Shown here: piece by piece, positions 1-64,000 of the stretch
Numbering within the stretch: the stretch's first letter is position 1
Layout: every line of letters starts with the position of its first letter
Origin: Elusimicrobiota bacterium
Lineage (GTDB): Bacteria; Elusimicrobiota; Elusimicrobia; 2-02-FULL-39-32
Length of the DNA: 64,000 bases
Assembly (NCBI GenBank): GCA_021730935.1
Contig: JAKFYJ010000011.1
Span: 3,401 to 67,400 of the forward strand
Reading direction: 5' to 3'
Translations under genes and position numbers: made by a program
Notes under the pieces: generated by a model
The model's database searches: none
What the model was told of the DNA's origin: nothing
The model's input: the letters and a program-made list of their open reading frames with translations, nothing else

Positions 1-462
1 AGTGCCGCTGTCAAAAGAAACCTCAACATAGGAAAGATTCGCGTCGAAAGCGCTTCCAAAAACCATGGAAATGCCGGAAACAGTGCTTCCAAACGCAGGC
101 GTGGAAATGGTGATCTCCGGCGTTGTGTTATCCACAGTAAACATGATCTCCGAGGATGCCGTGCTTGCGTTCTGGCTGTAAACCTTGGCTGAAATTAAGT
201 GGTTCCCATCAGGGATGGAGTGGCTGTCCAAAATATAGGACCAGTTCGCAAGGCCCGAAGCCAAAATTTCAGGACCTCCGTCAACCGAAAGTGTGACGGA
301 AGCAAGGGCCGCGTCAAAGGCTGTTCCGGAAACCGCGATGAGGCCTGTCACCGTGGAAGAATCTGCGGGGTTCGTGATGGCCACGGTGGGGATCGCCGCA
401 CGCGCGGGAACGGGCATGAGAAACATCGCGAGCGCTGAGAAGCGGATCATCCACTTTTTCAT
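1..462 (-). CDS. Partial CDS (N-terminal part; continues beyond window start): secreted protein with signal peptide and Ig-like/Gly-Ser-Thr-rich repeats
   Basis: Hand translation of the minus strand from the ATG at 462..460 gives MKKWMIRFSALAMFLMPVPARAAIPTVAITNPADSS... The SD GGAGG (revcomp of 466..470) lies 8 nt upstream. The ATG overlaps the TGA of the upstream gene (ATGA). It is absent from the ORF track because it is truncated by the window edge. Confidence 0.5.
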   Translation of the reverse strand, partial: MKKWMIRFSALAMFLMPVPARAAIPTVAITNPADSSTVTGLIAVSGTAFDAALASVTLSVDGGPEILASGLANWSYILDSHSIPDGNHLISAKVYSQNASTASSEIMFTVDNTTPEITISTPAFGSTVSGISMVFGSAFDANLSYVEVSFDSGT

Positions 463-1421
463 AAGAACCTCCAGGAGAGGCTGATATGATGAGTGGTCCC
501 AAGTTCCCCCATCGGGACGAAGGCGTAATCCGCCGATCCGTGACGCATAAATTTCATGCCGAAACCCATGGCCAGACCGGAGAGGCTGTTGAGTTTTCCT
601 GCGTCGATCCCGTTTTTGACGGTGTTCTTGGCCATTTGCGAAAGGTATCCGGCTCGAATCGAGAAAGCCGTGAAAAATTGAATCTGCCCGCCCATGGAAA
701 GCGAAGCGGTCTGATCTTTCAGACCATAGCGGAAATTTCCCGCGAGGGTGAGCGCCGAGAATGAGTGGGACGCTCCCAGTTCCGCCGTGGACGGCAACGC
801 GACGGACCGGTCAGCATAATTGACTGCGGGGCCGACATTGAAAACGCCCACGGAAACCATCGTGCGCGTTTTCAGCTCTTTAGATGCGGAGACGTCCAGA
901 GCGAACCCCTGAGCCGTATAATCCTGGATGCCGGAACGGATGACTTTGGCGGTTGTCCCGAAGAAAAATGTTTCCCCGAACTTTTTGCCCAAAGAGAGAG
1001 CGGCGAAGCTGTCTTCGGCTGAAAAATCGCCGGTCTTTTGTCCGCTGTCGTCTCGTCCGTCGATGCCGCCTTTGGCATATCGTCCCAGGGAAACCGCGAA
1101 AGAAGAATGGATGCGTTTCAGAGGATGGGCATAGGCGAAATAGGTGTATGAAAAGTCCGAGATGAAACGGTTCTGATAAAGGAAAATCTCTTTGGCTTCG
1201 AGGCCTCCGAGAGCCGCGGGGTTCCAATAAGCCGCGCTGGCGTCTTTGGTTTGCGCGATAAAGGCTTTGCCCATGCCCTGCGCCGCCGCTCCCACGCCGA
1301 CCTTGAGGAAAGTGAATCCTGCGGGTTCCGCCAGCAAACCTCCCGGCCGCAGAATTGCGGCGGAGAGGCCTGCCAGAAGAAGATATTTCTTAACGATCGT
1401 TTTTAATTTAATGAACCCCAT
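459..1421 (-). CDS. Outer-membrane beta-barrel channel, FadL/TodX-like
   Basis: 320 aa with a signal peptide. The N-terminal motif GKAFIAQTKDASAAYWNPAAL matches the FadL/TodX hatch signature (G.A....DA.A...NPA.L). The rest has alternating beta-strand character. Confidence 0.5.
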   Translation of the reverse strand: MGFIKLKTIVKKYLLLAGLSAAILRPGGLLAEPAGFTFLKVGVGAAAQGMGKAFIAQTKDASAAYWNPAALGGLEAKEIFLYQNRFISDFSYTYFAYAHPLKRIHSSFAVSLGRYAKGGIDGRDDSGQKTGDFSAEDSFAALSLGKKFGETFFFGTTAKVIRSGIQDYTAQGFALDVSASKELKTRTMVSVGVFNVGPAVNYADRSVALPSTAELGASHSFSALTLAGNFRYGLKDQTASLSMGGQIQFFTAFSIRAGYLSQMAKNTVKNGIDAGKLNSLSGLAMGFGMKFMRHGSADYAFVPMGELGTTHHISLSWRFL

Positions 1422-1446
1422 AACATTCCCCCGATTTCACAAATGT

Positions 1447-2115
1447 TTATCCGCCGAACTTGCGGCTCATGAAGACGCCGAAATTAAGGACGCTTCCGGC
1501 CTGGATGTTGCCGTTTTCGTTGGTCGTTGTGACAAAACTTTTCTTGGCTGAAACATAGCGCCATCTCATGTCAAAACCAAGCGACCAGTTTGATGAGAGT
1601 TCATAAGCGTATTGCGCTCCGGCTGAAACAGAAGCTCCCGTGGCGGTTTCATCGAACAGCTGAGCGTCGATGGAACTGGGGGTGGGCTGGAAATCCGCCG
1701 CTTCGTTCAGGCTTGCGAACCCGGCGCCCAGCAGCAATCCGACATGGTGCTGGCTTTCCGGCAGGAAAAGATAACGCGCCACAGCTTCAAAATGAAACGT
1801 GCGCGCATAAGAAGTGGTTTTGGCTCCCGCTCTCGGGAAATTTTGCTGTTCTTTGCTGGTCATGGCCAAATATCCGGTGTCAGCGCCCACTCCGAGGTGC
1901 GGAGTCAAATTATAGAGGTAATCGACGTTGAAGCTCACGCCCGGGTTTCCCATATCAATGTCTATGCTGCTGACATCGGACTTAAGCATTGAGGCGGAGG
2001 ACCCAAGCCGGAATCCAACCTCGTGTTGACCGGCTTTGACTTCCGCACGGGCCTGGTTCGCCCACATCAATAATCCCGCCGCCATCATCTGCACTGCAAC
2101 CTTCTTAATTTTCAT
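1447..2115 (-). CDS. Small outer-membrane beta-barrel protein (OmpW/OmpA-like barrel)
   Basis: 222 aa. Signal peptide MKIKKVAVQMMAAGLLMWANQARA. Alternating hydrophobic pattern and a Gly/aromatic-rich C-terminus. Confidence 0.5.
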   Translation of the reverse strand: MKIKKVAVQMMAAGLLMWANQARAEVKAGQHEVGFRLGSSASMLKSDVSSIDIDMGNPGVSFNVDYLYNLTPHLGVGADTGYLAMTSKEQQNFPRAGAKTTSYARTFHFEAVARYLFLPESQHHVGLLLGAGFASLNEAADFQPTPSSIDAQLFDETATGASVSAGAQYAYELSSNWSLGFDMRWRYVSAKKSFVTTTNENGNIQAGSVLNFGVFMSRKFGG

Positions 2116-2169
2116 TTTTTGTGTTGTCGCTCCTTGGTTTGGTTTGTTTGTGAAATTGGGTTGCTATTT

Positions 2170-2457
2170 TCAGTGTGATTCATTTTGATCTTCGAGTTTT
2201 TCAAATCTTACCATTAAATTAAAAATTTGATCTCCCAGGAGGCTTTCTGTAAACGACATTCTATCCATCAACGCTCTGCCGACACCTGCACATATTTTTG
2301 TTCTTTTTTTTTGATCATAGTTTTTTTCATCGATAAGTCGGAGAATTTGATTCATCATCACGATCGTATTATCATAATATCTCCAAGCTGCAGGCTCTCG
2401 CTCAGCCTGAGCTTTTATGTCTATAATAATTTGCTTCAAATCATCCTTTAATGGCAT
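2170..2457 (-). CDS. Small acidic hypothetical protein immediately downstream of the TpsA toxin tail; candidate immunity protein
   Basis: 95-aa ORF. Its ATG (2457..2455) lies 2 nt after the tpsA stop (TAA at 2462..2460), with no SD, suggesting translational coupling. It lies in the same low-GC block (~35%) as the TpsA C-terminus. Confidence 0.35.
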   Translation of the reverse strand: MPLKDDLKQIIIDIKAQAEREPAAWRYYDNTIVMMNQILRLIDEKNYDQKKRTKICAGVGRALMDRMSFTESLLGDQIFNLMVRFEKLEDQNESH

Positions 2458-2459
2458 GA

Positions 2460-3900
2460 TTATTTTATTTTCTTGACAAGTATAGCATCCTTGGGATTGG
2501 GCAGATATGTTTGAATTCCACCGCCAACTGCTTTCTGGCCAAACCCTTCCACTTCCACCATGGAACTGGCTCTCCCTTGTAAAATCGTAGAGCCTTTGGG
2601 GATTTTATACAAATATTCTGATTCCCCGGTATTGGCAGAAGGTAAGGCAAGAAAACGCTTGGCATTCCCAATTTTTTCATAGTGTTTACTGAAGTATGGT
2701 GAGGTTTCCAATGTTTCCGGACTGCGTCGTTGATAAACATATAGATCTTCCTCAAGCACGATGAGTTTGGGTTCACCTTTAAATGATCCTGCTACTCTAG
2801 CTCTATATTTTTCTGGCACAACCTTAAAAACACTATTTTCTTCAGCAATATTCTCAACAGCTTTCATTTGGGTTGAAATCTGTTTTAATGCTTTGCTGTC
2901 TTCAGCCATGTCACCTAAGACTGCGCCGTTTTTGCTGTTTTTTGCAATGGCTAACTCGACTTCACTTACTGCAGTTTCTGCGGCCGTGGCTGTACGATTA
3001 GCCGCTTTCACGAAAGATCCCGCTGAGAGCCCTCCGCTTAAAATTACACTGCCAACAAGCTGGCTGTATTCTTCATCTGTATATTCCCCACCTAAAAGTT
3101 TCTTTTCAGTGATAATTCCGCGGATATCGTTAACAGTCATGGCCGTGCCGCCAACTCCAAGTCCATATAAAACAGTAGCGGGAATGGAAATTTCTGAAGT
3201 GACGATGACTGCGGCCGCAGCTATCACAATAACTCCACCTTTAACTACGGTATATCCAACTTCTTTTGCGTCAATCCTTCTTATATCGAACGAGTCGTAA
3301 TTAGTCAGCTTGGAATCAAGCTTGTTTCCTTCTTTTAAGAGAGAAAAATCATCATATACTTCTTTGTAAGTCATTCCAGTGCCATACGCGATATTCATTT
3401 TTCCGATAGAGTTTCCGTTGAGGTCATTTTCAAAATTCCAAGCCTGAACGAACTTGTCTCCTATGAGTTTGGCAGAGACTTCACTTTCTCCTGGGATTAA
3501 CTTATGGCTGACTTCATGTCCAAAGACACTGATGGTTTTATCTGTGTCCCTAACATCAGTGTTTCCAACGTTTACAAAGATATTCTTACTTTCATTGTCA
3601 CTCTTCCCATATTTTTGATCGTCTTTCGCGTAAAGTTTGACGTCAATTTCAACTCCCGTTTGCTTGGTGACATAATCCGCATAAGCGTTTAGAGCTGTAT
3701 TGTATTCGGTAAAGGAGGCGGGTTTATTATTGCCTAATATTTTTCCTAGTTCAGGATAATCTCTTAAAAATTCGAGAGTTGCCTGGTTAACAGCTGTGGC
3801 TTTTCCATAATATTGGAAAATGCTCATCTGATCTTGAGTAATGGCATTTCCTAAGTCTTTCGCTGCCTCTCCGACGCGTTCTCCCGCTTTTGCCACATTC
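2460..3900 (-). other. Low-GC C-terminal (polymorphic toxin-like) region of TpsA containing an HExxH motif at 3504..3518
   Basis: GC falls from about 50% upstream of ~3900 to about 33-40% here. Hand counts: 2461-2520 about 33% GC, versus 4000-4060 about 48% and 6000-6060 about 52%. Revcomp of 3504..3518 is CAT GAA GTC AGC CAT, which encodes HEVSH in ...ISVFGHEVSHKLIP... A hydrophobic segment IVIAAAAVIVTSEISIPATVLYGLGVGG lies downstream of the motif. Confidence 0.55.
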
Positions 3901-6900
3901 TTTGGAAGATCCGAAAGCACCTTTTTGGCTTCCGCGAGCTGTTTTCCTGTGGCGTCGACCAGGCCTTCGTTGGCGACGTCTGCGATGAATTGATTGGAGA
4001 TGCTGATGTCCACATTGAAGCCGCCGGTTTTTTTGTCTTGGGTGACGATTTGGGTCTTTGTGAGGTCCCGGTTGATGTCTCCGGCTCCATTCGGATCTCC
4101 GTTAACCGTGATGTTCCCCTGGCCGAGGGTGGAATGAGTGACGCCTTCCTTTTCGCTTCCGCCATTGGAGAATGCGATGTTCGTGTTTCCGTTTTTCCAT
4201 CCGATTTGAGTTTTTCCGGTTTTATCCTTATCTCCCGAGAGGCCGGTCCCGATGCTGAAGTTGAAACTGCTGGATTCGGAAGAGTCCAAAAGGTCTCTAT
4301 AGGTCAGTTTGGCCACGTCAACGGTCAGGTTTCCGCCGTCCGTGCCGTCCTCTTTTTGGTTCGCAATGATGCTTCCCACCATGTCCAGCTGATGGGCCTT
4401 GATTTTGACGGAGTCCGAGCCCAGGATGCTGCTTTGGCTGTTCGTCCAGTTTTCTTTGGATTTGGATTGGCCGATGGAAAACCCGATCTGCGAGCCCAGG
4501 GTGAAGGACTCGTTTTCAGATTTGGATTCCATACGGTCCTGTTTGGAAGCCAGGGTGAGAGTGCCTCCGACGTTCAGATCTGCGTTTTTGCCTTTCACAT
4601 TGACGCCCGCAAGCGTCGTGTCATTTCCGGACTCGATTTTTACGGTGCCTTCCCTGGCGGAAATCTGAGAATTGATCTGGGTGACTTGATCCTCACTGCC
4701 TTTGCTTCGGGACATGGAGAAAGTGGGAAGGACAAATCCCCGGCTGGACAAAAGCGTGGTCCTGAGAGATTCTTTCTCCGTCTCATAACCTGATCCGGAA
4801 CGCGATTCCGCCGATTCAATGTTGATGTTGTTTCCGGCTTTTAAAAGCAGGTCTCCGCCTTCCGCTGAAATGTTGGCTCCTCGGGCGTTTAAATCATGAT
4901 CGGCAATGGTGTCCACATCTTTGGAAATGATGCTGCTTCCAAGTTCCACGCTCTTTTCAGACGTGGATGTTTTCTTTTCCCGTTCCTGAGTCATGGAAAC
5001 TTCCCCGTAAAAACCATACGTTGCGGCGGTTGCGGCATTGTTGGCGACGGTTTGAGCGAGCTTGGCCACTTGATAAGCGGCGATGGCGGCTTTGGCGGCG
5101 GAAACCGCGGTGTTGACCGAACCTTCTGTTGTTCCGCTGTTTTCGGCGCTTGTCATTTCCTTCAGGTCCTGAGCCGCGTCAGCGGCCTGGAAACCCGTTT
5201 CGACCCAGGAGTTTCCGGCGGAGGCCGTGAAAGTGTTTTTGAGGGTGGACTCGCTTTCGCTGATTTTTTCAGTTTCTTCGGCGGTCTTTAAGTTCACATC
5301 TCCGCCGGCATGGATGGAAGTTTTTTTGTTGGCCAGAAGGTTTGAACTCACAATGTCTGTATTTTTGCCTGAATCCACGGTCAGATTTCCGCCGGCCACA
5401 ATCTGGGTCTGTTTCTGCGTGGTTTTCTCCGTGGTTTTTTCTTTTTCGGTTCCTTTCTGACTCCAGTTTAAATCCACGCTGGAACGGTTGAATTTAAGAT
5501 CGACATTGTCGAAGCTGATTTCACTGTGTTTCTGGTCCTCATAAGATTTCTGTTCGCCGGAAGTGATGAGGATGTCTCCCGCGGATTTCAGGCTCATGTC
5601 TGAGCCGGAAATGAGGTTGGAAGCGGAAAGGGTCAGTTGCTTTTGGCCTTCCAGGTCCAGTTTTCCCCCGCTGGAAATTTCTGAAGAGGCCAGTTCAGTT
5701 TTTTCAGAATCCAGAGTGTCCTTCTTCTGCTTATTGACAATATATTTGCTTGCGCTGTCAACATAATCCGCTGTCATGATTCCGCCCGCAATCGAACCTG
5801 CCGGACCCGCCGTGACTCCTCCGATTCCCGAACCGATATCCGCGGCAACGGCGCCCGCAGTGGCCGCCACGGCGATTCCGGCATAGTCCGGGCGGATTTC
5901 ATTGTGCATTTCCGCTTTCCGATGAATCTCTTCCTTGGCGCCGATAAGAAGCGCCGCTTCGTCGTTTATTTGGGCGAGGTTCCCGTTTGCATCCAGTCCG
6001 CGCCCGGCCAAAATTTGCGCGTTGCCCCCGGAATTTATCTTGCTGGAAATGATGTTTGTGTCTCCCGCGGAAATCACTGCGGCGTTTCCGCCAAAATTGA
6101 GCGTTGAGGCCTGCTCATGGGTGTCATAGGTCTTCAGGCTGTCGATCTGTCCTCTTTCAGCGTGCGCGCCGGTTTTAAAGCCGGAATACATGCCCATCGG
6201 CCCTCCCATGACAAATCCTGTGACGGTTCCCAGCGCAACGGCTCCCAGGTCCATGTGACTTTCTCGGTGATAATCATAAACAGAATCGGAATCGGTGGCG
6301 GAGATCACATTCACTTTGGCATCTTTGTTGTTGATAATTTTGCCGTCTTTGTCGATATAGCTGCCCGCAAGAACAGTTCCATTGCCCGCCGCGGAAATGT
6401 TGGAGCCCACGATGTTGGTGTCATTCAAAGACACGGACTGATAATCCGATCCGGAACTCAGGTCAGAAGCCCGTTGACGGATGCTGGATTGCTCATGGAT
6501 GTCTTCGGTCTTGGAGAATATGCCCTTTTTGGTTTCATGGCTATAGCTATACGTTCGATCCTGGACGGAAGCAATGGTGAGAGCGCCCTTGGATTCCAGA
6601 TTCATGGCTTCTTTGGAATCCATGGTGACGCCGATCAGGTTCGTGTCGGCTTGAGAGGCTGTGGCGAGCGCGCCCCCGGCTCTCAAAGTGGAACGCTGGT
6701 TCGTGACGCTTTCGTTCATGGTATCTTTGGAAGAGCTGGAGAAGACCCCTTCTTTGGAAGACTGGGTGCGCACATACTCGTCGTCCTGAACGGCTGAGAC
6801 GGTGATTTTGCCGCCTGAAACGAGGGAAAGGTCTTCACCCGCTTCGACATTTCCTCCGGCGATCAGTGTGTCTCTCCCGGATTGAGTGTTGACGCTCCCT

Positions 6901-9900
6901 CCGGCTTTAATCGACGCCAGTTCATTGGCCCGGGAGGATTTGACGATGTCCTTGCTGTGTTTTCCCTTCTCCGAGGCATGAAAGTAGGATTCGAGAACTT
7001 CGGAGTTGACGACGATGTCGCCGTCAGCTTTCATGGCCAAATCTTCTCCTGAGCTCAGGGAAGTTCCCAGGATCTTCAGGTCTTTGCCGGCGGAAAGGGT
7101 TGCGTTCTTTCCGGCTTCAATGCTTCCCCGCGCCAAAAGAACATCATGCCAATTTTCGCTCATGCCTTCTCGCCGCTTGACATTCGAGCTTGCAATGTCT
7201 CCCTTGGCGTACATATAAAGGTCGCGTTGCGCTGAAATTTTTCCGCCTTGATTGGTCAAATCGTTGCCTGCGGCCAGGGCCATGTCGCCTTTGGATTCCA
7301 GGAGGCCATCGATGTTGTTGATGTTTTTGTCGGCGGCCACTTGCAGTTCGTTTTGAGCCTTGATCCTGCCCGAAAGGTTGTTCACGGATCCTTCGGAACC
7401 GATCGCTATGTTTTCTCCTTCAATGGTTGCTCGCGCGCTGGTGAGCCCTTCGCGGGTTGTTCTGGCCAGATAAACCTGCGGCATGAGCACTTTCTGCGGA
7501 TTGCCGTTCACGGAAATTTCTGTTTCCACCAGCCAGACGATGTCCTTTTTCAGCTGGGCGATTTGGTCGGGCGTGAGCGCAATGCCGGCGCTCAGAGACA
7601 GCTCTTTGGACTCATCGATGGCGTTGTCATAAAGGTCTGCCATCTGCTCAAAAGAGCTTCCGATCCCCTGTTCGAGATACATTTTTCCCGTGGCCTCGCG
7701 GATGCTTTTTTCCAGGAGCTTGGACATGAAATAATCATCGCCGAGAAGGCGGACGTCGGTGTTGGGGTGATATCCGATGCGATTCAGAAAATATTTTGAG
7801 CCCCGGAGAGCGTCAACACTGATGAATTTGCTTCTTGATTCAACGACATAGAGGCTGTTGGGATCTTTGGACAGACCGAAGAGGGACGACAAATTGAAGA
7901 TGGAGCTGTCCGTCAGTGAAATGGGGCTGTTGAGCCGGACGGACGGGGCGTCCGGGAGCAGCGGGGTCACAATCAGGCCTTTGGCGATGGGGGAGGCCAC
8001 GGATCCGGTGATCGCCGCGGGAGCGACTGTAATGCCGCCGATGGGGATAACGCCGGTGTCTTTGATGGCGTTGAGGCTGGCATCGTTATATGTTTTATTT
8101 TGCCGGACTGCCGGGCCTCCGTTGGAGACGCCTGAAGATCCTCCGATGAGAATGTTGCCCCCCGCAAAAAGCTCCGGCCCAAAGCTGGAATAGGCGGTGT
8201 CGGAATAAAATTGAGAGCTGAAATAATCAGCCGAGCGGTTCCGGCAGAACAGTTTGAAGAGGCCGCGGCATTCCCTCCAGGTCGCGTGGTTTTGAAATAC
8301 CATCTCGAGCCCGCCGACATTGATGCTGGCCTGAACGTTGGAGAAACTTCCTCCGGTGAAAGTGATGTCGCGGGAGGCCGAAATGACGCTCCCATAATTC
8401 GTGATCGCCGCCCCATCCACAAAAATATCGCGACCCGCGGTCAGATATGCGGGTTTGGTTTCGAGTGTGGAGACGAGGACGTCTTTTTTAATCATTTTCC
8501 AGGAGTTGTTCCCCGGGGGGCCCACGTTGACCCGCACGGTATAATATCCGCCGTGGTCTTTTCCCGTATTGTTGAGCAGGTTTGCCCGGATCCGGATGTC
8601 CCGATCCGCTTCAATGTTTGCGGAGGTATAGTTTCCGTTAACGTAAGCCGAAATATTTTCAACCAGGGCGCTTTTGTTTCCTGAAGCGTCTTTCTGGATC
8701 ATCAGATCTTTCATGGAGAGAAGGCTCCCCGCGTCGTTGGTCAGCCGGTCCGCGTAAAGAATCATATCCCCGCCGGAAAGGATCAGCGCGTTGCCTGCCG
8801 CTCCGTCCAGGGAATCCCGGCGGTTATTGTAAATGGCGTTTTGGGCGTTCAGGATCATGTCCCCGCCCGTCTGGAGGGACCCAAAATTATAAATATTGCG
8901 GGCGGAGATGCTGAGGTTGTCGTCGGACACAATCGGTTTGAGAGATGACAGGCCGCCTGTCATATATCCGTTATAGAAATCCCCTCCCGCCTGGATGTCT
9001 GTTTTTCCCCCGGTTTCGATGGCGGTTTTGTTGATGATGTCCCGCTTCCCTGAAACGGAAAGATCTCCGTAAGTCATGATGTTTCCGGACAAGTTTAGGT
9101 CCTGATTGACGCTCAGGCTTGTTTTTCCGTATGAAAGGAGGTCCGCGGCATTGTTGAAGGCGTCAGAGACGATACGGATCCCCGTGGAGTTGTCTCCCGC
9201 CTGAGCCGCGTTTCCTCCTGCGATCGTTCCGGCATTGGACAGGGTCCCGGAGGCGCCGATGTTCACGGTCTTTTCAGACTGCAGTTTGGAAGAGTTTTGG
9301 ATGTTGTTCCCGGTGATATTCAAGTCATTGACTGCTGTGACGTCCCCTCCCGAATATTCCCCGTCGTGAGCGGCGTTCAGGTTTGAAACGCCGTAGGACT
9401 GCAAGGTCCCGGCTCCGGTGTTATGAATGGAATCCGCCGAGACGTGAAGGCCCGTGGCGGCGTTCCCATAATCCTGAGCGTTGCCGCCCGAAACATTGCC
9501 CGCGTTGGTGAAGGAGTTGACGGCTGATATCGTCAGGGATTTGTCCGCGTGAAGGGCGGCGCTGTTATAAATGCCGCCCAGGCCGTAAAGATTCAGGTCC
9601 CCCATCGCCAAAAGTTCCCCGTCAAGACTCAAGTCCTGGGCGACGGAGAGATCATTGTTTCCATAAGACAAAATCTTTCCCATGGAGGTGTTTTGGACTT
9701 TGTCGGCTGTGATGCTTATCCCCGTGTTCGCGTCCGCCGCTTGAGCCGCGTTTCCGCCCAGAACGGACCCTTCGTTAACGAACGTGTTATTCGCGTCCAA
9801 GGTCACTTTGTTTTCAGCCTGAATCATGCTTGTGTTCTTGATGTCGCCCTTGGCGGTCAAATGGATGTCGCCTGCCGCCAGCAAATTACCGTCTTTAATC

Positions 9901-17613: not shown

Positions 17614-17648
17614 AATGTTAGTATACTATCAATTTGTAAGTATGTCAA
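17614..17648 (-). promoter_or_regulatory. Consensus sigma70 promoter: TTGACA, 17-nt spacer, TATACT, then 6 nt, then ATG (predicted leaderless transcript of the wHTH gene)
   Basis: Minus-strand reading: TTGACA (17648..17643), a 17-nt spacer, TATACT (17625..17620), AACATT, then ATG (17613..17611). Confidence 0.55.
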
Positions 17649-17649
17649 G

Positions 17650-17688
17650 GGATCGTCTCAACTTCAGGCAGTTCGGGCATGATGGCTT
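17650..17688. repeat. 39-bp perfect direct repeat, copy 2 (a duplicated mutM 5' end; encodes MPELPEVETI then diverges)
   Basis: Identical to 17199..17237. It lies immediately upstream of the -35 of the wHTH promoter. Confidence 0.8.
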
Positions 17689-17749
17689 ATTGAAATTCAA
17701 GCTTTCTCATTCCGTGAAAAACTGATAAAACTTCTATAAAATATGAAAA

Positions 17750-18571
17750 CTAAGGCAATGTCCCAGTTACAACCATATAGTCTACTCCGCTACCCTCAAA
17801 TATTCGGTTCTCCATTGCTAAAAACACAGCAACGACATCGTGGTACACATAGATATCCTTAATTGCATACTGATATACTTCTCCTCGAGATTTCGGCAAT
17901 TTTTTGTCATCTTGCAAAATTTTCACTTTTCCTGTTGCAAGGTTGGTGATGGAAAGCTTGAAAGCTGCGAGTTCGACATTTTCACCATGTCCAATAGTAA
18001 ATGTCGATAGGAGAACTTCAAAAGACCGAGTAGAGAATGCTGATGATTTCTCATTGTAACGGAAATAGTATGGCGGGGCGATTCCATATCCGGATTGATC
18101 CCCGGAATAGCCTCCATCGACAAAAACTGCACGAAATGGATTAGGCGCGATTTCAGCGGCTCTGCGCGCCACAACATGATCACCAATATTTCCGTCTAAA
18201 ATTCCAAAATTATTTAGTTTATACTTAATCAATTTAAGCGTATCTGTTGAAATTACATGCTCTTCATCACCCATGCGAAGAGGAGAAACTGTCCACTGAT
18301 TAGAACTTACATTAATAATATACGTTGTTACCATTGTTGATGATCCTTCTAGGCCGTCATATACGGAAAAAGCAAGGTTTTTACCATTTGCATCAAAGCC
18401 ATGGAAGCGCAGTTCACAGAAAAAAGCAGCAAAAGTATACGAAACAACTAACAATAAAACCGCTAAACAAATAAAATGGAATTTAATAATTTTATTAATC
18501 ATTTTTAATTCCCTTATGATCTTCTTTCCGACTGTTTCGACTATATTTGAAAATGAGAGTATTAGAAGCAA
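17750..18571 (-). CDS. Hypothetical membrane-anchored/secreted protein in an AT-rich segment; the likely real start is the internal ATG near 18500 (MINKIIKFHF...)
   Basis: The track ORF starts at a TTG. The internal Met is followed by a TM/signal segment FICLAVLLLVVSYTFAAFF. The local GC (about 35-40%) is well below the flanking genes. No recognisable family. Confidence 0.45.
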   Translation of the reverse strand: MLLILSFSNIVETVGKKIIRELKMINKIIKFHFICLAVLLLVVSYTFAAFFCELRFHGFDANGKNLAFSVYDGLEGSSTMVTTYIINVSSNQWTVSPLRMGDEEHVISTDTLKLIKYKLNNFGILDGNIGDHVVARRAAEIAPNPFRAVFVDGGYSGDQSGYGIAPPYYFRYNEKSSAFSTRSFEVLLSTFTIGHGENVELAAFKLSITNLATGKVKILQDDKKLPKSRGEVYQYAIKDIYVYHDVVAVFLAMENRIFEGSGVDYMVVTGTLP

Positions 18572-18673
18572 TCAACGGAATCTCTATCATAAACGTTTCA
18601 ATCCTTCAGATATATTTCCGCTTGTTGTTTTCCAACATAACTTACACATATCTTCAGGAGAAGGATTATGGTC

Positions 18674-19465
18674 TCAATGCTTCATTGAGGAATAGCGCCG
18701 CATGGTTTCGCGTTCCTGGTCGGTGAGGCTATCCGCCCCGTAGCGGAGGACTTTTTCCAAAATTTTGTCGACTTCCCTCACGAGGTCTTCTTTTTTGACA
18801 CGGGGTTCGCGTTTGGGTTTGGGCGGCGCCGGGTTTTGGACCACGAACAGGTCGGCCCCCTTGTGCATGACGCGGTTCCACCGCGAACGGAATTCATAAG
18901 ACTTGAGATAAAGATATCCCGTGAGCATGCCTCCCAGGTGGGCGAACCGGGCGATGTGGGTGCTGGACCCGTCATAGCTGGCCAGGAACTCGAAAACGCC
19001 GATCAGGATGACGAAATGCTTGGCCTGGAGAGGGATGATGCCGTAAAGATAGATCACGGATTCCGGGAACACGACGGCGAAGGCGACGAAGAGACCGTAA
19101 AGCCCGCCGCTGGCGCCGATGGTGGGCACAACGGAAAAAGGGTCCACGACGGTGTTCAGGATGCCCGCCCCCAAAGCGCAGGTGAAATAAAATTTAAGGA
19201 ATTCCTTTGTGCCCCAGCTCCATTCCAGCTCTTTGCCGAACATCCAAAGCGCGAACATGTTGAAGAGGACATGGAAAAAGCTTCCGTGCAGGAATTGATA
19301 GGTGAAGAGGCGCCAGATTTCGAGGGAAAGGACTTTCGCGGGGATCAGCCCAAGGTTCATTTCCAGGAAAGAGCCCGTGAAGCGCTGCGCGATATAGACC
19401 AGACCCGTGATGATCAGAAGCCATTTGACGCCCGGCGGGAGGCGCGCGAAAGAAAAAGGGTTCAT
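18674..19465 (-). CDS. Rhomboid-family intramembrane serine protease
   Basis: Six TM segments. The catalytic Ser motif GASGGLYG and the His motif AHLGGMLTG are both present. Confidence 0.85.
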   Translation of the reverse strand: MNPFSFARLPPGVKWLLIITGLVYIAQRFTGSFLEMNLGLIPAKVLSLEIWRLFTYQFLHGSFFHVLFNMFALWMFGKELEWSWGTKEFLKFYFTCALGAGILNTVVDPFSVVPTIGASGGLYGLFVAFAVVFPESVIYLYGIIPLQAKHFVILIGVFEFLASYDGSSTHIARFAHLGGMLTGYLYLKSYEFRSRWNRVMHKGADLFVVQNPAPPKPKREPRVKKEDLVREVDKILEKVLRYGADSLTDQERETMRRYSSMKH

Positions 19466-22212
19466 TAGATCTTTAATTTCTCCATGTCCGCCCAGTTGGG
19501 GCCGGTTTTCAAATCCGCTTTGAGCGGGACGTCGAGCTGGACGGCTTTTTCCATCTCTTGTTTGACGAGCTCTGCGGTTGTTTTCAGTTCGGCTTGGGGC
19601 ACTTCAAAAAGCAGGTCATCGTGGACCTGCAACAACATTCTTGCAGAAAGTCCGTTGGATTTCAATGCCTTGTGAATGTTTATCATGGCGGCCTTGATGA
19701 TGTCCGCGCTGGTCCCCTGAACCGGCGTGTTCATGGCGGTTCTCTCGGCAAAAGAGCGCATCTGCATGTTTTTGGAATTGATTTCCGGCAAATATCGGAT
19801 GCGGCCCAAAAGCGTTTTGACGAATCCGTTCGCGTGCGCCTCTTTTTTTATGTTTTCGATCCAGGTTTTGATGCCGGCATATTTTTCAAAATATTTATTG
19901 ATCAATTCCTGCGCGTCTTTCATGGGAATCCCCAGCTGTTGGGAGAGGCCGAAGGCCTGCTGGCCATAAACGATGCCGAAATTGATCGCTTTTGCTCTGC
20001 TTCTCTGCTCGTCTGTGACCTCTTCGGGCGGGAGGTGAAGCACCTGGGCGGCTGTGGCGCGGTGGATGTCCCCCCCTTCGTGAAAAGCTTTCTTGAGAGC
20101 GGGGTCTCCTGAAAGATGGGCCAGAACTCGGAGGTCAATTTGGGAATAATCCGCCGATAAAAAAATATATCCCGATTCCGGAACAAAGGCCCGGCGGATC
20201 ATCCGGCCCAATTCTGTGCGGATGGGAATGTTCTGAAGGTTGGGGTCCGTTGAAGACAGCCGTCCCGTGGAAGTTCCGGCCTGGTTGAAAGAGGTGTGGA
20301 CCCGAAGCGTCTTGGGGTCCAGTTCCGCGAGCAGTCCTTCAATAAAAGTGGATTTCAGTTTGGAGAGTTCCCGGTGCTTGATCAAAAGGCCCGGCAGTTC
20401 ATGAGAAGCGGAAAGGGTTTTCAGGACTTCCTCGTCGGTGGAAAACCCGGTTTTGGTTTTGCGCACCGTCGGGAGTTTCAGTTTCTCAAAAAGGATCACG
20501 GCCAGCTGTTTGGAAGAATTCAGGTTAAACTCCTGGCCCGCCAGCTCAAACGCCTTTTTTTCTATGCCCCCGATCTCTTCCCTGAACTTCTCGCCCAGAT
20601 TTTCCAGAAATTTGACGTCGACTCGGATCCCGGCCGTTTCCATGCCTGACAAAATTTCCACGAGCGGCATCTCAAGCTCATAAAAAAGTTTTTCGAGTCC
20701 TTTTTCCTTAAGTTTCGGTTCAAAATATTCCATGAGCTGAAGCGTGCAGTCCGCGTCCGCGCAGGCATAAGGCGAAGCTTTTTCAATCTCCACCTGGTCC
20801 ATCGGAAAATCGTTCGCTCCGGATTTTTTTGTTCCTTTGGGAACGAGCTCTTCAATGCGGGTCATCTGCCGACCCAAAAATTCGGAGGCGAGATCTTTCA
20901 AACCATAGCTGGTCCTGGACGGATCCAAAACATAGGCCGCCACCATCGTGTCAAAATGGAGGTTTCTGATCTGCATCCCGTCTCTCGTGAGGATTGAATA
21001 ATCAAATTTTAAATTCTGGCCCGCTTTCTGGATATGGGGATCGCTGAGCGCCTCCCTGAGGACTTCAAAAACTCTTTTTTTCCTGATCTGTTCCGGCGCG
21101 CCCAGATAATGATGAGAGATGGGGATATAGGCCGCGTGTCCCCCGCCCCAGCCGAGAGAAATTCCCACCAGTTCGGACTGGGAGATTGAGAGCCCTGTCG
21201 TTTCCACATCCAGCGCTATTTTCTTTGATTTTTTTATGTCCGATGCAAGTTTTTCGAGGTCATTCTCCGTCAGGATCGTCTGATAATGAGTTTCGTGCTG
21301 TTGAAGGTCCTTTTTCTCCGTGACGAAAATCCCTTTGGAATAGAGGTCCCGGATGATGCCGCGGAATTCCAGCTTTTCAAATTCTGGAAGCATTTTGTCT
21401 TTGTCAAAAGGTTTCAGCTTGATTTCGTCCCAGTCCAGATTGAGAGGAACATCGGCTTTGAGAGTCACGAGGTGTTTGGACTTTTCAATTAAATCGATCG
21501 ATGAAAGGATTTTTTCTTTGAGTTTCTCGGAGAGGCCGGTGGGATGCTCGACGAGGTTTTTCAGGTTTCCGTGTTCCTGAATGAGTTTGACCGCTGTCTT
21601 TTCCCCCACGCCGGCAACTCCGGGAATGTTGTCCGAAGTGTCGCCCATGAGCGTGAGGACGTCGCCGATTTGTTCGGGGGTCACTCCCCATTTTTCTTTG
21701 ACGGTTGCAGGATCAAAAACGATCTGTTTGGGTTCGTTGAAAACTTTGACGTGTTCATCCACGATCTGCAGAATGTCTTTGTCGCCTGAGACGATCAGCA
21801 CGTCAAGCCCTTTTTTGCGGCCTTCCCTGGCCATTGTGGCGATGATGTCGTCGGCTTCATAGCCCTGAAGTTCAAACGAAGCCAGTCCCATGGCGCGGGT
21901 CACATCTCTCGACAAGGGAAACTGGGATTTCAGCTCGGGATCCGTTTCTTTGCGGGTGGCTTTATATTCTGGGAATATGTCGTCTCGGAAGGTTGGGCCT
22001 TTGGCGTCGAAACAGACGGCCATATAGTCCGGTTTCTGGTCGTGGATGACCTTGAAAAGCATGCGCGCGAACCCATAAACGGAATTGATGGGCTGGCCCG
22101 CGGAAGTGGTCAGAGGCGGAAGCGCGTGATAGGCCCGGTGGAGATACCCATAGGCATCGATGAGGAGCAGTAGGGGCGACTCATGAGTCGCCCTTACAGA
22201 ATGAGTCGTCAT
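19465..22212 (-). CDS. polA: DNA polymerase I
   Basis: 915 aa. A 5'-3' exonuclease N-terminus, a 3'-5' exonuclease region, and a polymerase domain with the motifs DYSQIDLR, KAINFGIVYG and QVHDDLLFE. Confidence 0.95.
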   Translation of the reverse strand: MTTHSVRATHESPLLLLIDAYGYLHRAYHALPPLTTSAGQPINSVYGFARMLFKVIHDQKPDYMAVCFDAKGPTFRDDIFPEYKATRKETDPELKSQFPLSRDVTRAMGLASFELQGYEADDIIATMAREGRKKGLDVLIVSGDKDILQIVDEHVKVFNEPKQIVFDPATVKEKWGVTPEQIGDVLTLMGDTSDNIPGVAGVGEKTAVKLIQEHGNLKNLVEHPTGLSEKLKEKILSSIDLIEKSKHLVTLKADVPLNLDWDEIKLKPFDKDKMLPEFEKLEFRGIIRDLYSKGIFVTEKKDLQQHETHYQTILTENDLEKLASDIKKSKKIALDVETTGLSISQSELVGISLGWGGGHAAYIPISHHYLGAPEQIRKKRVFEVLREALSDPHIQKAGQNLKFDYSILTRDGMQIRNLHFDTMVAAYVLDPSRTSYGLKDLASEFLGRQMTRIEELVPKGTKKSGANDFPMDQVEIEKASPYACADADCTLQLMEYFEPKLKEKGLEKLFYELEMPLVEILSGMETAGIRVDVKFLENLGEKFREEIGGIEKKAFELAGQEFNLNSSKQLAVILFEKLKLPTVRKTKTGFSTDEEVLKTLSASHELPGLLIKHRELSKLKSTFIEGLLAELDPKTLRVHTSFNQAGTSTGRLSSTDPNLQNIPIRTELGRMIRRAFVPESGYIFLSADYSQIDLRVLAHLSGDPALKKAFHEGGDIHRATAAQVLHLPPEEVTDEQRSRAKAINFGIVYGQQAFGLSQQLGIPMKDAQELINKYFEKYAGIKTWIENIKKEAHANGFVKTLLGRIRYLPEINSKNMQMRSFAERTAMNTPVQGTSADIIKAAMINIHKALKSNGLSARMLLQVHDDLLFEVPQAELKTTAELVKQEMEKAVQLDVPLKADLKTGPNWADMEKLKI

Positions 22213-22706
22213 TTAATCAATTGATTGATCTGATTTTCCCATTCCGCGCCCATGGCCGGGTCAAAGCCCTGATAAATCTTGGCGATGATTCCTTTTTTAT
22301 CGATCAAAATAAAGGTCGGAATGGCTCGGACTCGGTATATCGTCTGAATATCGGAGTCTGCATAGGCGACGGGATATTTTATGGCTTCCTTTTTGACGAA
22401 AGGCGGCACGGCTTTGTGTTCTTCATCCAGGCTGATGGAGATCACTTCGAATTTGGGGCTCTTCATTTTGTCATAAAGCTTCTTGAGGACAGGCGTCGAC
22501 ATTCGGCAGGGCGGGCACCAGGTGGCCCAAAAATCGAGGAGGACGACTTTGCCTTTATAATCTTCCAGCTTTATGGTTTTGCCGTCCACGCTCAGGAGCG
22601 AAAAGGGAGGCGCGGGCTGGTTCAGCCGGGCCGCGGACTGGTTTTCAGCTGAACTTCCCCCGCAGGCGAACAGGAAGAGGGCGACGAAAGGGAGGAATCG
22701 TTTCAT
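22209..22706 (-). CDS. TlpA/ResA-like thiol-disulfide oxidoreductase, probable lipoprotein
   Basis: The thioredoxin motif WATWCPPCR is present. The signal sequence MKRFLPFVALFLFAC has a lipobox. The start overlaps the polA stop. An alternative upstream ATG is at 22742. Confidence 0.8.
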   Translation of the reverse strand: MKRFLPFVALFLFACGGSSAENQSAARLNQPAPPFSLLSVDGKTIKLEDYKGKVVLLDFWATWCPPCRMSTPVLKKLYDKMKSPKFEVISISLDEEHKAVPPFVKKEAIKYPVAYADSDIQTIYRVRAIPTFILIDKKGIIAKIYQGFDPAMGAEWENQINQLIK

Positions 22707-22803
22707 ATTGGGATAGTTTATCAAAAAAAAAGCAGGACACAAGGCCGCCCCTTTGAGGGAGGCGGAACCTTGTGCCCTGAAACGGCGTGTTAAAGAACTT
22801 CTT

Positions 22804-23961
22804 TTAGAACTTGTAGATGAACTCCGCGGAAGCAGAGTTGGTGTCGCTTCCGGTGAATCCGCCGACTTCTCTTTCGAACACCGTGGTTCTGGATGTCCAA
22901 TCGTGGCGGTATTCCACTCTCATCACGAGCGAGTCCGTCAGGTTGACCTGAGGAGCGATCGTGAGGTTTTGAGCGATGGTGGTGGCTCCGGTGACGCCAT
23001 TGCCGGTGCGGGCCCCGTCCAGGTCGGAGAACCATTCATAGCGCGCTCCGAGGGAGAGCTTGTTGTTGAATTCATATTTGGGCTGAATGCCGACGCCATA
23101 CCAATGTCCCACGCCGCCGTCCGCAACGCCGTTGCTGTCGCGGTCCGCGATGTTGGTGTTTTCTTCAGTTCCCGCATTGCCCTGAAGGTTCAGGGTCAGC
23201 TTCTTGCAGGGTTTGATGGCCCAGGTGGTGTCGATGGAAGTTCTCCGGTCATCCGCATAATTCGTTCCTGCGACCGGGCTCTTTTCCGCGCCATAGATGA
23301 AAGACACGGAGCCTGAGACCATGTCGCAAAGGTTCAATCCGAGCTTCGCGAGGAGGGTCTTTCCATAGTTGTTGTCTGTATGGAGATCCCATCCGTTGGC
23401 GGCTCCCACCCAGAGGTCAACCTTGGAAATCGCATATCCGGCCATTGCGCCGACATGCGTATAAGGTTCCGCGAGCCCGAAAAGGAATCCGCGGGTGATC
23501 GTCGCATCGTCTTTGGATTCGATCACTTCAATGCCTTCGGTCGTCACGAACTTTCCGGCTTTGAGCATGATTCCGGTGATGGGGCATTTATAGGTCAAAT
23601 ATGCCTCAGCCAATTCGAAGTTATAGGCATTCGTTGAGGGGGCGGTGGGAAGACCCGCGTCCGCTCCTGTTCCTCCCGACTTAAACACAGACGCGTCGGT
23701 CCCATAAGCGAGCTTGGTGAGATATCCGATGCCGTCTTTCGAGCCGTCGATCTGAATTTGCGCGTTATTCAGAAGGAAGCTGTCCGTCCGTCTGTCGAAA
23801 GACCTCAGGGCCGTTGTTCTGCTTTTGGGCCGGTTGAAGTCATAGTTATAGGTGGTGTCGATGAAGCCGCTGATGCGGGGGGCTTCAGCGCGAACTTGAG
23901 CGGCGAGCGTGGATACAAGCAAAAGTCCAGCTAACCGCAGATGCGATTTGCGTTTTGACAT
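22804..23961 (-). CDS. Outer-membrane porin, paralog 1
   Basis: Signal peptide MSKRKSHLRLAGLLLVSTLAAQVRA. A beta-barrel ending in EFIYKF. The SD GGAGG lies 7 nt before the ATG at 23961. It is about 70% identical to the neighbouring ORF 24129..25256. Confidence 0.6.
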   Translation of the reverse strand: MSKRKSHLRLAGLLLVSTLAAQVRAEAPRISGFIDTTYNYDFNRPKSRTTALRSFDRRTDSFLLNNAQIQIDGSKDGIGYLTKLAYGTDASVFKSGGTGADAGLPTAPSTNAYNFELAEAYLTYKCPITGIMLKAGKFVTTEGIEVIESKDDATITRGFLFGLAEPYTHVGAMAGYAISKVDLWVGAANGWDLHTDNNYGKTLLAKLGLNLCDMVSGSVSFIYGAEKSPVAGTNYADDRRTSIDTTWAIKPCKKLTLNLQGNAGTEENTNIADRDSNGVADGGVGHWYGVGIQPKYEFNNKLSLGARYEWFSDLDGARTGNGVTGATTIAQNLTIAPQVNLTDSLVMRVEYRHDWTSRTTVFEREVGGFTGSDTNSASAEFIYKF

Positions 23962-23979
23962 TTTGTCCTCCTTGTTTAT

Positions 23980-24034
23980 GTCCCGTTTAATACGGGACTT
24001 GGAGGCATTATACAAAAATTTTTTTTGAGGTCAA
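23980..24034 (-). promoter_or_regulatory. sigma70 promoter (TTGACC, 16-nt spacer, TATAAT) plus a 5'-UTR hairpin for porin paralog 1
   Basis: Minus strand: the -35 TTGACC is the revcomp of 24029..24034, and the -10 TATAAT is the revcomp of 24007..24012. A perfect hairpin gtcccg-tttaata-cgggac at 23980..23998 lies between the TSS and the SD. Confidence 0.5.
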
Positions 24035-24128
24035 CAAAAAACCGAACGCGGACCGCTTGGTAAACAAGGAGGTTACCAAAGGCAGGTCGCGCGTCCGGAA
24101 TTGTGAATTACTTTAAAGTAACTTCAGT

Positions 24129-25256
24129 TTAGAACTTGTAAATGAACTCAACCGAAGCGGTGTTGGTGTCCGATCCCGTGAAGGCTCCGAGCTCGCGCTC
24201 AAAGACCGTGGGGCGGGTGGACCAGTCGTGGCGATATTCCACTCTGGCCTGGAGGTTGTCCGTGACATTCACCATGGGGCAGATCGTGAGGTTCTGCACC
24301 ACCTGGGTGGTTCCGGTCCTGGCTCCGTCCAAATCAGAGAACCACTCGTATCTTCCGCCGAGGGAGATTTTCGAGTTGAAGTCGAACTTGGGCTGGATGC
24401 CTGCGCTATACCATTGGCCTTGTCCGCCGTCAGCAATGCCGTCCGAGTTCCGGTCGGCGATACTGGTATGGTCTTCCGCCCCAATGTCCCCTTGCAGAGC
24501 CAGGGTCAAAGATTTCATAGGTTTGATCGTCCAGACCGTGTCCACGGAAGTTCTTGCATCCACTGTTTGGGCTGTTTTTTCCGCTCCATAAAGGGCGCTG
24601 AACTGTCCGGAAATCATGTCGCACAAAGGCAGTCCGAGTTTGGCGATGAGCGTCTTGCCGCTGTTGTTGTCGGTGTGGAGATCCCAGCCGTTGACGACGC
24701 CGACGTCCAAAGTCACTTTAGGCAAAGCATATCCCAGCATGGCGCCCACATGGGTATAGGCTTCGGCCAGGCCGAACATATATCCGCGGGTGATGGTGAA
24801 ATCATCTTTGGATTCAATGACTTCGATCCCGTGAGGCGTCACAAACTTACCTGCCTTGAACATAAGTCCAGTGATGGGGCATTTATAGGTCATATAGGCC
24901 TCTTCAAGTTCGAAGTTATAAGCCACGGTGGAGGGCGCCGCAGGAAGTCCCGCGTCAGCTCCTGTGCCTCCGGATTTGAATACCGAAGCGTCAGTTCCAT
25001 AGGCCAGCTTTACGAGGTATCCGATGCCGTCTTTCGAGCCGTCGATCATGACCTGGGACTGATTGAGAAGGAAGGTGTCCGTCCTGGCATCAAACGACCG
25101 GAGCGCGGTCTTTCTGCTCAAGGGGCGGTTGAAGTCATAGTTATAGGTGGTGTCGATGAATCCGCTGATGCGGGGCGCGTCTGCTTTTGCGAGGGATGGG
25201 AGACAGAGGCCCAACGCCAGGCCCGCCGTCCATAGATACGATTTCTTGCTGTTCAT
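24129..25256 (-). CDS. Outer-membrane porin, paralog 2 (last gene of the amtB-glnK operon)
   Basis: Signal peptide. Shared blocks with paralog 1 include APRISGFIDTTYNYDFNRP and KLAYGTDASVFKSGGTGADAGLP. The SD GGAGGAC lies before the ATG at 25256. Confidence 0.6.
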   Translation of the reverse strand: MNSKKSYLWTAGLALGLCLPSLAKADAPRISGFIDTTYNYDFNRPLSRKTALRSFDARTDTFLLNQSQVMIDGSKDGIGYLVKLAYGTDASVFKSGGTGADAGLPAAPSTVAYNFELEEAYMTYKCPITGLMFKAGKFVTPHGIEVIESKDDFTITRGYMFGLAEAYTHVGAMLGYALPKVTLDVGVVNGWDLHTDNNSGKTLIAKLGLPLCDMISGQFSALYGAEKTAQTVDARTSVDTVWTIKPMKSLTLALQGDIGAEDHTSIADRNSDGIADGGQGQWYSAGIQPKFDFNSKISLGGRYEWFSDLDGARTGTTQVVQNLTICPMVNVTDNLQARVEYRHDWSTRPTVFERELGAFTGSDTNTASVEFIYKF

Positions 25257-25346
25257 GTGTCCTCCTTGGGATTATGTTTTATTTTGAAAATCGGCCGGGC
25301 CCTGAGCCGGGCGTTTAAGCCCTGCCCAGAGACCCGGAAGTTTGAT

Positions 25347-25688
25347 TTATGCGACCACTTTTTCGCCGCGTTCTGCCGTGCGGATGCGGATGGCTTCTTC
25401 AATGGGTGAGATGAAGATCTTTCCGTCTCCCACCTGGCCTGTGGCCGCCGCTTTCAAGATGGCGTCCACGAGACCTTTCACTTCGCCGTCCGGAGCGATG
25501 ATTTCGATCTTCGTTTTAGGAAGGAAATCAATCTTGAAGGGGCGTCCCCGGAACTGTTCCGTGAGACCCTTCTGCTTCCCGTGGCCTTCGATGTCCGTGA
25601 CCATCATGCCCGGACAATGGATCGCGTCCAGAGCATCTTTAACTTCGGTCAGTTTTTCTCTTCTGATGATGGCTTCAATTTTTTTCAT
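25347..25688 (-). CDS. glnK: Nitrogen regulatory protein P-II
   Basis: 112 aa. MKKIEAIIRREKLTEVKDAL... T-loop GHGKQKG. Confidence 0.9.
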   Translation of the reverse strand: MKKIEAIIRREKLTEVKDALDAIHCPGMMVTDIEGHGKQKGLTEQFRGRPFKIDFLPKTKIEIIAPDGEVKGLVDAILKAAATGQVGDGKIFISPIEEAIRIRTAERGEKVVA

Positions 25689-25712
25689 ATTATTCTCCTT
25701 GTATTAGGCAAA

Positions 25713-27329
25713 TCAACCGCGGCTCATCGGGGTTTCCGAATGTTTGTCCATTTTCACCCCGACATATCCCGGAATGCCCATTTCGGGAAGATCCAGACCT
25801 TCAACTTCAGCGATGGGGTCCACTCTGTGTCCGATCGTCACATCGATCAGTTTGAACACGATGTAGCCCGCGATGCCGACATAAAGGAAGTTGGCTCCAA
25901 CGCCGATGACCTGGGCGAAGAACTGTGAAGAATCGCCGTAGAAAAGCCCTTTGACTGGGCCTGCAACGCCGTTCCATCCGTCGCCGTAGGATCCGTCAGC
26001 AAAGAGTCCGAGAGCGATGCAGCCCCAGGCGCCGTTCACGCCGTGCACTGCGATGGCTCCCACGGGATCGTCGATCTTGAGGGTGCCTTCAATGAAGAAC
26101 ACCGCTTCCACGACCAGGAGTCCGGAAATGGCGCCGATCAGGCAGGCCACCTGAGAGTTCACGAATGCGCAGGGTGCTGTGATCGCGACCAAGCCGGCCA
26201 AAAGTCCGTTGCACATCATGCTGGGATCAGGTTTCTTGAAGCGGACCAGCCACATCCAGAGGGTTGCGACCAACGCTCCGAAGGATCCGGCCAGCATGGT
26301 GTTGACGGCGACCACGCTCATGCGGAAATCCGTTCCCGCGAGGGTGGATCCGGGGTTGAAGCCGAACCAGCCGAAGGCGAGGATGAAGGTTCCGATGATG
26401 GCCATGGGGATGTTGTGTCCCGGGATGGCGTTGGGCGAGCCGTCTTTGTTATATTTGCCGATTCTGGGGCCGATGATGAGGGCTCCGATCAGGGCGAGGA
26501 CGCCGCCGGTCAAGTGAACCACGGAAGAGCCCGCGAAATCCACATGCCCGTGTCCCAATCCGAAATTCTTGCCGAGCTGAGCCAGCCAGCCGCCGCCCCA
26601 GACCCAGTTACCATAGATGGGATAAAGGATGGTGCCGACGAAGAGCCCGTAAACCATAAACGCGGAGAATTTCCAGCGTTCCGCCATCGATCCTGTGGGG
26701 ATGGTGGCTGTGGTGTCCATGAACACCATCTGGAAGAGGAACATCGCGAAGATGCTCACATCGTATCCGCCGGAAAGGAAGAAGCCTTTCGTGCCGAAAA
26801 GCCCGAAATCCTTGCCGAAGAGGTGGATGGTATATTGGCTGGAATAAATGTCTGTTCCGCCGAGAGTTCCCAGGGCGCCAAGGCCGCCGAACATCAAGCC
26901 ATAACCCGCGATATAGAACCCGATCATGCCGAGCGGATAAATCATGAAGTTCATGGCCATGGTGTGGGACACGTTCTTGGCGCGAGTGAGGCCCGTTTCA
27001 ACCATTGCGAAACCGGCCTGCATGAACATGACGATGAATCCCGTGATGAGGACCCACATCATGTTGATGGCGATTTTGTTGTGGCCGACCTGGTTGGCGA
27101 TCTCGAGGACCGTGGGTTTTCCAGGGGTCGCGGCAGAAATGTCCGAGATGTTTCCCGTGTTCGCCCCCGTGGGGTCCGGCGTCCTTCCCGAAGCCGCGGG
27201 CGCTTCAACAACCAACGCCCCTGTTCCGGGAGCGGCTTGAACGGCCGCATCGTCTGCGTGCACAAAAGGCGCGGAAAGGCCGAGAATCATCGCGGCCAAG
27301 AGCGCCATACATCTTATTTTTTTACTCAT
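25713..27329 (-). CDS. amtB: Ammonium transporter with signal peptide
   Basis: Amt/MEP family: the TM signatures and the conserved His pair are present. The likely start is ATG 27329 with SD GGAGGG. The track ORF extends upstream to a TTG. Confidence 0.9.
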   Translation of the reverse strand: MSKKIRCMALLAAMILGLSAPFVHADDAAVQAAPGTGALVVEAPAASGRTPDPTGANTGNISDISAATPGKPTVLEIANQVGHNKIAINMMWVLITGFIVMFMQAGFAMVETGLTRAKNVSHTMAMNFMIYPLGMIGFYIAGYGLMFGGLGALGTLGGTDIYSSQYTIHLFGKDFGLFGTKGFFLSGGYDVSIFAMFLFQMVFMDTTATIPTGSMAERWKFSAFMVYGLFVGTILYPIYGNWVWGGGWLAQLGKNFGLGHGHVDFAGSSVVHLTGGVLALIGALIIGPRIGKYNKDGSPNAIPGHNIPMAIIGTFILAFGWFGFNPGSTLAGTDFRMSVVAVNTMLAGSFGALVATLWMWLVRFKKPDPSMMCNGLLAGLVAITAPCAFVNSQVACLIGAISGLLVVEAVFFIEGTLKIDDPVGAIAVHGVNGAWGCIALGLFADGSYGDGWNGVAGPVKGLFYGDSSQFFAQVIGVGANFLYVGIAGYIVFKLIDVTIGHRVDPIAEVEGLDLPEMGIPGYVGVKMDKHSETPMSRG

Positions 27330-27365
27330 GTTAGTACCCTCCTTGTGGTTTAGTGTATCTTTGAA

Positions 27366-27417
27366 ATTAAAAAAACCTGACAAAAAATCACAACCCTCCT
27401 TGGCTGTGTTTGTCAGG
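27366..27417 (-). terminator. Terminator-like leader hairpin plus U7 upstream of the amtB SD (candidate attenuator)
   Basis: mRNA sense: CCUGACAAA-CACAGCC-AAGGAG-GGUUGUG-AUUU-UUUGUCAGG-UUUUUUU. A 9-bp outer stem and a 7-bp inner stem with a G-U pair, with an SD-like AAGGAG in the loop. About 35 nt further on comes the real SD and the ATG. Confidence 0.45.
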
Positions 27418-27636
27418 CGCCTTTGCCTTTTCGCGGAATGTCGTCACGTCCTTGTTTCGTGATTCCGGTCTATGTTTTTGGTTTTAAAATAAAAAATCCT
27501 CCTCGGCCGCGTCTGACCTTGGAGGACCTCAATGTCCTTGTGAAAACTGCGTCACAACAATGTGACTGCCAGTATTATATACCAACCGCCCAAAACTTGT
27601 CAAGCATTATTTATATTTTTTTTATATCATCTATGC

Positions 27637-29460
27637 ATGGAACAAAACAACGCCTCCGAAATCATCATGCTTTCAAAGAAAAAATTTCTCGCGGGATGCG
27701 CGGGGGTCTCCTTAATAATTTTGGCCGTCGGCCATTTCTCCCCCATTCCGTCCTGGGTCGTCGCATTCGAAGTCATGGCAGTCATCCTTTCCTTATTCTT
27801 ATTGGGTTCGATGAAATATCAGCTCGATAAAAATGCTCTCACTTATGGCGGAGGCCTCGTCATTTTCGCCACTTTCTGGCAGGGTTGGTGGCCCACATCC
27901 GCTCTCAGGCAATCCGTTCAGGCGGGCGACCATGAATATTTGATCCATTTCTTCGGGCATTATTTCCTCACGCTTCACGGCTGGGACGAGCTCATCCACG
28001 CTGACACCATGCTTTTTATCCTGGGCTTGACCCTCTTCGTTTGCGCCATCGCCCAAACCCGCATCCTCGAATCCGTCAGCTTTGCGGTCCTCAAGAAAAA
28101 CAAAGGCGCTGTGGTCACAACAGTGGCGATTTTGACCGGGATCGTTGCTTTTTCTTCGGGCATTCTGGACGGCGTTTCCATGATCGGCCTCATGATCCGC
28201 ACCCTCGTCATCATCCTTCTTTTGGCCCGGGCCAACGAAGAGGCCATCCTCTTTTCCGTCATGGTGTCCACCATCGTCACCACCGTTTGCGGCATGTGGC
28301 TGGCTTATGGCGAGCCGCCCAACCTCATCATGAAAGCCAACCTCCATCCTTATTTGGACAACGCTTTTTTCCTCCGTTATTGCGTCCCTGCCGCCATCGG
28401 AAGCTATCTCATCGTGTTCTGGAACATCAGCCGGAGGCTGAGCGGCAGAAAAATCGACATGGAGAAGCTGGACATCGTGGACCGGTATACCGCCGATGTT
28501 CGTTTCCTGCAGGCGTCCCGACATGGAGAGGTCTTGACCCCCATTGAATTTTTAGAAGCCCACAAAGATTTGCTCGGCACCCTGTTGGCCCCTGTGGTCA
28601 AACGCCTTCACGCAGGCGAGTCCATGGGCGCGGCCCTCATTCAAGAGAATGTCCCTCAGTCCGCAAGAAAGGAACTTTTGGGCAAGTATGTTTCAGAAGA
28701 CCTTTCTGCCGCACTCGATGAGCACTATGCTCATGTGGTGAAGCAAAACGCGGAACATCTCGGCGCTTCCGAAATCAAAATCAAAAATCTTCTCGAGACC
28801 ATCAGCAAAGACAGATTGAAATGCCAAAAGATCGGCGGTTTGTCTTTTGTTCCTTTCATCGGGCTTTTGGTTTGGCACGGATTTGATCATCATGTCCCCC
28901 TTTTTCTGGCCTCCTTCACGGGTTTTTTCATCGCTTTCGCGGGAATTTTCTCCATCGAGAAAATGAGGAAACTGGCCCTCCGGGAAGCCGTGCATGAATA
29001 TATGGAATATCTTTTTCTGCTCCCCCTCTTCTTTTCCATCACGCTCCTGCAGAAAACAGGTTTTTTTGACCAGCTTTCCGGTCTCCTTCATACGGGAATA
29101 GAAAAATTGGGGGCGTCTCATGTGGCGTATCTGCAGTTTCTGGGCGCGACCTTCCTCTCAGCCATTTTGGACAACAACATTGTTGCGGATTTCACGAGCC
29201 GAGCCCTCCACGGACTGGAATTGGGGACGCTTCACTTGTTTGCCATGGCGCAAATCGCAGGATACGCCGCGGGCGGTTGCTGGACTCACATTGGTTCCGC
29301 TCAGTCTGTCGTGGCCTACTCTTTCATTAAACGCGAAGTGAATGAAAAGTTCACGCCTTTTCAGTGGATCCGGCTGATGACGCCGGTCATTCTGGAGATT
29401 GCCTTGCTTATGACCGTCGTGGTTTACGGCGAGGGGATCCTGCTTCAATACCTGCATTAA
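27637..29460 (+). CDS. Polytopic permease of the ion-transporter (ArsB/NhaD/CitMHS-like) superfamily with a central hydrophilic domain
   Basis: Two hydrophobic halves separated by a ~110-aa hydrophilic loop. Motif ...FLGATFLSAILDNNIVADFTS... The start is uncertain (ATG 27637; the track ORF begins at 27562). Confidence 0.5.
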   Translation: MEQNNASEIIMLSKKKFLAGCAGVSLIILAVGHFSPIPSWVVAFEVMAVILSLFLLGSMKYQLDKNALTYGGGLVIFATFWQGWWPTSALRQSVQAGDHEYLIHFFGHYFLTLHGWDELIHADTMLFILGLTLFVCAIAQTRILESVSFAVLKKNKGAVVTTVAILTGIVAFSSGILDGVSMIGLMIRTLVIILLLARANEEAILFSVMVSTIVTTVCGMWLAYGEPPNLIMKANLHPYLDNAFFLRYCVPAAIGSYLIVFWNISRRLSGRKIDMEKLDIVDRYTADVRFLQASRHGEVLTPIEFLEAHKDLLGTLLAPVVKRLHAGESMGAALIQENVPQSARKELLGKYVSEDLSAALDEHYAHVVKQNAEHLGASEIKIKNLLETISKDRLKCQKIGGLSFVPFIGLLVWHGFDHHVPLFLASFTGFFIAFAGIFSIEKMRKLALREAVHEYMEYLFLLPLFFSITLLQKTGFFDQLSGLLHTGIEKLGASHVAYLQFLGATFLSAILDNNIVADFTSRALHGLELGTLHLFAMAQIAGYAAGGCWTHIGSAQSVVAYSFIKREVNEKFTPFQWIRLMTPVILEIALLMTVVVYGEGILLQYLH

Positions 29461-29607
29461 TCCGGCGGGTAACGCATACTGAGGGCAAAAAAAATCCCCC
29501 GGCTTTATTATGATCAAGCCAAGAGGAATTTAATTTCGAAAGTCGTTTGCCTTACTTCCCTACAACTATACCACCCAAACCCGTTCCTGTCAATAGGAAT
29601 TTATTTT

Positions 29608-30033
29608 TTATGTTTGAGAACGCACTTCGTCGACGAGGCTTTCGACGCGGAGCGATGATTTTTGCGCGATTCTGTCCATGTCTTGGTCAGCGTGCAGAAG
29701 GACAAGGCCGTGTTTTATCGCTTTGAATGCGATGAGCGCGTCCATCGTTTTAACTTTCAGCCCCTTTTTCCTCACAGATTGAGCCCATTTCGCGGCCTCA
29801 AGCCATTCGTCGGGATAAAGAGGGAAAGGGTGAAGGGAAGTCAGATATGTTTTCAGTTTTTGCGCCGCGAAGGGTTCTTTGATTCCGGAAAGAAGTTCAA
29901 AAAGAATGGGAGAACTGATGGCGGCCAAATTTTCACTGACTAATTCCGAGACTCTCTCCCTGACGCTTGCGACCGGCTTGGATCCAAGAGCGAAAAGCCA
30001 GGCGGAGCTGTCGATCAAAACCAGGGGTTTCAA
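29608..30033 (-). CDS. vapC: PIN-domain toxin
   Basis: MKPLVLIDSSAWLFAL... The conserved acidic residues D7, E~45 and D~100 are present. Its start overlaps the stop of the upstream antitoxin. Confidence 0.8.
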   Translation of the reverse strand: MKPLVLIDSSAWLFALGSKPVASVRERVSELVSENLAAISSPILFELLSGIKEPFAAQKLKTYLTSLHPFPLYPDEWLEAAKWAQSVRKKGLKVKTMDALIAFKAIKHGLVLLHADQDMDRIAQKSSLRVESLVDEVRSQT

Positions 30034-30227
30034 GCGCGCCGGAGTTTCAAATCTTTCAGGGAAAAATCCACGCGGAATTCATCAAACTCTCTGACGAACC
30101 GTTTCCTGTGGACATCGGCCAAAAGGTTTCGAAGCCCGCTCTCCAAAACAATTCTCTGGGACTTGAGGCCCGTTTCGCGAATCGCTTTCTTCAGCAGAGT
30201 CCCGTCGATATTTGTGGTGATTTTCAT
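30030..30227 (-). CDS. vapB: Antitoxin of the VapBC module
   Basis: MKITTNIDGTLLKKAIRETGLKSQRIVLESGLRNLLA... is about 65 aa. A strong SD AGGAGGG lies before the ATG at 30227. It overlaps vapC by 4 bp. Confidence 0.6.
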   Translation of the reverse strand: MKITTNIDGTLLKKAIRETGLKSQRIVLESGLRNLLADVHRKRFVREFDEFRVDFSLKDLKLRRA

Positions 30228-30301
30228 GTTCCCTCCTGTATGGCAATGGCTACCATACAAATATATCAGGAATTGGGCAGAACTTCAATAAGGATGAATT
30301 T

Positions 30302-32287
30302 TTATACGCGGATCGGGAGGATCATGAGAGGGATTCCCTGGTGATAGAATTTCCTCTGCATGGCGAAAACCGTGTAGTTGTGGAGGAAGCGGGAGACATA
30401 GGTGTCGTCGGGAAAAACAAGCTGTCCGCCGAAAAAGATGGAGTCCGGGAACTTCTTTAATATTTGAGGCGCCAATTCCGACACTTCTTCCACCACATCA
30501 TTCGCGATGGAGTGAATTCCTTCCGCGTAAAAACCGTTCCGCTTCATGAACTCCACATAGCGTTCGATGTCCTTGATGCAATGTTCTTCAAGTTTTTCCA
30601 CTTCGGCGGATCCTTTGAAGGTCCCGGCGTCCACGATGCCAACCTGCACGAAAACATAATTCTTGAAAGTGTCCTGAAAATGCCGGATGACATTGAAAAG
30701 AGTGTGGAGTCCAAGCCCATTGAACCCATTCACCAGCACGACGGCGGTTTTGGCTTTCGGGTCAGCCACAGGTTGCACCCCTTTGTGAACATGGGGTTCG
30801 AAAGCGGAGCCATAGGTGGAGACCACAAGGCTTTCCAGGCGGCGCAGGGTTTGGAGGGTGTGGTTATAATGCCGTTTGATAAACAGAGAAAGGCCGATCA
30901 GTGTTCCGGTCACGAGCAATGTGATCCAGCCGCCTTCGTGGAATTTGAGGATCGTGACGGAGATCAGGATAAAAAGCGTGAGGATGAGGCCCAGGCCGTT
31001 CACGCCAATCTTTTTGGTCCAGTGCGGAATATTTTTTCCGCGTTCTTCCCACCAGTGTTTGACCATCCCGAGCTGTGAGAGAAAGAAGGTGATGAACACA
31101 TTGATGGAATAAAGCACGACGAGGAAACGGACAGAACCTTTGGACAAAATCATGAGGATTCCGGCGGAAATGCCCATGATGAGGATTCCGTTCATGGACA
31201 CAAAGCGGTCGGAGAGCATGGAAAACCGCGTGGGCGCCCAGCGGTCAAGCGCCATGTTGGAAAGCACTCGGGGACCGTCCAGAAACCCGGCTTGCGCCGC
31301 GACAAACAAGATGGCGGCTTCTGAGAACAAAGTTATAAATATGAAAGTTGTTGCAGTCGTTCCCCCCCATCCCTTGGTCATCTCGTCAAAAAGAACGGCG
31401 TTCAATGTTTTTCCGGGCATCTTTTGCACATTGAAAAGGAGATAGGCCAACATTAACCCGACAACCATGAACGCGAGCGAACTGGCCATATACCTCATGG
31501 TCCGTTTTCCCGTCTGGACTTTGGGTTCGCGGAGCAGAGGAACGCCGTTGGAAACAGCTTCAATTCCTGTGTATGTTCCGGCGCCCAAACTATAGGCCCG
31601 AAGGATCATGACGAACATGCCCAAAAATCCCACTTCCATGCGCGTCGCGTGGACATCGGAGGCGGTTTGAGAAATGACGGCGGGCATGTTGCCCGAATGC
31701 GTAAATAAAGCATAGATCACGGCGAAAGCGTGGGTCAGCACGAAAATTAAAAATACGGGAACAAGCGGAATCACGGATTCCTTGACGCCCCTGAGGTTCA
31801 GGATCGTCAAAAGGATGACGCCCACGATGGCGAAAGTGAGTTTATAGGAAAGATAATGTTCCGGGAAAAAGCTGAACATGGCGTCCGCGCCGCTGGCGAT
31901 GGAGATGGCGATGGTTAAAACATAGTCGATCAGGAGGGCGCAGCCGGAAACCATGCCGGCCGTGGGAGACAACAGTTTGCTCGCGACAAGATATCCACCG
32001 CCGCCGGTTGGGAAGAGCTCGATGATCTGTGAATAACTCGCGCTGATGATAAAAATGGTCGCGGCAGATGCCAGGGCCACGAATATCGCGAGGTGGGTGT
32101 GGCCTCCGAGGGCCAAAAACGCTTCTTCAGGGCCGTAACACGAAGACGAAAGTCCGTCGGCGCCAAGGCCCACCCAGGCCAGGAACGCGATGAGTGAAAG
32201 TTGATGGAAAATGGAGTGGTCTCTCGGGTTGAGTTCGTCTCCGATGACAATTTTTTTTACTTTTTCTGCCGCGGCTTCAATGGTCAT
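30302..32287 (-). CDS. APC-superfamily transporter with a ~200-aa cytoplasmic C-terminal domain (KimA-like architecture)
   Basis: 12 TM segments with an APC-type fold (GGGGYLVASKLLSPTAGMVSGCALLIDYVLTIAISIASG), followed by a soluble C-terminal domain. Confidence 0.65.
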   Translation of the reverse strand: MTIEAAAEKVKKIVIGDELNPRDHSIFHQLSLIAFLAWVGLGADGLSSSCYGPEEAFLALGGHTHLAIFVALASAATIFIISASYSQIIELFPTGGGGYLVASKLLSPTAGMVSGCALLIDYVLTIAISIASGADAMFSFFPEHYLSYKLTFAIVGVILLTILNLRGVKESVIPLVPVFLIFVLTHAFAVIYALFTHSGNMPAVISQTASDVHATRMEVGFLGMFVMILRAYSLGAGTYTGIEAVSNGVPLLREPKVQTGKRTMRYMASSLAFMVVGLMLAYLLFNVQKMPGKTLNAVLFDEMTKGWGGTTATTFIFITLFSEAAILFVAAQAGFLDGPRVLSNMALDRWAPTRFSMLSDRFVSMNGILIMGISAGILMILSKGSVRFLVVLYSINVFITFFLSQLGMVKHWWEERGKNIPHWTKKIGVNGLGLILTLFILISVTILKFHEGGWITLLVTGTLIGLSLFIKRHYNHTLQTLRRLESLVVSTYGSAFEPHVHKGVQPVADPKAKTAVVLVNGFNGLGLHTLFNVIRHFQDTFKNYVFVQVGIVDAGTFKGSAEVEKLEEHCIKDIERYVEFMKRNGFYAEGIHSIANDVVEEVSELAPQILKKFPDSIFFGGQLVFPDDTYVSRFLHNYTVFAMQRKFYHQGIPLMILPIRV

Positions 32288-32315
32288 ATTTATCCTTCGT
32301 TATAAGTATATATAT

Positions 32316-32380
32316 AAAAAACAAAGGCGTTCGATAAATTTTAACATTTCTGTCAAAACCTACGAACGCCTTTGTTCGAT
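32316..32380 (-). terminator. Rho-independent terminator downstream of glnN
   Basis: On the minus strand, a 14-bp stem aacaaaggcgttcg...cgaacgcctttgtt with a ~30-nt loop is followed by TTTTTT. Confidence 0.4.
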
Positions 32381-32409
32381 AGTCTGATTCTAAGGGTTTA
32401 TATCAATCC

Positions 32410-34569
32410 TTATAGGTTGAAGAGCATGTCCGCATAAGTCGGGACAGGCCAGAGACCCTTGGGCATGATCTGTTCCAAAGCGTCAATGTCGGCTCTGAGA
32501 GCGACTTGCGCCGTGAACACACTGTCCCTGAACGCTTCCGCTTTCTTCTCCACATCGCCGATGCCGTTGGCTTTGTCGGTGGCCGCTTCAAGAGCCGAGA
32601 GCTTTTTGCTGGCAGATTTCAGGAGTCCGGAAACGGTGTCCAGGCACTCTTTCTGGACGGAAGAATCCGCGCCGGCTTCTTTGAGGGCGGAGACATCGTT
32701 GGCGAGCTCGCTGGCATAAGCCATGATGGCCGGGATGAACTGCGTCTTGGTCATCTGGATGGCCGCGCGGGCTTCGATGTTGATGTGTTTCGCGTATTGC
32801 TCGAGGTAAATGTCGTATCTGGAATGGAGTTCCCGTTTGGACAGGACGCCGTATTTTTCGAAGAGGCGGACAGCGTCAGCGTTGGCCATGGCGGCATAAG
32901 CTTCGATGGAGGACTTGATGTTGGGGAGTCCTCTCTTGGCCGCTTCTTTCACCCATTCTTCGGAATATCCGTTGCCGTTGAAAACCACGCGGCCGTGCTT
33001 GGCCCAGGTTTCTTTCACGATGGCGGCCACTTCTTTATTTTTATCCTTCGCGCCTTCAAGCCGGGTGGCGATTTCATCAAGCGCTTCGGCGGCGATGGTG
33101 TTGAGCACCGTGTTGGGGCCTGCGATGCTCGCGGAAGAAGGCACCATGCGGAACTCGAACTTGTTGCCGGTGAAGGCAAAAGGCGAGGTGCGGTTTCTGT
33201 CCGTGTTGTCGAGGGGCAGGGCCGGCAGAGAATCCACGCCGATGGTCAGGAACTGCTGTCCCTTGGCCTGGGTGGCTTTGCCTTTGGAAATGTTTTCCAG
33301 GAGCTCGGTCAAGAATGAGCCCATGAAGACGGAAATGATGGCCGGAGGCGCTTCGTTGGCGCCCAAACGGAGGTCGTTGCCGGGGTTGGCGGCGCCCGCG
33401 CGGAGCTTGTCAGCGTGTTTGTCCACGGCTTTGAGCGTGGCGGCCAAGAATGTCAAGAAAACTTCGTTTTCGTGAGGCGTGTGTCCGGGTTCCAGGAGGT
33501 TGATTCCGTCGTCGGTGGCGAGAGACCAGTTGTTGTGTTTGCCGGAGCCGTTCACGCCTGCGAAGGGCTTTTCATAAAGGAGGCAGACGAGCCCGTTTCT
33601 CAAGGCCACTTTCTGCATCGTTTCCATCACGAGCTGGTTGTGGTCTGCCGCGATGTTGGTGGTGGAGAAGATGGGCGCCATTTCGAACTGGGCGGGAGCC
33701 ACTTCGTTGTGCTTGGTCTTGGAGGCGATCCCCATCTTCCAAAGCTCAATGTCGAGCTCTTTCATGAACTTGGAGATGCGGTCTTTGATCGCGCCGAAAT
33801 ATTGGTCTTCGAGTTCCTGGCCCTTGGGGCTGGCGGCTCCGAAGAGGGTGCGTCCGGAAGCGATCAAGTCCGCTCTCTGGTCAAAATAGTCCTTGTCAAT
33901 CAGGAAATATTCCTGCTCGGGTCCGACGGTGGAAGTCACGCGCTTGGAAGATTTGTTGCCCAAGGCGCGGAGCACGCGGAGGGCCTGCTTGGAAACGGCT
34001 TCCATGGAGCGGAGCAAAGGGGTTTTCTTGTCCAACGCTTCTCCAGTGTATGAGCAGAATGCTGTCGGGATCGTGAGAGTCACATCGCCTGCCGCGTCTT
34101 CTTTGAGGAAGGCGGGAGAGGTGCAGTCCCAGGCAGTGTATCCGCGGGCTTCAAAGGTGGCCCGAATGCCGCCGGAAGGGAAGCTGGACGCGTCGGGTTC
34201 GCCCTGGATGAGCTGTTTGCCGGAAAATTCAGCGACGGCGGAACCGTCTTTCTGAGGTGCCAGGAACGAATCGTGTTTTTCAGCGGTCTTTCCGGTCAAG
34301 GGTTGGAACCAGTGGGTATAATGAGTTGCGCCTTTGGCGATGGCCCAGTCTTTCATGGCTTCGGCCACGATGTTGGCCACTTCAGGGGTGAGCTTGGCTT
34401 CTCCCGTCTGGACTTTTTTCATGGCTTCATAAGTCGATTTGGGAAGGACTTTTTTCATCACGCTGTCGTTGAAGACGTTGGATCCGAAAATTTCGGCGAT
34501 GCCGGATTTCTTGCGGGCGGAGCCGTTCACTTCTGCGATTAATTTTTCTACGGATTGTTTGGTTGCCAT
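32410..34569 (-). CDS. glnN: Glutamine synthetase type III
   Basis: 719 aa, a GSIII length. It lies in an operon downstream of amt-glnK. Confidence 0.8.
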
Positions 34570-34715
34570 AATATTTTCCTTTGAATAAAAATTTACTGAC
34601 GCAATGCGCGCGTTAAGAGTTAAAAGTTCATTCGGGCTTCGTTGCCAGATGAGTTCTCAGCTTTGAGGGATGGTTTATTATATCAAAATACCTCCTTTTA
34701 TTTCAATAACCCTGT

Positions 34716-35057
34716 TTATCCAATCGCAATCTCTCCGGTTTCCCCCGAGCTGATGCGCACGCAGTCCTTCATTTCGAAGACGAAGATTTTTCCGTCGCCA
34801 ACCTTGCCTGTTTTTGCGCCTTTCATGATGGCGTCCACGGCGTTTTTGACATAGTCATCATTGACGGCGATTTCCAGCTTGGTTTTCTTGAGCAGGCTTC
34901 CGGCTTCCTTGTGGCTTCTGTAAACTTCGGAAATCCCCTTCTGCCTCCCGCGCCCCATCACGGGAGAGACCGTCATGAGATGGATGCCGGATTCATCGAG
35001 GAGCCGCATCACTTCGTCCAGTTTGTCGGGTTGAATGATCGCAACGATATATTTCAT
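34716..35057 (-). CDS. glnK: Nitrogen regulatory protein P-II (second copy)
   Basis: 113 aa. MKYIVAIIQPDKLDEVMRLLDESGIHLMTVSPVMGRGRQKG... Confidence 0.85.
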   Translation of the reverse strand: MKYIVAIIQPDKLDEVMRLLDESGIHLMTVSPVMGRGRQKGISEVYRSHKEAGSLLKKTKLEIAVNDDYVKNAVDAIMKGAKTGKVGDGKIFVFEMKDCVRISSGETGEIAIG

Positions 35058-35081
35058 AAATTTATCTCCTTTATATAAAAA

Positions 35082-36329
35082 TCAGTCCAACAAGGTGTAT
35101 CCGGCTTCGCGGTGCTGGGTGAGGTCGAGACCGATCCGTTCCTCATCTTCGCTGACGCGCAGGCCAATCACCATGTCGACCAGTTTCAGGAGAGCATAAC
35201 TCGCGATGAAAGAATAAACCGCTGTGATGACCGCGGCTTTGAGCTGAATGAGGACGAGGCCCGCATTGCCGTAAAAGAGCCCATCCGCGCCGGCGGAATT
35301 GACCGACTTTGTGGCCCAGAGGCCGGTGGCGATGGCGCCCCAGAACCCGCCCACGCCGTGAACGCCGAAAGCGTCCAGCGTGTCGTCATATCCGAATTTG
35401 ACTTTGACATAGGCCACGGAGATATAGCAAATGATGGAGACGGTGACGCCGATGCCGATGGCGCCGGCCAAGCCCACAAACCCTGCCGCGGGAGTGATGG
35501 CGACGAGACCTGCCACGGCTCCCGTGATCATGCCGAGCATCGTGGGATGGTCATTGAAAATCCAGTCCAGGGCAGACCAAACAAGTCCTGCGGTTGCCGC
35601 GGCCACATGGGTGACCACAAAGGCGTTCACGGCCAGGCCATTGGCTCCGAGGGCGCTGCCGCCATTGAACCCGAACCAGCCGAACCACAAAATGCCCGCG
35701 CCCAAAACCGCGAAGGGCAGGTTGTGGGGCGGTGACATCATGTTGGGATATCCCTGCCGTTTTCCGAGGAAAAGAGCGGAAGCGATTGCGGCCGCTCCGG
35801 CGTTGATGTGGACCACGGTTCCCCCGGCGAAATCCAGGGCTCCGTCGGCTCTCAAAAATCCTCCCACGGCCCAAACCCAGTGGCAGACGGGATCATAAAC
35901 AAGAGTCGCCCATAATAAGGAAAATACGCAGAAGGCGGAAAATTTCATGCGTTCCGCGAAAGCGCCCAAAATGAGGGCGGGCGTGATGACCGCGAACATG
36001 CACTGATAAATCATGAAGGCCGAGTGAGGGATGGTGGCGGCATAATCCGGGTTGGGGTCTGCGCCAACGCCTTTGAGCCACGCCCAGTCGAGGGAGCCGA
36101 TCCAGCCGCCGGGATGGAACGACAAGCTGTATCCAAAAAGAACCCACTGGAGAGTGACAAGGCAGGCCACGGCCATGCACTGCATGAGGATGGAAAGCAT
36201 GTTTTTCTTGCGCACGAGTCCGCCATAAAAGAAGGCGAGCCCTGGAGTCATGAAGAGCACGAGAGCCGCGCTGATCATAACCCAGGCGGTGTCGCCGGTG
36301 TTGATGGTGAGGGGTGTTGTCGGGTCCAT
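35082..36329 (-). CDS. amt: Ammonium transporter (second copy, no signal-peptide extension)
   Basis: 415 aa. Amt family. SD AAGGAGG before the ATG. Confidence 0.9.
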   Translation of the reverse strand: MDPTTPLTINTGDTAWVMISAALVLFMTPGLAFFYGGLVRKKNMLSILMQCMAVACLVTLQWVLFGYSLSFHPGGWIGSLDWAWLKGVGADPNPDYAATIPHSAFMIYQCMFAVITPALILGAFAERMKFSAFCVFSLLWATLVYDPVCHWVWAVGGFLRADGALDFAGGTVVHINAGAAAIASALFLGKRQGYPNMMSPPHNLPFAVLGAGILWFGWFGFNGGSALGANGLAVNAFVVTHVAAATAGLVWSALDWIFNDHPTMLGMITGAVAGLVAITPAAGFVGLAGAIGIGVTVSIICYISVAYVKVKFGYDDTLDAFGVHGVGGFWGAIATGLWATKSVNSAGADGLFYGNAGLVLIQLKAAVITAVYSFIASYALLKLVDMVIGLRVSEDEERIGLDLTQHREAGYTLLD

Positions 36330-36362
36330 TTAATTCCTCCTTGTAGAATTAAATTCAGACAT

Positions 36363-36411
36363 AAAAAAATCCTAACAACCGGAGATCAGGGAGATCTTCG
36401 AATCATTAGGA
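36363..36411 (-). terminator. Terminator-like leader hairpin plus U7 upstream of the second amt SD (candidate attenuator)
   Basis: mRNA sense: UCCUAA...(30 nt, partly self-complementary ggagatc/gatcttc)...UUAGGA followed by UUUUUUU. The SD and ATG follow about 25 nt later. Confidence 0.4.
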
Positions 36412-36539
36412 CATCATTGTCCAAAAAGAATATGGTTATTTTTTCGGCTCCGGAGCACAGCGTTGTGTCCGGAACGGCGGAGATAATATCAAAAAAATTC
36501 TGACATATCAAGCCGGACGCGATTTGGTAAAATGTCGAC

Positions 36540-37715
36540 ATGAGCCATGTCCAAATCGTTTCAGCGGCGCTGATCATCGTTTCAGGCGCGTTATTATACG
36601 CCAGGAATTCCTTCCGGCGGAGGCTGGAAGATCAGGCGCTCAATTTCAGCGCTCAGAGGGCGGATTTTGAGAGAGAAGTTTTCGCGCTCCGCATAAAGAA
36701 CGAGGAGTTTTCGGGAATCCTCAGGAGCATGGCGGAGCTGGTCATCGCTGTCGATCCTGAGGGCCGTATCCTTTATTTGAACCCGTCGGCGGAAAAAATA
36801 TTCCAGGTCAACAGCGGGGCGAGCATCGGGAAATCCTTTCTGGAAGTGATCCGTCAATCCACCGTGAGCGCTTTGATTTCACTGGCGCTCAAAGCGGGGG
36901 CAGAGGTTTCGGAGAGCATTCACCTCTTCCTTCCCGACGAGAAGTTTTTTGACGCGAAGGCGATCCCCCTCGTCGCCGACATGAAGACCCGCGGAGTGCT
37001 TTTGGTTTTGCATGATGTGACAGCCGTAAAAAAGCTTGAGGAAGTTCGCAAAGATTTTGTCGCCAATGTCTCGCATGAGCTCCGGACCCCTCTCACTTCC
37101 ATTCAGGGCTATGCCGAAACTTTGCTGGACGGGGCCCTTTCTGACGATAAAAATAACCGTGAATTCGTGCAGACGATCCATGACCAGGCCGAACGGCTCA
37201 GCCGGCTCGTGAACGATTTGCTGGATCTTTCCGCCATTGAATCCGGCAGAAAAACTCCGAAATCGGCGGATTTTATATTGAAGGATTTGATCGCTGAAGT
37301 CAAAAACTCCCTCTCGCCCCTCGCCAAAAAACGCGGAGTCAAAATAGACGCGGATATTCCCGAAAATCTTGTGTTCCGAGCCGATCGAGATCAAATCAAA
37401 CAGGTTCTGATCAATCTTGTGGACAACGCCGTGAAGTTCAATCGCAAGGGCGGAACGGTTTTTCTTTCAGCGTCGTCAAACGAATCCGGAACAACCCTCC
37501 AGGTGAAAGACAGCGGAAACGGAATTCCGGAATCGGATTTGCCGAGGATTTTTGAGAGGTTTTATCGCGTCGACAAAGGGCGTTCGCGCGAAGAAGGCGG
37601 GACGGGGCTGGGCCTGGCCATTGTGAAACATATCGTTGAAGCCCATGGCGGAACGGTGCGCGTTGAAAGCCTTTCCGGAGAAGGTTCGACATTTTTTGTG
37701 CATTTGCCAAAATGA
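36540..37715 (+). CDS. phoR: Sensor histidine kinase, PhoR-like (tentative)
   Basis: An N-terminal TM segment, a PAS-like region, an H-box FVANVSHELRTPLTSIQGY (very close to the E. coli PhoR H-box) and a HATPase domain. An extended -10 TGGTAAAAT ends 6 nt before the ATG, suggesting a possible leaderless transcript. Confidence 0.7.
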   Translation: MSHVQIVSAALIIVSGALLYARNSFRRRLEDQALNFSAQRADFEREVFALRIKNEEFSGILRSMAELVIAVDPEGRILYLNPSAEKIFQVNSGASIGKSFLEVIRQSTVSALISLALKAGAEVSESIHLFLPDEKFFDAKAIPLVADMKTRGVLLVLHDVTAVKKLEEVRKDFVANVSHELRTPLTSIQGYAETLLDGALSDDKNNREFVQTIHDQAERLSRLVNDLLDLSAIESGRKTPKSADFILKDLIAEVKNSLSPLAKKRGVKIDADIPENLVFRADRDQIKQVLINLVDNAVKFNRKGGTVFLSASSNESGTTLQVKDSGNGIPESDLPRIFERFYRVDKGRSREEGGTGLGLAIVKHIVEAHGGTVRVESLSGEGSTFFVHLPK

Positions 37716-37732
37716 TTGAAAAGGGAGCTGTT

Positions 37733-38149
37733 ATGAAACGAGTTTTATTCTTATGCACTGGGAATTCGTGCCGCAGTCAAATGGCTGAAGTCATGATGAA
37801 TCAACTCGGCCGCGGCGCTTATGAAGCCGTGAGCGCGGGAGCGAAGCCGGCGGGCTATGTTCACCCCCTCGCGGTTCAAACGTTGAAAAACCTTGGGTAT
37901 CCCGTCCAAGGGCTCCGTTCCAAATCCTGGGACGAGTTCAAAGGGCAATCGTTCAATCTCATTGTCACGGTGTGCGACAACGCGAAAGAATCCTGCCCCG
38001 TTTGGCCCGGGAACCCCAAAACCCTGCACTGGAGCTTTGAGGATCCGGCTCACGCTCAGGGCACAGACGAACAGAAATTGTCCGTCTTCTTGAAAATCGC
38101 GAATCAAATTGAGTCCCGCATAAACGCATTTTTATCCGAACCCGAATGA
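37733..38149 (+). CDS. arsC: Arsenate reductase / LMW phosphotyrosine phosphatase family
   Basis: CTGNSCRSQMAE P-loop. About 138 aa. SD AAAGGGAG before the ATG. Confidence 0.75.
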   Translation: MKRVLFLCTGNSCRSQMAEVMMNQLGRGAYEAVSAGAKPAGYVHPLAVQTLKNLGYPVQGLRSKSWDEFKGQSFNLIVTVCDNAKESCPVWPGNPKTLHWSFEDPAHAQGTDEQKLSVFLKIANQIESRINAFLSEPE

Positions 38150-38808
38150 ATAAAGAAAACTTGCGCAAATATCTGGCAGAGGCAATCGGGACATTTTGTC
38201 TTGTGTTCGCAGGCACGGGAGCGGCGGCTGTGAATCAGGCCACAGGCGGACAGCTGGGCGTCGTGGGCGTGGGGCTGGTTTTCGGGCTTGCGGTCCTTGC
38301 GATGATCTATACGATCGGTCCCGTTTCCGGCGCGCACATGAACCCTGCAGTGACTCTCGCCTTCGCAGTCGCGGGCCGCTTTCAATGGAAGGAAACTGTC
38401 CCTTATATGGCTGCCCAAATTGCGGGCGCCATAACCGCGAGCCTTGTTTTGAAAATTATCTTTTATGGGAACGCGACCCATCTCGGGATGACATTGCCGT
38501 CAGGGTCCTGGGGTCAGAGTTTTGCTTTGGAGTTTATGTTGAGTTTCATCCTGATGTTCGTCGTGATGGGTGTCTCGACGGACGGACGGGAAGAGGGCAT
38601 TATGGCTGGGGTTGCAATCGGCTCGATCATCGCACTGGAAGCTATTTTTGGAGGACCGATCTCCGGGGCCTCCATGAATCCTGCAAGGTCTCTGGCTCCT
38701 GCGCTCGTTTCAGGGAACTTGCAGTTCCAATGGATTTATTGGATTGCGCCGATTTTTGGAAGCATTTCCGGCGCGTTCGTTTATGCGTTGGTCTCCACCA
38801 AAATTTGA
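38146..38808 (+). CDS. MIP-family channel (aquaporin/aquaglyceroporin)
   Basis: Two NPA motifs (SGAHMNPAVT and SGASMNPARS) and 6 TM segments. Its start overlaps the arsC stop. Confidence 0.85.
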   Translation: MNKENLRKYLAEAIGTFCLVFAGTGAAAVNQATGGQLGVVGVGLVFGLAVLAMIYTIGPVSGAHMNPAVTLAFAVAGRFQWKETVPYMAAQIAGAITASLVLKIIFYGNATHLGMTLPSGSWGQSFALEFMLSFILMFVVMGVSTDGREEGIMAGVAIGSIIALEAIFGGPISGASMNPARSLAPALVSGNLQFQWIYWIAPIFGSISGAFVYALVSTKI

Positions 38809-41800
38809 TGTTTGAGCCGTTCTTTGGAATCCTGGAGCGGAACAGTTCTTGCAGGAAGAACCAAAGTTCCATTGGGCCCTTCCATGTCCCTCATCATTTT
38901 TCCGGCTTTTTCACTCCCATAAACTGAATTCATAAATTCTGACATTTCTCTCGTCGCCTCCGGGCTCAAAGCAACGGAAACCGCAAAAGGATCTGAAATG
39001 ACTCCCCCGTCCCCTGCATGGACGCCCAAAATGATCTTAAACAAGTTCGAGATTTCCCCCACAAAAATTCCAGAATCAGGCGTGATGAGAGAGAAGGCGA
39101 GGTCAGAGGTGTCCCGTCTCTCTCCCTTTTCCAAAACCTTCAGGACCGATTGAGTGAGGGGTTTTAATCCGATTTTGGTGCCCTCAGGCGTTTCGACGAG
39201 TGAATTTTCCTGCTGGAGGCGGTGGAAGTCCCATATGAAGTTTTCAGAAACGAGGCCCTGAGGAATGTCCGCCTGACGGAGGCATTCGTTCATCACCTGC
39301 GCCAGAATCTCCCGCTCCGTGTTTCCGGCCTCCAGTCCCTCAAAATCAATGAGGGGCTCATGAGAAATCAGAGCGAAGCGAATCTGTTTTTCTCGTCCCT
39401 GGGACGCCGCGTCGTCCAAAATCGCGTGGATCTGCCGGAGAGCAGAGCTGATTCCGGGCCGCGTCTTGAAACTCACGAGCCCTTCTTTATAACTGATTTC
39501 TTCAAATAATGATCTGCGGTCGATGAGGATGACCCGCGTCATTTTATTGTTCAGTGTTCCCGGGTTCCAGGGGGCGATTTCTGAAGCGTCACCCCAGGCC
39601 ATTGTTGAGAACGCTCCCATCAAGGCCTTTTCGGCGGAAACAATTTTGCTGGGCTTGTCATTTGCCACGGACTGCAAATAATCCTGAGCCCATTGTGAAT
39701 CTGGAAGCGCCGCGGCAAGCCCGGCTTGTATCTGAAGCGAAAATACGTTTCCATGAACATCTTTTTCAAGCCACGCGAGAGGTTTGCTCATGGATGGAGC
39801 GACGATTCCGAATGAAGGAACTCTTCCCCGGAGGTCGCCCGGCATGGAAGCCACAACGGCGGCGAGGTTGGGATAATCTTTTTTGCGGATGCGTTTCCCG
39901 GTCAAGAAAAAGCGCAGTCTCATAAAGAGGGAAAAAATCAGCATCAAAGGCGGGAATGCCGCTCCCTGGAGGTTCTCAACATCAGTTTTGCTGCTATTTT
40001 GTAGGGAAGTCAACCGCTCTTCGAGAACCTGTTTTTTTGCTTTGAGATCATTTATTTCCTGCTGTGCTTTTTTATCGGCATTTATTTCAGGTTTTTTTAA
40101 ATTCCCGGCTAAAAAGCGTCCGACTTTGACCGCTCCATCGCGCACGACGGTGTTGATGTCATAAGTTTTCATTTTCATCCCGCGCTCTGCCCGCGTAATT
40201 TCGTTGTCGGCAAGGCGGACTTCAATTTCTGCCAGTTTGATCTCTGCATCGCGACTAAATGTAAATTCATCGTCTAAATCCTTCTTTGCGTCTGCAAGGA
40301 TTTCTGCGGCATTTTTTCCGTCGGCGAATTTCAAAGGTGACGATGAGGGACGGCGGATCATATGATTGATTTTTGAGAGGATTTCCTCCCGTTCCTTGTG
40401 GTTTTGAGCAGAAAGGTTATCGTCAATCGCCGCCAGCCTCGTCAGGTTTTGGACGAACCATTCGGCGTATCTGGCGCGTTCTTTTTGAGACAAAAGCGCG
40501 GTTCTTTCAGCCTGCAGGGAGGCTTGCTCAGCTTCCCAATGTCTATAATCTCTTGATCTCGAAGTCCAGGACGGCAAAGGAATGACAAAGGGAACCCCAA
40601 ACCTTACGCGCAGGCTTCCCTTAACGCCCTGGTCTTTTACGATTTGCCTGAATTTCAGTTCTTGAACGCGGAGGGCCTTGAAATAGACAGAGTTGTCCAA
40701 CGATTCACGGATCAGTCGGGGGATGTCTGCATTGCTGATTTCCAACGCATTGTCTTGAGCCCCTTTAGTCTCATTCTTCTTGTCCTTATCGGCGTTTCGG
40801 GCTTGTTTTATCTCTTTTTCAAGTTTCTTTTGTTCCGCGCTCTTTCCGCTTTTGAACGCAACAGGATAAACCCGGACATCGGCGCCAAGACCCGGGGTCG
40901 TGCCGAAATTGAATCCGAGCCTCACGGACGGATCGGAACCGAATTGTTGAAGGGTGAAAGGGAGGACGGGGAACCCCACGGCAGATTGGGCCGCGAGATA
41001 TGGGTTCAAATCACTCCGATTGTGGAATAGTTTCACCAGTCCGTCGGAAAAGTTGATTGAATAGATGAATCCCGCGGGACGACCCAATCCGTCAGAACCG
41101 AAACCGGCTTTCCAGCTGAGGCCGAAATGAGAGCCCCCCACGGTGACGGCGCGATAGCTCCTCTTTGCGGTTTTGTTCCCGTCAACGAAACTGAATGTGA
41201 ACCCCTTGGGCCCCTTCGCGCTGACTGAATAAGACATCACATTCTCAGTGATGGCATTTTGGCGGATTTTGTGTTCCGGCCCCACCGAGACGGAAGCGGA
41301 CCAGAATTTTGGAGGAGCCGTGACGGTGAAAGCGGGTTTTATAAGGCCGCCCAAATGGTTTCCGGCAGGCTGGGTTGTCGGGATGAAAGTTCCGGACCCT
41401 CCGAACTGAAAGCCTTTCACTTTTGCGGTCTTGGGAGCGACTTTCATGCCGAAACCCCGCACCATGACTTCTGCCCCGGAAATTTTTCCGGGAGAGAGTG
41501 TGCGTTTATACTCATATTCTCCCATGTAAACGGCGCTCAGGGTTCCCCAGTAAAAGGCCCGGTTGAGGCCGGCGTTGACCATGGCATAGCGGTTCCTGTT
41601 TTCCGTCGGAAAATTTTGCTGGTCATTGGAACGGAGGATGTTGACTGCGTCCGCAGTGAACGACACATTTTTCGACAGTCTCGCGGAAAAATCCGCGCTC
41701 TGAGCGTTGGTTTGCAGATCATCGGTTCTTCCTCTTTCCGTAAAAATTTGAGCTCCGCCGGAAACGGCGTCGTGGGCGCTCAAGAGGCGCACGCTTTGGG

Positions 41801-44800
41801 AAAATGTGAATCTCAAAGGATCATCGGCAACATCCGGGGCTCCAGATCTCAAAGGATATTCCGCCAGCGGGCTCATTCCCACGCCGAAGGATGTGTGAGT
41901 GAGGGCCGAATTGCCACCAAAGGAATAACTGCGGATGGCGTCCCCTCGGACCGAAGCGTTCGAAGTTCCCGTGACGCGGTCTGTCGTGTTGTTGACCGTC
42001 ATAGAATAAACCGTTCCGTTGAAAGTCCCCATCGCCGTCCCTTGCTGTTGGCTCATGAGAGCGTTTGAGTTGACATTGAATGTCTGACGGTTTAACGACG
42101 TCATCTTGGATGCGTTGACCGCTTTTTTGGCGGCACGCATGGATTTGAGCAAGGCGTCTTCTGCGCTTTTTTGGGCCAGGAGATCGTTGCCGTATTGTTT
42201 TCCGGGATTCCTGTCCAATCCGTTCAACTCATCATATTTCGCCTTCAATTCCTTATTGGAAGGGTCCAAGGCCATGGCTTCCTGGAGGTCAAGCATGATC
42301 CTGGCATACTGCGCGTTGGTGTAAAAGTTGGTGGAAGGTCCGCCTGCAATGACTGCGACCGCAGCGTCTCCAACGGCTTCAACCGCCTTGTTTTGAGGCG
42401 GCGTTACGGATTTGATCTGAGGAACGGATAAATTTGACTGATCAGGATTGAGCCATGGCGAATTGTCGGGTGCGGCTTTGGCGGCATTTTGCGCGGGATC
42501 AAGAGCCGCTTCCAAATGTGTCTCTACAAGAGGAGTTTCCTCTGCAGAGGTCTCCATTTTAGGTGTTTCAGCCGGAGCAATGTCTTCGATTTGCTTTTTC
42601 GGCGTGGCGATGAATGATTTCGTTGTATTTTTGTTTTGGATATTGATGGAACGCGAGACCAAGGGCTGAGCGATCAAGGGTGACGGAAGTTCCGGCGCCG
42701 TGAGTGTTTGAACAACCGCGCTGTTCTTATTGACAGGCGGCAATCCAGGAGATTCGTTGAGGTTCAGCAGAGGAGCAATCGGCGTCAAAAGCGTGCTGAT
42801 GAGCGCGGAAGAAATGATGAGTCTTTTTAGGATCTTGCCGGATTTCTGCTGGGTCAGGGAATAGAGGATTAAAGCGGCGGTGACAAAATAGAAAAATATT
42901 GCGGCGCCATGAATGTAGGCGGCCATTTGGATTGGAGCAAAGCTGAATTTGGAGAGGGCTAAGAGAGTCAGCAATCCGTCAAAGGACAAGAGAAGCGGCA
43001 TCCTGGCAGGCGCGGAGATCCAGCGTTTCCATGAAGACGGCGACTGGGCCATGGCAGGTTCGGGATTTTGTGTTTTCAGGGTTCTGATATAAAGTTCCCA
43101 GGAAGAATTCCATCCTGCGGATTTTGCGGCGTTTGCCAAGCGCTCGATGGATGCGGCGTCGGGTCTGGGGAGAGAGGCAAGAATCTGACGGATTTCTTCC
43201 GCCGTCCTCACGATCCTAAACGACGCGCCTCGGGCTTTGTCCAAAGTCAGCATGTGGGGCGTCACTCTTCCTCGTTTGTCTTTTCTGCCGAACAAAACAT
43301 AGCTGTGGTGGCCGGCGGAGAAGGAATCGTCGGAAAGCAGGATGTCTGAGCTCCATCCGCGTTTTTCCGATTGTTCCCGAAACCATTGCCGGATCAGCTC
43401 GTTTCTCTCCTTGCCGATGCTTCCGGTTGCGGCCATGGCCATCATCATGAGGCCCATGTCCTGGACTTTCGCAGGATTGGCCAAGGGGCTCGCGGCTCTG
43501 AACGTTTGATCCTCGGCAGAGCCTGAGGGCTGAAGAATGGTGTAAGAAATGTTCTCCTTCGCGATTTCCTTCAAGGTTTCCTGAGTGTGGAATCCCCCCA
43601 TCACGAGCGCCGCTTTTTTTGCGCCGGTTGATTTTATGGCCGCAACTGCATTCTCCGCGAGGGCTTTGTTTCGCTTCTCCGCCGATTCAAAATATTTTTC
43701 CGCGAACCTTCTATGCGCCACGAAAACATCCGGGGGAAGGACGGTTTTGAGTTCAGGGAAATCCGCCGCAAAATCTTTCCAGGGCTTCATCCGGCCGAGC
43801 GAAAGATATCGGCTCCAATCTCCGGGCGCCGCCTTCAGGCTCCAGAGCCTTTCGTTCATTTCGCGCCAGACCGTGATCCTCAGCGCTTTGCTTTGCCGGT
43901 CGCTGTCGGCGATGCGTTCCAGGATCGCCAAAGAAAGGCTGTCCAACTCTCCCGCGAGGGCGTCCATCTTGACCGTGTCAAAGAGCTTGAGATATTCGAC
44001 ATAATTTTCCAGATTTCCCGTGGGCAGTCCAAACCTTCGTCCTTGGGAGAGAAGGATCGAATAATAGGGGCTTGCTTCCGTCCGTCCCAACCGAACTTCG
44101 AGGTTCATCCGGAACAATTGGGAAAGATCTTCTTTCGAAAGTTTATCCCCGAGGCGTTTTAAAAGAGCCTGGGACTGTGAGGGAACCGCAGAAAAATCAG
44201 ATTTAGGGAAGCGGGAGAGAGTGTCAAGAATTTTCCGGCATTGAGGGCGGCCTGCCAGGGCATTGTTCCATGCAGAGCGATGTTTTTCCTGCACGGACTG
44301 CGCGGCTTTCTGCAGATAATCCTCCGGGCTGATTTCACCGTCTGAGAGCAGCCGTCTGAGCTTGTCAAGATTTTTGAGTTCCTGAGAAAAGCAGGATTCT
44401 TTTATGTTGTTTAAAATGGGTTCGAGGTTCTTTAAATATTCCAAAACGGCTTTTTGGTCCCTGCGCACGCGGCCCTGAGCTTTTCCGTTTTCTTTATAAA
44501 GTTCGGGGTCTTCGATGCCCCGGATGAGGACTTTTCTCGGCGTTGTCAGGGCATAAAATTCATCGCCTCTTAAAGCGCCGCTGTCAAAAAGCTCGCGAAG
44601 GACTTGAGATTTTATTTCGGAGTCGGGGAAACTCGCAAGCGCCTGGATGTCCAGGTCTCCGGACGATCCTTCAGAAAGGATCAGGTCTGTCGATTCCCGG
44701 GAAGAATTTTGAAAAAGCACGGTCAGGGCGCGGTGGAGGTTTTTTTGAGCAGAACCGTCTTCGTGCATGTCCTGGAAATGATAAAGCATGGGAGATCCCG

Positions 44801-45020
44801 GATCGGCCATCCTCGTTTCAATGACCCTCGCGGTTTCCACGGGGAGCATGGGTTTATTGACGGCAATCTCCAGCGCGGGAGCCGGGGTCATCGCCTGGAC
44901 GGCTCTTCTCCGTTCCGACCACAGGTTGGCTTCCGCCGCGGGCGCGGCGATGGAACAATAAACCAGGATTGCGGCCAAAACGATGCGGACAAAATTTCCC
45001 GTCCGAAATTCAAAACTCAT
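38781..45020 (-). CDS. Giant secreted/membrane protein A (~2080 aa) with an N-terminal ChaN/Tiki-like domain; paralog of ORF 52500..58124
   Basis: The true start is the ATG at 45020 (MSFEFRTGNFVRIVLAAILVYCSIAAPAAEA, a signal peptide; SD GAGGAG). The track ORF extends further upstream. ChaN-like motifs: YHFQDMHED ... RGDEFYALTTP ... IRGIEDPELY ... ALVMGGFHTQ. These are followed by a hydrophobic cluster, a Pro-rich linker, a G/S/T/N-rich beta-type region, a K/E-rich coiled coil and a C-terminal domain. Confidence 0.75.
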   Translation of the reverse strand: MSFEFRTGNFVRIVLAAILVYCSIAAPAAEANLWSERRRAVQAMTPAPALEIAVNKPMLPVETARVIETRMADPGSPMLYHFQDMHEDGSAQKNLHRALTVLFQNSSRESTDLILSEGSSGDLDIQALASFPDSEIKSQVLRELFDSGALRGDEFYALTTPRKVLIRGIEDPELYKENGKAQGRVRRDQKAVLEYLKNLEPILNNIKESCFSQELKNLDKLRRLLSDGEISPEDYLQKAAQSVQEKHRSAWNNALAGRPQCRKILDTLSRFPKSDFSAVPSQSQALLKRLGDKLSKEDLSQLFRMNLEVRLGRTEASPYYSILLSQGRRFGLPTGNLENYVEYLKLFDTVKMDALAGELDSLSLAILERIADSDRQSKALRITVWREMNERLWSLKAAPGDWSRYLSLGRMKPWKDFAADFPELKTVLPPDVFVAHRRFAEKYFESAEKRNKALAENAVAAIKSTGAKKAALVMGGFHTQETLKEIAKENISYTILQPSGSAEDQTFRAASPLANPAKVQDMGLMMMAMAATGSIGKERNELIRQWFREQSEKRGWSSDILLSDDSFSAGHHSYVLFGRKDKRGRVTPHMLTLDKARGASFRIVRTAEEIRQILASLPRPDAASIERLANAAKSAGWNSSWELYIRTLKTQNPEPAMAQSPSSWKRWISAPARMPLLLSFDGLLTLLALSKFSFAPIQMAAYIHGAAIFFYFVTAALILYSLTQQKSGKILKRLIISSALISTLLTPIAPLLNLNESPGLPPVNKNSAVVQTLTAPELPSPLIAQPLVSRSINIQNKNTTKSFIATPKKQIEDIAPAETPKMETSAEETPLVETHLEAALDPAQNAAKAAPDNSPWLNPDQSNLSVPQIKSVTPPQNKAVEAVGDAAVAVIAGGPSTNFYTNAQYARIMLDLQEAMALDPSNKELKAKYDELNGLDRNPGKQYGNDLLAQKSAEDALLKSMRAAKKAVNASKMTSLNRQTFNVNSNALMSQQQGTAMGTFNGTVYSMTVNNTTDRVTGTSNASVRGDAIRSYSFGGNSALTHTSFGVGMSPLAEYPLRSGAPDVADDPLRFTFSQSVRLLSAHDAVSGGAQIFTERGRTDDLQTNAQSADFSARLSKNVSFTADAVNILRSNDQQNFPTENRNRYAMVNAGLNRAFYWGTLSAVYMGEYEYKRTLSPGKISGAEVMVRGFGMKVAPKTAKVKGFQFGGSGTFIPTTQPAGNHLGGLIKPAFTVTAPPKFWSASVSVGPEHKIRQNAITENVMSYSVSAKGPKGFTFSFVDGNKTAKRSYRAVTVGGSHFGLSWKAGFGSDGLGRPAGFIYSINFSDGLVKLFHNRSDLNPYLAAQSAVGFPVLPFTLQQFGSDPSVRLGFNFGTTPGLGADVRVYPVAFKSGKSAEQKKLEKEIKQARNADKDKKNETKGAQDNALEISNADIPRLIRESLDNSVYFKALRVQELKFRQIVKDQGVKGSLRVRFGVPFVIPLPSWTSRSRDYRHWEAEQASLQAERTALLSQKERARYAEWFVQNLTRLAAIDDNLSAQNHKEREEILSKINHMIRRPSSSPLKFADGKNAAEILADAKKDLDDEFTFSRDAEIKLAEIEVRLADNEITRAERGMKMKTYDINTVVRDGAVKVGRFLAGNLKKPEINADKKAQQEINDLKAKKQVLEERLTSLQNSSKTDVENLQGAAFPPLMLIFSLFMRLRFFLTGKRIRKKDYPNLAAVVASMPGDLRGRVPSFGIVAPSMSKPLAWLEKDVHGNVFSLQIQAGLAAALPDSQWAQDYLQSVANDKPSKIVSAEKALMGAFSTMAWGDASEIAPWNPGTLNNKMTRVILIDRRSLFEEISYKEGLVSFKTRPGISSALRQIHAILDDAASQGREKQIRFALISHEPLIDFEGLEAGNTEREILAQVMNECLRQADIPQGLVSENFIWDFHRLQQENSLVETPEGTKIGLKPLTQSVLKVLEKGERRDTSDLAFSLITPDSGIFVGEISNLFKIILGVHAGDGGVISDPFAVSVALSPEATREMSEFMNSVYGSEKAGKMMRDMEGPNGTLVLPARTVPLQDSKERLKHQILVETNA

Positions 45021-45240
45021 AAGATTTTCTCCTCGACATAATAAAATTGATGGGTAAAGTTTATCTGATTCACGGACCCATGGACATGGCGGGCAATTAA
45101 AATCTGTTTGACGGTCTGTTGACAGGAGGGAATGAGGTTTGTCATATGGATGAAACACGGATTTTACATTCGGGGCATGTGTGGAAAGCCTTAAAGGTGG
45201 TATGATTGACAGGTATAATACACACAAGGTCATCGTCCTC

Positions 45241-47361
45241 ATGAAACCTAAAAATTCCCCGCCCAAGTGGCGATCATTTTCCGCGTATCTCAGGGATCTT
45301 TCGGGTGGTAAACGTCTTCTGGACGAGCCCACCGCGAAAGAACCGGATTTTTTCAACCGCGAACTTTCCTGGCTGAGGTTCAACGAGCGTGTTCTGAGCG
45401 AAGCGGCAGACTCTTCAGTTCCCCCACTGGAACGGCTCAACTTCGCGGCGATTGTGAGCACGAACCTGGACGAGTTTTTTATGGTGAGAGTGGCCGAAGT
45501 GGCGAGGCTGGCCAAACGCCTCCGGGGCCGGCATTTCAACGCTCCTTTTCATCCCACCCGCATCCTCGCCAAAATACGCGCCCATGTCATCAAGCAGAAA
45601 GAGAAACAATCGGTGATATTAAAAGATATCTTTCGCGCTTTGGGCGGTCACGGCATCCAGATTTTCTCTGAGTTTAAGGAATTTGCAGACCTGGACCGCG
45701 AGATCATGCAGGCACTCCCGAACCTGAGCTTCATCTTTAGGAAATATGCCGAGCCGCTCCCTCACCTGAAAAGCGGGCGCATCCATGTTTTGGTCCGCTT
45801 CACAAGTGAATACGCCGTCATCAGCCTTGAACACCGTGCCGACCGCCTTCTCCGGCTTCCTGATGATGCCGCGGGACAACGATATGTCCTTCTGGACCGT
45901 TGGATCGCGGCCCGCGCACAGAGTTTTTTCCCCAGCCGCGAAGTTCAGGAAGCCTTTTGCTTCAAGATCATCCGTGACGCTGATCTGCAGTTCCGCCGCG
46001 ACGACGACGCTGACGATTTGGAAGAGCAGATTGTCGAAGCCGTGCACAGGCGCTCCAACGCGCGCGTGGTGAGGCTGGAAGTGGACAGTCCTTCTTATTC
46101 TGAAGGATGCCTTTATCTTGCCACCATGATCGGCCTCGATTCCGCGGCACTTTACACTTTCAATCTCCCGCTGGATCTCAAAACGCTCCTGCGAATCTGT
46201 AAAAATGATCCGCCCAAAACTTTAAGATATCCCCCCATTTCTCCGATCCTGCCGCAGGCTTTTTCCCATAATCCTAATGTGTTCGAGGTGATAAAAAAGA
46301 AGGACGTTCTGCTCCATCATCCTTATGATTCCTTCGATGTCGTCGTGAATTTCCTGAACCAATCCTCGATGGATCCGAACGTCGCTTCGATCTGGCACAC
46401 GCTTTACCGCACAAGCAGTGAATCGCCCAACATGATGGCTTTGAAAAATGCCGCTCTCGCAGGGAAAAAAGTGGTGGTTTATGTGGAGATCAAGGCGCGT
46501 TTTGACGAGCTCAACAATGTGAAGTGGGCCGCGGAACTGAAAAAGGCCGGGTGCAAAGTCATCCGCGCCTTCGGGCATTTCAAGGTCCATTCCAAGCTCA
46601 CGCAGGTGGTGAGAGTTGAGAGCGGGAAAGAAGTATTTTATACCCACCTTGGAACCGGCAATTATCATCCAGACACGGCGAAATTGTATACGGATCTGGG
46701 GTTGCTCACCGCCGACCAAAACCTTGGGAAAGAAGTCGCTTCCTATTATAATTGGCTCTGGAAAGGCGAAAAACCCAGGTTCACTTTCAAAGATATTTTT
46801 GTGGCCCCTCAGGATTTGGACAGCCGTTTTCTTAAACTAATAAAAGAAGAAACCAAGATTCAGAAGGCAGGCGGCGCGGGCGTGATCTGGGCGAAAATGA
46901 ATTCTCTCGTCGATTCTAAGCTCATCGAAGCTTTGTATGAAGCGTCGCAAGCGGGAGTGAAAATTCGTCTCCTGGTGAGAGGAATCTGCTGTCTCAAGCC
47001 GGGAATCAAGGGACTGAGCGAGAACATTTCGGTGAAAAGCGTCGTGGACCGCTTTTTGGAGCACAGCCGCATTTATTATTTCAGGGCGGGAGGCAAAGAC
47101 AAGATTTATCTTTCCAGCGCGGATTGGATGCCGAGAAATTTCAATTCGCGTTATGAAATCGCATTTGCCGTGAAGGATCCTGAACTCAAATCTTATGTGA
47201 AAGACGTGATCCTGGCCAGAAGCCTGGGCGACAATGTGAAGGCCTGGAAGCTCTTGTCCGACGGAAAATATGTCAGGATTGTTCCGAAGCTTGGAGAAAA
47301 ACCGCTCCGGAGCCAGCAGATGTTCGCGGAACTCGCTTTAGCGGCGGCCGAAAAAAATTGA
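45241..47361 (+). CDS. ppk: Polyphosphate kinase 1
   Basis: FFNRELSWLRFNERVLSEAAD..., the conserved N-domain. The phospho-His region KVIRAFGHFKVHSKL and a PLD-like C-terminus are present. The start is uncertain (45181 GTG, 45202 ATG or 45241 ATG). A TATAAT lies at 45214..45219. Confidence 0.85.
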   Translation: MKPKNSPPKWRSFSAYLRDLSGGKRLLDEPTAKEPDFFNRELSWLRFNERVLSEAADSSVPPLERLNFAAIVSTNLDEFFMVRVAEVARLAKRLRGRHFNAPFHPTRILAKIRAHVIKQKEKQSVILKDIFRALGGHGIQIFSEFKEFADLDREIMQALPNLSFIFRKYAEPLPHLKSGRIHVLVRFTSEYAVISLEHRADRLLRLPDDAAGQRYVLLDRWIAARAQSFFPSREVQEAFCFKIIRDADLQFRRDDDADDLEEQIVEAVHRRSNARVVRLEVDSPSYSEGCLYLATMIGLDSAALYTFNLPLDLKTLLRICKNDPPKTLRYPPISPILPQAFSHNPNVFEVIKKKDVLLHHPYDSFDVVVNFLNQSSMDPNVASIWHTLYRTSSESPNMMALKNAALAGKKVVVYVEIKARFDELNNVKWAAELKKAGCKVIRAFGHFKVHSKLTQVVRVESGKEVFYTHLGTGNYHPDTAKLYTDLGLLTADQNLGKEVASYYNWLWKGEKPRFTFKDIFVAPQDLDSRFLKLIKEETKIQKAGGAGVIWAKMNSLVDSKLIEALYEASQAGVKIRLLVRGICCLKPGIKGLSENISVKSVVDRFLEHSRIYYFRAGGKDKIYLSSADWMPRNFNSRYEIAFAVKDPELKSYVKDVILARSLGDNVKAWKLLSDGKYVRIVPKLGEKPLRSQQMFAELALAAAEKN

Positions 47362-48177
47362 AGTGCAGCGGTGATATTTGTCCAGGCTTTCGGTTTTCAG
47401 CCGGAAACTCCGAACCACTTTTCTGTCGAACTTAACCAAATCTTGCAGATGCCGGAGTTTGCTGAACAGGGAGCTGTTTTCGGCCTTGATCTCATTTTCA
47501 TATTCATAAAAAGTTGAAAGCGGATAGGGCCCCATGGGCGTGATGTGGAAAGCAGAAACGCGGTCGATGGACGGTTCCAAATAAGCTCCATCGCCCAGGT
47601 CCACCGAATATTTGTCCTTCTGATACAAACTGATGATGGGCGCTGAAGAAATTTTTCCGATGGTGTTTTCCCCCAGGTGCCTTTTCATCGATTGAACCAT
47701 CGCTTTCCCGGCATGCCGTTTCAGGATCATGGGGACGGAAGTCTTGGCAAAGTGGATGGCGTCATGATGGCTTTCTTCAAGCGAAATTCTCCGAAGAGCC
47801 GTTGAAGAAAACTCGGAACGGAAGAGCAGGTCGTTTTCTAAAAAACCCGGACCTTTATACTGCAGATAAACTTTTGATCCCCCCTTTTTGAACCGGAGGC
47901 GCAAGCTCGCTCCCAGACGGAAAAGATCCATTTTAGGCGTGTCCAAGAACTGGTCAAAAAAATAGGTTGTTTTAATGTGGCGGGTTTTTTTGCTTTCCGA
48001 GATGAATTCTTTGAGCCGCTCGACTTGCCCCGGGAGGATGCGCTTTTTGGATTCTATTTCGACGAAGCGCAAGTCATCGATCTTGAGCGCAGAATAAAGT
48101 TCCTCTCTCAATCCTTCAAAATTATTGATGTCCATGACTTTGAGGCCAGTATACAACATTTTTTGCGTGTCACTCAC
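47338..48177 (-). CDS. CYTH-like domain protein (putative triphosphate tunnel metalloenzyme)
   Basis: The ExExK signature lies in ...LRFVEIESKKRIL... Later acidic motifs are present. Its 3' end overlaps the ppk1 3' end by 24 bp (convergent). Confidence 0.4.
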   Translation of the reverse strand: MSDTQKMLYTGLKVMDINNFEGLREELYSALKIDDLRFVEIESKKRILPGQVERLKEFISESKKTRHIKTTYFFDQFLDTPKMDLFRLGASLRLRFKKGGSKVYLQYKGPGFLENDLLFRSEFSSTALRRISLEESHHDAIHFAKTSVPMILKRHAGKAMVQSMKRHLGENTIGKISSAPIISLYQKDKYSVDLGDGAYLEPSIDRVSAFHITPMGPYPLSTFYEYENEIKAENSSLFSKLRHLQDLVKFDRKVVRSFRLKTESLDKYHRCTSIFFGRR

Positions 48178-48234
48178 TTTTTACACGGAATTTACCCCGC
48201 GATCATGGGCATTTTTGTCTTCATGGCCTATAAT
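48169..48234 (+). promoter_or_regulatory. Phased Pho-box-like heptamer array plus a -10 TATAAT for the PlcP-like operon
   Basis: Heptamers at an 11-bp pitch: GTCACTC (48169), TTTACAC (48180), TTTACCC (48191), a weak ATCATGG (48202) and TTTTGTC (48213). A 9-bp gap follows, then TATAAT at 48229..48234. Confidence 0.5.
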
Positions 48235-48271
48235 CTTGCTTGTGAATAACCTGTGGATAACTAAAGAGAAG

Positions 48272-49069
48272 TTGTCATATGACGAGCCGGAAGGAAAACA
48301 CCGGTATCGTTCCATCTTCATTTCCGACACGCACATCGGGACTGCGGGATGCAAATCCGATTTCTTGCTGGACTTCCTGAAACACAACGAATCCAAATAT
48401 CTTTATCTGGTCGGCGATATCATCGATGGTTGGGAACTCAAAAAATCCTGGAATTGGATGCAGGACCACAACGACATCATTCAGAAAGTCCTCCGCAAAG
48501 CCCGGAAAGGGACGAAAGTATTTTATATCCCTGGCAACCACGACGAGTTCCTGCGGGATTATTTGGGACACAAGTTCGGCGGCATTTCCGTGCTTTATGA
48601 AACCGTTCACAGGACCGCCGACGGCAAAAACCTGCTCGTCCTCCATGGAGATAAGTTCGACGGGATCATCATGAACTCGCGCTGGCTCGCGGAGCTCGGG
48701 AGCACGGCCTACAACTTCACGATCTTCATAAACCGTTGGTTCAACGCGGCGCGCAGAAAGCTGGGATATCCTTATTGGTCCCTTTCGGCGTATCTTAAAC
48801 TCAAGGTCAAAAGCGCCGGCGGGTTCATTGAAAACTTTGAGCGGGCCCTTGTCCGCGAAGCCAAGCGGCGCGGGATGGACGGGGTTGTCTGCGGGCACAT
48901 CCATAAAGCCGACATGAAAATGATCGACGGCATCGAATATTTGAACGACGGGGACTGGGTGGAAAGCTGCACGGCTTTGGTGGAACACTTTGACGGGCGT
49001 CTCGAAATCATTCACTGGCACGACGCGGTTGCTCCCACTCTCATGATGGCCCGCGCTGGGACGAGATGA
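48272..49069 (+). CDS. Calcineurin-like metallophosphoesterase, LpxH/PlcP-like
   Basis: Motifs FISDTHIG, YLVGDIIDGW, GNHDE and CGHIH. The probable TTG start is at 48272, with an AAAGAGAAG SD-like sequence upstream (no in-frame ATG exists upstream of the motifs). The 3' end overlaps the next gene as ATGA. Confidence 0.6.
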   Translation: MSYDEPEGKHRYRSIFISDTHIGTAGCKSDFLLDFLKHNESKYLYLVGDIIDGWELKKSWNWMQDHNDIIQKVLRKARKGTKVFYIPGNHDEFLRDYLGHKFGGISVLYETVHRTADGKNLLVLHGDKFDGIIMNSRWLAELGSTAYNFTIFINRWFNAARRKLGYPYWSLSAYLKLKVKSAGGFIENFERALVREAKRRGMDGVVCGHIHKADMKMIDGIEYLNDGDWVESCTALVEHFDGRLEIIHWHDAVAPTLMMARAGTR

Positions 49070-50064
49070 ACATCGTTCTCGTTTCGGATGCCTGGACGCC
49101 CCAGGTGAACGGAGTTGTGACCACCTTGAGGACGGTCTCAAACCAGCTTGAAGTTTTGGGGCATTCCGTTTATGTCGTGAGCCCCGACCAATTCAAAACC
49201 ATCCCGTGCCCGACCTATCCCGAAATCCGTCTTGCTCTGAATCCGGGCAAAAAAATTTCCGATCTCATGGCGTCCTTGAGGCCCTCGGCGGTCCATATTG
49301 CGACCGAAGGGCCTCTGGGAATCGCCGCGAGGTCTTATTGCATAAAACAAAGGATTCCCTTCACGACGTCGTTCCACACGCGTTTCCCCGAATATATCGA
49401 GGCGCGGACCAGAATTCCCTCACAGTGGACATATCCCCTCGTGCGCTGGTTCCACGGAGCGGCGAGCCGCACAATGGTGGCGACCGACACTCTGGTGAGC
49501 GAACTTTCGGGCAGAGGATTCAGCAATGTCGTGCGCTGGTCCAGAGGCGTGGACACGGACCTTTTTCATCCCAGATCCAAGGACTTCCTGCAATTCCCCA
49601 GACCCATCTTCCTTTATGTGGGCCGCGTTTCAGTGGAAAAGAACATCAAATCATTTTTGAATCTGAATTTGAAAGGAACGAAGCTGGTGGTCGGAGACGG
49701 CCCGGATCTGCGGAAACTTAAATCAGAATATCCGGAGGTAAAATTTGTTGGAGCAAAATTCGGAGAAGAGCTGGCCCATCATTATGCCGCGAGCGACGTT
49801 TTTGTGTTCCCCAGCAAGACAGACACTTTTGGGCTGGTCCTCCTGGAAGCCATGGCCAGCGGGATTCCGGTTGCGGCCTATCCTGTCCCCGGCCCCAACG
49901 ATGTGGTCGGCAATTCCGGAGCTGGAATCTTGTCGGACAATCTCGAGCAGGCCGCAGTGGACTGTCTGAAAATCGATCCTCAAATCTGCCGCGATCACGC
50001 TCTCAAATTTTCCTGGGAAGCCTGTTCCAAACTTTTTCTGAGCCACCTTGAACCCATCCATTAA
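49066..50064 (+). CDS. Glycosyltransferase family 4 (GT-B, retaining), Agt-like
   Basis: An N-terminal GT4 domain (NGVVTTLR...) and the C-terminal E-x7-E region (FVFPSKTDTFGLVLLEAMASGIPV). Confidence 0.7.
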   Translation: MNIVLVSDAWTPQVNGVVTTLRTVSNQLEVLGHSVYVVSPDQFKTIPCPTYPEIRLALNPGKKISDLMASLRPSAVHIATEGPLGIAARSYCIKQRIPFTTSFHTRFPEYIEARTRIPSQWTYPLVRWFHGAASRTMVATDTLVSELSGRGFSNVVRWSRGVDTDLFHPRSKDFLQFPRPIFLYVGRVSVEKNIKSFLNLNLKGTKLVVGDGPDLRKLKSEYPEVKFVGAKFGEELAHHYAASDVFVFPSKTDTFGLVLLEAMASGIPVAAYPVPGPNDVVGNSGAGILSDNLEQAAVDCLKIDPQICRDHALKFSWEACSKLFLSHLEPIH

Positions 50065-51175
50065 CATCCTTATTTTATACGCGTCCGTCGGAGAAGGCCA
50101 CCGAAGCGCCGCGCTCGCCGTTCAATCCGCCATGAAGGAGGCCCGCCCCGATGCTTATGTGGATTGCCTGGACGTCCTGCAGTTCGCTCGCCCCATTTTT
50201 AAGAAAATATATTCCGGAGGCTATGTTTCGCTCCTGCAGCGAGCGCCTTCGCTTGTGGCCTCTCTTTATGAAAACTTCGACCAAAACCGTCCCGGAGATT
50301 CCATCCTCGACTGCGTGAGGCTGTTTCTGGAAGAATCCGGGCTCCCTGAATTTGAGGAATTTCTTCAAAGCCGGCGTTATGACCTCATCATCAACACTCA
50401 TTTTTTGCCGACCGAAATTGTGGCGGCCCTTAAAAAGCGGGAAAAAATTTCCGTTCCTCAAGTGACGGTCACCACGGATTTCATGACGCACAAGCTCTGG
50501 GTGCATGAACCCTGCGAGCATTATTTTACGGCGACAGCGGAGGGTGCGGAACATTTGGAAACTTTTGGGGTCCCTAAAAATAAAATTACTCCTGCCGGAA
50601 TTCCCATCCGCCCTGGCTTTCACCCCAACGGCTTGGTGAAAAATGACCGGCCTTCGATCTTGGTCATCGGCGGCGGACTTGGACTGGGTCCCATTTTGGA
50701 CATTTATCGAAAACTCCTCGAGATTGAAACGCCTCTCACCCTTCAGGTGGTGGCGGGCCGAAACGAACAGGTCAAATCCGATCTTGAAAAGTTCCCAGTC
50801 CCTCCGCGGCATCAATCTTGCATTTATGGGTTCACCGAAAAAATGCCCGAACTCATGAGCCATGCGGACATCATCCTGACCAAACCCGGCGGGCTGAGCG
50901 TTTCCGAAGCCCTCGCTTCCGGCGCCGTGATCTGCGTCGTAAACCCCTTCCCCGGCCAGGAAGATTTCAACGCAGGATTTCTCATCCGCAATGAAGCCGG
51001 CATCTCGATCAAAGACACGAATTTAATCCCCGACGAAATTTCAGCGCTATTAAATAATAAAAATAAGGTTGAGATCATGAAGAAAAACTCCCATAATCTA
51101 TCCAAACCCCATGCCGCAAGAACCATCGCAGAAAAATCTCTGGAGTTTGTCGCCGCCCATGAAAAGAGAAATTAA
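50048..51175 (+). CDS. Diacylglycerol glycosyltransferase, MGDG-synthase/UgtP-like (GT28)
   Basis: N-terminus INILILYASVGEGHRSAALAV, the GT28 N-terminal signature. TTG start at 50048. Overlaps the previous gene. Confidence 0.6.
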   Translation: MNPSINILILYASVGEGHRSAALAVQSAMKEARPDAYVDCLDVLQFARPIFKKIYSGGYVSLLQRAPSLVASLYENFDQNRPGDSILDCVRLFLEESGLPEFEEFLQSRRYDLIINTHFLPTEIVAALKKREKISVPQVTVTTDFMTHKLWVHEPCEHYFTATAEGAEHLETFGVPKNKITPAGIPIRPGFHPNGLVKNDRPSILVIGGGLGLGPILDIYRKLLEIETPLTLQVVAGRNEQVKSDLEKFPVPPRHQSCIYGFTEKMPELMSHADIILTKPGGLSVSEALASGAVICVVNPFPGQEDFNAGFLIRNEAGISIKDTNLIPDEISALLNNKNKVEIMKKNSHNLSKPHAARTIAEKSLEFVAAHEKRN

Positions 51176-51725
51176 GCGGAAGCTCTTTCATGCTCTCTCG
51201 CTCGTCTATGCCGCGGGCTATTATTATCTCGGCAAGGAATCGGTGCTGAAAATACTCGTGCCTGCGATCGTGATCGTGGGGATTGTGGAGTCCTCCCGCC
51301 TTCTTTTTCCCAAACTGAATCAGGCCATCATGCCTCTTTTCGGCGGCATTCAGCGCGAGTCCGAAATGACCCGCTTCTCCGGCATCTTTTGGACTCTTTT
51401 GGGATGCATCCTCACCATTTGGATTTTTAAAGATCCCAGGATTATCCTCTGCTCGCTTGGATATTTGGTTTTCGCGGACGCGGCGGCGGCTCTCGTCGGA
51501 GTGCCGCTTGGACGCCATAAATTTTTCGGCAAGAGCATGGAAGGAAGCCTGGCATGTTTTACGGCCAGTCTTTTGGTGGGTTTGGTGTTTTTGAATCCTT
51601 TATGGGCCGTTTCCGCCGCATTTTTCGTCACGGCGGTGGAGCTCGCGCCCCTCCCCTGGAACGACAATTTATGGATTCCCACCCTCTCGGGCTGTTTCTT
51701 GACTCTAAAAAGTATTATTCTATAA
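51159..51725 (+). CDS. CTP-transferase-like integral membrane protein (CdsA / phytol-dolichol kinase family)
   Basis: MKREIKRKLFHALSL...ADAAAALVGVPLGRHKF..GKSMEGSLACF, the family's C-terminal signature. Multiple TM segments. The start overlaps the previous gene. Confidence 0.45.
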   Translation: MKREIKRKLFHALSLVYAAGYYYLGKESVLKILVPAIVIVGIVESSRLLFPKLNQAIMPLFGGIQRESEMTRFSGIFWTLLGCILTIWIFKDPRIILCSLGYLVFADAAAALVGVPLGRHKFFGKSMEGSLACFTASLLVGLVFLNPLWAVSAAFFVTAVELAPLPWNDNLWIPTLSGCFLTLKSIIL

Positions 51726-51727
51726 CC

Positions 51728-52411
51728 ATGCTGAAAGAAAAAGTCCTCATCGTTGAAGACGAAAAAGAAATTTCCAAGCTCCTGAAATATAACCTCGAAA
51801 AAGAGGGGTATCAGGTTTTTGCCGCGACCGACGGAGAAGCGGGGCTTGCCCTCGCGAAATCCAAACATCCCGACATGATCATTCTGGACCTCATGCTCCC
51901 CAAACTTTCCGGTATCGAAGTCTGCAAGATGATCCGCAAAGATTCCCAGGTGCCCATCATCATGCTCACAGCCAAAAAAGAAGAGACGGACCGCGTTCTG
52001 GGCTTGGAACTCGGCGCCGACGATTATGTGACCAAACCTTTCAGTGTCCGGGAACTCCTGGCCAGGATAAAATCCCTTTTCCGCAGGTCCAAAGAAAAAA
52101 CGAGCGACGCGAAAGTCGTGCGCGCCGGAAAGTTGGAAGTGGACCTGGAACGATATGAAGTGAAACTCGCGGATAAGCTCGTTGAGCTTTCTTCCAAAGA
52201 ATTTACATTCCTCAAAGTCCTCCTCTCCGCCCAGGGCAAGGTGCTCACTCGCGATCAGCTTCTGGAATCAGTCTGGGGCTATGATCAGGCCTCTGAAATC
52301 GACACGCGCACCGTCGATCAGCATGTGGCGCGCCTGCGCGTCAAGCTCGGCTCGGAAGCGTCCCGCCTCGCCACCGTCAAAAACATCGGCTACAAATTCA
52401 AGATTAACTAA
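51728..52411 (+). CDS. phoB: OmpR/PhoB-family response regulator (tentative PhoB)
   Basis: A receiver domain (VLIVEDE...DLMLP...TAKKEETD) plus a winged-helix domain (TVDQHVARLRVKLG...IGYKF). It is similar to E. coli PhoB throughout. The real start is the ATG at 51728. Confidence 0.7.
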   Translation: MLKEKVLIVEDEKEISKLLKYNLEKEGYQVFAATDGEAGLALAKSKHPDMIILDLMLPKLSGIEVCKMIRKDSQVPIIMLTAKKEETDRVLGLELGADDYVTKPFSVRELLARIKSLFRRSKEKTSDAKVVRAGKLEVDLERYEVKLADKLVELSSKEFTFLKVLLSAQGKVLTRDQLLESVWGYDQASEIDTRTVDQHVARLRVKLGSEASRLATVKNIGYKFKIN

Positions 52412-52419
52412 AAAAATCC

Positions 52420-52448
52420 GTCACGGGACTTTCACACCCATTTTACTT
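52420..52448 (+). promoter_or_regulatory. Phased Pho-box-like heptamer array upstream of giant gene B
   Basis: GTCACGG (52420), 4 bp, TTCACAC (52431), 4 bp, TTTACTT (52442). The 7-4-7-4-7 geometry matches the arrays at pstS and the PlcP-like gene. Confidence 0.45.
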
Positions 52449-52499
52449 CGCTTCAATGGGTTTTCGGCCCGCAGTGAGATAAGATGAACGCCATAACTT

Positions 52500-55400
52500 A
52501 TGATCAGGCGTCTCCTTCTCGCGTGTTATGTGTTTGCAATGACGGCTCCGCCCTATGCTGAGGCGTCTTTTTGGAGTGAAAGAAAAGCGGCAACGGAGCG
52601 GATGCATCAGTCCGGCAGGCAGATCCGCCGAATTCTTCCCCTTGAGAGTGAAGTCCAAAACCCCGTTTCAGATTTAGGCTTCTCAATTCCAGAATCTGTC
52701 GGGACTGTTGTTGAATCCTGGACGGAGGGATCGCCTCAGCTTCCGGTCATCCTGCACATCCAAGACGCGCACAACCATTTCGCGGCCCAAAAAAATCTGG
52801 CCCGAGTTTTGAACGCCGTTGCTGAAACCTCTGCAGATAAAACCGCGCTGAGTGACCCTTTGCCTGTTTATGTTGAAGGCGCTTGGACACGGATCGAGAC
52901 GGCCTTTTTAGGCGCTTTCCCGGACGAGCGGCTCAGGGAGAAGTCTGCGCAGACCCTGCTGAAGAAAAATCGGATCAGGGGCGAAGAATATTTTGCGATC
53001 CTGCATCCGGGGGCCATTGCGATTCATGGCGTTGAAGATCCCGATCTTTATCAGGCGAATGTGACAGCCCGGGACTCCGCGCGGTCTTCCCTGGACGCGC
53101 GTATCTCCGAAATCAATTCGGAACGCGCGCTGATCTCTCAGGCAAAGATGGAAATTTATCCCCCCTCGTTGCGCGAACTCGACCTTGTCCGAGAAAAAGT
53201 TGACGCTCAGCAAAATACGCTGAAAGATCTTCTCCGCCTCGTGATCAAGACCTGTCCCAAAACTTGGGCAAAGGATGCGTTCCCGGAACTGAAGAAATTC
53301 CTGGACGCCGCCGTTTTCGAAGATCAGGTTTCGTCAAAGGGTCTGGAAGGCGAGCGCGCCGCAGTCCAGAAAATTCTAAGCGAAAACCTAACGGGTTCCC
53401 AGGCGTCGGATTTCCTGAACCTTTGCCTTCAGTTCCGTCTTGGGAAAGTCAGTTCGCGCGTTTTTCATTCCCGCCTTGCCTCCATGGCCAGAGCCTTTTC
53501 AATTCATGTCCCCAACCTCGACAATCTTGTCCAAGGCCTGAACCAGTCAGGAAATATTGGCTATGACAAAATAGAAAAAGAATTGGACGAGCTTATGATT
53601 TCTGCGTCTGCAGAATTGATTGAATCTCAGGTTCGGCCGGAACTTCGTCAAAGGGCGAACGAAATATATGGCAAAGACCGGACCCTCTCTTTCAACGCCA
53701 AGTGCCTCAAATGGCAGGTGTCATCGAACGAATGGCACCGCCGAAGAAATGAAATTGAATCCATCAACCAGGGCCAGGTCAAGTTTATGGCTGAATCGTA
53801 TTATGACCTCGCTTTGCGGCGGGACCGGGCCATGGTTGAAAACCTCTCGCGATGCATCAAGCCCGGAACGCGCTCGGCCATTCTCATTGCCGGGGGATAT
53901 CACACCGAAGGCATCACGGAACTTCTGAAAGCAAAAGGGTTCCGTTATCTCGTTATCCGTCCTTCTTTGCAGATTGAATCGGGTGAAAGCTCCGCGGAGG
54001 GTCTCTCTTCGCTTCAGGCATGGGATGACCTAAAATCCGCCTATGCCGGCGCGCTCGAAAAGATCCTTTCTCAAGACAAAGAAGCTTTGTCTGTCAGAGA
54101 AGCGGTGGATGTCCTGAAGACCCTGGATTTGTCTGTGCCAGTTTTGATTGATGGAAAGCCCTATGCTTTGGGGCATTCCCCCTTCCTCTCGCCTTCCAGC
54201 TTCGCATGGCCGTTGACGGGACGCGGGATGGACGGGAACTATGCAAAATCCGGAACTAAAAAAATATACGGCCACACTCTGCGCAGCATGAGCGCATTTA
54301 ACAGCATGGGTTCTCCTGCCCGGCTTCTGCCTGAATTTTTTGCGGCGATGCTGCAGAACGGCGGCGAATCGATGGAAGACCTCAGGGTTTTGGAGGATTT
54401 ACTGCATGACGGCATGACGCTTGAATTGCCTGAAGGCAGTCACGGCGCGGCCGGAGGCATTATCAAACTTCTTTCGAAGGTGCGGTTTGTTCCCGGGCTG
54501 ATGAACATTGCGCATAACGGATCTCTTCGGATCACGATTAAACGCGACCGCCTGCCGGAAACCATGGTGACTCCGGCATCCATATTTTATCCTTATCGCA
54601 AGGCTGTCCTGGAAAAACGCCTCCCGAAACCTCAGTCTTGGGCGAAAAAAACCGCGATGTTTCTGGGTGAACTCAAGGTCACCGCGGTTTGGGAAACCGT
54701 GCTTTTTAGAATATTGCCTGTGCTGATGTTTCAGCAGGGAGGTTCCATTCACTCTCAAGGCTGGACCGCAGGAGCCCTCACGCTTCTGACCCTCTTTCCT
54801 CTTTCCCACTCAATCGTTTCATGGCGCGTGCATGAGAGTGAAATCAAGGGCCGCTCAGCGGTTAAGCCCCGATATATGGCCAATCTCTTTGTTCACCTCG
54901 GCATCAGTTTGTTTTTGCTCGTTCCGTTTTTCCAGTTCAGTCTTGTTCCCGCCGCGGCCGTCAGTTTGGGGACGCAGATGCTCCTGGACTTCGCCATCGA
55001 CGGGGCTCTGGATAACCATAAAAATGATAACCGTCATTATTCTCAAGCGATGCCTTATCAAGAGAAAGAGCTTCCTTCAACCTTGGAAGTCACGAACCCG
55101 GACCTGGTGAAATGGAGAGAAATTCTCAACAGCCCTGCGCCTCTTGGAAGGAAAGAGTGCATGGCCATCCTGAACATCGCCAAAGCCGTGATCAACAACA
55201 ATTTCATCAGGCCCCGGACCCTGGTGAGATATCTCCACGAGGTTGGGCGCACCAACCGACAGCTGACGATCCTCAGCCGTGTGACTGCCGACCGTCTCAT
55301 TCTCCAGGTCGAAAACGGCTCTTTGGACCCTGATCTGGCCCATGATCTGGTGCGTTATGCGAGAGAGCTCAAAAAATTTGCGGGATATTCCCTGATTTAT

Positions 55401-58124
55401 CGCCTCGGCATGACGCGCGTGAGCAATTACCGCCAGTTGTCAGGATACGGTCTTCCCGTCGGAGGACACCGCACGCGGTTTAAGCATCTGATGGAGGGAT
55501 TCATCCGGCCTTTCGCCTGGATGGTCCAAAAATTTTGGGGTTTCAGTTTCGGGATGTTCGTGGTCAGGAAACAATTTTTCGGAGCCGAAGGAAATGATGG
55601 GCGGTTTTGGAAAAAACTTTTCGGCGAAGGGCACCTTTCCGCCATGCTGAATGCCGGAAACGAGGTGGAGCCTTCATTATATCCCGAGGCGAAAAACATA
55701 AAAAAAGTCCTGTTCGAGGAAATGCGCCATTTGAACATCCAAACGGCGGAATTCGACAACGAATTGACCTGGCCCTGGCGAAAAATCATGACCCGCATTT
55801 TCGGTCTTTCTTTCGTGGTTCTGCTTCTGGATGTTTCGGTCTATGGTTTCAACTGGCTCGTTTATGGGGCCCCTTTCACTTATACGCTTTCCAGCGCCAT
55901 CATTTCCGCGGGGCGCGCAGTGCTTTTCTCCATTTTTATGTCCTGGTCATTCATTTTGTTCGGGATGAGAGACAGTTTTTATGCCGCTGAAAGCAAGAAA
56001 CTGAAATCTCTTGAAAACCGCATTTCGGAAGCCGAACAGAGGGTCAGCGAAAGTTCGCCCTCGGGAGGGAAAACATTGCTTCAGTCAGAATATTTGCGGA
56101 CTTTGTCGTCTGCGGATAAGGAAAAATCGATGTCGGCACCCTCGGCGGACATCATCCTTCTCGTCACTCCTCCCGGGCGGACAGAATCCGCGGAACTGCG
56201 CGGCATTCTGGAAGGCAGAGGCAAAGGATTGTTGCGGCAGGATGTCCCCGTGATCACTCTTCCCAGCCAGCGCGAAGGGAGCGGGATGGGATATCTCAAC
56301 TCCATGCAATACCTTCATTCTCCGGAATTTGAAATGGAAAGATCGAAACATCCCCATTTGCGGGGCCGGAGCCTGGACGATCTCCGAGTCCTTGTCTTGT
56401 TGGCGGATGAACCCTCAGTCAAGTCCGCGGCCACTCCGCTTTCCCTCCCCTTTCTGGACCGCGCGATTACGCCGCTCGAATTTTCACTTCTGAACGGATA
56501 CAAAGCCTGCCAGGCGATGTCGGGCGAGCGCAGGGGCGGCGTGGCCGTCATGTTCTCTGATGAGCTTTTCATCAGCCCCATCCAGGTCCAGAACGGGATC
56601 ACGCTCTTGACGTCCTGGGTCGGTTATAAAGACCTGGTCGACCAGAACATGGACCTGATGGTCGTGGACCGCTCTTTCCGTCGAGTGCAGAAATTTTATC
56701 CCAACGCCATCAGCGAGGATCCAATGCACATGAAGAACCGGGTGGAGCGCCAGGCGGTCACGGCGAGGTATGACCTCTCCAATCCTGTCAAAAAGCAGAT
56801 GATCGCTTTTACGGGCGGATTTGTCGCGTCTTTTGCCGATGCCAGCGCCGCTGAAAGTTTTTATTCCGCGAATGAGCGGATCCGCCGGCAGGTCAACGAC
56901 AGAAGGCGCCGCAGTTATCCGATCGATCTCGAGAGCCACCTCCTGGCTCCCATGGTGATCGCCTCAAACAGGGAAGATGTTTATAGCTATCTTGCCAAAC
57001 ACAGGAACGGAAGGCCTTTGGCCCTGAAAAGTCGGGAATGGGCTTTTTTCAGCGGGCTTATGCAGGCGGTGGAACAGAGCCAGGGCATTGAGGTCAACGC
57101 CTCGGTTCCCTATCCCACACAGTCCGCCTTTTATTTTACCCGCACCAAGGAAGGCGTGCCTTATTATGACGACGCGCAAATCGCTCAGCTCTGGAAAGAC
57201 CTCGGCGTTGCTGACGAATTTCGTTCGTCGTCTGTTCAGGATGATTCTAAACCGTCACAATTTTCAAAATTTGGAGATCAATTCCGCGTTATTGCGGTTC
57301 GCACGGCTGTTTTAATCCTTTTCGTCTTCTCCAATGTTCCCCCCGTTTCCCGTTGGTCTGCGAGCCGCCTCGAAGCCATTGCCGTCAGACCGGAGTTCAA
57401 TTTGCTCCAGCCTGAAACCCGCTCTCAAGTCAGGATAAAAATTCTCGGATCCCGAGCCCGTTCCGGTCCCGTAAACGGGGCAGGCCTTGTAGACCGCCAT
57501 TTTGAAAAACTATTGAATGTTTTGAGTGCTGAAAGGTCCGGAACGCTCAGTCCGGGATATTTCGTCGTGAACCTCAACGGCCTCCTGAACCGGACGGAGC
57601 AGGGATTCGAATTCAGGGAAGAGTTGTCGGATATCCTGACCCGTCTGGACGGAAGGATGTCTCAAAATTCCGATTTGGATCAGGGGTCGGGTTTTGTTTT
57701 CATCAGCGATCAGCCCAGAGAACAAATAGAAGAACTGGCGGCGAGCCTTGGGGTGTCTGCGGGGCACATTCGGATCATCGCTCCGACAGCGCAGTCGGCT
57801 GAACATGAAATCCGCATTAAAAACGGATCCGTAAAATCGGTCCTTTCATGCCGTGAGCCCGGAACAATAAATGAAATGAAAAAAATATTCAAAAACGCGG
57901 ACGCCCTCCTCCTCACACCGTTTTTCGCTGAGATCGATCACGATTATACGGTTCACGGCGGCGCGGCATCAGAAATATACAAGGGATTGGAACAGGAAGG
58001 GCTGATTTCGGACCGGGTTCATTATTCCCCGAAGGACCAAACCCTCATCCTGGAGGGAAGGGCCGCGGAAACAGACCTTTCCCTGAGGCTCCGGCGCGTC
58101 CGATATGTGCGCATCCAGGCATGA
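52500..58124 (+). CDS. Giant polytopic membrane protein B (1874 aa) with an N-terminal ChaN/Tiki-like domain; paralog of giant A
   Basis: Signal peptide MIRRLLLACYVFAMTAPPYAEA. ChaN-like motifs: LHIQDAHNH ... RGEEYFAILHP ... IHGVEDPDLY ... AILIAGGYHTEG. Many hydrophobic segments are spread over the remaining ~1300 aa, with large soluble regions of unknown family. Confidence 0.75.
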   Translation: MIRRLLLACYVFAMTAPPYAEASFWSERKAATERMHQSGRQIRRILPLESEVQNPVSDLGFSIPESVGTVVESWTEGSPQLPVILHIQDAHNHFAAQKNLARVLNAVAETSADKTALSDPLPVYVEGAWTRIETAFLGAFPDERLREKSAQTLLKKNRIRGEEYFAILHPGAIAIHGVEDPDLYQANVTARDSARSSLDARISEINSERALISQAKMEIYPPSLRELDLVREKVDAQQNTLKDLLRLVIKTCPKTWAKDAFPELKKFLDAAVFEDQVSSKGLEGERAAVQKILSENLTGSQASDFLNLCLQFRLGKVSSRVFHSRLASMARAFSIHVPNLDNLVQGLNQSGNIGYDKIEKELDELMISASAELIESQVRPELRQRANEIYGKDRTLSFNAKCLKWQVSSNEWHRRRNEIESINQGQVKFMAESYYDLALRRDRAMVENLSRCIKPGTRSAILIAGGYHTEGITELLKAKGFRYLVIRPSLQIESGESSAEGLSSLQAWDDLKSAYAGALEKILSQDKEALSVREAVDVLKTLDLSVPVLIDGKPYALGHSPFLSPSSFAWPLTGRGMDGNYAKSGTKKIYGHTLRSMSAFNSMGSPARLLPEFFAAMLQNGGESMEDLRVLEDLLHDGMTLELPEGSHGAAGGIIKLLSKVRFVPGLMNIAHNGSLRITIKRDRLPETMVTPASIFYPYRKAVLEKRLPKPQSWAKKTAMFLGELKVTAVWETVLFRILPVLMFQQGGSIHSQGWTAGALTLLTLFPLSHSIVSWRVHESEIKGRSAVKPRYMANLFVHLGISLFLLVPFFQFSLVPAAAVSLGTQMLLDFAIDGALDNHKNDNRHYSQAMPYQEKELPSTLEVTNPDLVKWREILNSPAPLGRKECMAILNIAKAVINNNFIRPRTLVRYLHEVGRTNRQLTILSRVTADRLILQVENGSLDPDLAHDLVRYARELKKFAGYSLIYRLGMTRVSNYRQLSGYGLPVGGHRTRFKHLMEGFIRPFAWMVQKFWGFSFGMFVVRKQFFGAEGNDGRFWKKLFGEGHLSAMLNAGNEVEPSLYPEAKNIKKVLFEEMRHLNIQTAEFDNELTWPWRKIMTRIFGLSFVVLLLDVSVYGFNWLVYGAPFTYTLSSAIISAGRAVLFSIFMSWSFILFGMRDSFYAAESKKLKSLENRISEAEQRVSESSPSGGKTLLQSEYLRTLSSADKEKSMSAPSADIILLVTPPGRTESAELRGILEGRGKGLLRQDVPVITLPSQREGSGMGYLNSMQYLHSPEFEMERSKHPHLRGRSLDDLRVLVLLADEPSVKSAATPLSLPFLDRAITPLEFSLLNGYKACQAMSGERRGGVAVMFSDELFISPIQVQNGITLLTSWVGYKDLVDQNMDLMVVDRSFRRVQKFYPNAISEDPMHMKNRVERQAVTARYDLSNPVKKQMIAFTGGFVASFADASAAESFYSANERIRRQVNDRRRRSYPIDLESHLLAPMVIASNREDVYSYLAKHRNGRPLALKSREWAFFSGLMQAVEQSQGIEVNASVPYPTQSAFYFTRTKEGVPYYDDAQIAQLWKDLGVADEFRSSSVQDDSKPSQFSKFGDQFRVIAVRTAVLILFVFSNVPPVSRWSASRLEAIAVRPEFNLLQPETRSQVRIKILGSRARSGPVNGAGLVDRHFEKLLNVLSAERSGTLSPGYFVVNLNGLLNRTEQGFEFREELSDILTRLDGRMSQNSDLDQGSGFVFISDQPREQIEELAASLGVSAGHIRIIAPTAQSAEHEIRIKNGSVKSVLSCREPGTINEMKKIFKNADALLLTPFFAEIDHDYTVHGGAASEIYKGLEQEGLISDRVHYSPKDQTLILEGRAAETDLSLRLRRVRYVRIQA

Positions 58125-58208
58125 TCTGTCATGCTGATGTCATACAGACTTTACTTTCGCGCTATGGGTCAGCAGTCTGGATTCAAATAAAATAACGGGA
58201 GATTAAAT

Positions 58209-58421
58209 ATGGAACAGCTCTATATGAATGAGTCCGGCGATTTAAAAGTCTCGATGGGTTCCATCCAGACGGACCTTGCGATGGCGTTCCTCAGAGAACA
58301 ACACACTCTGATCAACGAGCTCATCGGCAGTTTGGAAAAAGAATCGATTTCAAGAAATGTTTTTTGCCAAAAGGTTTTTACAATTGAAAACGGTTTGAAG
58401 CGCTTAAGATCGGTTCTGTAA
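58209..58421 (+). CDS. Small hypothetical protein (70 aa)
   Basis: A good SD GGGAGA lies 6 nt before the ATG. No recognisable family. Confidence 0.35.
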   Translation: MEQLYMNESGDLKVSMGSIQTDLAMAFLREQHTLINELIGSLEKESISRNVFCQKVFTIENGLKRLRSVL

Positions 58422-58628
58422 GAAAAATTTTCGCATCAAAAACAAAACAAAAACATAACATCCCTTTTTGGGGACATGCATCTGAACGAATTGCAACTGG
58501 GGCGGGCACTTGGTCCTCCTTGTTGCTCGCTCCAGAACTTTGAGAGTCAACGAATCAGCATGGCCGCAAAGGAGGACAGCGGAGCCGAGGAACGGTTCCG
58601 CGCACATCATAAGGAGGACACACACGAC

Positions 58629-59810
58629 ATGAAGCTCAAACAAGGACTCACCAGCATCATTATGGCGGCCGCAGTCATGGCCTGCCTGGTCGCGCCCAAA
58701 GCGCAAGCGGACGACACATCCGCCAACATCAGCATCGGCAAAATGGTCAGCAACCTGAAGATCTCGGGAGACATCCGCGTCCGCCAGGACAGCATGTGGC
58801 AATATAGCCCCGGCGCCGTGGACCGCTCCAGACAGCGCATCCGTTTCCGTTTGGGAATCGCTCCCCAGATTCAGGACATCACGGTTTTCTTCCGTATGGG
58901 AACCGGGACAGGTGAACAGACCTCCACCAACCAGAGCTTTGACAACGGCTTCACTTTGAAACAGATCTGGGTTGACCAGGCCTATCTTCAATGGAAAGCG
59001 TTTGAATGGCTCAAACTCTCCGGCGGTAAAATGCAGAACCCCATCTGGAGGACCTATGCCTCCGACCTCGCCTGGGACGACGACTTGAACCCGGAAGGTT
59101 TCGCGGAACAATTCGACGTCACGATCAATGACCGGTTCGGTTTCTTCGCGAATTTCGGACAGTTCCCCTTGGACGAAGATTCCACCAACAACCGCGACCA
59201 GTGGATGTTTGCCAACCAGATCGGTTTGAAATCCAAGATCATGGAAGAAACGAAATGGACCAACGCCGTTAACTTCAACTATTTCAAGGACGAAGCGGCG
59301 AACGATTGGGCTCATGTTGCCGCCGGAGGCGTGGCTCAGCAAGGGAATTCCCGGGTGTCCGGAACCACCACAGGCGCGCTTCGCAGCAGTTTCACCGTCG
59401 TGGGCGTCACTTCCGAAATCAACACCCGCCTCTGGAAATGGCCTCTCGCCATCCAGGCGGATTATTTGATCAACGAACAGGACAATTCCGCTCTCGGAAG
59501 CCTCGCCTCTGAAGCCAAGATCGGATATCAGGTCGGGTTCCAGCTCAACAAAGCGGCCGCGGCAAAGTCTTGGGAAGCGGCATATTATTTTAAATATTCC
59601 GAGTCCAACGCCACTCCTGCGGACCTCGCGGACTCCGATTTCGGCGGCGGCGGCACCAACCGGCGCGGACACATCTGGTGGCTGGCTTATGCTCCCAGAG
59701 ATTATGTGGTCCTCAAAGCCAAATTCCTCTGCACGGAAAATCTTGAACCCCAGCTGAACGCGGCCAACTCGATCAACCGCATGCAGATCGATGTGGCGGT
59801 CAAGTTCTAA
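58629..59810 (+). CDS. Outer-membrane porin, putatively phosphate-selective (OprO/OprP-like) by context
   Basis: The real start is the ATG at 58629 after SD AAGGAGGA. Signal peptide MKLKQGLTSIIMAAAVMACLVAPKAQA. A beta-barrel with a terminal Phe (...DVAVKF). It lies immediately upstream of pstS. Confidence 0.55.
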   Translation: MKLKQGLTSIIMAAAVMACLVAPKAQADDTSANISIGKMVSNLKISGDIRVRQDSMWQYSPGAVDRSRQRIRFRLGIAPQIQDITVFFRMGTGTGEQTSTNQSFDNGFTLKQIWVDQAYLQWKAFEWLKLSGGKMQNPIWRTYASDLAWDDDLNPEGFAEQFDVTINDRFGFFANFGQFPLDEDSTNNRDQWMFANQIGLKSKIMEETKWTNAVNFNYFKDEAANDWAHVAAGGVAQQGNSRVSGTTTGALRSSFTVVGVTSEINTRLWKWPLAIQADYLINEQDNSALGSLASEAKIGYQVGFQLNKAAAAKSWEAAYYFKYSESNATPADLADSDFGGGGTNRRGHIWWLAYAPRDYVVLKAKFLCTENLEPQLNAANSINRMQIDVAVKF

Positions 59811-59823
59811 TCGTCAAACAGCG

Positions 59824-59852
59824 TTTACACGGGCGTCACACGGTTGTCACAT
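59824..59852 (+). promoter_or_regulatory. Pho-box-like array upstream of pstS
   Basis: TTTACAC, gggc, GTCACAC, ggtt, GTCACAT: three heptamers with 4-bp spacers. TAAAAT at 59861..59866 lies 8 bp downstream. Confidence 0.5.
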
Positions 59853-59872
59853 TGAACAGTTAAAATGGAGGT

Positions 59873-60895
59873 ATGACACAAATGAACAAAATTAAATTCT
59901 TAGGCTTGGCCGCAGTCATGGCAATCTCTTCGGTTGCCGCAAAAGCGGACATGCTGATCAACGGAGCGGGAGCCACTTTCCCTTATCCGATCTACTCAAA
60001 ATGGTTTGACGAATATCACAAAATCAAACCTGAATACAAGTTCAACTATCAGTCCATCGGCTCGGGCGGCGGCATCCGCCAGGTCTCTGCAGGCACCGTT
60101 GATTTCGGCGCCAGCGACGGACCCATGACCGATGACCAGATGGCGGCGGCCCCGGGATATCTTTATCATATCCCCACCGTTTTGGGCGCCGTTGCCGTGA
60201 CCTATAATCTCGAAGGCGTGACCACTCAGCTGAAATTCTCCGGCAAAACCATCGCCGGAATTTTCCTGGGCGACATCAAGACCTGGGACGATCCCATGAT
60301 CAAAAAGGATAACCCCGGCGTTGAGCTTCCGACACAGCCCATCGTGGTCGTCCACCGTTCCGACGGTTCCGGCACCACCTATATCTTCGTGGATTATCTC
60401 ACGAAGGTGAGCTCGGACTGGTCCACCAAGGTCGGCAAAGGCACTTCCGTCAACTGGCCCATCGGTTTGGGCGGAAAAGGCAACGAAGGCGTGGCGGGAT
60501 TGATCAAACAAACCCCCAACTCCATCGGATATGCCGAGCTTATTTATGCCAAACAGAACAAGCTCGCTTATGGCCTGGTCGTGAACAAGGCAGGAAAAGC
60601 GATTGAGCCTTCCATCGAGTCCGTTTCCGCCGCGGCCCGCACCAAGATGCCTTCGGATTTCAGGGTTTCCATCACCAACTCCCCTGATGCCGAAGCCTAT
60701 CCCATCTCCGGCTTCACCTGGCTTCTTGTTTATAAGAAGCAGAAAGACGCGGCGAAAGGCCAGGCGATCGTGGGTTTCCTGAACTGGATGCTCGCAGATG
60801 GCCAGAAATTCGCTTCTGATCTGGGATATGCTCCTCTCCCCAAAGAAGTCAATGCTCTGGTTCAAAACACCGTCAAAAAAATTGAGGTAAAATAA
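59873..60895 (+). CDS. pstS: Phosphate ABC transporter substrate-binding protein
   Basis: Signal peptide. Motifs GAGATFPYPIYSKW and SIGSGGG. SD GGAGGT. Confidence 0.9.
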   Translation: MTQMNKIKFLGLAAVMAISSVAAKADMLINGAGATFPYPIYSKWFDEYHKIKPEYKFNYQSIGSGGGIRQVSAGTVDFGASDGPMTDDQMAAAPGYLYHIPTVLGAVAVTYNLEGVTTQLKFSGKTIAGIFLGDIKTWDDPMIKKDNPGVELPTQPIVVVHRSDGSGTTYIFVDYLTKVSSDWSTKVGKGTSVNWPIGLGGKGNEGVAGLIKQTPNSIGYAELIYAKQNKLAYGLVVNKAGKAIEPSIESVSAAARTKMPSDFRVSITNSPDAEAYPISGFTWLLVYKKQKDAAKGQAIVGFLNWMLADGQKFASDLGYAPLPKEVNALVQNTVKKIEVK

Positions 60896-60896
60896 A

Positions 60897-61772
60897 TTGA
60901 AACAGAGGAGTTGGGGCGATGCCATTTTCAAAAACATTACCCTCTTCTTCTCTCTGTCAATCTTCGTTCTGACTGCATGGATCGGGTGGGAGCTTTATAA
61001 GAACTCTCACCTGTCCATGCAGAAGTTCGGATTCAGCTTCCTCTGGAGCCAGGTCTGGGACCCTGTCCAGGAACAATACGGCGCTCTCCCCTTCGTCTTC
61101 GGAACTCTCGTTTCATCGTTTCTCGCCATTGCCATCGCTCTCCCCCTCGGTCTTGGCGTCGCCATTTTTCTTTATGAACTCGCGCCACCCAAAATTGGAA
61201 ATGTCATTGCTTTCCTCACAGAACTTCTTGCCGCCATCCCGAGCGTGGTTTATGGTTTGATCGGTGTTTTCGTTCTCGTCCCCATCATGCGGAAAGCCGG
61301 CGCGCCCTATGGCGTGGGCATGCTGACCGCGAGCATTGTTTTGGCCGTCATGATTTTGCCCTTCATCGCCACCATTTCCCGCGAAATTTTTAAAACCGTT
61401 CCGCAAACCCTCAAAGAATCCGCCATGGCTCTGGGCGCGACAAGGTGGGAAGTTTTAAAACTCATCACCATCCCCTTTTCCTTTTCAGGCATATTGGGCT
61501 CCGTGTTTCTGGCTCTCGGCCGCGCTCTCGGCGAAACCATGGCCGTCACCATGGTGATCGGCAACCGTCCGGAAATAAAATGGTCGCTTTTTGAACCCGG
61601 ATACACCATGGCCGCTGTCATCGCCAATGAGTTCACAGAGGCGACGTCCGATTTATATGTTCAGACCCTCATTCAGGTTGGGCTCGTCCTTTTCGGAATC
61701 ACGATCATCGTGAACGGCATCGCGCGTCTTCTGATCTATAAAGTGTCCCAGAAAGGCGAGGTCGTGGCATGA
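60897..61772 (+). CDS. pstC: Phosphate ABC transporter permease
   Basis: Six TM segments. The EAA-like loop is present. Confidence 0.9.
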   Translation: MKQRSWGDAIFKNITLFFSLSIFVLTAWIGWELYKNSHLSMQKFGFSFLWSQVWDPVQEQYGALPFVFGTLVSSFLAIAIALPLGLGVAIFLYELAPPKIGNVIAFLTELLAAIPSVVYGLIGVFVLVPIMRKAGAPYGVGMLTASIVLAVMILPFIATISREIFKTVPQTLKESAMALGATRWEVLKLITIPFSFSGILGSVFLALGRALGETMAVTMVIGNRPEIKWSLFEPGYTMAAVIANEFTEATSDLYVQTLIQVGLVLFGITIIVNGIARLLIYKVSQKGEVVA

Positions 61773-62647
61773 CCACGGCAACAATCCCCGTTCATAACCC
61801 ATTCGAAATTAACATGTCTCTTTACAGGAGACGGCAGTTCATGAACCTGCTCGCTTTCATCCTGACAGGCCTCTGCGCCGCGGTCACGATTTCCATTTTA
61901 CTGTTCATCCTCGGCTATATCACATATCACGGCTTTTCCAGCTTAAACTGGAATTTCTTTACACAGCTTCCCAAACCCGTCGGAGAAACAGGCGGCGGCA
62001 TGGCGAACGCTATCGTTGGAACCTTCAAGCTTCTGGGCTTGGCCAGCGTCATTGGAGTTCCAGTTGGATTTTTGGGCGGGGTATATCTTTCCGAGTTCGG
62101 TCACAACAAAATCGGATTTTTGGTGCGATATGCCGCGGACATTTTGAACGGCGTTCCCTCGATAGTGATGGGCATTTTTGCTTATACGGTGGTGGTCCTT
62201 CCCATGGGTCATTTTTCTGCTGTGGCAGGCGGCTTCGCCTTGGGCGTCATGATGATCCCGATTGCGGTCCGGAGCACGGAAGAATTTTTGAGGGTCGTCC
62301 CCCACAGTGTGCGCGAGTCCGGCTTGGCGCTTGGCCTGCCCGAATGGAAAGTGATTCTTTTTATTGTGATCCCCACCGCCGCCAAGGGATTGATCACGGG
62401 GATTCTTCTGGACCTTTCTCGGGTCGCCGGCGAAACAGCACCATTGATTTTCACAGCGTTCAGCAACCGTTATTGGGCCAAGGGTTGGCTGGAACCCATC
62501 GCGTCTTTGCCCGTCATGATTTTCACCTATGCGATTTCGCCATATGATGATTGGCACCGCCAGGCCTGGGCCGCGGCTCTTGTTCTCATGATGCTGGTCC
62601 TCTGCACGGGGCTTACCGCAAGAATATTATTGAGAGAGAAACATTGA
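61769..62647 (+). CDS. pstA: Phosphate ABC transporter permease
   Basis: TM permease. Overlaps pstC by 4 bp. Confidence 0.9.
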
Positions 62648-62657
62648 GGATCCCAAG

Positions 62658-63500
62658 ATGCTTGAATTAGCCATCGGAAAAAATGTTGAATTGAAGGAAC
62701 AGGAAAACCCTATGGACAGAATAACAACGGAAGAAACAAAAATCGTTGAAAAGAACGCGATCGAGGTCAAAAACCTCAATGCCTATTTTGGTGCTTTCCG
62801 CGCCATCAAGGACATTTCCCTCAACATGCTGGACAAGAAAGTGACCGCGCTCATCGGCCCTTCCGGTTGCGGCAAATCCACTTTCATCCGATGCTTAAAC
62901 CGCATGCATGAAGTCACTCCCGGTGCCAGGATCGAAGGCGACGTTTTGATCAACGGCGAAAATGTCCTGCGCAAAGACCCTGTCCTTCTCCGCAGAAACG
63001 TCGGCATGGTTTTTCAAAAACCCCAGCCCTTTCCTTCAATGTCCATCTTTGACAATGTCGCGGCTGGGCTTCGGCTCAACGGCATCAGGTCCCGCTCTAT
63101 CCTTGCGGAAGAAGTTGAAAAGAGTCTCAAGGCTGCCGCGCTCTGGGATGAAGTCAAAGATCATCTGGATAAACTTGGAACATCTCTCTCAGGCGGACAA
63201 CAACAGCGACTCTGCATCGCGCGCGCTCTCGCCATCCGTCCCAGCATCCTTCTTCTCGACGAACCCTGTTCCGCTCTTGACCCCATCTCGACAGCCAAGA
63301 TCGAAGAACTGATTTTGGAACTGAAGGAAAAATACACCATCATTATCGTCACGCACAACATGCAGCAGGCGGCCCGCGTCTCAGATCACACGGCTTTCCT
63401 CCTGCTTGGAGAAATGATTGAATATGGCGTGACCTCAAAAATGTTCACCAATCCAGGCAACAAAAAAACCGAGGATTACATCACGGGAAGGTTCGGATAA
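62658..63500 (+). CDS. pstB: Phosphate ABC transporter ATP-binding protein
   Basis: Walker [10 protein letters not shown], the ABC signature LSGGQQQR, and Walker B ILLLDEP. Confidence 0.9.
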
Positions 63501-63505
63501 AATTT

Positions 63506-64000
63506 ATGAAAAGACACGTTGAAGAAGAAATCAATCTTTTAAAAGAAATGTTGCTCCGCATGGGCGGGCTTGCGGAAGAAATGATCCACCTGTCCATGAA
63601 GGGTTTCATCGACCGCACCGACGCGTTTGCCCAGCAGGTGTTTGACCGCGAAGATCAGGTGAACACGCTCCAGATTGACGTGGACCAGACCTGCAGCAAG
63701 ATCCTGGCTCTTTATCAGCCGGAAGCTTCCGATCTCCGCACGATCATTGCCGCCATGAAGATCAATTCCGAGCTTGAGCGAGTGGCGGACCAGGCCGTCA
63801 ACATCACCCAGACCTGCACCTATCACCTCTTTAAAGAAACGCCCGTCAAATCCCTTATGGAAATTCCCCGCATGGCCCAGATTGCTCAGGAAATGGTCAA
63901 GGAAAGTCTGGACGCATTCTCCAAAAGGGACGTCGATCTGGCTCAGGACGTTTTAAAGAAGGACGAGGAAGAAGACACTCTCAAATCCAAGGCCTTGAAC
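63506..64000 (+). CDS. phoU: Phosphate signalling regulator PhoU (partial; runs off the window end)
   Basis: Hand translation from the ATG at 63506 gives MKRHVEEEINLLKEMLLRMGGLAEEMIHLSMKGFIDRTDAFAQQVFDREDQVNTLQIDVDQTCSKILALYQPEASDLRTIIAAMKINSELERVADQAVNI... It is absent from the ORF track because no stop codon falls in the window. Confidence 0.8.
   Translation, partial: MKRHVEEEINLLKEMLLRMGGLAEEMIHLSMKGFIDRTDAFAQQVFDREDQVNTLQIDVDQTCSKILALYQPEASDLRTIIAAMKINSELERVADQAVNITQTCTYHLFKETPVKSLMEIPRMAQIAQEMVKESLDAFSKRDVDLAQDVLKKDEEEDTLKSKALN

Follow-up and report, generated by a model that had tools for sequence, protein, structure and literature searches.

Candidate ANTAR-type antitermination attenuators in the amt-glnK and glnN leaders of an uncultivated bacterium

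Two ammonium transporter operons, amtB1-glnK1 and amt2-glnK2, are located in the 64-kb stretch of DNA analysed here (the window), and the leader of each carries a strong hairpin followed by seven U residues. The original prediction described these two structures and proposed that they impose conditional read-through, by means of either a protein antiterminator or a metabolite-sensing RNA. The questions raised by this locus are whether transcription is indeed interrupted ahead of the nitrogen genes, and what could allow it to continue.

Terminators in the leaders of the nitrogen genes

Both hairpins are found on the minus strand at the predicted positions (Table 1). The first (T2), with the sequence CCUGACAAACACAGCCAAGGAGGGUUGUGAUUUUUUGUCAGG followed by U7 (27366..27417), folds as a single hairpin of -21.3 kcal/mol, compared to a mean of -8.8 kcal/mol for shuffled sequences (z -5.4). 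The folding energy of the second (T3, 36363..36411) is -17.2 kcal/mol (z -4.3). None of 200 shuffled controls equalled either of them. The G-U wobble noted in T2 is a single pair in the apical stem, and it is limited to the mRNA-sense strand, as the other strand would have a C-A mismatch.

Two further terminators were recognized by folding. One of them (T1) precedes T2 in the amtB1 leader (-20.5 kcal/mol, z -3.7), and the other is located between glnN and the amino-acid permease gene (-34.6 kcal/mol, z -8.75). These two, the dual hairpin in the glnN leader and the hexaloop hairpins that overlap the terminators (see below) were not part of the original prediction. All four structures have the characteristics of intrinsic terminators, with energies of -16 to -35 kcal/mol, z-scores of -3.7 to -8.75, and U6-U7 right after the stem. 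Matches to the generic terminator pattern show no enrichment over the whole region (25 observed, 21.7 expected), and therefore the support for these terminators comes from their individual z-scores, the positions of the hairpins and their conservation. No clear terminator was found by folding in the glnN leader (z -0.85, not above shuffles).

The two amt hairpins have no gene in the same orientation upstream, as had been claimed. Their neighbors are a CitMHS transporter gene and a histidine kinase gene, respectively, both divergent. Sigma70-type promoters are predicted upstream of both hairpins, and if these assignments are correct the hairpins are transcribed as parts of the leaders. Based on the promoter match, transcription of the amtB1 operon is likely to start near A27567, and the predicted starts for amt2 and glnN are near 36476 and 34670. 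A sigma54 -24/-12 element (TGGCA-N7-TTGCA) was sought within 470 nt upstream of each amt gene, and the scan gave no match, in agreement with the original prediction.

Table 1. Positions of the leader elements and genes of the amtB1, amt2, glnN and permease units
Feature	Position	Strand	Description
Predicted sigma70-type promoter, amtB1 operon	27574..27603	-	TTGACA-18 bp-TATAAT; consensus scan, 12/12 matches
P1a hairpin	27551..27566	-	GUCAC-AUUGUU-GUGAC; A1/G4 hexaloop at extreme 5' end of leader
P2a, candidate antiterminator hairpin	27523..27538	-	AGGAC-AUUGAG-GUCCU; 3' arm forms the first part of the T1 5' arm
T1, first intrinsic terminator of amtB1 leader	27486..27528	-	GGUCCUCC...GGAGGAUU then U6AU4
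Hairpin between T1 and T2	27434..27467	-	Loop AAACAAGGA; folding and comparison with L081
P2b hexaloop hairpin	27415..27429	-	AGGC-AAAGGC-GCCU; 3' arm GCCU overlaps base of T2
T2, originally predicted terminator	27366..27418	-	Stem 27417..27376, U7 tract 27375..27369
SD and amtB1	25713..27346	-	SD ACAAGGAGG; amtB1 25713..27329, ATG at 27329, 538 aa, Ammonium_transp
glnK1 (P-II)	25347..25688	-	Downstream of amtB1
Predicted sigma70-type promoter, amt2 operon	36483..36511	-	TTGATA-17 bp-TATTAT, extended -10 TG; consensus scan
P1c hairpin	36450..36472	-	CCGGACAC-AACGCU-GUG(C)UCCGG; A1/G4 hexaloop
P2c hairpin	36409..36422	-	GGAC-AAUGAU-GUCC; 3' arm inside 5' arm of T3
T3, second originally predicted terminator	36363..36412	-	UCCUAAUGAUU...GUUGUUAGGA then U7
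SD, amt2 and glnK2	34716..36344	-	amt2 35082..36329; glnK2 (P-II) 34716..35057
glnN leader	34635..34706	-	Predicted promoter TTGAAA-18-TATAAT at 34706..34677
P1d hairpin, glnN leader	34668..34654	-	CUC-AAAGCU-GAG; 9-nt linker to P2d
P2d hairpin, glnN leader	34646..34635	-	GGC-AACGAA-GCC; second hexaloop
glnN (type III glutamine synthetase)	32410..34569	-	Upstream of the permease gene
Intercistronic attenuator glnN/permease	32316..32378	-	CGAAC-AAAGGC-GUUCG inside 5' arm of long terminator ending ...CGAACGCCUUUG then U6
Amino-acid permease gene	30302..32287	-	Downstream of the glnN/permease attenuator

Hexaloop hairpins that overlap the terminators

The 5' arm of each of the four terminators is overlapped by a hairpin of 3-5 bp (to be referred to as P2) with a loop of six bases, in which the first is A and the fourth is G (A1/G4). 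The 3' arm of P2 consists of the first 3-12 nt of the terminator 5' arm, so that P2 and the complete terminator are mutually exclusive. This arrangement is found at T1, T2, T3 and the permease terminator, and is not present in the glnN leader. When P2 is forced in the folding calculations, the bottom 3, 3, 6 and 12 bp of the four terminators, beside the U tract, are lost, with P2 at T2 and T3 displacing only 3 bp. With -4 to -5.5 kcal/mol, the P2 hairpins have little stability of their own, and they are absent from the minimum-free-energy fold; for two of the four terminators the cost of forcing them is only about 2 kcal/mol.

Three of the units have hexaloops in tandem, with a similar hairpin (P1) upstream of the second one: amtB1 unit 1 (P1a/P2a), amt2 (P1c/P2c) and glnN (P1d/P2d). 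The linkers between P1 and P2 are 12, 27 and 9 nt long, respectively. In the permease unit there is one hexaloop only. In the T2 unit, P2b is partnered by the apical hairpin of the terminator itself, CACAGCC-AAGGAG-GGUUGUG, which is also an A1/G4 hexaloop, and this unit has only one canonical hexaloop. All nine loops in the window (AUUGUU, AUUGAG, AAAGGC, AAGGAG, AACGCU, AAUGAU, AAAGCU, AACGAA and again AAAGGC) are of the A1/G4 type.

Every leader element has a counterpart in a syntenic relative (L081), the Amt2 protein of which is 86% identical. The P1 loops, P2 with the terminator base, and the U tracts account for most of the conservation, while the apical parts of the terminators have diverged in sequence with their pairing preserved. 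In T2 the relative has an identical lower stem and U7, and the diverged apical part still pairs; in the T3 stem one A-U pair is replaced by G-C. T1 is kept in this relative and in L165, and the permease attenuator also has a counterpart. The hairpin between T1 and T2 has the same loop core (ACAAGGA) on wholly different stems. The P1a counterpart is GUUAC-AAAGAU(U)-GUAAC, and P1a is also predicted by RNAalifold from six leaders, with compensatory changes. For P1c the equivalent is CUCACGCAC-AAAGCC-GUGCCUGAG, where the lower stem differs and pairing is kept, and the glnN leader of the relative has CUC-AAAGCU-GAG and GGC-AAUGGU-GCC. P2c is the best-conserved block of the amt2 leader, and the P2a block GAC-RNNGNN-GUCCU has no change in six leaders from five contigs. 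Comparison of seven pairs of orthologous loops shows A1 and G4 to be constant, with changes at positions 2, 3, 5 and 6. The retention of the amt terminators, with stems that still pair, is what the original prediction had expected of functional leaders.

Hexaloops of this kind are the targets of ANTAR RNA-binding proteins. An ANTAR target consists of two A1/G4 hexaloops, the second overlapping a terminator, and a single hexaloop has been accepted as the minimal site by structural work in 2022 (PMC8934654). In Geobacter sulfurreducens, the REC-ANTAR protein GnfR binds CAGGCAANGGCGCC, which overlaps terminators in the nifH leader, and the leaders of glnK and amtB have the same motif (Ueki and Lovley 2010, PMC2995071). 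The window sequence AAGGCAAAGGCGCC (27429..27416, minus strand) agrees with this experimentally defined site at 13 of 14 positions, and it contains the only exact match in the window to the 13-nt core AGGCAANGGCGCC. As in Geobacter, it is located on the 5' side of the terminator of a nitrogen leader, in the T2 unit. There are also differences between the two systems. The GGC-AANGGC-GCC box is found in only one of the five window units, and the stems of the others are GAC/GUC or CGAAC/GUUCG. The Geobacter targets are on RpoN (sigma54) promoters under GnfL/GnfM control, whereas the window promoters look sigma70-type and have no -24/-12 element. No gnfR or gnfK homolog was identified in the window, and the host is Omnitrophota-like and not a deltaproteobacterium. 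The adjacent histidine kinase (36540..37715) was considered as a GnfK-like partner and rejected, as its homologs are of the PhoR/PnpS type; its gene is grouped with arsenate-reductase-like and MIP genes.

A model for the switch, and its alternatives

Hexaloops of the kind bound by ANTAR proteins, positioned over terminators, point to a known way of switching nitrogen genes. We consider it probable that the leader and spacer terminators are ANTAR-type antitermination attenuators of a nitrogen set comprising amtB1-glnK1-porins and amt2-glnK2-glnN-permease. Transcription would start at strong, probably constitutive, sigma70-type promoters and by default would stop at the leader terminators. Just before each terminator the nascent RNA can form the weak P2 hairpin, preceded in three of the units by P1 at the transcript 5' end. 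An ANTAR RNA-binding regulator of the GnfR, EutV or NasR kind, encoded elsewhere in the genome and probably active under nitrogen limitation, would bind the hexaloops and thereby stabilize P2. The base pairs beside the U tract would then be lost, and RNA polymerase could read into the amt, glnK, glnN and permease genes. T1 and T2 in series may provide tighter control of the amtB1 operon. The elements in the sequence support a protein-dependent antitermination regulon for the amt/gln leaders, by a mechanism that is itself already known.

Conditional read-through, as originally proposed, is supported by the positions of the predicted promoters, by conservation, by the mutually exclusive small hairpins and by the recurrence of the design in unrelated amt leaders. 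Of the two means that had been suggested for it, the protein antiterminator is the one favored here, with ANTAR targets, which had been named among the families to be searched, as the specific match, in view of the dual A1/G4 hexaloops and the near-exact GnfR box.

The window leaders resemble the targets of EutV (E. faecalis), NasR (K. oxytoca) and AmiR (P. aeruginosa) and the regulons of Ramesh et al. 2012 in their tandem A1/G4 hexaloops, the second of which is exclusive with a terminator. The known regulons likewise have several attenuators each, including serial ones, and involve P-II, ammonium transporter and glutamine synthetase genes. Matches to the ANTAR covariance model are found upstream of such genes, sometimes many per organism (PMC3369931, Table S2). 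The window departs from these systems in the single canonical hexaloop of two units, in the lack of a terminator in the glnN unit, and in the 27-nt linker of amt2 (about 28 nt in the syntenic relative), which is outside the 5-12 nt range of the eut linkers. Linkers of 3 or 14 nt abolished function there, a rule that was established for EutV only (PMC3369931).

The window also differs in that its targets are not accompanied by their regulator. Every sizeable ORF was scanned with Pfam, and a home-made ANTAR HMM (whose best 120 database matches all carry PF03861) was applied as well; neither revealed an ANTAR-domain gene in the 64-kb window, and for this reason we infer that the regulator is encoded elsewhere. 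The orthologous loci likewise had no ANTAR gene within some 10 kb, three long contigs of relatives included. A literature search for Omnitrophota ANTAR proteins was without result, and the named profile matches belonged to other phyla. Three of the retrieved loci (L037, L047 and L056) do have an ANTAR gene next to amt. The same attenuators could be operated by a non-ANTAR RNA-binding protein, either lineage-specific or coupled to the co-transcribed P-II protein, and the missing ANTAR gene, the length of the amt2 linker and the units with one hexaloop would fit such a reader. We regard this as improbable, however, as the A1/G4 hexaloops, the terminator overlap, the nitrogen context and the match to the GnfR box are exactly the features of ANTAR targets. 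We know of no other protein family that reads the A1/G4 hexaloop motif.

The hairpins might also be unregulated, serving as partial terminators that damp strong promoters, as insulators or as stabilizing stem-loops, with the hexaloops being incidental. The strength of the terminators on their own and the weakness of P2 would be consistent with this, as would an orphan copy of a promoter and terminator at 29593..29487, which is without P1 or P2. The frequency of the hexaloops argues against it. Enumeration was used here instead of a covariance model, as the variable linkers and terminator lengths are not reliably alignable. A scan of both strands (128 kb searched) for tandem A1/G4 hexaloops gave 10 matches, 4 of which are inside the 481 nt of the three leaders, where 0.023 are expected (Poisson p 1e-8). 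With the loop sequence left free, hexaloop hairpins that overlap terminator 5' arms are of the A1/G4 type in 23 of 53 cases in amt leaders, compared to 54 of 716 elsewhere, a bias that extends across phyla (odds ratio 9.4, p 2.6e-11). Unregulated hairpins would leave both enrichments unexplained, and would also not account for loop positions 1 and 4 being unchanged in orthologs or for P2 being the best-conserved block of the leaders. We consider the unregulated reading quite improbable. The orphan copy was also considered as an EutX-type ANTAR-sequestering sRNA, and rejected as it is without A1/G4 hexaloops.

The metabolite-sensing RNA of the original prediction finds little in its favor beyond the setting, in that nitrogen genes and terminator expression platforms would suit a riboswitch, for glutamine as an example, acting without a protein. 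The known glutamine riboswitch (glnA RNA) is likewise a cis-acting RNA control of amt/gln genes, in cyanobacteria and marine bacteria. The window leaders differ from it in having no Rfam match or conserved aptamer fold. At gathering thresholds the whole window has no match to any Rfam family, glnA RNA included, and permissive scans of both amt leaders gave chance-level matches only (caiA, LOOT and snoRNAs), the best with E 0.27 and thus none even below 0.1. No aptamer-sized fold is shared by the three leaders; orthologs conserve only the small hairpins, the terminator bases and the U tracts; and in amtB1 unit 1 about 40 nt separate the start site from the terminator. A riboswitch is very improbable here.

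There is equally little chance that the palindromes are DNA operators (of the GlnR, TnrA, NtcA or CRP type) with the terminators unrelated: a perfect DNA palindrome, P1a (GTCACATTGTTGTGAC), does lie at the predicted start site, but P1c of the window and hairpins in L004, L016 and L102 have G-U pairs or bulges that are workable in RNA only, the conserved positions (A1 and G4) are central in the loop and not part of the arms, which vary between units (GAC/GUC, GGC/GCC and CGAAC/GUUCG), and the position of P2 is tied to the terminators and not to the promoters.

Relation to sigma54 control and distribution in other lineages

The ANTAR-type attenuators proposed here would act on genes that belong to the NtrC/sigma54 regulon in other bacteria. 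The amtB-glnK genes are under nitrogen control in both cases, and two close relatives (L001 and L164) have TGGCA-N7-TTGCA elements before amt. The NtrC system acts at initiation through an enhancer-binding protein, whereas control in the window appears to be exerted after initiation. Among 194 amt upstream regions, 18 have an attenuator only, 16 have a sigma54 element only, and one has both. This distribution suggests that attenuators and sigma54-type promoters are alternative modes of control for amt, and that the two can stand in for each other at the same operons of close relatives.

A further-reaching reading would be that constitutive sigma70-type promoters with ANTAR-style attenuators have replaced the NtrC/sigma54 control of the relatives, together with modes of output that have not been described for ANTAR proteins. 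These would include the long-linker units and the terminator-less dual hexaloop of the glnN leader, which might, for instance, affect translation, Rho or RNA stability, and the reader might be a regulator other than a canonical ANTAR protein. We consider this combination unlikely.

The five attenuator/hexaloop sites, in one 10-kb cluster, provide a concrete model for post-initiation switching of ammonium uptake and glutamine synthesis in an uncultivated bacterium. For annotation, such leaders can mark the nitrogen regulon and predict an unlinked ANTAR regulator in the genome. Organisms of the PVC group and Omnitrophota are absent from the published tables of ANTAR hits (PMC3369931), and the link between ANTAR-type antitermination and nitrogen would be extended here to such lineages, with Omnitrophota-like contigs and a Planctomycetales MAG. 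The same design is found in amt, glnA and porin leaders elsewhere (L093, L102, L106, L165 and L167), and in L004 (Planctomycetales), L013 (Deltaproteobacteria), L016 (Pelotomaculum) and L022 (Desulfitobacterium). In some of the relatives, the first position of the loop is G rather than A.

Terminators and overlapping hairpins in the leaders

The original prediction placed a hairpin followed by U7 in the leader of each of the two amt operons. Both are found there (T2 for amtB1 and T3 for amt2), and both fold better than shuffled sequences (see the table). The genes upstream of the two operons, for a CitMHS transporter and a histidine kinase, are divergent, so neither hairpin terminates a preceding co-oriented gene, in agreement with the prediction. 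The prediction proved right on all points that were checked, among them the strand-specific G-U pair in the amtB1 element. A consensus scan predicts a promoter upstream of either hairpin in the same orientation. Within the roughly 235 nt of the amtB1 leader, another terminator (T1) lies upstream of T2, and a long terminator is located in the spacer between glnN and the permease gene.

Features of the window. Terminator entries give the folding energy (kcal/mol) and its z score against shuffles; P1 and P2 are small hexaloop hairpins.
Feature	Position	Strand	Description
amtB1	25713..27329	minus	538 aa; followed by glnK1 and two BBP2 porin genes
amt2	35082..36329	minus	followed by glnK2, glnN (type III glutamine synthetase) and an amino-acid permease gene
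Predicted sigma70-type promoter, amtB1	27603..27574	minus	TTGACA-18-TATAAT; consensus scan, 12/12
Predicted sigma70-type promoter, amt2	36511..36483	minus	TTGATA-17-TATTAT; consensus scan
Predicted promoter, glnN leader	34706..34677
T1	27528..27486	minus	-20.5; z -3.7; U6AU4
T2	27417..27376	minus	CCUGACAAACACAGCC-AAGGAG-GGUUGUGAUUUUUUGUCAGG, then U7; -21.3 (dinucleotide shuffles, -8.8); z -5.4
T3	36411..36370	minus	42-nt hairpin, then U7; -17.2; z -4.3
Permease terminator	32377..32316	minus	-34.6; z -8.75
P1, amtB1 leader			GUCAC-AUUGUU-GUGAC; 12-nt linker; at predicted transcript 5' end
P1, amt2 leader (P1c)			CCGGACAC-AACGCU-GUGCUCCGG; 27-nt linker; at predicted transcript 5' end
P2 at T1			AGGAC-AUUGAG-GUCCU
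P2 at T2			AGGC-AAAGGC-GCCU
P2 at T3			GGAC-AAUGAU-GUCC
Permease hexaloop hairpin			CGAAC-AAAGGC-GUUCG; within terminator 5' arm
glnN leader hairpin pair	34635..34668	minus	CUC-AAAGCU-GAG and GGC-AACGAA-GCC; 9-nt linker
T1-T2 intervening hairpin	27434..27467	minus	loop AAACAAGGA
Orphan promoter	29593..29565	minus	TTGACA-17-TATAGT
Orphan terminator	29529..29487	minus	U8
VapBC module	30260..29608
glnK1-first porin spacer	25257..25346	minus	CCGGG...GGGC-UUAAAC-GCCC...CCCGG; weak U tract (AUUUUCAAAAU)
Terminator after first porin gene	24034..24098	minus
Hairpin in this terminator	24077..24059		GGUAA-CCUCCUUGU-UUACC
Giant ORFs	2460..14158; 38781..45539	minus
Giant ORF	52500..58124	plus
Phosphate-themed genes	36540..38808; 45181..47361; 51554..52411; 59873..63500	plus

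All four terminators are preceded and overlapped by a small hairpin with a six-base loop (P2), whose 3' arm is the start of the terminator 5' arm in each of the four units. Similar hairpins (P1) are located further upstream in both amt leaders. The loops of all these hairpins, and of the glnN leader pair, have an A at position 1 and a G at position 4 (A1/G4). Two A1/G4 hexaloop hairpins in tandem, of at least 3 bp each, occur at 10 places when the window is scanned on both strands (128 kb in total). Four of these places fall within the 481 nt that the three leaders comprise, against 0.023 expected at the frequency seen elsewhere (Poisson p ~1e-8).

In the free RNA the terminator folds win over P2, and therefore the default state is termination. 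Forcing P2 removes the bottom base pairs abutting the U tract (6 in T1, 3 each in T2 and T3, and 12 in the permease terminator), at an energy cost of as little as 2 kcal/mol for T2 and T3. A factor that stabilizes P2 would lead to read-through.

Another hairpin lies between T1 and T2. The core of its loop, ACAAGGA, is similar to a Shine-Dalgarno sequence and is kept in the relative L081 despite wholly different stem arms; the loop is no canonical ANTAR hexaloop.

Conservation and distribution of the design

The closest contig found, L081, shares the gene order amt2-glnK-glnN-permease-amtB1 with the window, and its Amt2 is 86% identical. Every element is present there: P1, P2, T1, T2, T3, the permease attenuator and the glnN dual hairpin. 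Both reported hairpins are conserved in this relative. In the pairwise alignment, conservation is centred on the P1 loops, P2 with the terminator base, and the U tracts (for example, the blocks GGACAAUGAWGUCCU and AAGGCAAAGNNGCCUGACAAA). The terminator apices differ in sequence but still pair. One A-U stem pair of T3 is G-C in L081, and the lower stem of P1c is wholly different there, still paired. In seven loop pairs compared between orthologues, changes are seen at positions 2, 3, 5 and 6, whereas positions 1 and 4 are invariant.

Among less related and unrelated sequences, the design is also present in L102 and L106, as two full units in series in L093, in the amt and glnA leaders of L167, and in the amt1, glnA and porin leaders of L165, whose amt2 leader has hexaloop hairpins without a U tract. 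Further examples are from a Planctomycetales MAG (L004), a deltaproteobacterial MAG (L013), Pelotomaculum (L016) and Desulfitobacterium (L022). When six first units, drawn from five contigs, are aligned, the block GAC-RNNGNN-GUCCU is invariant; from this alignment RNAalifold recovers the terminator as well as the P1 hexaloop hairpin, the latter with compensatory changes. In a test with no loop sequence presupposed, every hexaloop hairpin overlapping a terminator 5' arm was listed for all terminators in about 165 loci. A1/G4 is found in 23 of the 53 hairpins at amt-leader terminators, compared to 54 of 716 at all others (odds ratio 9.4, p 2.6e-11); with any purine at position 1, the counts are 33/53 and 137/716.

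Among 194 amt upstream regions, 18 have the hexaloop-terminator attenuator only, 16 a sigma54-like element only, and 1 has both. The two designs are almost mutually exclusive, and look like alternatives. The sigma54-type element TGGCA-N7-TTGCA is located upstream of amt, in place of attenuators, in L001, L164, L003, L010 and L014; L001 and L164 are named Omnitrophota relatives. The best named protein matches of Amt2 (76-78% identity) and of the kinase are from Candidatus Omnitrophota MAGs, and it is probable that the window belongs to this group. The reported lack of a sigma54 element at either amt site of the window is borne out.

Comparison with ANTAR antiterminator targets

The target of ANTAR antiterminators is a dual hexaloop with A1 and G4, the second hairpin overlapping a terminator (PMC8934654; PMC3369931). 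Judged from sequence, the leader anatomy is that of this published target. Conditional read-through had been proposed to work through either a protein antiterminator or a metabolite-sensing RNA. Attenuation itself is supported. The proposed Rfam check matched no family at gathering thresholds, with permissive leader scans at chance level only, which argues against a riboswitch. A protein antiterminator, specifically of the ANTAR/GnfR type, is favoured and quite probable. The T2 unit AAGGCAAAGGCGCC (27429..27416) is the same as the defined RNA site of GnfR, the Geobacter REC-ANTAR antiterminator (PMC2995071), in 13 of 14 positions; outside this unit, the window has no exact copy of the 13-nt core AGGCAANGGCGCC.

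Both the mechanism and its tie to amt, glnK and gln genes are known from earlier publications. In the survey by Ramesh et al., such motifs preferentially precede nitrogen genes, with P-II, ammonium transporters and glutamine synthetase named explicitly (PMC3369931, Table S2); one organism has as many as 13 attenuators, spread over six transcription units (PMC3369931). The new aspects are the lineage, promoters that look sigma70-type and some atypical units.

There are several differences, however, from the canonical systems. EutV, the ANTAR protein of E. faecalis, tolerates linkers of about 5-12 nt (PMC3369931), whereas the amt2 linker is 27 nt, with its length conserved. Instead of two canonical hexaloops, there is a single one in the T2 unit and in the permease unit; a single hexaloop is the minimal site according to the 2022 structure paper (PMC8934654). 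At T2 and T3, P2 takes just three pairs from the terminator. The glnN dual A1/G4 pair is conserved, yet no terminator is recognizable downstream of it in the window or L081 (fold z -0.85). Finally, the promoters of the Geobacter system are sigma54-type, whereas those of the window leaders look sigma70-type.

The ANTAR regulator of the window leaders is a presumed one, since neither Pfam scans of every sizeable ORF nor a home-made ANTAR HMM found an ANTAR gene in the window, and there is none up to 10 kb from amt in L081, L164, L165 and L167. All 120 best database matches of this HMM carry PF03861. In three further loci it detects ANTAR genes next to amt, namely in L037 (1382..2110), L047 (2730..3341, minus strand) and L056 (1..588), encoding REC-ANTAR or GAF-like-ANTAR proteins in MAGs of Chthonomonadales, Bacillota and FCPU426. 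A terminator is also present in the amt leader of L047. The neighbouring histidine kinase was rejected as a GnfK candidate, being PhoR/PnpS-like and belonging with nearby phosphate/arsenate genes.

Other features of the window

An orphan promoter is followed after about 30 nt by a terminator, with no gene behind it and no hexaloop hairpins, facing the 3' end of the convergent CitMHS gene. The best alignment of this terminator is with T1 of the L081 amtB1 leader. The unit (29487..29593) looks like a relic of an ancestral amtB1 leader, split off by insertion of the VapBC module and CitMHS, and could give a ~70-nt transcript leading nowhere.

The G+C-rich hairpin in the glnK1-porin spacer has no A1/G4 hexaloop and may be a partial terminator. 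In the terminator after the first porin gene, the hairpin loop is perfectly complementary to the Shine-Dalgarno context nearby, ACAAGGAGG. This element is also found in L081 (6610..6680), in the amtB1 leader about 50 nt upstream of the Shine-Dalgarno sequence, and may be an anti-Shine-Dalgarno or a mobile element.

The three giant ORFs are of a kind typical of Omnitrophota. No Pfam domain is assigned with confidence to those of 2252 and 1874 aa; that of 3361 aa carries a TPS secretion domain as well as haemagglutinin repeats, and a ShlB/FhaC-type partner gene adjoins it. The phosphate-themed genes include the PhoR/PnpS-like kinase gene, followed by genes for a low-molecular-weight phosphatase (ArsC-like) and a MIP channel, as well as those for polyphosphate kinase, a PhoB-like OmpR-family response regulator and a pstSCAB-like transporter.

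Follow-up and report, generated by a model that had tools for sequence, protein, structure and literature searches.

A probable PlcP-Agt-type operon for lipid remodelling under Pho control, in an apparently Elusimicrobiota-related genome

Background

Do the five tightly packed forward-strand genes at positions 48242-52411 of the 64,000-nucleotide stretch of DNA analysed here (the window) form a unit that replaces phospholipids when phosphate is scarce? A preliminary description had interpreted the first four of them as a lipid-remodelling operon of the PlcP-agt type, and this reading is largely upheld: the cluster is probably a Pho-regulon operon of that kind, in a genome apparently related to the Elusimicrobiota rather than the Proteobacteria. 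Examples of the PlcP-Agt pathway have been described in S. meliloti (SMc00171), Phaeobacter (MED193_17359), Pelagibacter HTCC7211 (PB7211_983, PB7211_960), P. aeruginosa (PA3219, PA3218, PA0842), Methylosinus trichosporium OB3b and A. tumefaciens (Agt, atu2297), and plcP-agt operons have proved to be phosphate-controlled in every case studied. The analysis itself covered the assignment of families from motifs and profiles, the packing of the genes, the statistics of the promoter motif and the conservation of the promoter array and of synteny; from these we infer binding by the regulator, induction, the activities and products of the enzymes, and the role of the fourth gene (ORF4).

The first gene encodes a PlcP-type metallophosphoesterase

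The product of the first gene (48242..49069, forward strand; GTG start at 48242, alternative TTG at 48272) is a calcineurin-type metallophosphoesterase of 275 aa (PF00149) with only remote similarity to LpxH. The six motifs given for PlcP in the legend of Fig. S5 of PMC9239053 (DXH, GDXXD, GNHD, HGD, GHIH and GDW) are present as D29-T-H, G58-DIID, G98-NHD, H135-GD, G218-HIH and G237-DW, and are common to 85 of the 85 homologs collected. The histidine of GNHD is needed for PlcP activity and is absent from LpxH; in the aligned third motif the window protein reads GNHD where P. aeruginosa LpxH, with which it shares 24% identity, reads GNRD. Identity is far higher, at 55-66%, to proteobacterial proteins encoded directly upstream of an agt-type GT4 glycosyltransferase, the characterised PlcPs being 46-51% identical among themselves. 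The gene also has the context expected of plcP, namely a neighbouring gene for phosphorus-free lipid synthesis and a Pho box: it overlaps an agt-type GT4 gene and lies behind a heptamer array scoring 18.1. On published motifs and orthologous synteny, therefore, it is assigned to the PlcP-type lipid-remodelling phosphoesterases, a group defined biochemically by Mn-dependent liberation of diacylglycerol from phospholipids.

The comparison with LpxH had been proposed as the test of this reading, as the protein might instead be the organism's own lipid A UDP-2,3-diacylglucosamine hydrolase (an analogue of LpxH or LpxG). LpxH is its closest solved structure by sequence, and its homologs are annotated as LpxH by their source. 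Against this, both LpxH equivalog cut-offs in NCBIfam are missed by far (40.6 against 134 bits for NF003743, 35 against 190.35 for TIGR01854), the GNHD motif and the low identity point the other way, the closest relatives adjoin agt in proteobacterial loci, and the gene is absent from the corresponding locus of a close relative (L082). Proteobacteria possess their own LpxH or LpxI. A role in lipid A synthesis is consequently very improbable, and the test falls on the side of PlcP.

Two predicted diacylglycerol glycosyltransferases follow

The second gene (49066..50064, forward strand) encodes a predicted diacylglycerol glycosyltransferase of the Agt/GTcp-type GT4 class, 332 aa long and with Pfam GT4 and GT1 domains. 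The motifs by which the Agt/GTcp clade has been defined, GRVAXEKN and FPSXTDTFG (PMC8231724), are represented by GRVSVEKN at residue 186 and FPSKTDTFG at residue 248. In GTcp, the residues validated by mutation are the His104-Asp256 dyad, Gly16, Gly82, Gly85, Arg163, Arg190, Lys195, Glu264 and Trp320. When matched through the motifs, rather than by alignment to the GTcp sequence, G16, G82, G85 and H104 of the window protein fall at identical numbers, and R160, R187, K192, D253, E261 and W317 at a constant offset of 3. The preliminary description of this protein as an Agt-like GT4 is thus borne out by both clade motifs and all of the validated residues. Of 80 related genome loci, about 65 carry this GT4 immediately behind the PlcP homolog, which makes the canonical plcP-agt pair, and the window GT4 is 50-61% identical to the proteobacterial GT4 proteins that follow plcP. 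Published motifs and orthologous synteny accordingly place it in the Agt clade of diacylglycerol glycosyltransferases, enzymes whose products are MGlc-DAG or GlcA-DAG.

The third gene (50048..51175, forward strand; TTG start at 50048) encodes a GT28 protein of 375 aa. As previously proposed, it has the architecture of MGDG synthases, with an N-terminal PF06925 domain (MGDG_synth; E = 2.4e-28) and a C-terminal PF04101 domain (E = 1.3e-9), and it matches NF010135, the equivalog model of the processive diglucosyl-DAG synthase UgtP, over its full length. With 194.5 bits this match falls far short of the cut-off, 500, and the protein is therefore classed as UgtP-like only. Its homologs carry the JGI name processive 1,2-diacylglycerol beta-glucosyltransferase, and it too is likely to be a diacylglycerol glycosyltransferase.

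The association of plcP with other glycosyltransferases is found in types 3 and 5 of Sebastian et al. 2016, and in Methylobacter or Crenothrix the gene adjoins a transferase of the B. subtilis UgtP type; such a neighbourhood has already been noted in the literature. Two Elusimicrobiota loci (L008 and L049) consist of exactly plcP followed by the GT28 gene. The present locus shares with these neighbourhoods a UgtP/MGDG-synthase-like gene downstream of plcP, but differs in combining it with an Agt-type GT4, and in the low score of the GT28 protein against the UgtP cut-off. The cluster is the known pathway plus one extra sugar-adding enzyme and one putative membrane enzyme.

A Pho-box array precedes the cluster

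Four 7-bp units in 11-bp phase were identified by matrix scanning and conservation at 48169..48208 on the forward strand: GTCACTC (48169), TTTACAC (48180), TTTACCC (48191) and ATCATGG (48202). The preliminary description had counted four to five TTTACAC-like heptamers here. Their positions, their phase and the 9 bp between the fifth heptamer and a TATAAT hexamer are confirmed, although this fifth unit (TTTTGTC, 48213-48219) is unsupported and TTTACAC is only one variant of the consensus, GTCAC(A/G)C. With a matrix trained solely on the pstS and porin promoters of related genomes, the five units score 8.3, 6.9, 2.8, -1.4 and -5.2 bits in order, so that the first three are good matches. The fourth is a poor one, yet it is conserved letter for letter in the orthologous promoter of L084, the string TTTACCC-N4-ATCATGG being shared with L084/L085.

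Scored as a triple (18.1), this array ranks fourth among the loci of the window, and as a quadruple (16.7) it ranks second. Five loci of the window hold triple arrays with scores of 17 or more, against a mean of 0.04 in 200 dinucleotide shuffles. The others at the top of the ranking precede pstS, ppk1, the porin region and the gene that follows phoB, and five of the six best arrays in the window fall within the island from ppk1 to pstS.

The hexamer TATAAT (48229..48234, forward strand) was found by promoter scan as TGGGCA-17-TATAAT, with 10/12 positions matching, and the start codon is 8 nt downstream. This geometry suggests a leaderless or near-leaderless transcript. In L084, L166, L049 and L008, read directly from the sequences, a -10-like hexamer likewise stands 6-8 nt before the start codon, and in the four lineages represented by L084/85, L049, L008 and L166 a phased array, -10 and start codon all precede the metallophosphoesterase gene.

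Like the E. coli Pho box (CTGTCAT-N4-CTGTCAT, approximately 10 bp upstream of the -10), the predicted site consists of 7-bp direct repeats with an 11-bp periodicity, which occupy the -35 region before a good -10, and the same motif is found upstream of the bona fide pstS of the window and of the pstS genes of its relatives. It differs from the classical PhoB site in the sequence of the unit, GTCAC(A/G)C rather than CTGTCAT, in having three to four units rather than two, and in that the strongest of them are distal rather than proximal.

A candidate for the protein that binds this array is encoded by the fifth gene (51728..52411, forward strand), a PhoB-like response regulator of the OmpR family with 227 aa. 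Among NCBIfam models it fits TIGR02154 (PhoB) best, with 243 bits against a cut-off of 296, and in relatives its gene adjoins pstSCAB-phoU. Upstream of the cluster, a histidine kinase (36540-37715) passes the cut-off for PnpS (406.6 against 400) and narrowly misses that for PhoR (328.5 against 334.2). The window's pstS and ppk1 pass TIGR00975 and TIGR03705, respectively.

The below-threshold score of the regulator, the weakness of the promoter-proximal heptamers, and the second-best match of the matrix in the window (27538-27566), which is flanked by an ammonium-transporter gene and one for a CitMHS-type permease rather than by obvious Pho genes, would fit a different explanation, in which the cluster makes envelope glycolipids independently of phosphate and the heptamers serve some other regulator of the OmpR family or have no function. 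This is improbable given the recurrence of the motif ahead of pstS, both in the window and in its relatives, the concentration of the best arrays in the ppk1-to-pstS island, the retention of the array before the metallophosphoesterase gene in four further lineages, and the consistent phosphate control of the plcP-agt operons studied so far.

Gene packing and the extent of the transcription unit

The four consecutive genes overlap at their starts and stops, as had been reported. The stop codon of the metallophosphoesterase gene and the start codon of the GT4 gene share the sequence ATGA (a 4-nt overlap at 49066-49069), the GT4 and GT28 genes overlap by 17 nt (from the TTG at 50048 to the GT4 stop at 50064), and the overlap of the GT28 gene with ORF4 is 17 nt for an ORF4 start at the ATG at 51159, or 65 nt for one at the ATG at 51111. 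The view of a unit of four genes had overlooked a gap of just 2 nt between ORF4 and the regulator (ATG at 51728), and the phoB-like gene most likely belongs to the same transcription unit. Nor does the cluster lie immediately between ppk1 and this gene, as had been described, since a CYTH-domain gene on the minus strand (47338-48135), transcribed divergently, separates it from ppk1.

No terminator signal above shuffle expectation was found inside the five-gene unit. Its downstream boundary is marked by another Pho-box array (GTCACGG, TTCACAC, TTTACTT; 52420..52448, forward strand; triple score 17.7) upstream of a gene for a protein of 1874 aa, and an equivalent array lies 3' of the regulator gene in L082 and L171. 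Within the 3' end of the GT28 gene, a promoter scan detected the sigma-70-like site TTGAGA-17-CATAAT (51069..51097, forward strand), a consensus match that is a candidate basal promoter for ORF4 and phoB. In its tight packing of a GT28 gene, ORF4 and a phoB-like regulator behind the plcP-agt pair, and in its apparently leaderless promoter, the cluster departs from the PlcP-Agt systems described, while agreeing with them in a predicted PlcP-type Mn-phosphoesterase gene directly 5' of and overlapping that of an Agt-clade GT4, in the upstream Pho-box array and in all published sequence signatures of PlcP and Agt.

ORF4 and its place in the operon

ORF4 (51159..51725, forward strand) encodes a polytopic membrane protein of 188 aa, or 204 aa from the ATG at 51111. 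It had been described as CdsA-like. This holds in so far as it seems to belong, as a small and remote member, to the CdsA/CarS/dolichol-kinase (CTP_transf_1) superfamily, but it is not CdsA itself: it scores 12.7 bits against the PF01148 gathering score of 24, has no NCBIfam match, and is shorter than CdsA (approximately 260-290 aa). A sequence search of the PDB with ORF4 returned no match even at E = 10. By fold, CarS and CdsA come closest to it, as tentative matches. Its homologs match PF01148 weakly, and JGI annotations name them dolichol, DAG(CTP) or phytol kinase. Two Asp residues, D107 and D169, do not vary among 48 homologs; the conserved catalytic Asp of the CTP-transferase domain is D177 in Dgk1. 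In its small polytopic form, and perhaps in its invariant Asp residues and a K-(S/T)-x-E-G-S motif, the family resembles both the SEC59/DGK1/VTE5 kinases and CdsA/CarS.

Comparison between genomes gives two views of whether ORF4 belongs with the lipid genes. The four-gene order recurs in L084/L085, where in L084 ORF4 starts directly after the GT28 stop, and L171 and L095 are consistent with it as far as visible, contig ends having cut off the upstream genes. ORF4 homologs with 42-52% identity follow a metallophosphoesterase-(GT4)-GT28 series with no adjacent regulator in L084/85, L095, L160 and L166. By contrast, the close relatives L082, L083 and L091 have the arrangement CYTH(-)-ORF4-RR-porin-pstSCAB, lacking the three lipid genes, with ORF4 and the regulator at 82% and 88% identity, and most homologs occur in unrelated contexts; ORF4 may therefore fall outside the lipid pathway. 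It is possible, although the less favoured explanation, that a PlcP-Agt-UgtP cassette without ORF4 was brought next to an older two-gene ORF4-phoB unit, with its own promoter, by an insertion or deletion of approximately 2.95 kb. Positions 51090-51117 of the window align with the 44-bp CYTH-ORF4 intergenic region of L082 and L091, and the sigma-70-like site lies just upstream of ORF4. Distant homologs adjoin PMT_2-type glycosyltransferases and ABC transporters, which suggests a polyprenol-phosphate role for them. The association of ORF4 homologs with the lipid genes away from any regulator argues for ORF4 as part of the lipid unit, as do its overlap with the GT28 gene in the window and the direct abutment in L084.

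A model for the operon

Under the preferred reading, a Pho-controlled operon, the phosphorylated PhoB-like regulator would bind the array of GTCAC(A/G)C-type units (48169-48208) upon phosphate shortage and activate a nearly leaderless transcript from the TATAAT at 48229. The PlcP-type phosphoesterase would then split phospholipids into diacylglycerol and a phosphorylated head group, the phosphorus of which could be reused, and the diacylglycerol would be glycosylated by the Agt-type GT4 (retaining) and the UgtP-like GT28 (inverting) to phosphorus-free glycolipids, perhaps as two series or as a di-hexosyl product. Read-through into ORF4 and the regulator gene would provide positive autoregulation, and the site inside the GT28 gene may give basal expression of this pair. 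ORF4 would most likely act as a CTP-using lipid kinase or transferase, with diacylglycerol or a polyprenol as substrate.

To our knowledge, no characterised bacterial member of the CTP_transf_1 superfamily has been linked to Pho regulation. A tentative proposal, itself doubtful, is that ORF4 represents a bacterial family of small Dgk1-like CTP-dependent diacylglycerol kinases recruited into Pho-controlled lipid remodelling. Were this so, ORF4 would convert some of the diacylglycerol set free by PlcP back to a phosphorylated form, thereby keeping a minimal pool of phospholipid, preventing the build-up of diacylglycerol, or speeding the return of phospholipids once phosphate is again available, and transcription together with phoB would couple such a valve to the autoinduction of the regulator.

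Organisation of the gene cluster

Five genes lie in close succession on the forward strand, headed by a metallophosphoesterase gene (Mpe; 48242-49069, with a GTG start, corresponding to the public gene call P0001 of 275 aa). This is followed by genes for a GT4 glycosyltransferase (49066-50064, 332 aa), an MGDG_synth-domain glycosyltransferase of family GT28 (50048-51175, with a TTG start), a 188-aa membrane protein, ORF4 (51159-51725), and an OmpR-family response regulator (51728-52411). The successive junctions are a 4-nt ATGA overlap, two 17-nt overlaps and a 2-nt gap, in line with the preliminary description, which had the first four genes overlapping at their start and stop codons. Within the five-gene unit, no terminator-like signals exceed shuffle expectation, and the regulator gene, tightly packed after the transferase genes and ORF4, is probably co-transcribed with them.

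The public GT28 call (347 aa) starts 28 codons after the TTG at 50048 (50048-50132). In the longer protein the Pfam match begins at residue 18 and the NCBIfam match at residue 2, which makes this TTG the better start; the 28 residues missing from the public call hold a conserved glycine-rich G-E-G-H loop that lies inside these matches. On the reverse strand, a gene for a CYTH-domain (triphosphate tunnel) protein (47338-48135) diverges from the Pho-box region, with ppk1 beyond it. The position of this protein beside ppk1 is conserved in relatives (75% identity in the related locus L082), and it plausibly acts on polyphosphate or triphosphate within the same regulon.

A PlcP-type phosphoesterase and two glycosyltransferases

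The only solved relatives of Mpe found by sequence are LpxH chains of P. aeruginosa (E = 3e-4, 24% identity), and many proteins labelled 'LpxH' by their sources are 62-70% identical to Mpe. The identification of Mpe as LpxH was rejected on this low identity to the solved chains, on its scores against the two LpxH equivalog models (40.6 and 35 bits, against cut-offs of 134 and 190) and on its GNHD motif at the position of the GNRD of LpxH. PlcP is defined in PMC9239053 by six motifs common to LpxH plus a third-motif His needed by PlcP and absent from LpxH. All six motifs are found in Mpe, and all 85 collected homologs likewise have the six, including GNHD.

A scan using one genome per species gave 80 best loci, mostly from Alpha- and Betaproteobacteria, with Ensifer, Phaeobacter, Pelagibacter and P. 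aeruginosa absent; in approximately 65 of these 80, a GT4 gene, its product 50-61% identical to that of the window, directly follows the Mpe homolog. Sebastian et al. call this plcP-agt order 'type 2'. The proposal of a PlcP-like enzyme thus stands, and Mpe is assigned by its motifs and by the gene order around its homologs as a PlcP-type phosphoesterase rather than LpxH.

The Agt/GTcp clade of glycosyltransferases is characterised by the motifs GRVAXEKN and FPSXTDTFG, a His104-Asp256 dyad and the essential residues Gly16, Gly82, Gly85, Arg163, Arg190, Lys195, Glu264 and Trp320 (Wei et al., PMC8231724). GT4 carries GRVSVEKN and FPSKTDTFG; its G16, G82, G85 and H104 share the numbering of GTcp, while R160, R187, K192, D253, E261 and W317 show a constant three-residue offset (332 aa in GT4, 334 aa in GTcp). 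With both motifs and every listed residue present, GT4 is classed as Agt-type, as had been anticipated.

The other transferase, previously described as MGDG-synthase-like, has both an MGDG_synth and a GT28 C-terminal domain. It matches the UgtP model over its full length, but at 194.5 bits stays well short of the 500 set as equivalog cut-off. Its homologs, at 44-48% identity, widely carry the JGI name processive 1,2-diacylglycerol beta-glucosyltransferase. The adjacency of plcP to a UgtP-type transferase gene has earlier been noted in the literature, and plcP and GT28 lie side by side without GT4 at L008 and L049, both genome loci of Elusimicrobiota.

Pho-box arrays and phosphate context

To keep the test of the window's own heptamers free of circularity, the 14 heptamers behind the Pho-box matrix were drawn solely from related contigs (L082, L084 and L049), at their pstS, porin and comparable promoters. 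Both strands were scanned for units spaced 11 bp apart. Triple arrays scoring at least 17 occur at five loci in the window, against a mean of 0.04 and a maximum of 1 in 200 dinucleotide-preserving shuffles. The highest triple score, 26.8, belongs to the array 5' of pstS (59813-59852), and the Mpe-promoter array (48169-48197) scores 18.1. Similar scores are reached 5' of a small ORF (70 aa) and a Porin_5 gene (58128-58156; 18.0) and, on the forward strand, between the regulator and a gene for an 1874-aa protein (52420-52448; 17.7); the array 5' of ppk1 (45141-45169) scores 13.2.

The second-best array in the window (27538-27566, reverse strand; 21.3) lies between genes for an ammonium transporter (25713-27383, reverse strand) and a CitMHS-type permease (27562-29460, forward strand), and could mark either a Pho-regulated transporter or a site for a different OmpR-family regulator.

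The five 11-bp-phased heptamers before Mpe, and the TATAAT that follows, are placed exactly as first described. The units score 8.3, 6.9, 2.8, -1.4 and -5.2 bits, so that three are good and the original count of 'four to five' was generous. In the orthologous promoter of L084 and L085, the TTTACCC unit and the fourth unit, ATCATGG, are identical letter for letter, and a TATAAA lies 9 bp beyond the fifth phased position. A phased array followed by a -10-like hexamer is also found 5' of the Mpe gene in L049, L008 and a metagenome contig, L166. In all five lineages (the window, 48229-48244; L084, 3384-3400; L166; L049; L008) 6-8 nt separate the -10 from the start codon of the PlcP-type gene, which suggests that Mpe transcripts are leaderless and supports GTG 48242 as the Mpe start. 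Among the 22 proteobacterial loci where the gene was located by pattern, 41% show a pair scoring 8 or more upstream of the Mpe homolog, compared with 0% in coding controls, an enrichment that is weakly supportive of Pho control.

The pstS product passes its equivalog cut-off and is followed by pstC, pstA and pstB; ppk1 passes TIGR03705; and a histidine kinase (36540-37715) scores above the PnpS cut-off and just under that for PhoR. The best family for the regulator is PhoB (243 bits, cut-off 296), and in relatives the regulator gene adjoins pstSCAB-phoU. With further GTCAC-type arrays before ppk1, the 1874-aa gene, the 70-aa ORF with Porin_5, and pstS, the approximately 19 kb from ppk1 to pstSCAB looks like one Pho island.

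Two giant paralogs are encoded in the window, one of about 2080-2250 aa (38781 to about 45020, reverse strand) and the 1874-aa protein (52500-58124, forward strand). Each opens with a signal-like N-terminus, then A-E-A-(N/S)-(L/F)-W-S-E-R, and is essentially without Pfam domains. Besides the array at 52420-52448, a weak Pho-box-like match (45084-45123, reverse strand) precedes the first of them. A giant gene is present in the close relative L171 (3160-8577), whereas L082, L083 and L091, syntenic in other respects, lack such genes. Between ORF4 and the porin-pstS genes, L084 encodes another metallophosphoesterase together with a His_Phos_1 phosphatase (7717-8846); a further array, GTCACGC-N4-GTCACAC at 7106, precedes them.

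ORF4 and its genomic context

ORF4 itself has no match in Pfam or NCBIfam, and only 96 homologs were found. Those named by their sources are called dolichol kinase, diacylglycerol kinase (CTP), phytol kinase or phosphatidate cytidylyltransferase. PF01148 matches 21 of 48 homologs weakly, always below threshold, and NCBIfam gave only noise on the same 48. The ORF4 profile has no match among PDB sequences at E = 10, and a Foldseek search of the PDB returned nothing significant. The AlphaFold model of ORF4 is confident (pLDDT 95.5). The sub-threshold PF01148 matches, the NCBIfam noise and the lack of a PDB sequence match led to the rejection of ORF4 as a true CdsA. In the alignment D107, E161, D169 and N170 are invariant and a K-S-x-E-G-S stretch is present; these features are presumably nearer to the kinase branch (VTE5, SEC59) than to the CdsA signature, which we treat as a lead. 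On the profile, naming and alignment evidence, the label 'CdsA-like' is probably right for the superfamily and wrong for the family.

ORF4, which is CTP_transf_1-like, is recurrently linked to the plcP and GT28 cluster. The closest relative, L171, has a partial upstream gene, GT28, ORF4, the regulator and a giant gene in the order of the window; L084 and L085 have Mpe-GT4-GT28-ORF4 with the regulator elsewhere; L095 has GT4-GT28-ORF4; and L160 and L166 have Mpe-GT28-ORF4. A metagenome scan based on a closer alignment found the lipid-gene link absent from most of 80 loci, and some distant homologs adjoin PMT_2-type glycosyltransferases and ABC transporters.

L082, L083 and L091 lack the lipid genes and run CYTH (reverse strand)-ORF4-regulator-porin-pstSCAB-phoU. 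Their identity to the window is 82% for ORF4 and 88% for the regulator; no Pho box was found at the ORF4 promoter of these relatives. A stretch within the 3' end of GT28 (51090-51117) can be aligned to the short spacer between CYTH and ORF4 in L082 and L091. The window and L082-type genomes hence differ by an indel of approximately 2.95 kb comprising the Pho-box promoter and three lipid genes. Since the lipid-gene linkage recurs in more distant lineages, loss in the L082 type is tentatively favoured. The GT28 3'-end site marks one edge of the indel, and the final 30 or so GT28 codons overlie intergenic-homologous sequence (51069-51117; L082, 4185-4235). A sigma-70-like TTGAGA-17-CATAAT at 51069-51097 may be a basal promoter for ORF4 and the phoB-like gene.

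Implications

Judged by sequence, the core of the cluster would be a PlcP-Agt lipid-renovation operon with a Pho-box array upstream, and from this we infer how it is regulated, what its enzymes do and what they make. In Proteobacteria this pathway is firmly documented; new is its occurrence in a lineage that, judged from named relatives, is probably Elusimicrobiota-related. A full-text literature search found no paper naming both PlcP and Elusimicrobia. Also new are the presence together of an Agt-type GT4 and a UgtP-like GT28, the regulator gene tightly packed behind the transferases, and the recurrent linkage of ORF4. The analysis provides a Pho-box consensus for the lineage, GTCAC(A/G)C with an 11-bp phase. 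The PlcP-Agt phosphorus-sparing pathway would thus reach past Proteobacteria into an Elusimicrobiota-like lineage, with the ORF4-type family of small membrane enzymes as a candidate new step in bacterial lipid remodelling.

Follow-up and report, generated by a model that had tools for sequence, protein, structure and literature searches.

Direct-repeat arrays with an 11-bp period, read as candidate Pho boxes, precede the genes of a phosphate cluster in Elusimicrobiota

Six promoters of one Pho cluster in an Elusimicrobiota genome, those of giant gene A, ppk1, the PlcP operon, giant gene B, a small open reading frame (ORF) with the porin gene, and pstS, carry arrays of four units repeated at an 11-bp pitch. 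The arrays were studied in a 64-kb window, by which we mean the whole stretch of DNA analyzed. All six are intergenic and oriented toward genes of the cluster, ppk1, PlcP, porin, and pstSCAB-phoU among them (Table 1). Very probably these arrays are Pho boxes, that is, tandem 11-bp sites for the phosphorylated form of the response regulator encoded at 51728-52411, with the histidine kinase encoded at 36540-37715 as its likely partner and PstSCAB-PhoU as the sensor input. Judged from sequence, the best reading is that of a familiar kind of switch, the PhoB-type operator, in a phylum where it was previously undescribed, and not that of a new regulatory principle. Our literature search found no paper combining "Pho box" and "Elusimicrobia."

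The original prediction had listed phased heptamers at pstS, the PlcP gene, and giant gene B and had proposed that they form direct-repeat sites of the PhoB type. All of these heptamers are present, and three lines of evidence support the Pho-box reading: the array statistics, conservation among lineages, and the gene context. On both strands together, the 64-kb window has 331 occurrences of the core [GT]T[CT]AC. When the comparison of pattern with background that had been put forward as a check was run on these 64 kb, triple cores at 11-bp pitch (KTYAC-N6-KTYAC-N6-KTYAC) were found exactly three times, at the pstS, PlcP, and giant gene B sites, versus 0.01 expected, and 0 of 100 shuffles reached three. 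At the remaining pitches between 7 and 17, the window had no core triples. With a relaxed core that also admits GTCAT, five triples were observed versus 0.01 expected. To avoid circularity, an 11-column matrix was built solely from sites in related genomes and then run on the window. At pitch 11, six scan windows scored at least 20 (0.015 in 200 dinucleotide shuffles), and at pitches 7 to 10 and 12 to 16 none did, the maximum being 15.8. In the reverse test, a matrix from the window's own sites was run over ∼107 kb of related loci; it matched at pitch 11 only, every match was on the gene strand, and each was upstream of pstS, porin, PlcP, or a small ORF.

A PhoB-type Pho box is expected to hold at least two direct repeats with an 11-bp period and to lie upstream of Pho-regulon genes. 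The six arrays hold three to four units each, and arrays were found before pstS, porin, ppk1, and the PlcP operon. The probability that they are a chance or compositional artifact of short T/C-rich intergenic words is, in our estimate, negligible. Relaxed patterns can match low-complexity DNA, as the AT-rich matches at 15716(−) and 17714(−) illustrate, but these two score just 4.7 with the matrix and lack a promoter frame, and we dismissed them as chance. Set against a chance origin are the counts (three to six observed versus 0.01 to 0.02 expected), the specificity for 11 bp, and the conservation across lineages.

Table 1. Predicted regulatory elements and genes of the locus (window coordinates)
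Feature	Position	Strand	Units or sequence	Remarks
pstS array	59813..59852	+	GTCAAAC, TTTACAC, GTCACAC, GTCACAT	Four 11-bp units; top matrix score of the window, 30.0
Candidate −10, pstS	59861..59866	+	TAAAAT	8 bp past last heptamer, 10 bp past GTCAC
Small ORF/porin array	58128..58167	+	GTCATGC, GTCATAC, TTTACTT, GCTATGG	Matrix score 20.5
Candidate −10, small ORF/porin	58188..58193	+	TAAAAT	20 bp past fourth unit; composite match 58150-58193
Giant gene B array	52420..52459	+	GTCACGG, TTCACAC, TTTACTT, TCAATGG	Matrix score 22.5
Candidate −10, giant gene B	52480..52485	+	TAAGAT	20 bp past fourth unit; composite match 52442-52485
PlcP-operon array	48169..48208	+	GTCACTC, TTTACAC, TTTACCC, ATCATGG	Matrix score 25.1
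Candidate −10, PlcP operon	48229..48234	+	TATAAT	20 bp past ATCATGG; composite match 48191-48234
ppk1 array	45141..45180	+	GTCATAT, GAAACAC, TTTACAT, GGCATGT	Weakest array; matrix score 14.9, alone not significant
Candidate −10, ppk1	45201..45206	+	TATGAT	20 bp past fourth unit; composite match 45163-45206
Giant gene A array	45084..45123	−	GTCAACA, GTCAAAC, TTTAATT, GCCATGT	Matrix score 13.9-16.1
Candidate −10, giant gene A	45058..45063	−	TAAACT	20 bp past fourth unit; composite match 45101 to 45058
Extra array	27534..27566	−	GTCACAT, GTGACGC, TTCACAA	Matrix score 23.8
OmpR/PhoB-family response regulator, presumed binder	51728..52411	+		Best NCBIfam match PhoB TIGR02154
PhoR/PnpS-type histidine kinase	36540..37715	+		PnpS equivalog 406.6 bits, passes 400 cut-off
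pstS-pstC-pstA-pstB-phoU	59882..64000	+		pstSCAB 59882-63500; phoU from 63506, runs past window end
Porin	58626-59810	+		
ppk1	45241-47361	+		
PlcP-like metallophosphoesterase, GT4, MGDG/diglucosyl-DAG-synthase-like glycosyltransferase, 204-aa membrane protein	48242..51725	+		Directly upstream of regulator gene
Giant gene A	38781 to ∼45020	−		
Giant gene B	52500-58124	+		

By its PstS homologues, the window belongs to an Elusimicrobiota metagenome-assembled genome. Relatives were gathered through PstS and PlcP homologues (the related loci carry L numbers below). Their compact Pho cluster comprises a PhoR-type kinase gene, ppk1, a CYTH gene on the opposite strand, and genes for a ∼200-aa membrane protein, an OmpR/PhoB-family regulator, a porin, and PstSCAB-PhoU; some relatives also carry PhoU_div-PHO4, and the PlcP-glycosyltransferase operon lies within the cluster as well, in L015 and L019. 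This gene set is also that of the window (Table 1), which in addition contains giant genes A and B as insertions. Arrays in Pho placement were found in L003, L007, L010, L014, L015, L019, and L022. The motif had been called organism specific, which does not hold, since it is kept across the lineage, in genomes that span 52 to 68% GC. When 185,579 genomes were scanned with the motif alone, 10 matches were returned versus an estimated ∼9 expected by chance; the two that were inspected, both from Elusimicrobia, lay in Pho context, and one is the further locus L022, with an array upstream of porin-pstS. A protein-based scan of genome contigs with the glycosyltransferase encoded at 50048-51175 found no relative.

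At pstS, the three units named in the original prediction (TTTACAC at 59824, GTCACAC at 59835, and GTCACAT at 59846) are all present, and the array ends 8 bp before TAAAAT, as it had reported; an additional unit upstream, GTCAAAC at 59813-59819, had been overlooked. The array is kept in six other Elusimicrobiota lineages (PstS ∼75 to 87% identical; genomes 53 to 62% GC), where the porin-pstS region contains four phased units followed by TAnnnT 8 bp after the last heptamer, and the other columns diverge. Columns invariant among the seven lineages are GTCA in unit 1, T.AC in unit 2, GTCAC in unit 3, TGTCA.AT in unit 4, and TA...T. The TAnnnT hexamers, present at the same offset in 7 of 7 lineages (TAAAAT, TACAAT, TATTCT, TAGAAT, and TAACAT), are predicted −10 elements, and the 10-bp distance from the proximal GTCAC to this hexamer (TAAAAT in the window) is kept in all seven. 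The pstS units begin at approximately −60, −49, −38, and −27. The promoters of the regulator operon in L003 and L010 have no arrays, and that of L010 is a canonical TTGACT-N17-TATCAT, whose TATCAT supports TAnnnT as the −10 of the lineage.

Two observations at pstS were counted against the Pho-box reading. The locus L013 (PstS 72% identical) has no array, and its porin-pstS gap is just 18 bp. In addition, the candidate pstS −10 abuts GGAGG (59867-59871), as it does in L010, so a transcript from this promoter would be without the Shine-Dalgarno sequence. The expected transcription start at ∼59873 falls on the A of an in-frame ATG (the called PstS start at 59882 gives 337 aa), and therefore the internal pstS promoter possibly yields a leaderless mRNA. 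We speculate that this promoter makes the leaderless message and that the Shine-Dalgarno sequence is used only by read-through from the porin promoter.

The remaining promoters of the cluster share a second frame, which we call class II, pstS being class I. In an alignment of 12 promoters (five from the window and seven from relatives) that precede non-orthologous genes, this frame reads GTCAy, N6, a variable unit, N6, TTTAC, N6, nnnATGk, 20 to 21 bp, and TAnnnT; conservation is limited to the unit cores, the unit-4 ATG, and the −10, and other columns diverge. The composite pattern TTTAM-N9-ATGK-N20/21-TANNNT has five matches in the window versus 0.02 expected. In the five class II promoters of the window, 20 bp separate the degenerate fourth unit from the predicted −10 (22 bp when counted from its 5-bp core). 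Measured from the −10, the two classes line up in a common frame: class II units start at approximately −72, −61, −50, and −39, and the TTTAC unit begins at approximately −50 in both classes; the strong units of class II are displaced upstream by about one helical turn relative to class I. The claim of the same geometry at the three sites is thus right for the 11-bp pitch, but the E. coli frame is seen at pstS only, with the PlcP and giant gene B arrays 20 bp before the −10. A Pho box is expected to overlap or stand in for the −35, its proximal repeat ending about 10 bp before the −10; class II promoters lack this canonical 10-bp spacing, which we likewise counted against the Pho-box reading.

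Individual class II promoters required several revisions of the earlier description. In the PlcP array, ATCATGG (48202) had been called weak; it is a conserved element, identical in L015. This array had been extended to TTTTGTC, ahead of TATAAT. Both are present (48213 and 48229), but TTTTGTC was rejected as a fifth unit, which is not conserved: L015 has GCGCGGT at this place. The array itself is kept upstream of PlcP in L015/L017 (GTCATGC, TTGACTC, TTTACCC, and ATCATGG) and in L019, and the L015 promoter has TATAAA at the identical 20-bp offset. The pair upstream of ppk1, reported as a weaker pair with 12-bp spacing, is really at 11-bp pitch (GAAACAC at 45152 and TTTACAT at 45163-45169) and is preceded by GTCATAT at 45141. 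The three promoters originally named do carry arrays; two more, at 58128-58167(+) and 45123-45084(−), had been missed. The former, tcTGTCATgctgaTGTCATacagacTTTACTTtcgcGCTATGGG (58128-58167), lies directly after the giant gene B stop and upstream of both a 70-aa ORF (58209-58421) and the porin gene; orthologous arrays sit between the regulator/kinase gene and porin in L003, L007, L010, L019, and L022. A search of Rfam gave no match near the porin leader. The giant gene B array is located between the regulator stop (52411) and the giant gene B start (52500).

The likeness of the class II promoters could also reflect a copied promoter cassette, carried along perhaps with the inserted giant genes and PlcP operon, shared by descent and not upheld singly by protein binding. 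Giant gene B, itself an insertion, has the arrays at 52420 and 58128 on either side, and these two resemble duplicates of an ancestral regulator-porin promoter; both the giant genes and the PlcP operon count as insertions when the window is compared with L003 and L010. We nevertheless consider this explanation very unlikely: spacers and flanks differ among the five copies in the window, where only the cores, the unit-4 ATG, and the −10 are conserved; identical columns are retained in relatives of 52 to 68% GC; and a duplicated functional promoter remains a Pho box. Cassette copying may explain how the giant genes gained class II promoters, but not why only the motif columns are conserved. A tentative and rather doubtful reading of the frame itself is that it represents a distinct activation architecture of the lineage, in which an invariant TTTAC at approximately −50 is followed by a conserved nnnATGG(G) at approximately −39 to −33, exactly 20 bp ahead of the −10, and the ATGG would be a special contact for sigma region 4 or the site of a second factor and not a degenerate PhoB half-site.

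The protein presumed to bind these arrays scored 243 bits against PhoB TIGR02154, under the cut-off of 296.2 for the curated PhoB family, and RpaB and YycF scored nearly as high. Among solved proteins, its best match is the mycobacterial phosphate regulator RegX3; for the DNA-binding domain, the top solved chains are labeled just OmpR-family regulator, and the E. coli PhoB domain has an E value of ∼6e-9. The subthreshold score and the unnamed OmpR-family chain as nearest match of the DNA-binding domain were both counted against the Pho-box reading. Compared with the aligned solved relatives, its loop between W-G and T-R-T has two extra residues. Orthologues in L003, L007, L010, and L015 are 73 to 88% identical; their recognition helix (TRT[VI]DQHVARLR) is virtually unchanged, and their wing (ATVK[NS]IGYKF) varies by a single conservative N/S substitution, in keeping with a DNA core that is itself invariant.

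The genomic context of the regulator points toward phosphate. In L007, L010, and L015 it adjoins a HAMP-PAS-HisKA (PhoR-type) kinase and is linked to porin-pstSCAB-phoU. The kinase of the window is 55 to 62% identical to these regulator-adjoining kinases and, in addition to passing the PnpS cut-off, falls just short of that for PhoR (328.5 versus 334.2). Both a PhoR-type partner kinase and linkage to pst and phoU, expected of a PhoB-type system, were thus found. PhoB identity, which the score does not give, is strongly suggested by this context.

One further strong array (27534-27566) is flanked by genes for an ammonium transporter and a CitMHS-type permease and contains the palindrome GTCAC-N6-GTGAC. 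No −10 was found at the class I or class II offset; this, together with the position by nitrogen-transport genes, was counted against the Pho-box reading. By analogy with Streptomyces PhoP, this array could reflect phosphate-nitrogen cross talk, or equally it could be the site of another factor. It bears on the question of whether all of the arrays might be real operators of a different OmpR-family regulator or signal, WalR/YycF-, RpaB-, or GlnR-like, with the neighboring regulator not being the binder or not responding to phosphate. WalR/YycF-, RpaB-, and GlnR-like regulators likewise bind direct repeats with an 11-bp period. The near-equal scores of RpaB and YycF with a regulator under the PhoB cut-off, the unnamed OmpR-family match of its DNA-binding domain, and the position of this array beside ammonium-transport genes would fit such an assignment. 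However, of the seven arrays, six lie ahead of classic Pho genes in one cluster, the regulator is inside the Pho cluster in every relative, beside a kinase type that passes PnpS and nearly PhoR, and the array core is the PhoB core TGTCAC. We therefore regard another regulator as unlikely.

Under the preferred reading, in which the arrays are Pho boxes, a mechanism can be proposed by analogy with E. coli PhoB. At low phosphate, the kinase encoded at 36540-37715 would phosphorylate the regulator encoded at 51728-52411, with PstSCAB-PhoU supplying the phosphate-sensing input. Regulator dimers would sit head to tail on pairs of units, so that four units would accommodate two dimers, and these would bring sigma-70 RNA polymerase to promoters in which a −10 is present and a TTGACA −35 absent. 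We infer the identity of the binder, activation as opposed to repression, and phosphate dependence. Two frames would be used: class I at pstS, with the proximal GTCAC 10 bp before the −10, and class II at the PlcP operon, giant gene B, the small ORF plus porin, ppk1, and giant gene A. The predicted regulon would include the porin, pstSCAB-phoU, polyphosphate kinase, PlcP with its pair of glycosyltransferases, the two giant proteins, which look secreted, and probably also the regulator. Its gene follows without a gap at the end of the PlcP operon, which suggests that positive autoregulation is probable.

These predictions give the uncultured phylum Elusimicrobiota its first predicted Pho regulon, together with a testable cis-regulatory code. 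The predicted response to phosphate scarcity would combine import (porin and Pst), polyphosphate kinase, a swap of phospholipid for glycolipid (PlcP plus glycosyltransferases), and two giant proteins. If the class II reading is true, the Pho regulon of these Elusimicrobiota would take in two giant secreted-looking proteins without Pfam domains (24% identity to each other over ∼515 residues). With the matrix and the two frames, phosphate-responsive genes could be annotated in metagenome-assembled genomes, and metatranscriptomes could be interpreted.

For comparison with known Pho boxes, the E. coli pstS promoter was verified: it matched in 5,423 of 5,426 genomes (at least 80% of 81 bases, each match with at least 95% identity) and sits directly upstream of annotated pstS. 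It reads CTGTCAT-AAAA-CTGTCAT-ATTC-CTTACAT-ATAA-CTGTCAC-CTGTTTGTCC-TATTTT, where CTGTTTGTCC spans the 10 bp before the −10. From 58 Elusimicrobiota units, the count matrix yields GTCACnC-nGcT, which, when started two bases earlier, becomes cTGTCAC; on the E. coli locus, this matrix scored best at the known boxes and in the known register. The original prediction held that the architecture matches E. coli and the heptamer differs. The pstS frame does match, but the difference in heptamer is largely an artifact of register, because the unit read two bases earlier is the E. coli core. Units resembling CTGTCAT also occur directly, as GTCAT at 58128 and 58139.

In both systems, each 11-bp direct repeat has seven conserved and four less conserved bases, with the core TGTCAC/T. 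The pstS promoters share four units, repeats that run toward the gene, a GTCAC 10 bp from the −10 (a predicted −10 in the window), the lack of a TTGACA −35, and placement upstream of Pho genes. They differ in the spacers, which are A/T rich in E. coli but G/C rich with a conserved G in the window and its relatives (unit positions 8 to 11 are 59% G+C, with G at position 9 in 39 of 58 units). In Pho boxes, an A/T-rich 4-bp spacer is contacted in the minor groove by the PhoB wing; the G/C-rich spacers were counted against the Pho-box reading. Unlike in E. coli, a TTTAC variant unit is fixed here at approximately −50, and in five of the six promoters the frame is shifted upstream by about one helical turn and includes a conserved nnnATGk.

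The Bacillus subtilis PhoP boxes are TT(A/T/C)ACA repeats with an 11-bp period, typically in four or more phased units. The TTTACA units described here resemble their TTAACA/TTTACA units, although most of the present units are of the GTCAC type. More generally, a PHO box consists of two 11-nt direct-repeat units whose core depends on the species, CTGTCAT in E. coli and GTTCACC in Streptomyces (PMC4415409). The PhoP operators of Streptomyces coelicolor are like the present arrays in having G/C-richer 11-nt units and in varying in unit number and quality by promoter (simple and complex operators). Streptomyces PhoP also shows cross talk with nitrogen genes such as amtB and glnA (PMC4415409, PMC2275107), a possible further likeness given the array at 27534-27566. 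The S. coelicolor operators differ in their core (GTTCACC versus GTCACnC/TTTACnC here) and belong to another phylum, and the sites described here are predicted.

In marine bacteria, plcP-glycosyltransferase clusters have predicted Pho boxes upstream (PMC4796936). The PlcP-like protein encoded in the window is 62 to 70% identical to alphaproteobacterial homologues, and the plcP-agt clusters of marine Alphaproteobacteria and Flavobacteria likewise place a PlcP phosphoesterase followed by glycosyltransferases under a predicted PhoB site (PMC4796936). In contrast to those clusters, the Elusimicrobiota operon is located inside the pst/ppk Pho cluster and carries the regulator gene at its end.

In the Pho cluster, we examined the two giant genes, A and B, which encode paralogous proteins (24% identity across about 515 residues) with hydrophobic N termini; no significant Pfam domains were found in either protein. 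With the Pho clusters of two related Elusimicrobiota loci (L003 and L010) as the reference, both genes are insertions. Upstream of each lies a class II Pho-box promoter (GTCAy, a variable unit, TTTAC, and nnnATGk, followed after 20 bp by TAnnnT). Because of these promoters and the insertion into the Pho cluster, the sequence suggests that A and B encode phosphate-regulated giant proteins of unassigned function.

Coordinates of features in the window and in related Elusimicrobiota loci
Feature	Locus	Positions	Strand	Description
Giant gene A	window	38781-45020	minus	2079 aa
Giant gene B	window	52500-58124	plus	1874 aa
70-aa ORF	window	58209-58421		first gene downstream of class II array, upstream of porin
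Porin-leader stem-loop	window	58499-58535
Porin-leader stem-loop	L007	8468-8506
Porin-leader stem-loop	L015	8873-8912
Porin-leader stem-loop	L019	6323-6362
Phased array	window	27534-27566	minus	GTCACAT, GTGACGC, TTCACAA; Pho matrix score 23.8 (strong)
AT-rich phased repeats	window	15690-15740	minus	GTTACAT-TTTA-TTTACAT-TTTG-TTTAGAT

The distance between the candidate -10 and the start codon was very short at pstS (59861-59884), at the PlcP-like gene (48229-48244), and in the related locus L015 (3393-3403). At pstS, the order is TAAAAT-GGAGGT-ATG, with the A of the in-frame ATG as the expected transcription start. For PlcP, the candidate -10 TATAAT is followed after 7 nt by the annotated GTG start, and in L015, TATAAA is followed after 8 nt by ATG. 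Since these distances are so short, the promoter sequences suggest that mRNAs in this lineage are leaderless or nearly so. Farther along the PlcP operon, CATAATCTATCCAAACCCCATG (51085-51115), immediately 5' of the gene for a 204-aa membrane protein, lies within the 3' end of an inserted glycosyltransferase gene. It resembles TTTAATCTATTCAAACCCCATG (L003 4205-4235), the promoter-proximal region of the L003 orthologue of the 204-aa gene, and may be a relic of an ancestral promoter for this gene and the regulator gene.

Homologues of the 70-aa ORF (63 to 64 aa) occupy the equivalent position in L007 and L019; none is present in L003 or L010. A stem-loop in the porin leader, GGGGCGGGCA-CTTGGTCCTCCTTGT-TGCTCGCTCC, is conserved in the window and in L007, L015, and L019. 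Compensatory changes affect 3 of the 11 pairs of its predicted stem, and the invariant CCTCCTTGT in its loop is complementary to the Shine-Dalgarno sequence GGAGG. No family match was found in Rfam; the element could act in translational control or be an sRNA target.

The minus-strand phased array (27534-27566) is set in a nitrogen-assimilation cluster, with the gene for an ammonium transporter (25713-27383, minus) on one side and that for a CitMHS-type permease (27634-29460, plus) on the other. The palindrome GTCAC-N6-GTGAC is part of this array, and neither Pho-promoter offset holds a -10. This array may reflect phosphate-nitrogen cross-talk or be the site of another regulator. The AT-rich phased repeats, upstream of genes encoding an unknown 482-aa protein, a transporter of the ShlB/FhaC type (12557-14158), and a giant protein of 3361 aa (2460-12545), were rejected as a Pho array: given their low score of 4.7 with the Pho matrix, trained on sites from relatives, they are probably unrelated or due to chance.

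Between its conserved W-G and T-R-T, the presumed binder of the arrays, an OmpR/PhoB-family response regulator (51728-52411), carries the loop WGYDQASEIDTRT, which is two residues longer (gaps in the alignments) than in its best solved relatives. Because the equivalent loop of E. coli PhoB contacts sigma-70 (PMC3348028), the extra length could be related to the unusual class II spacing.
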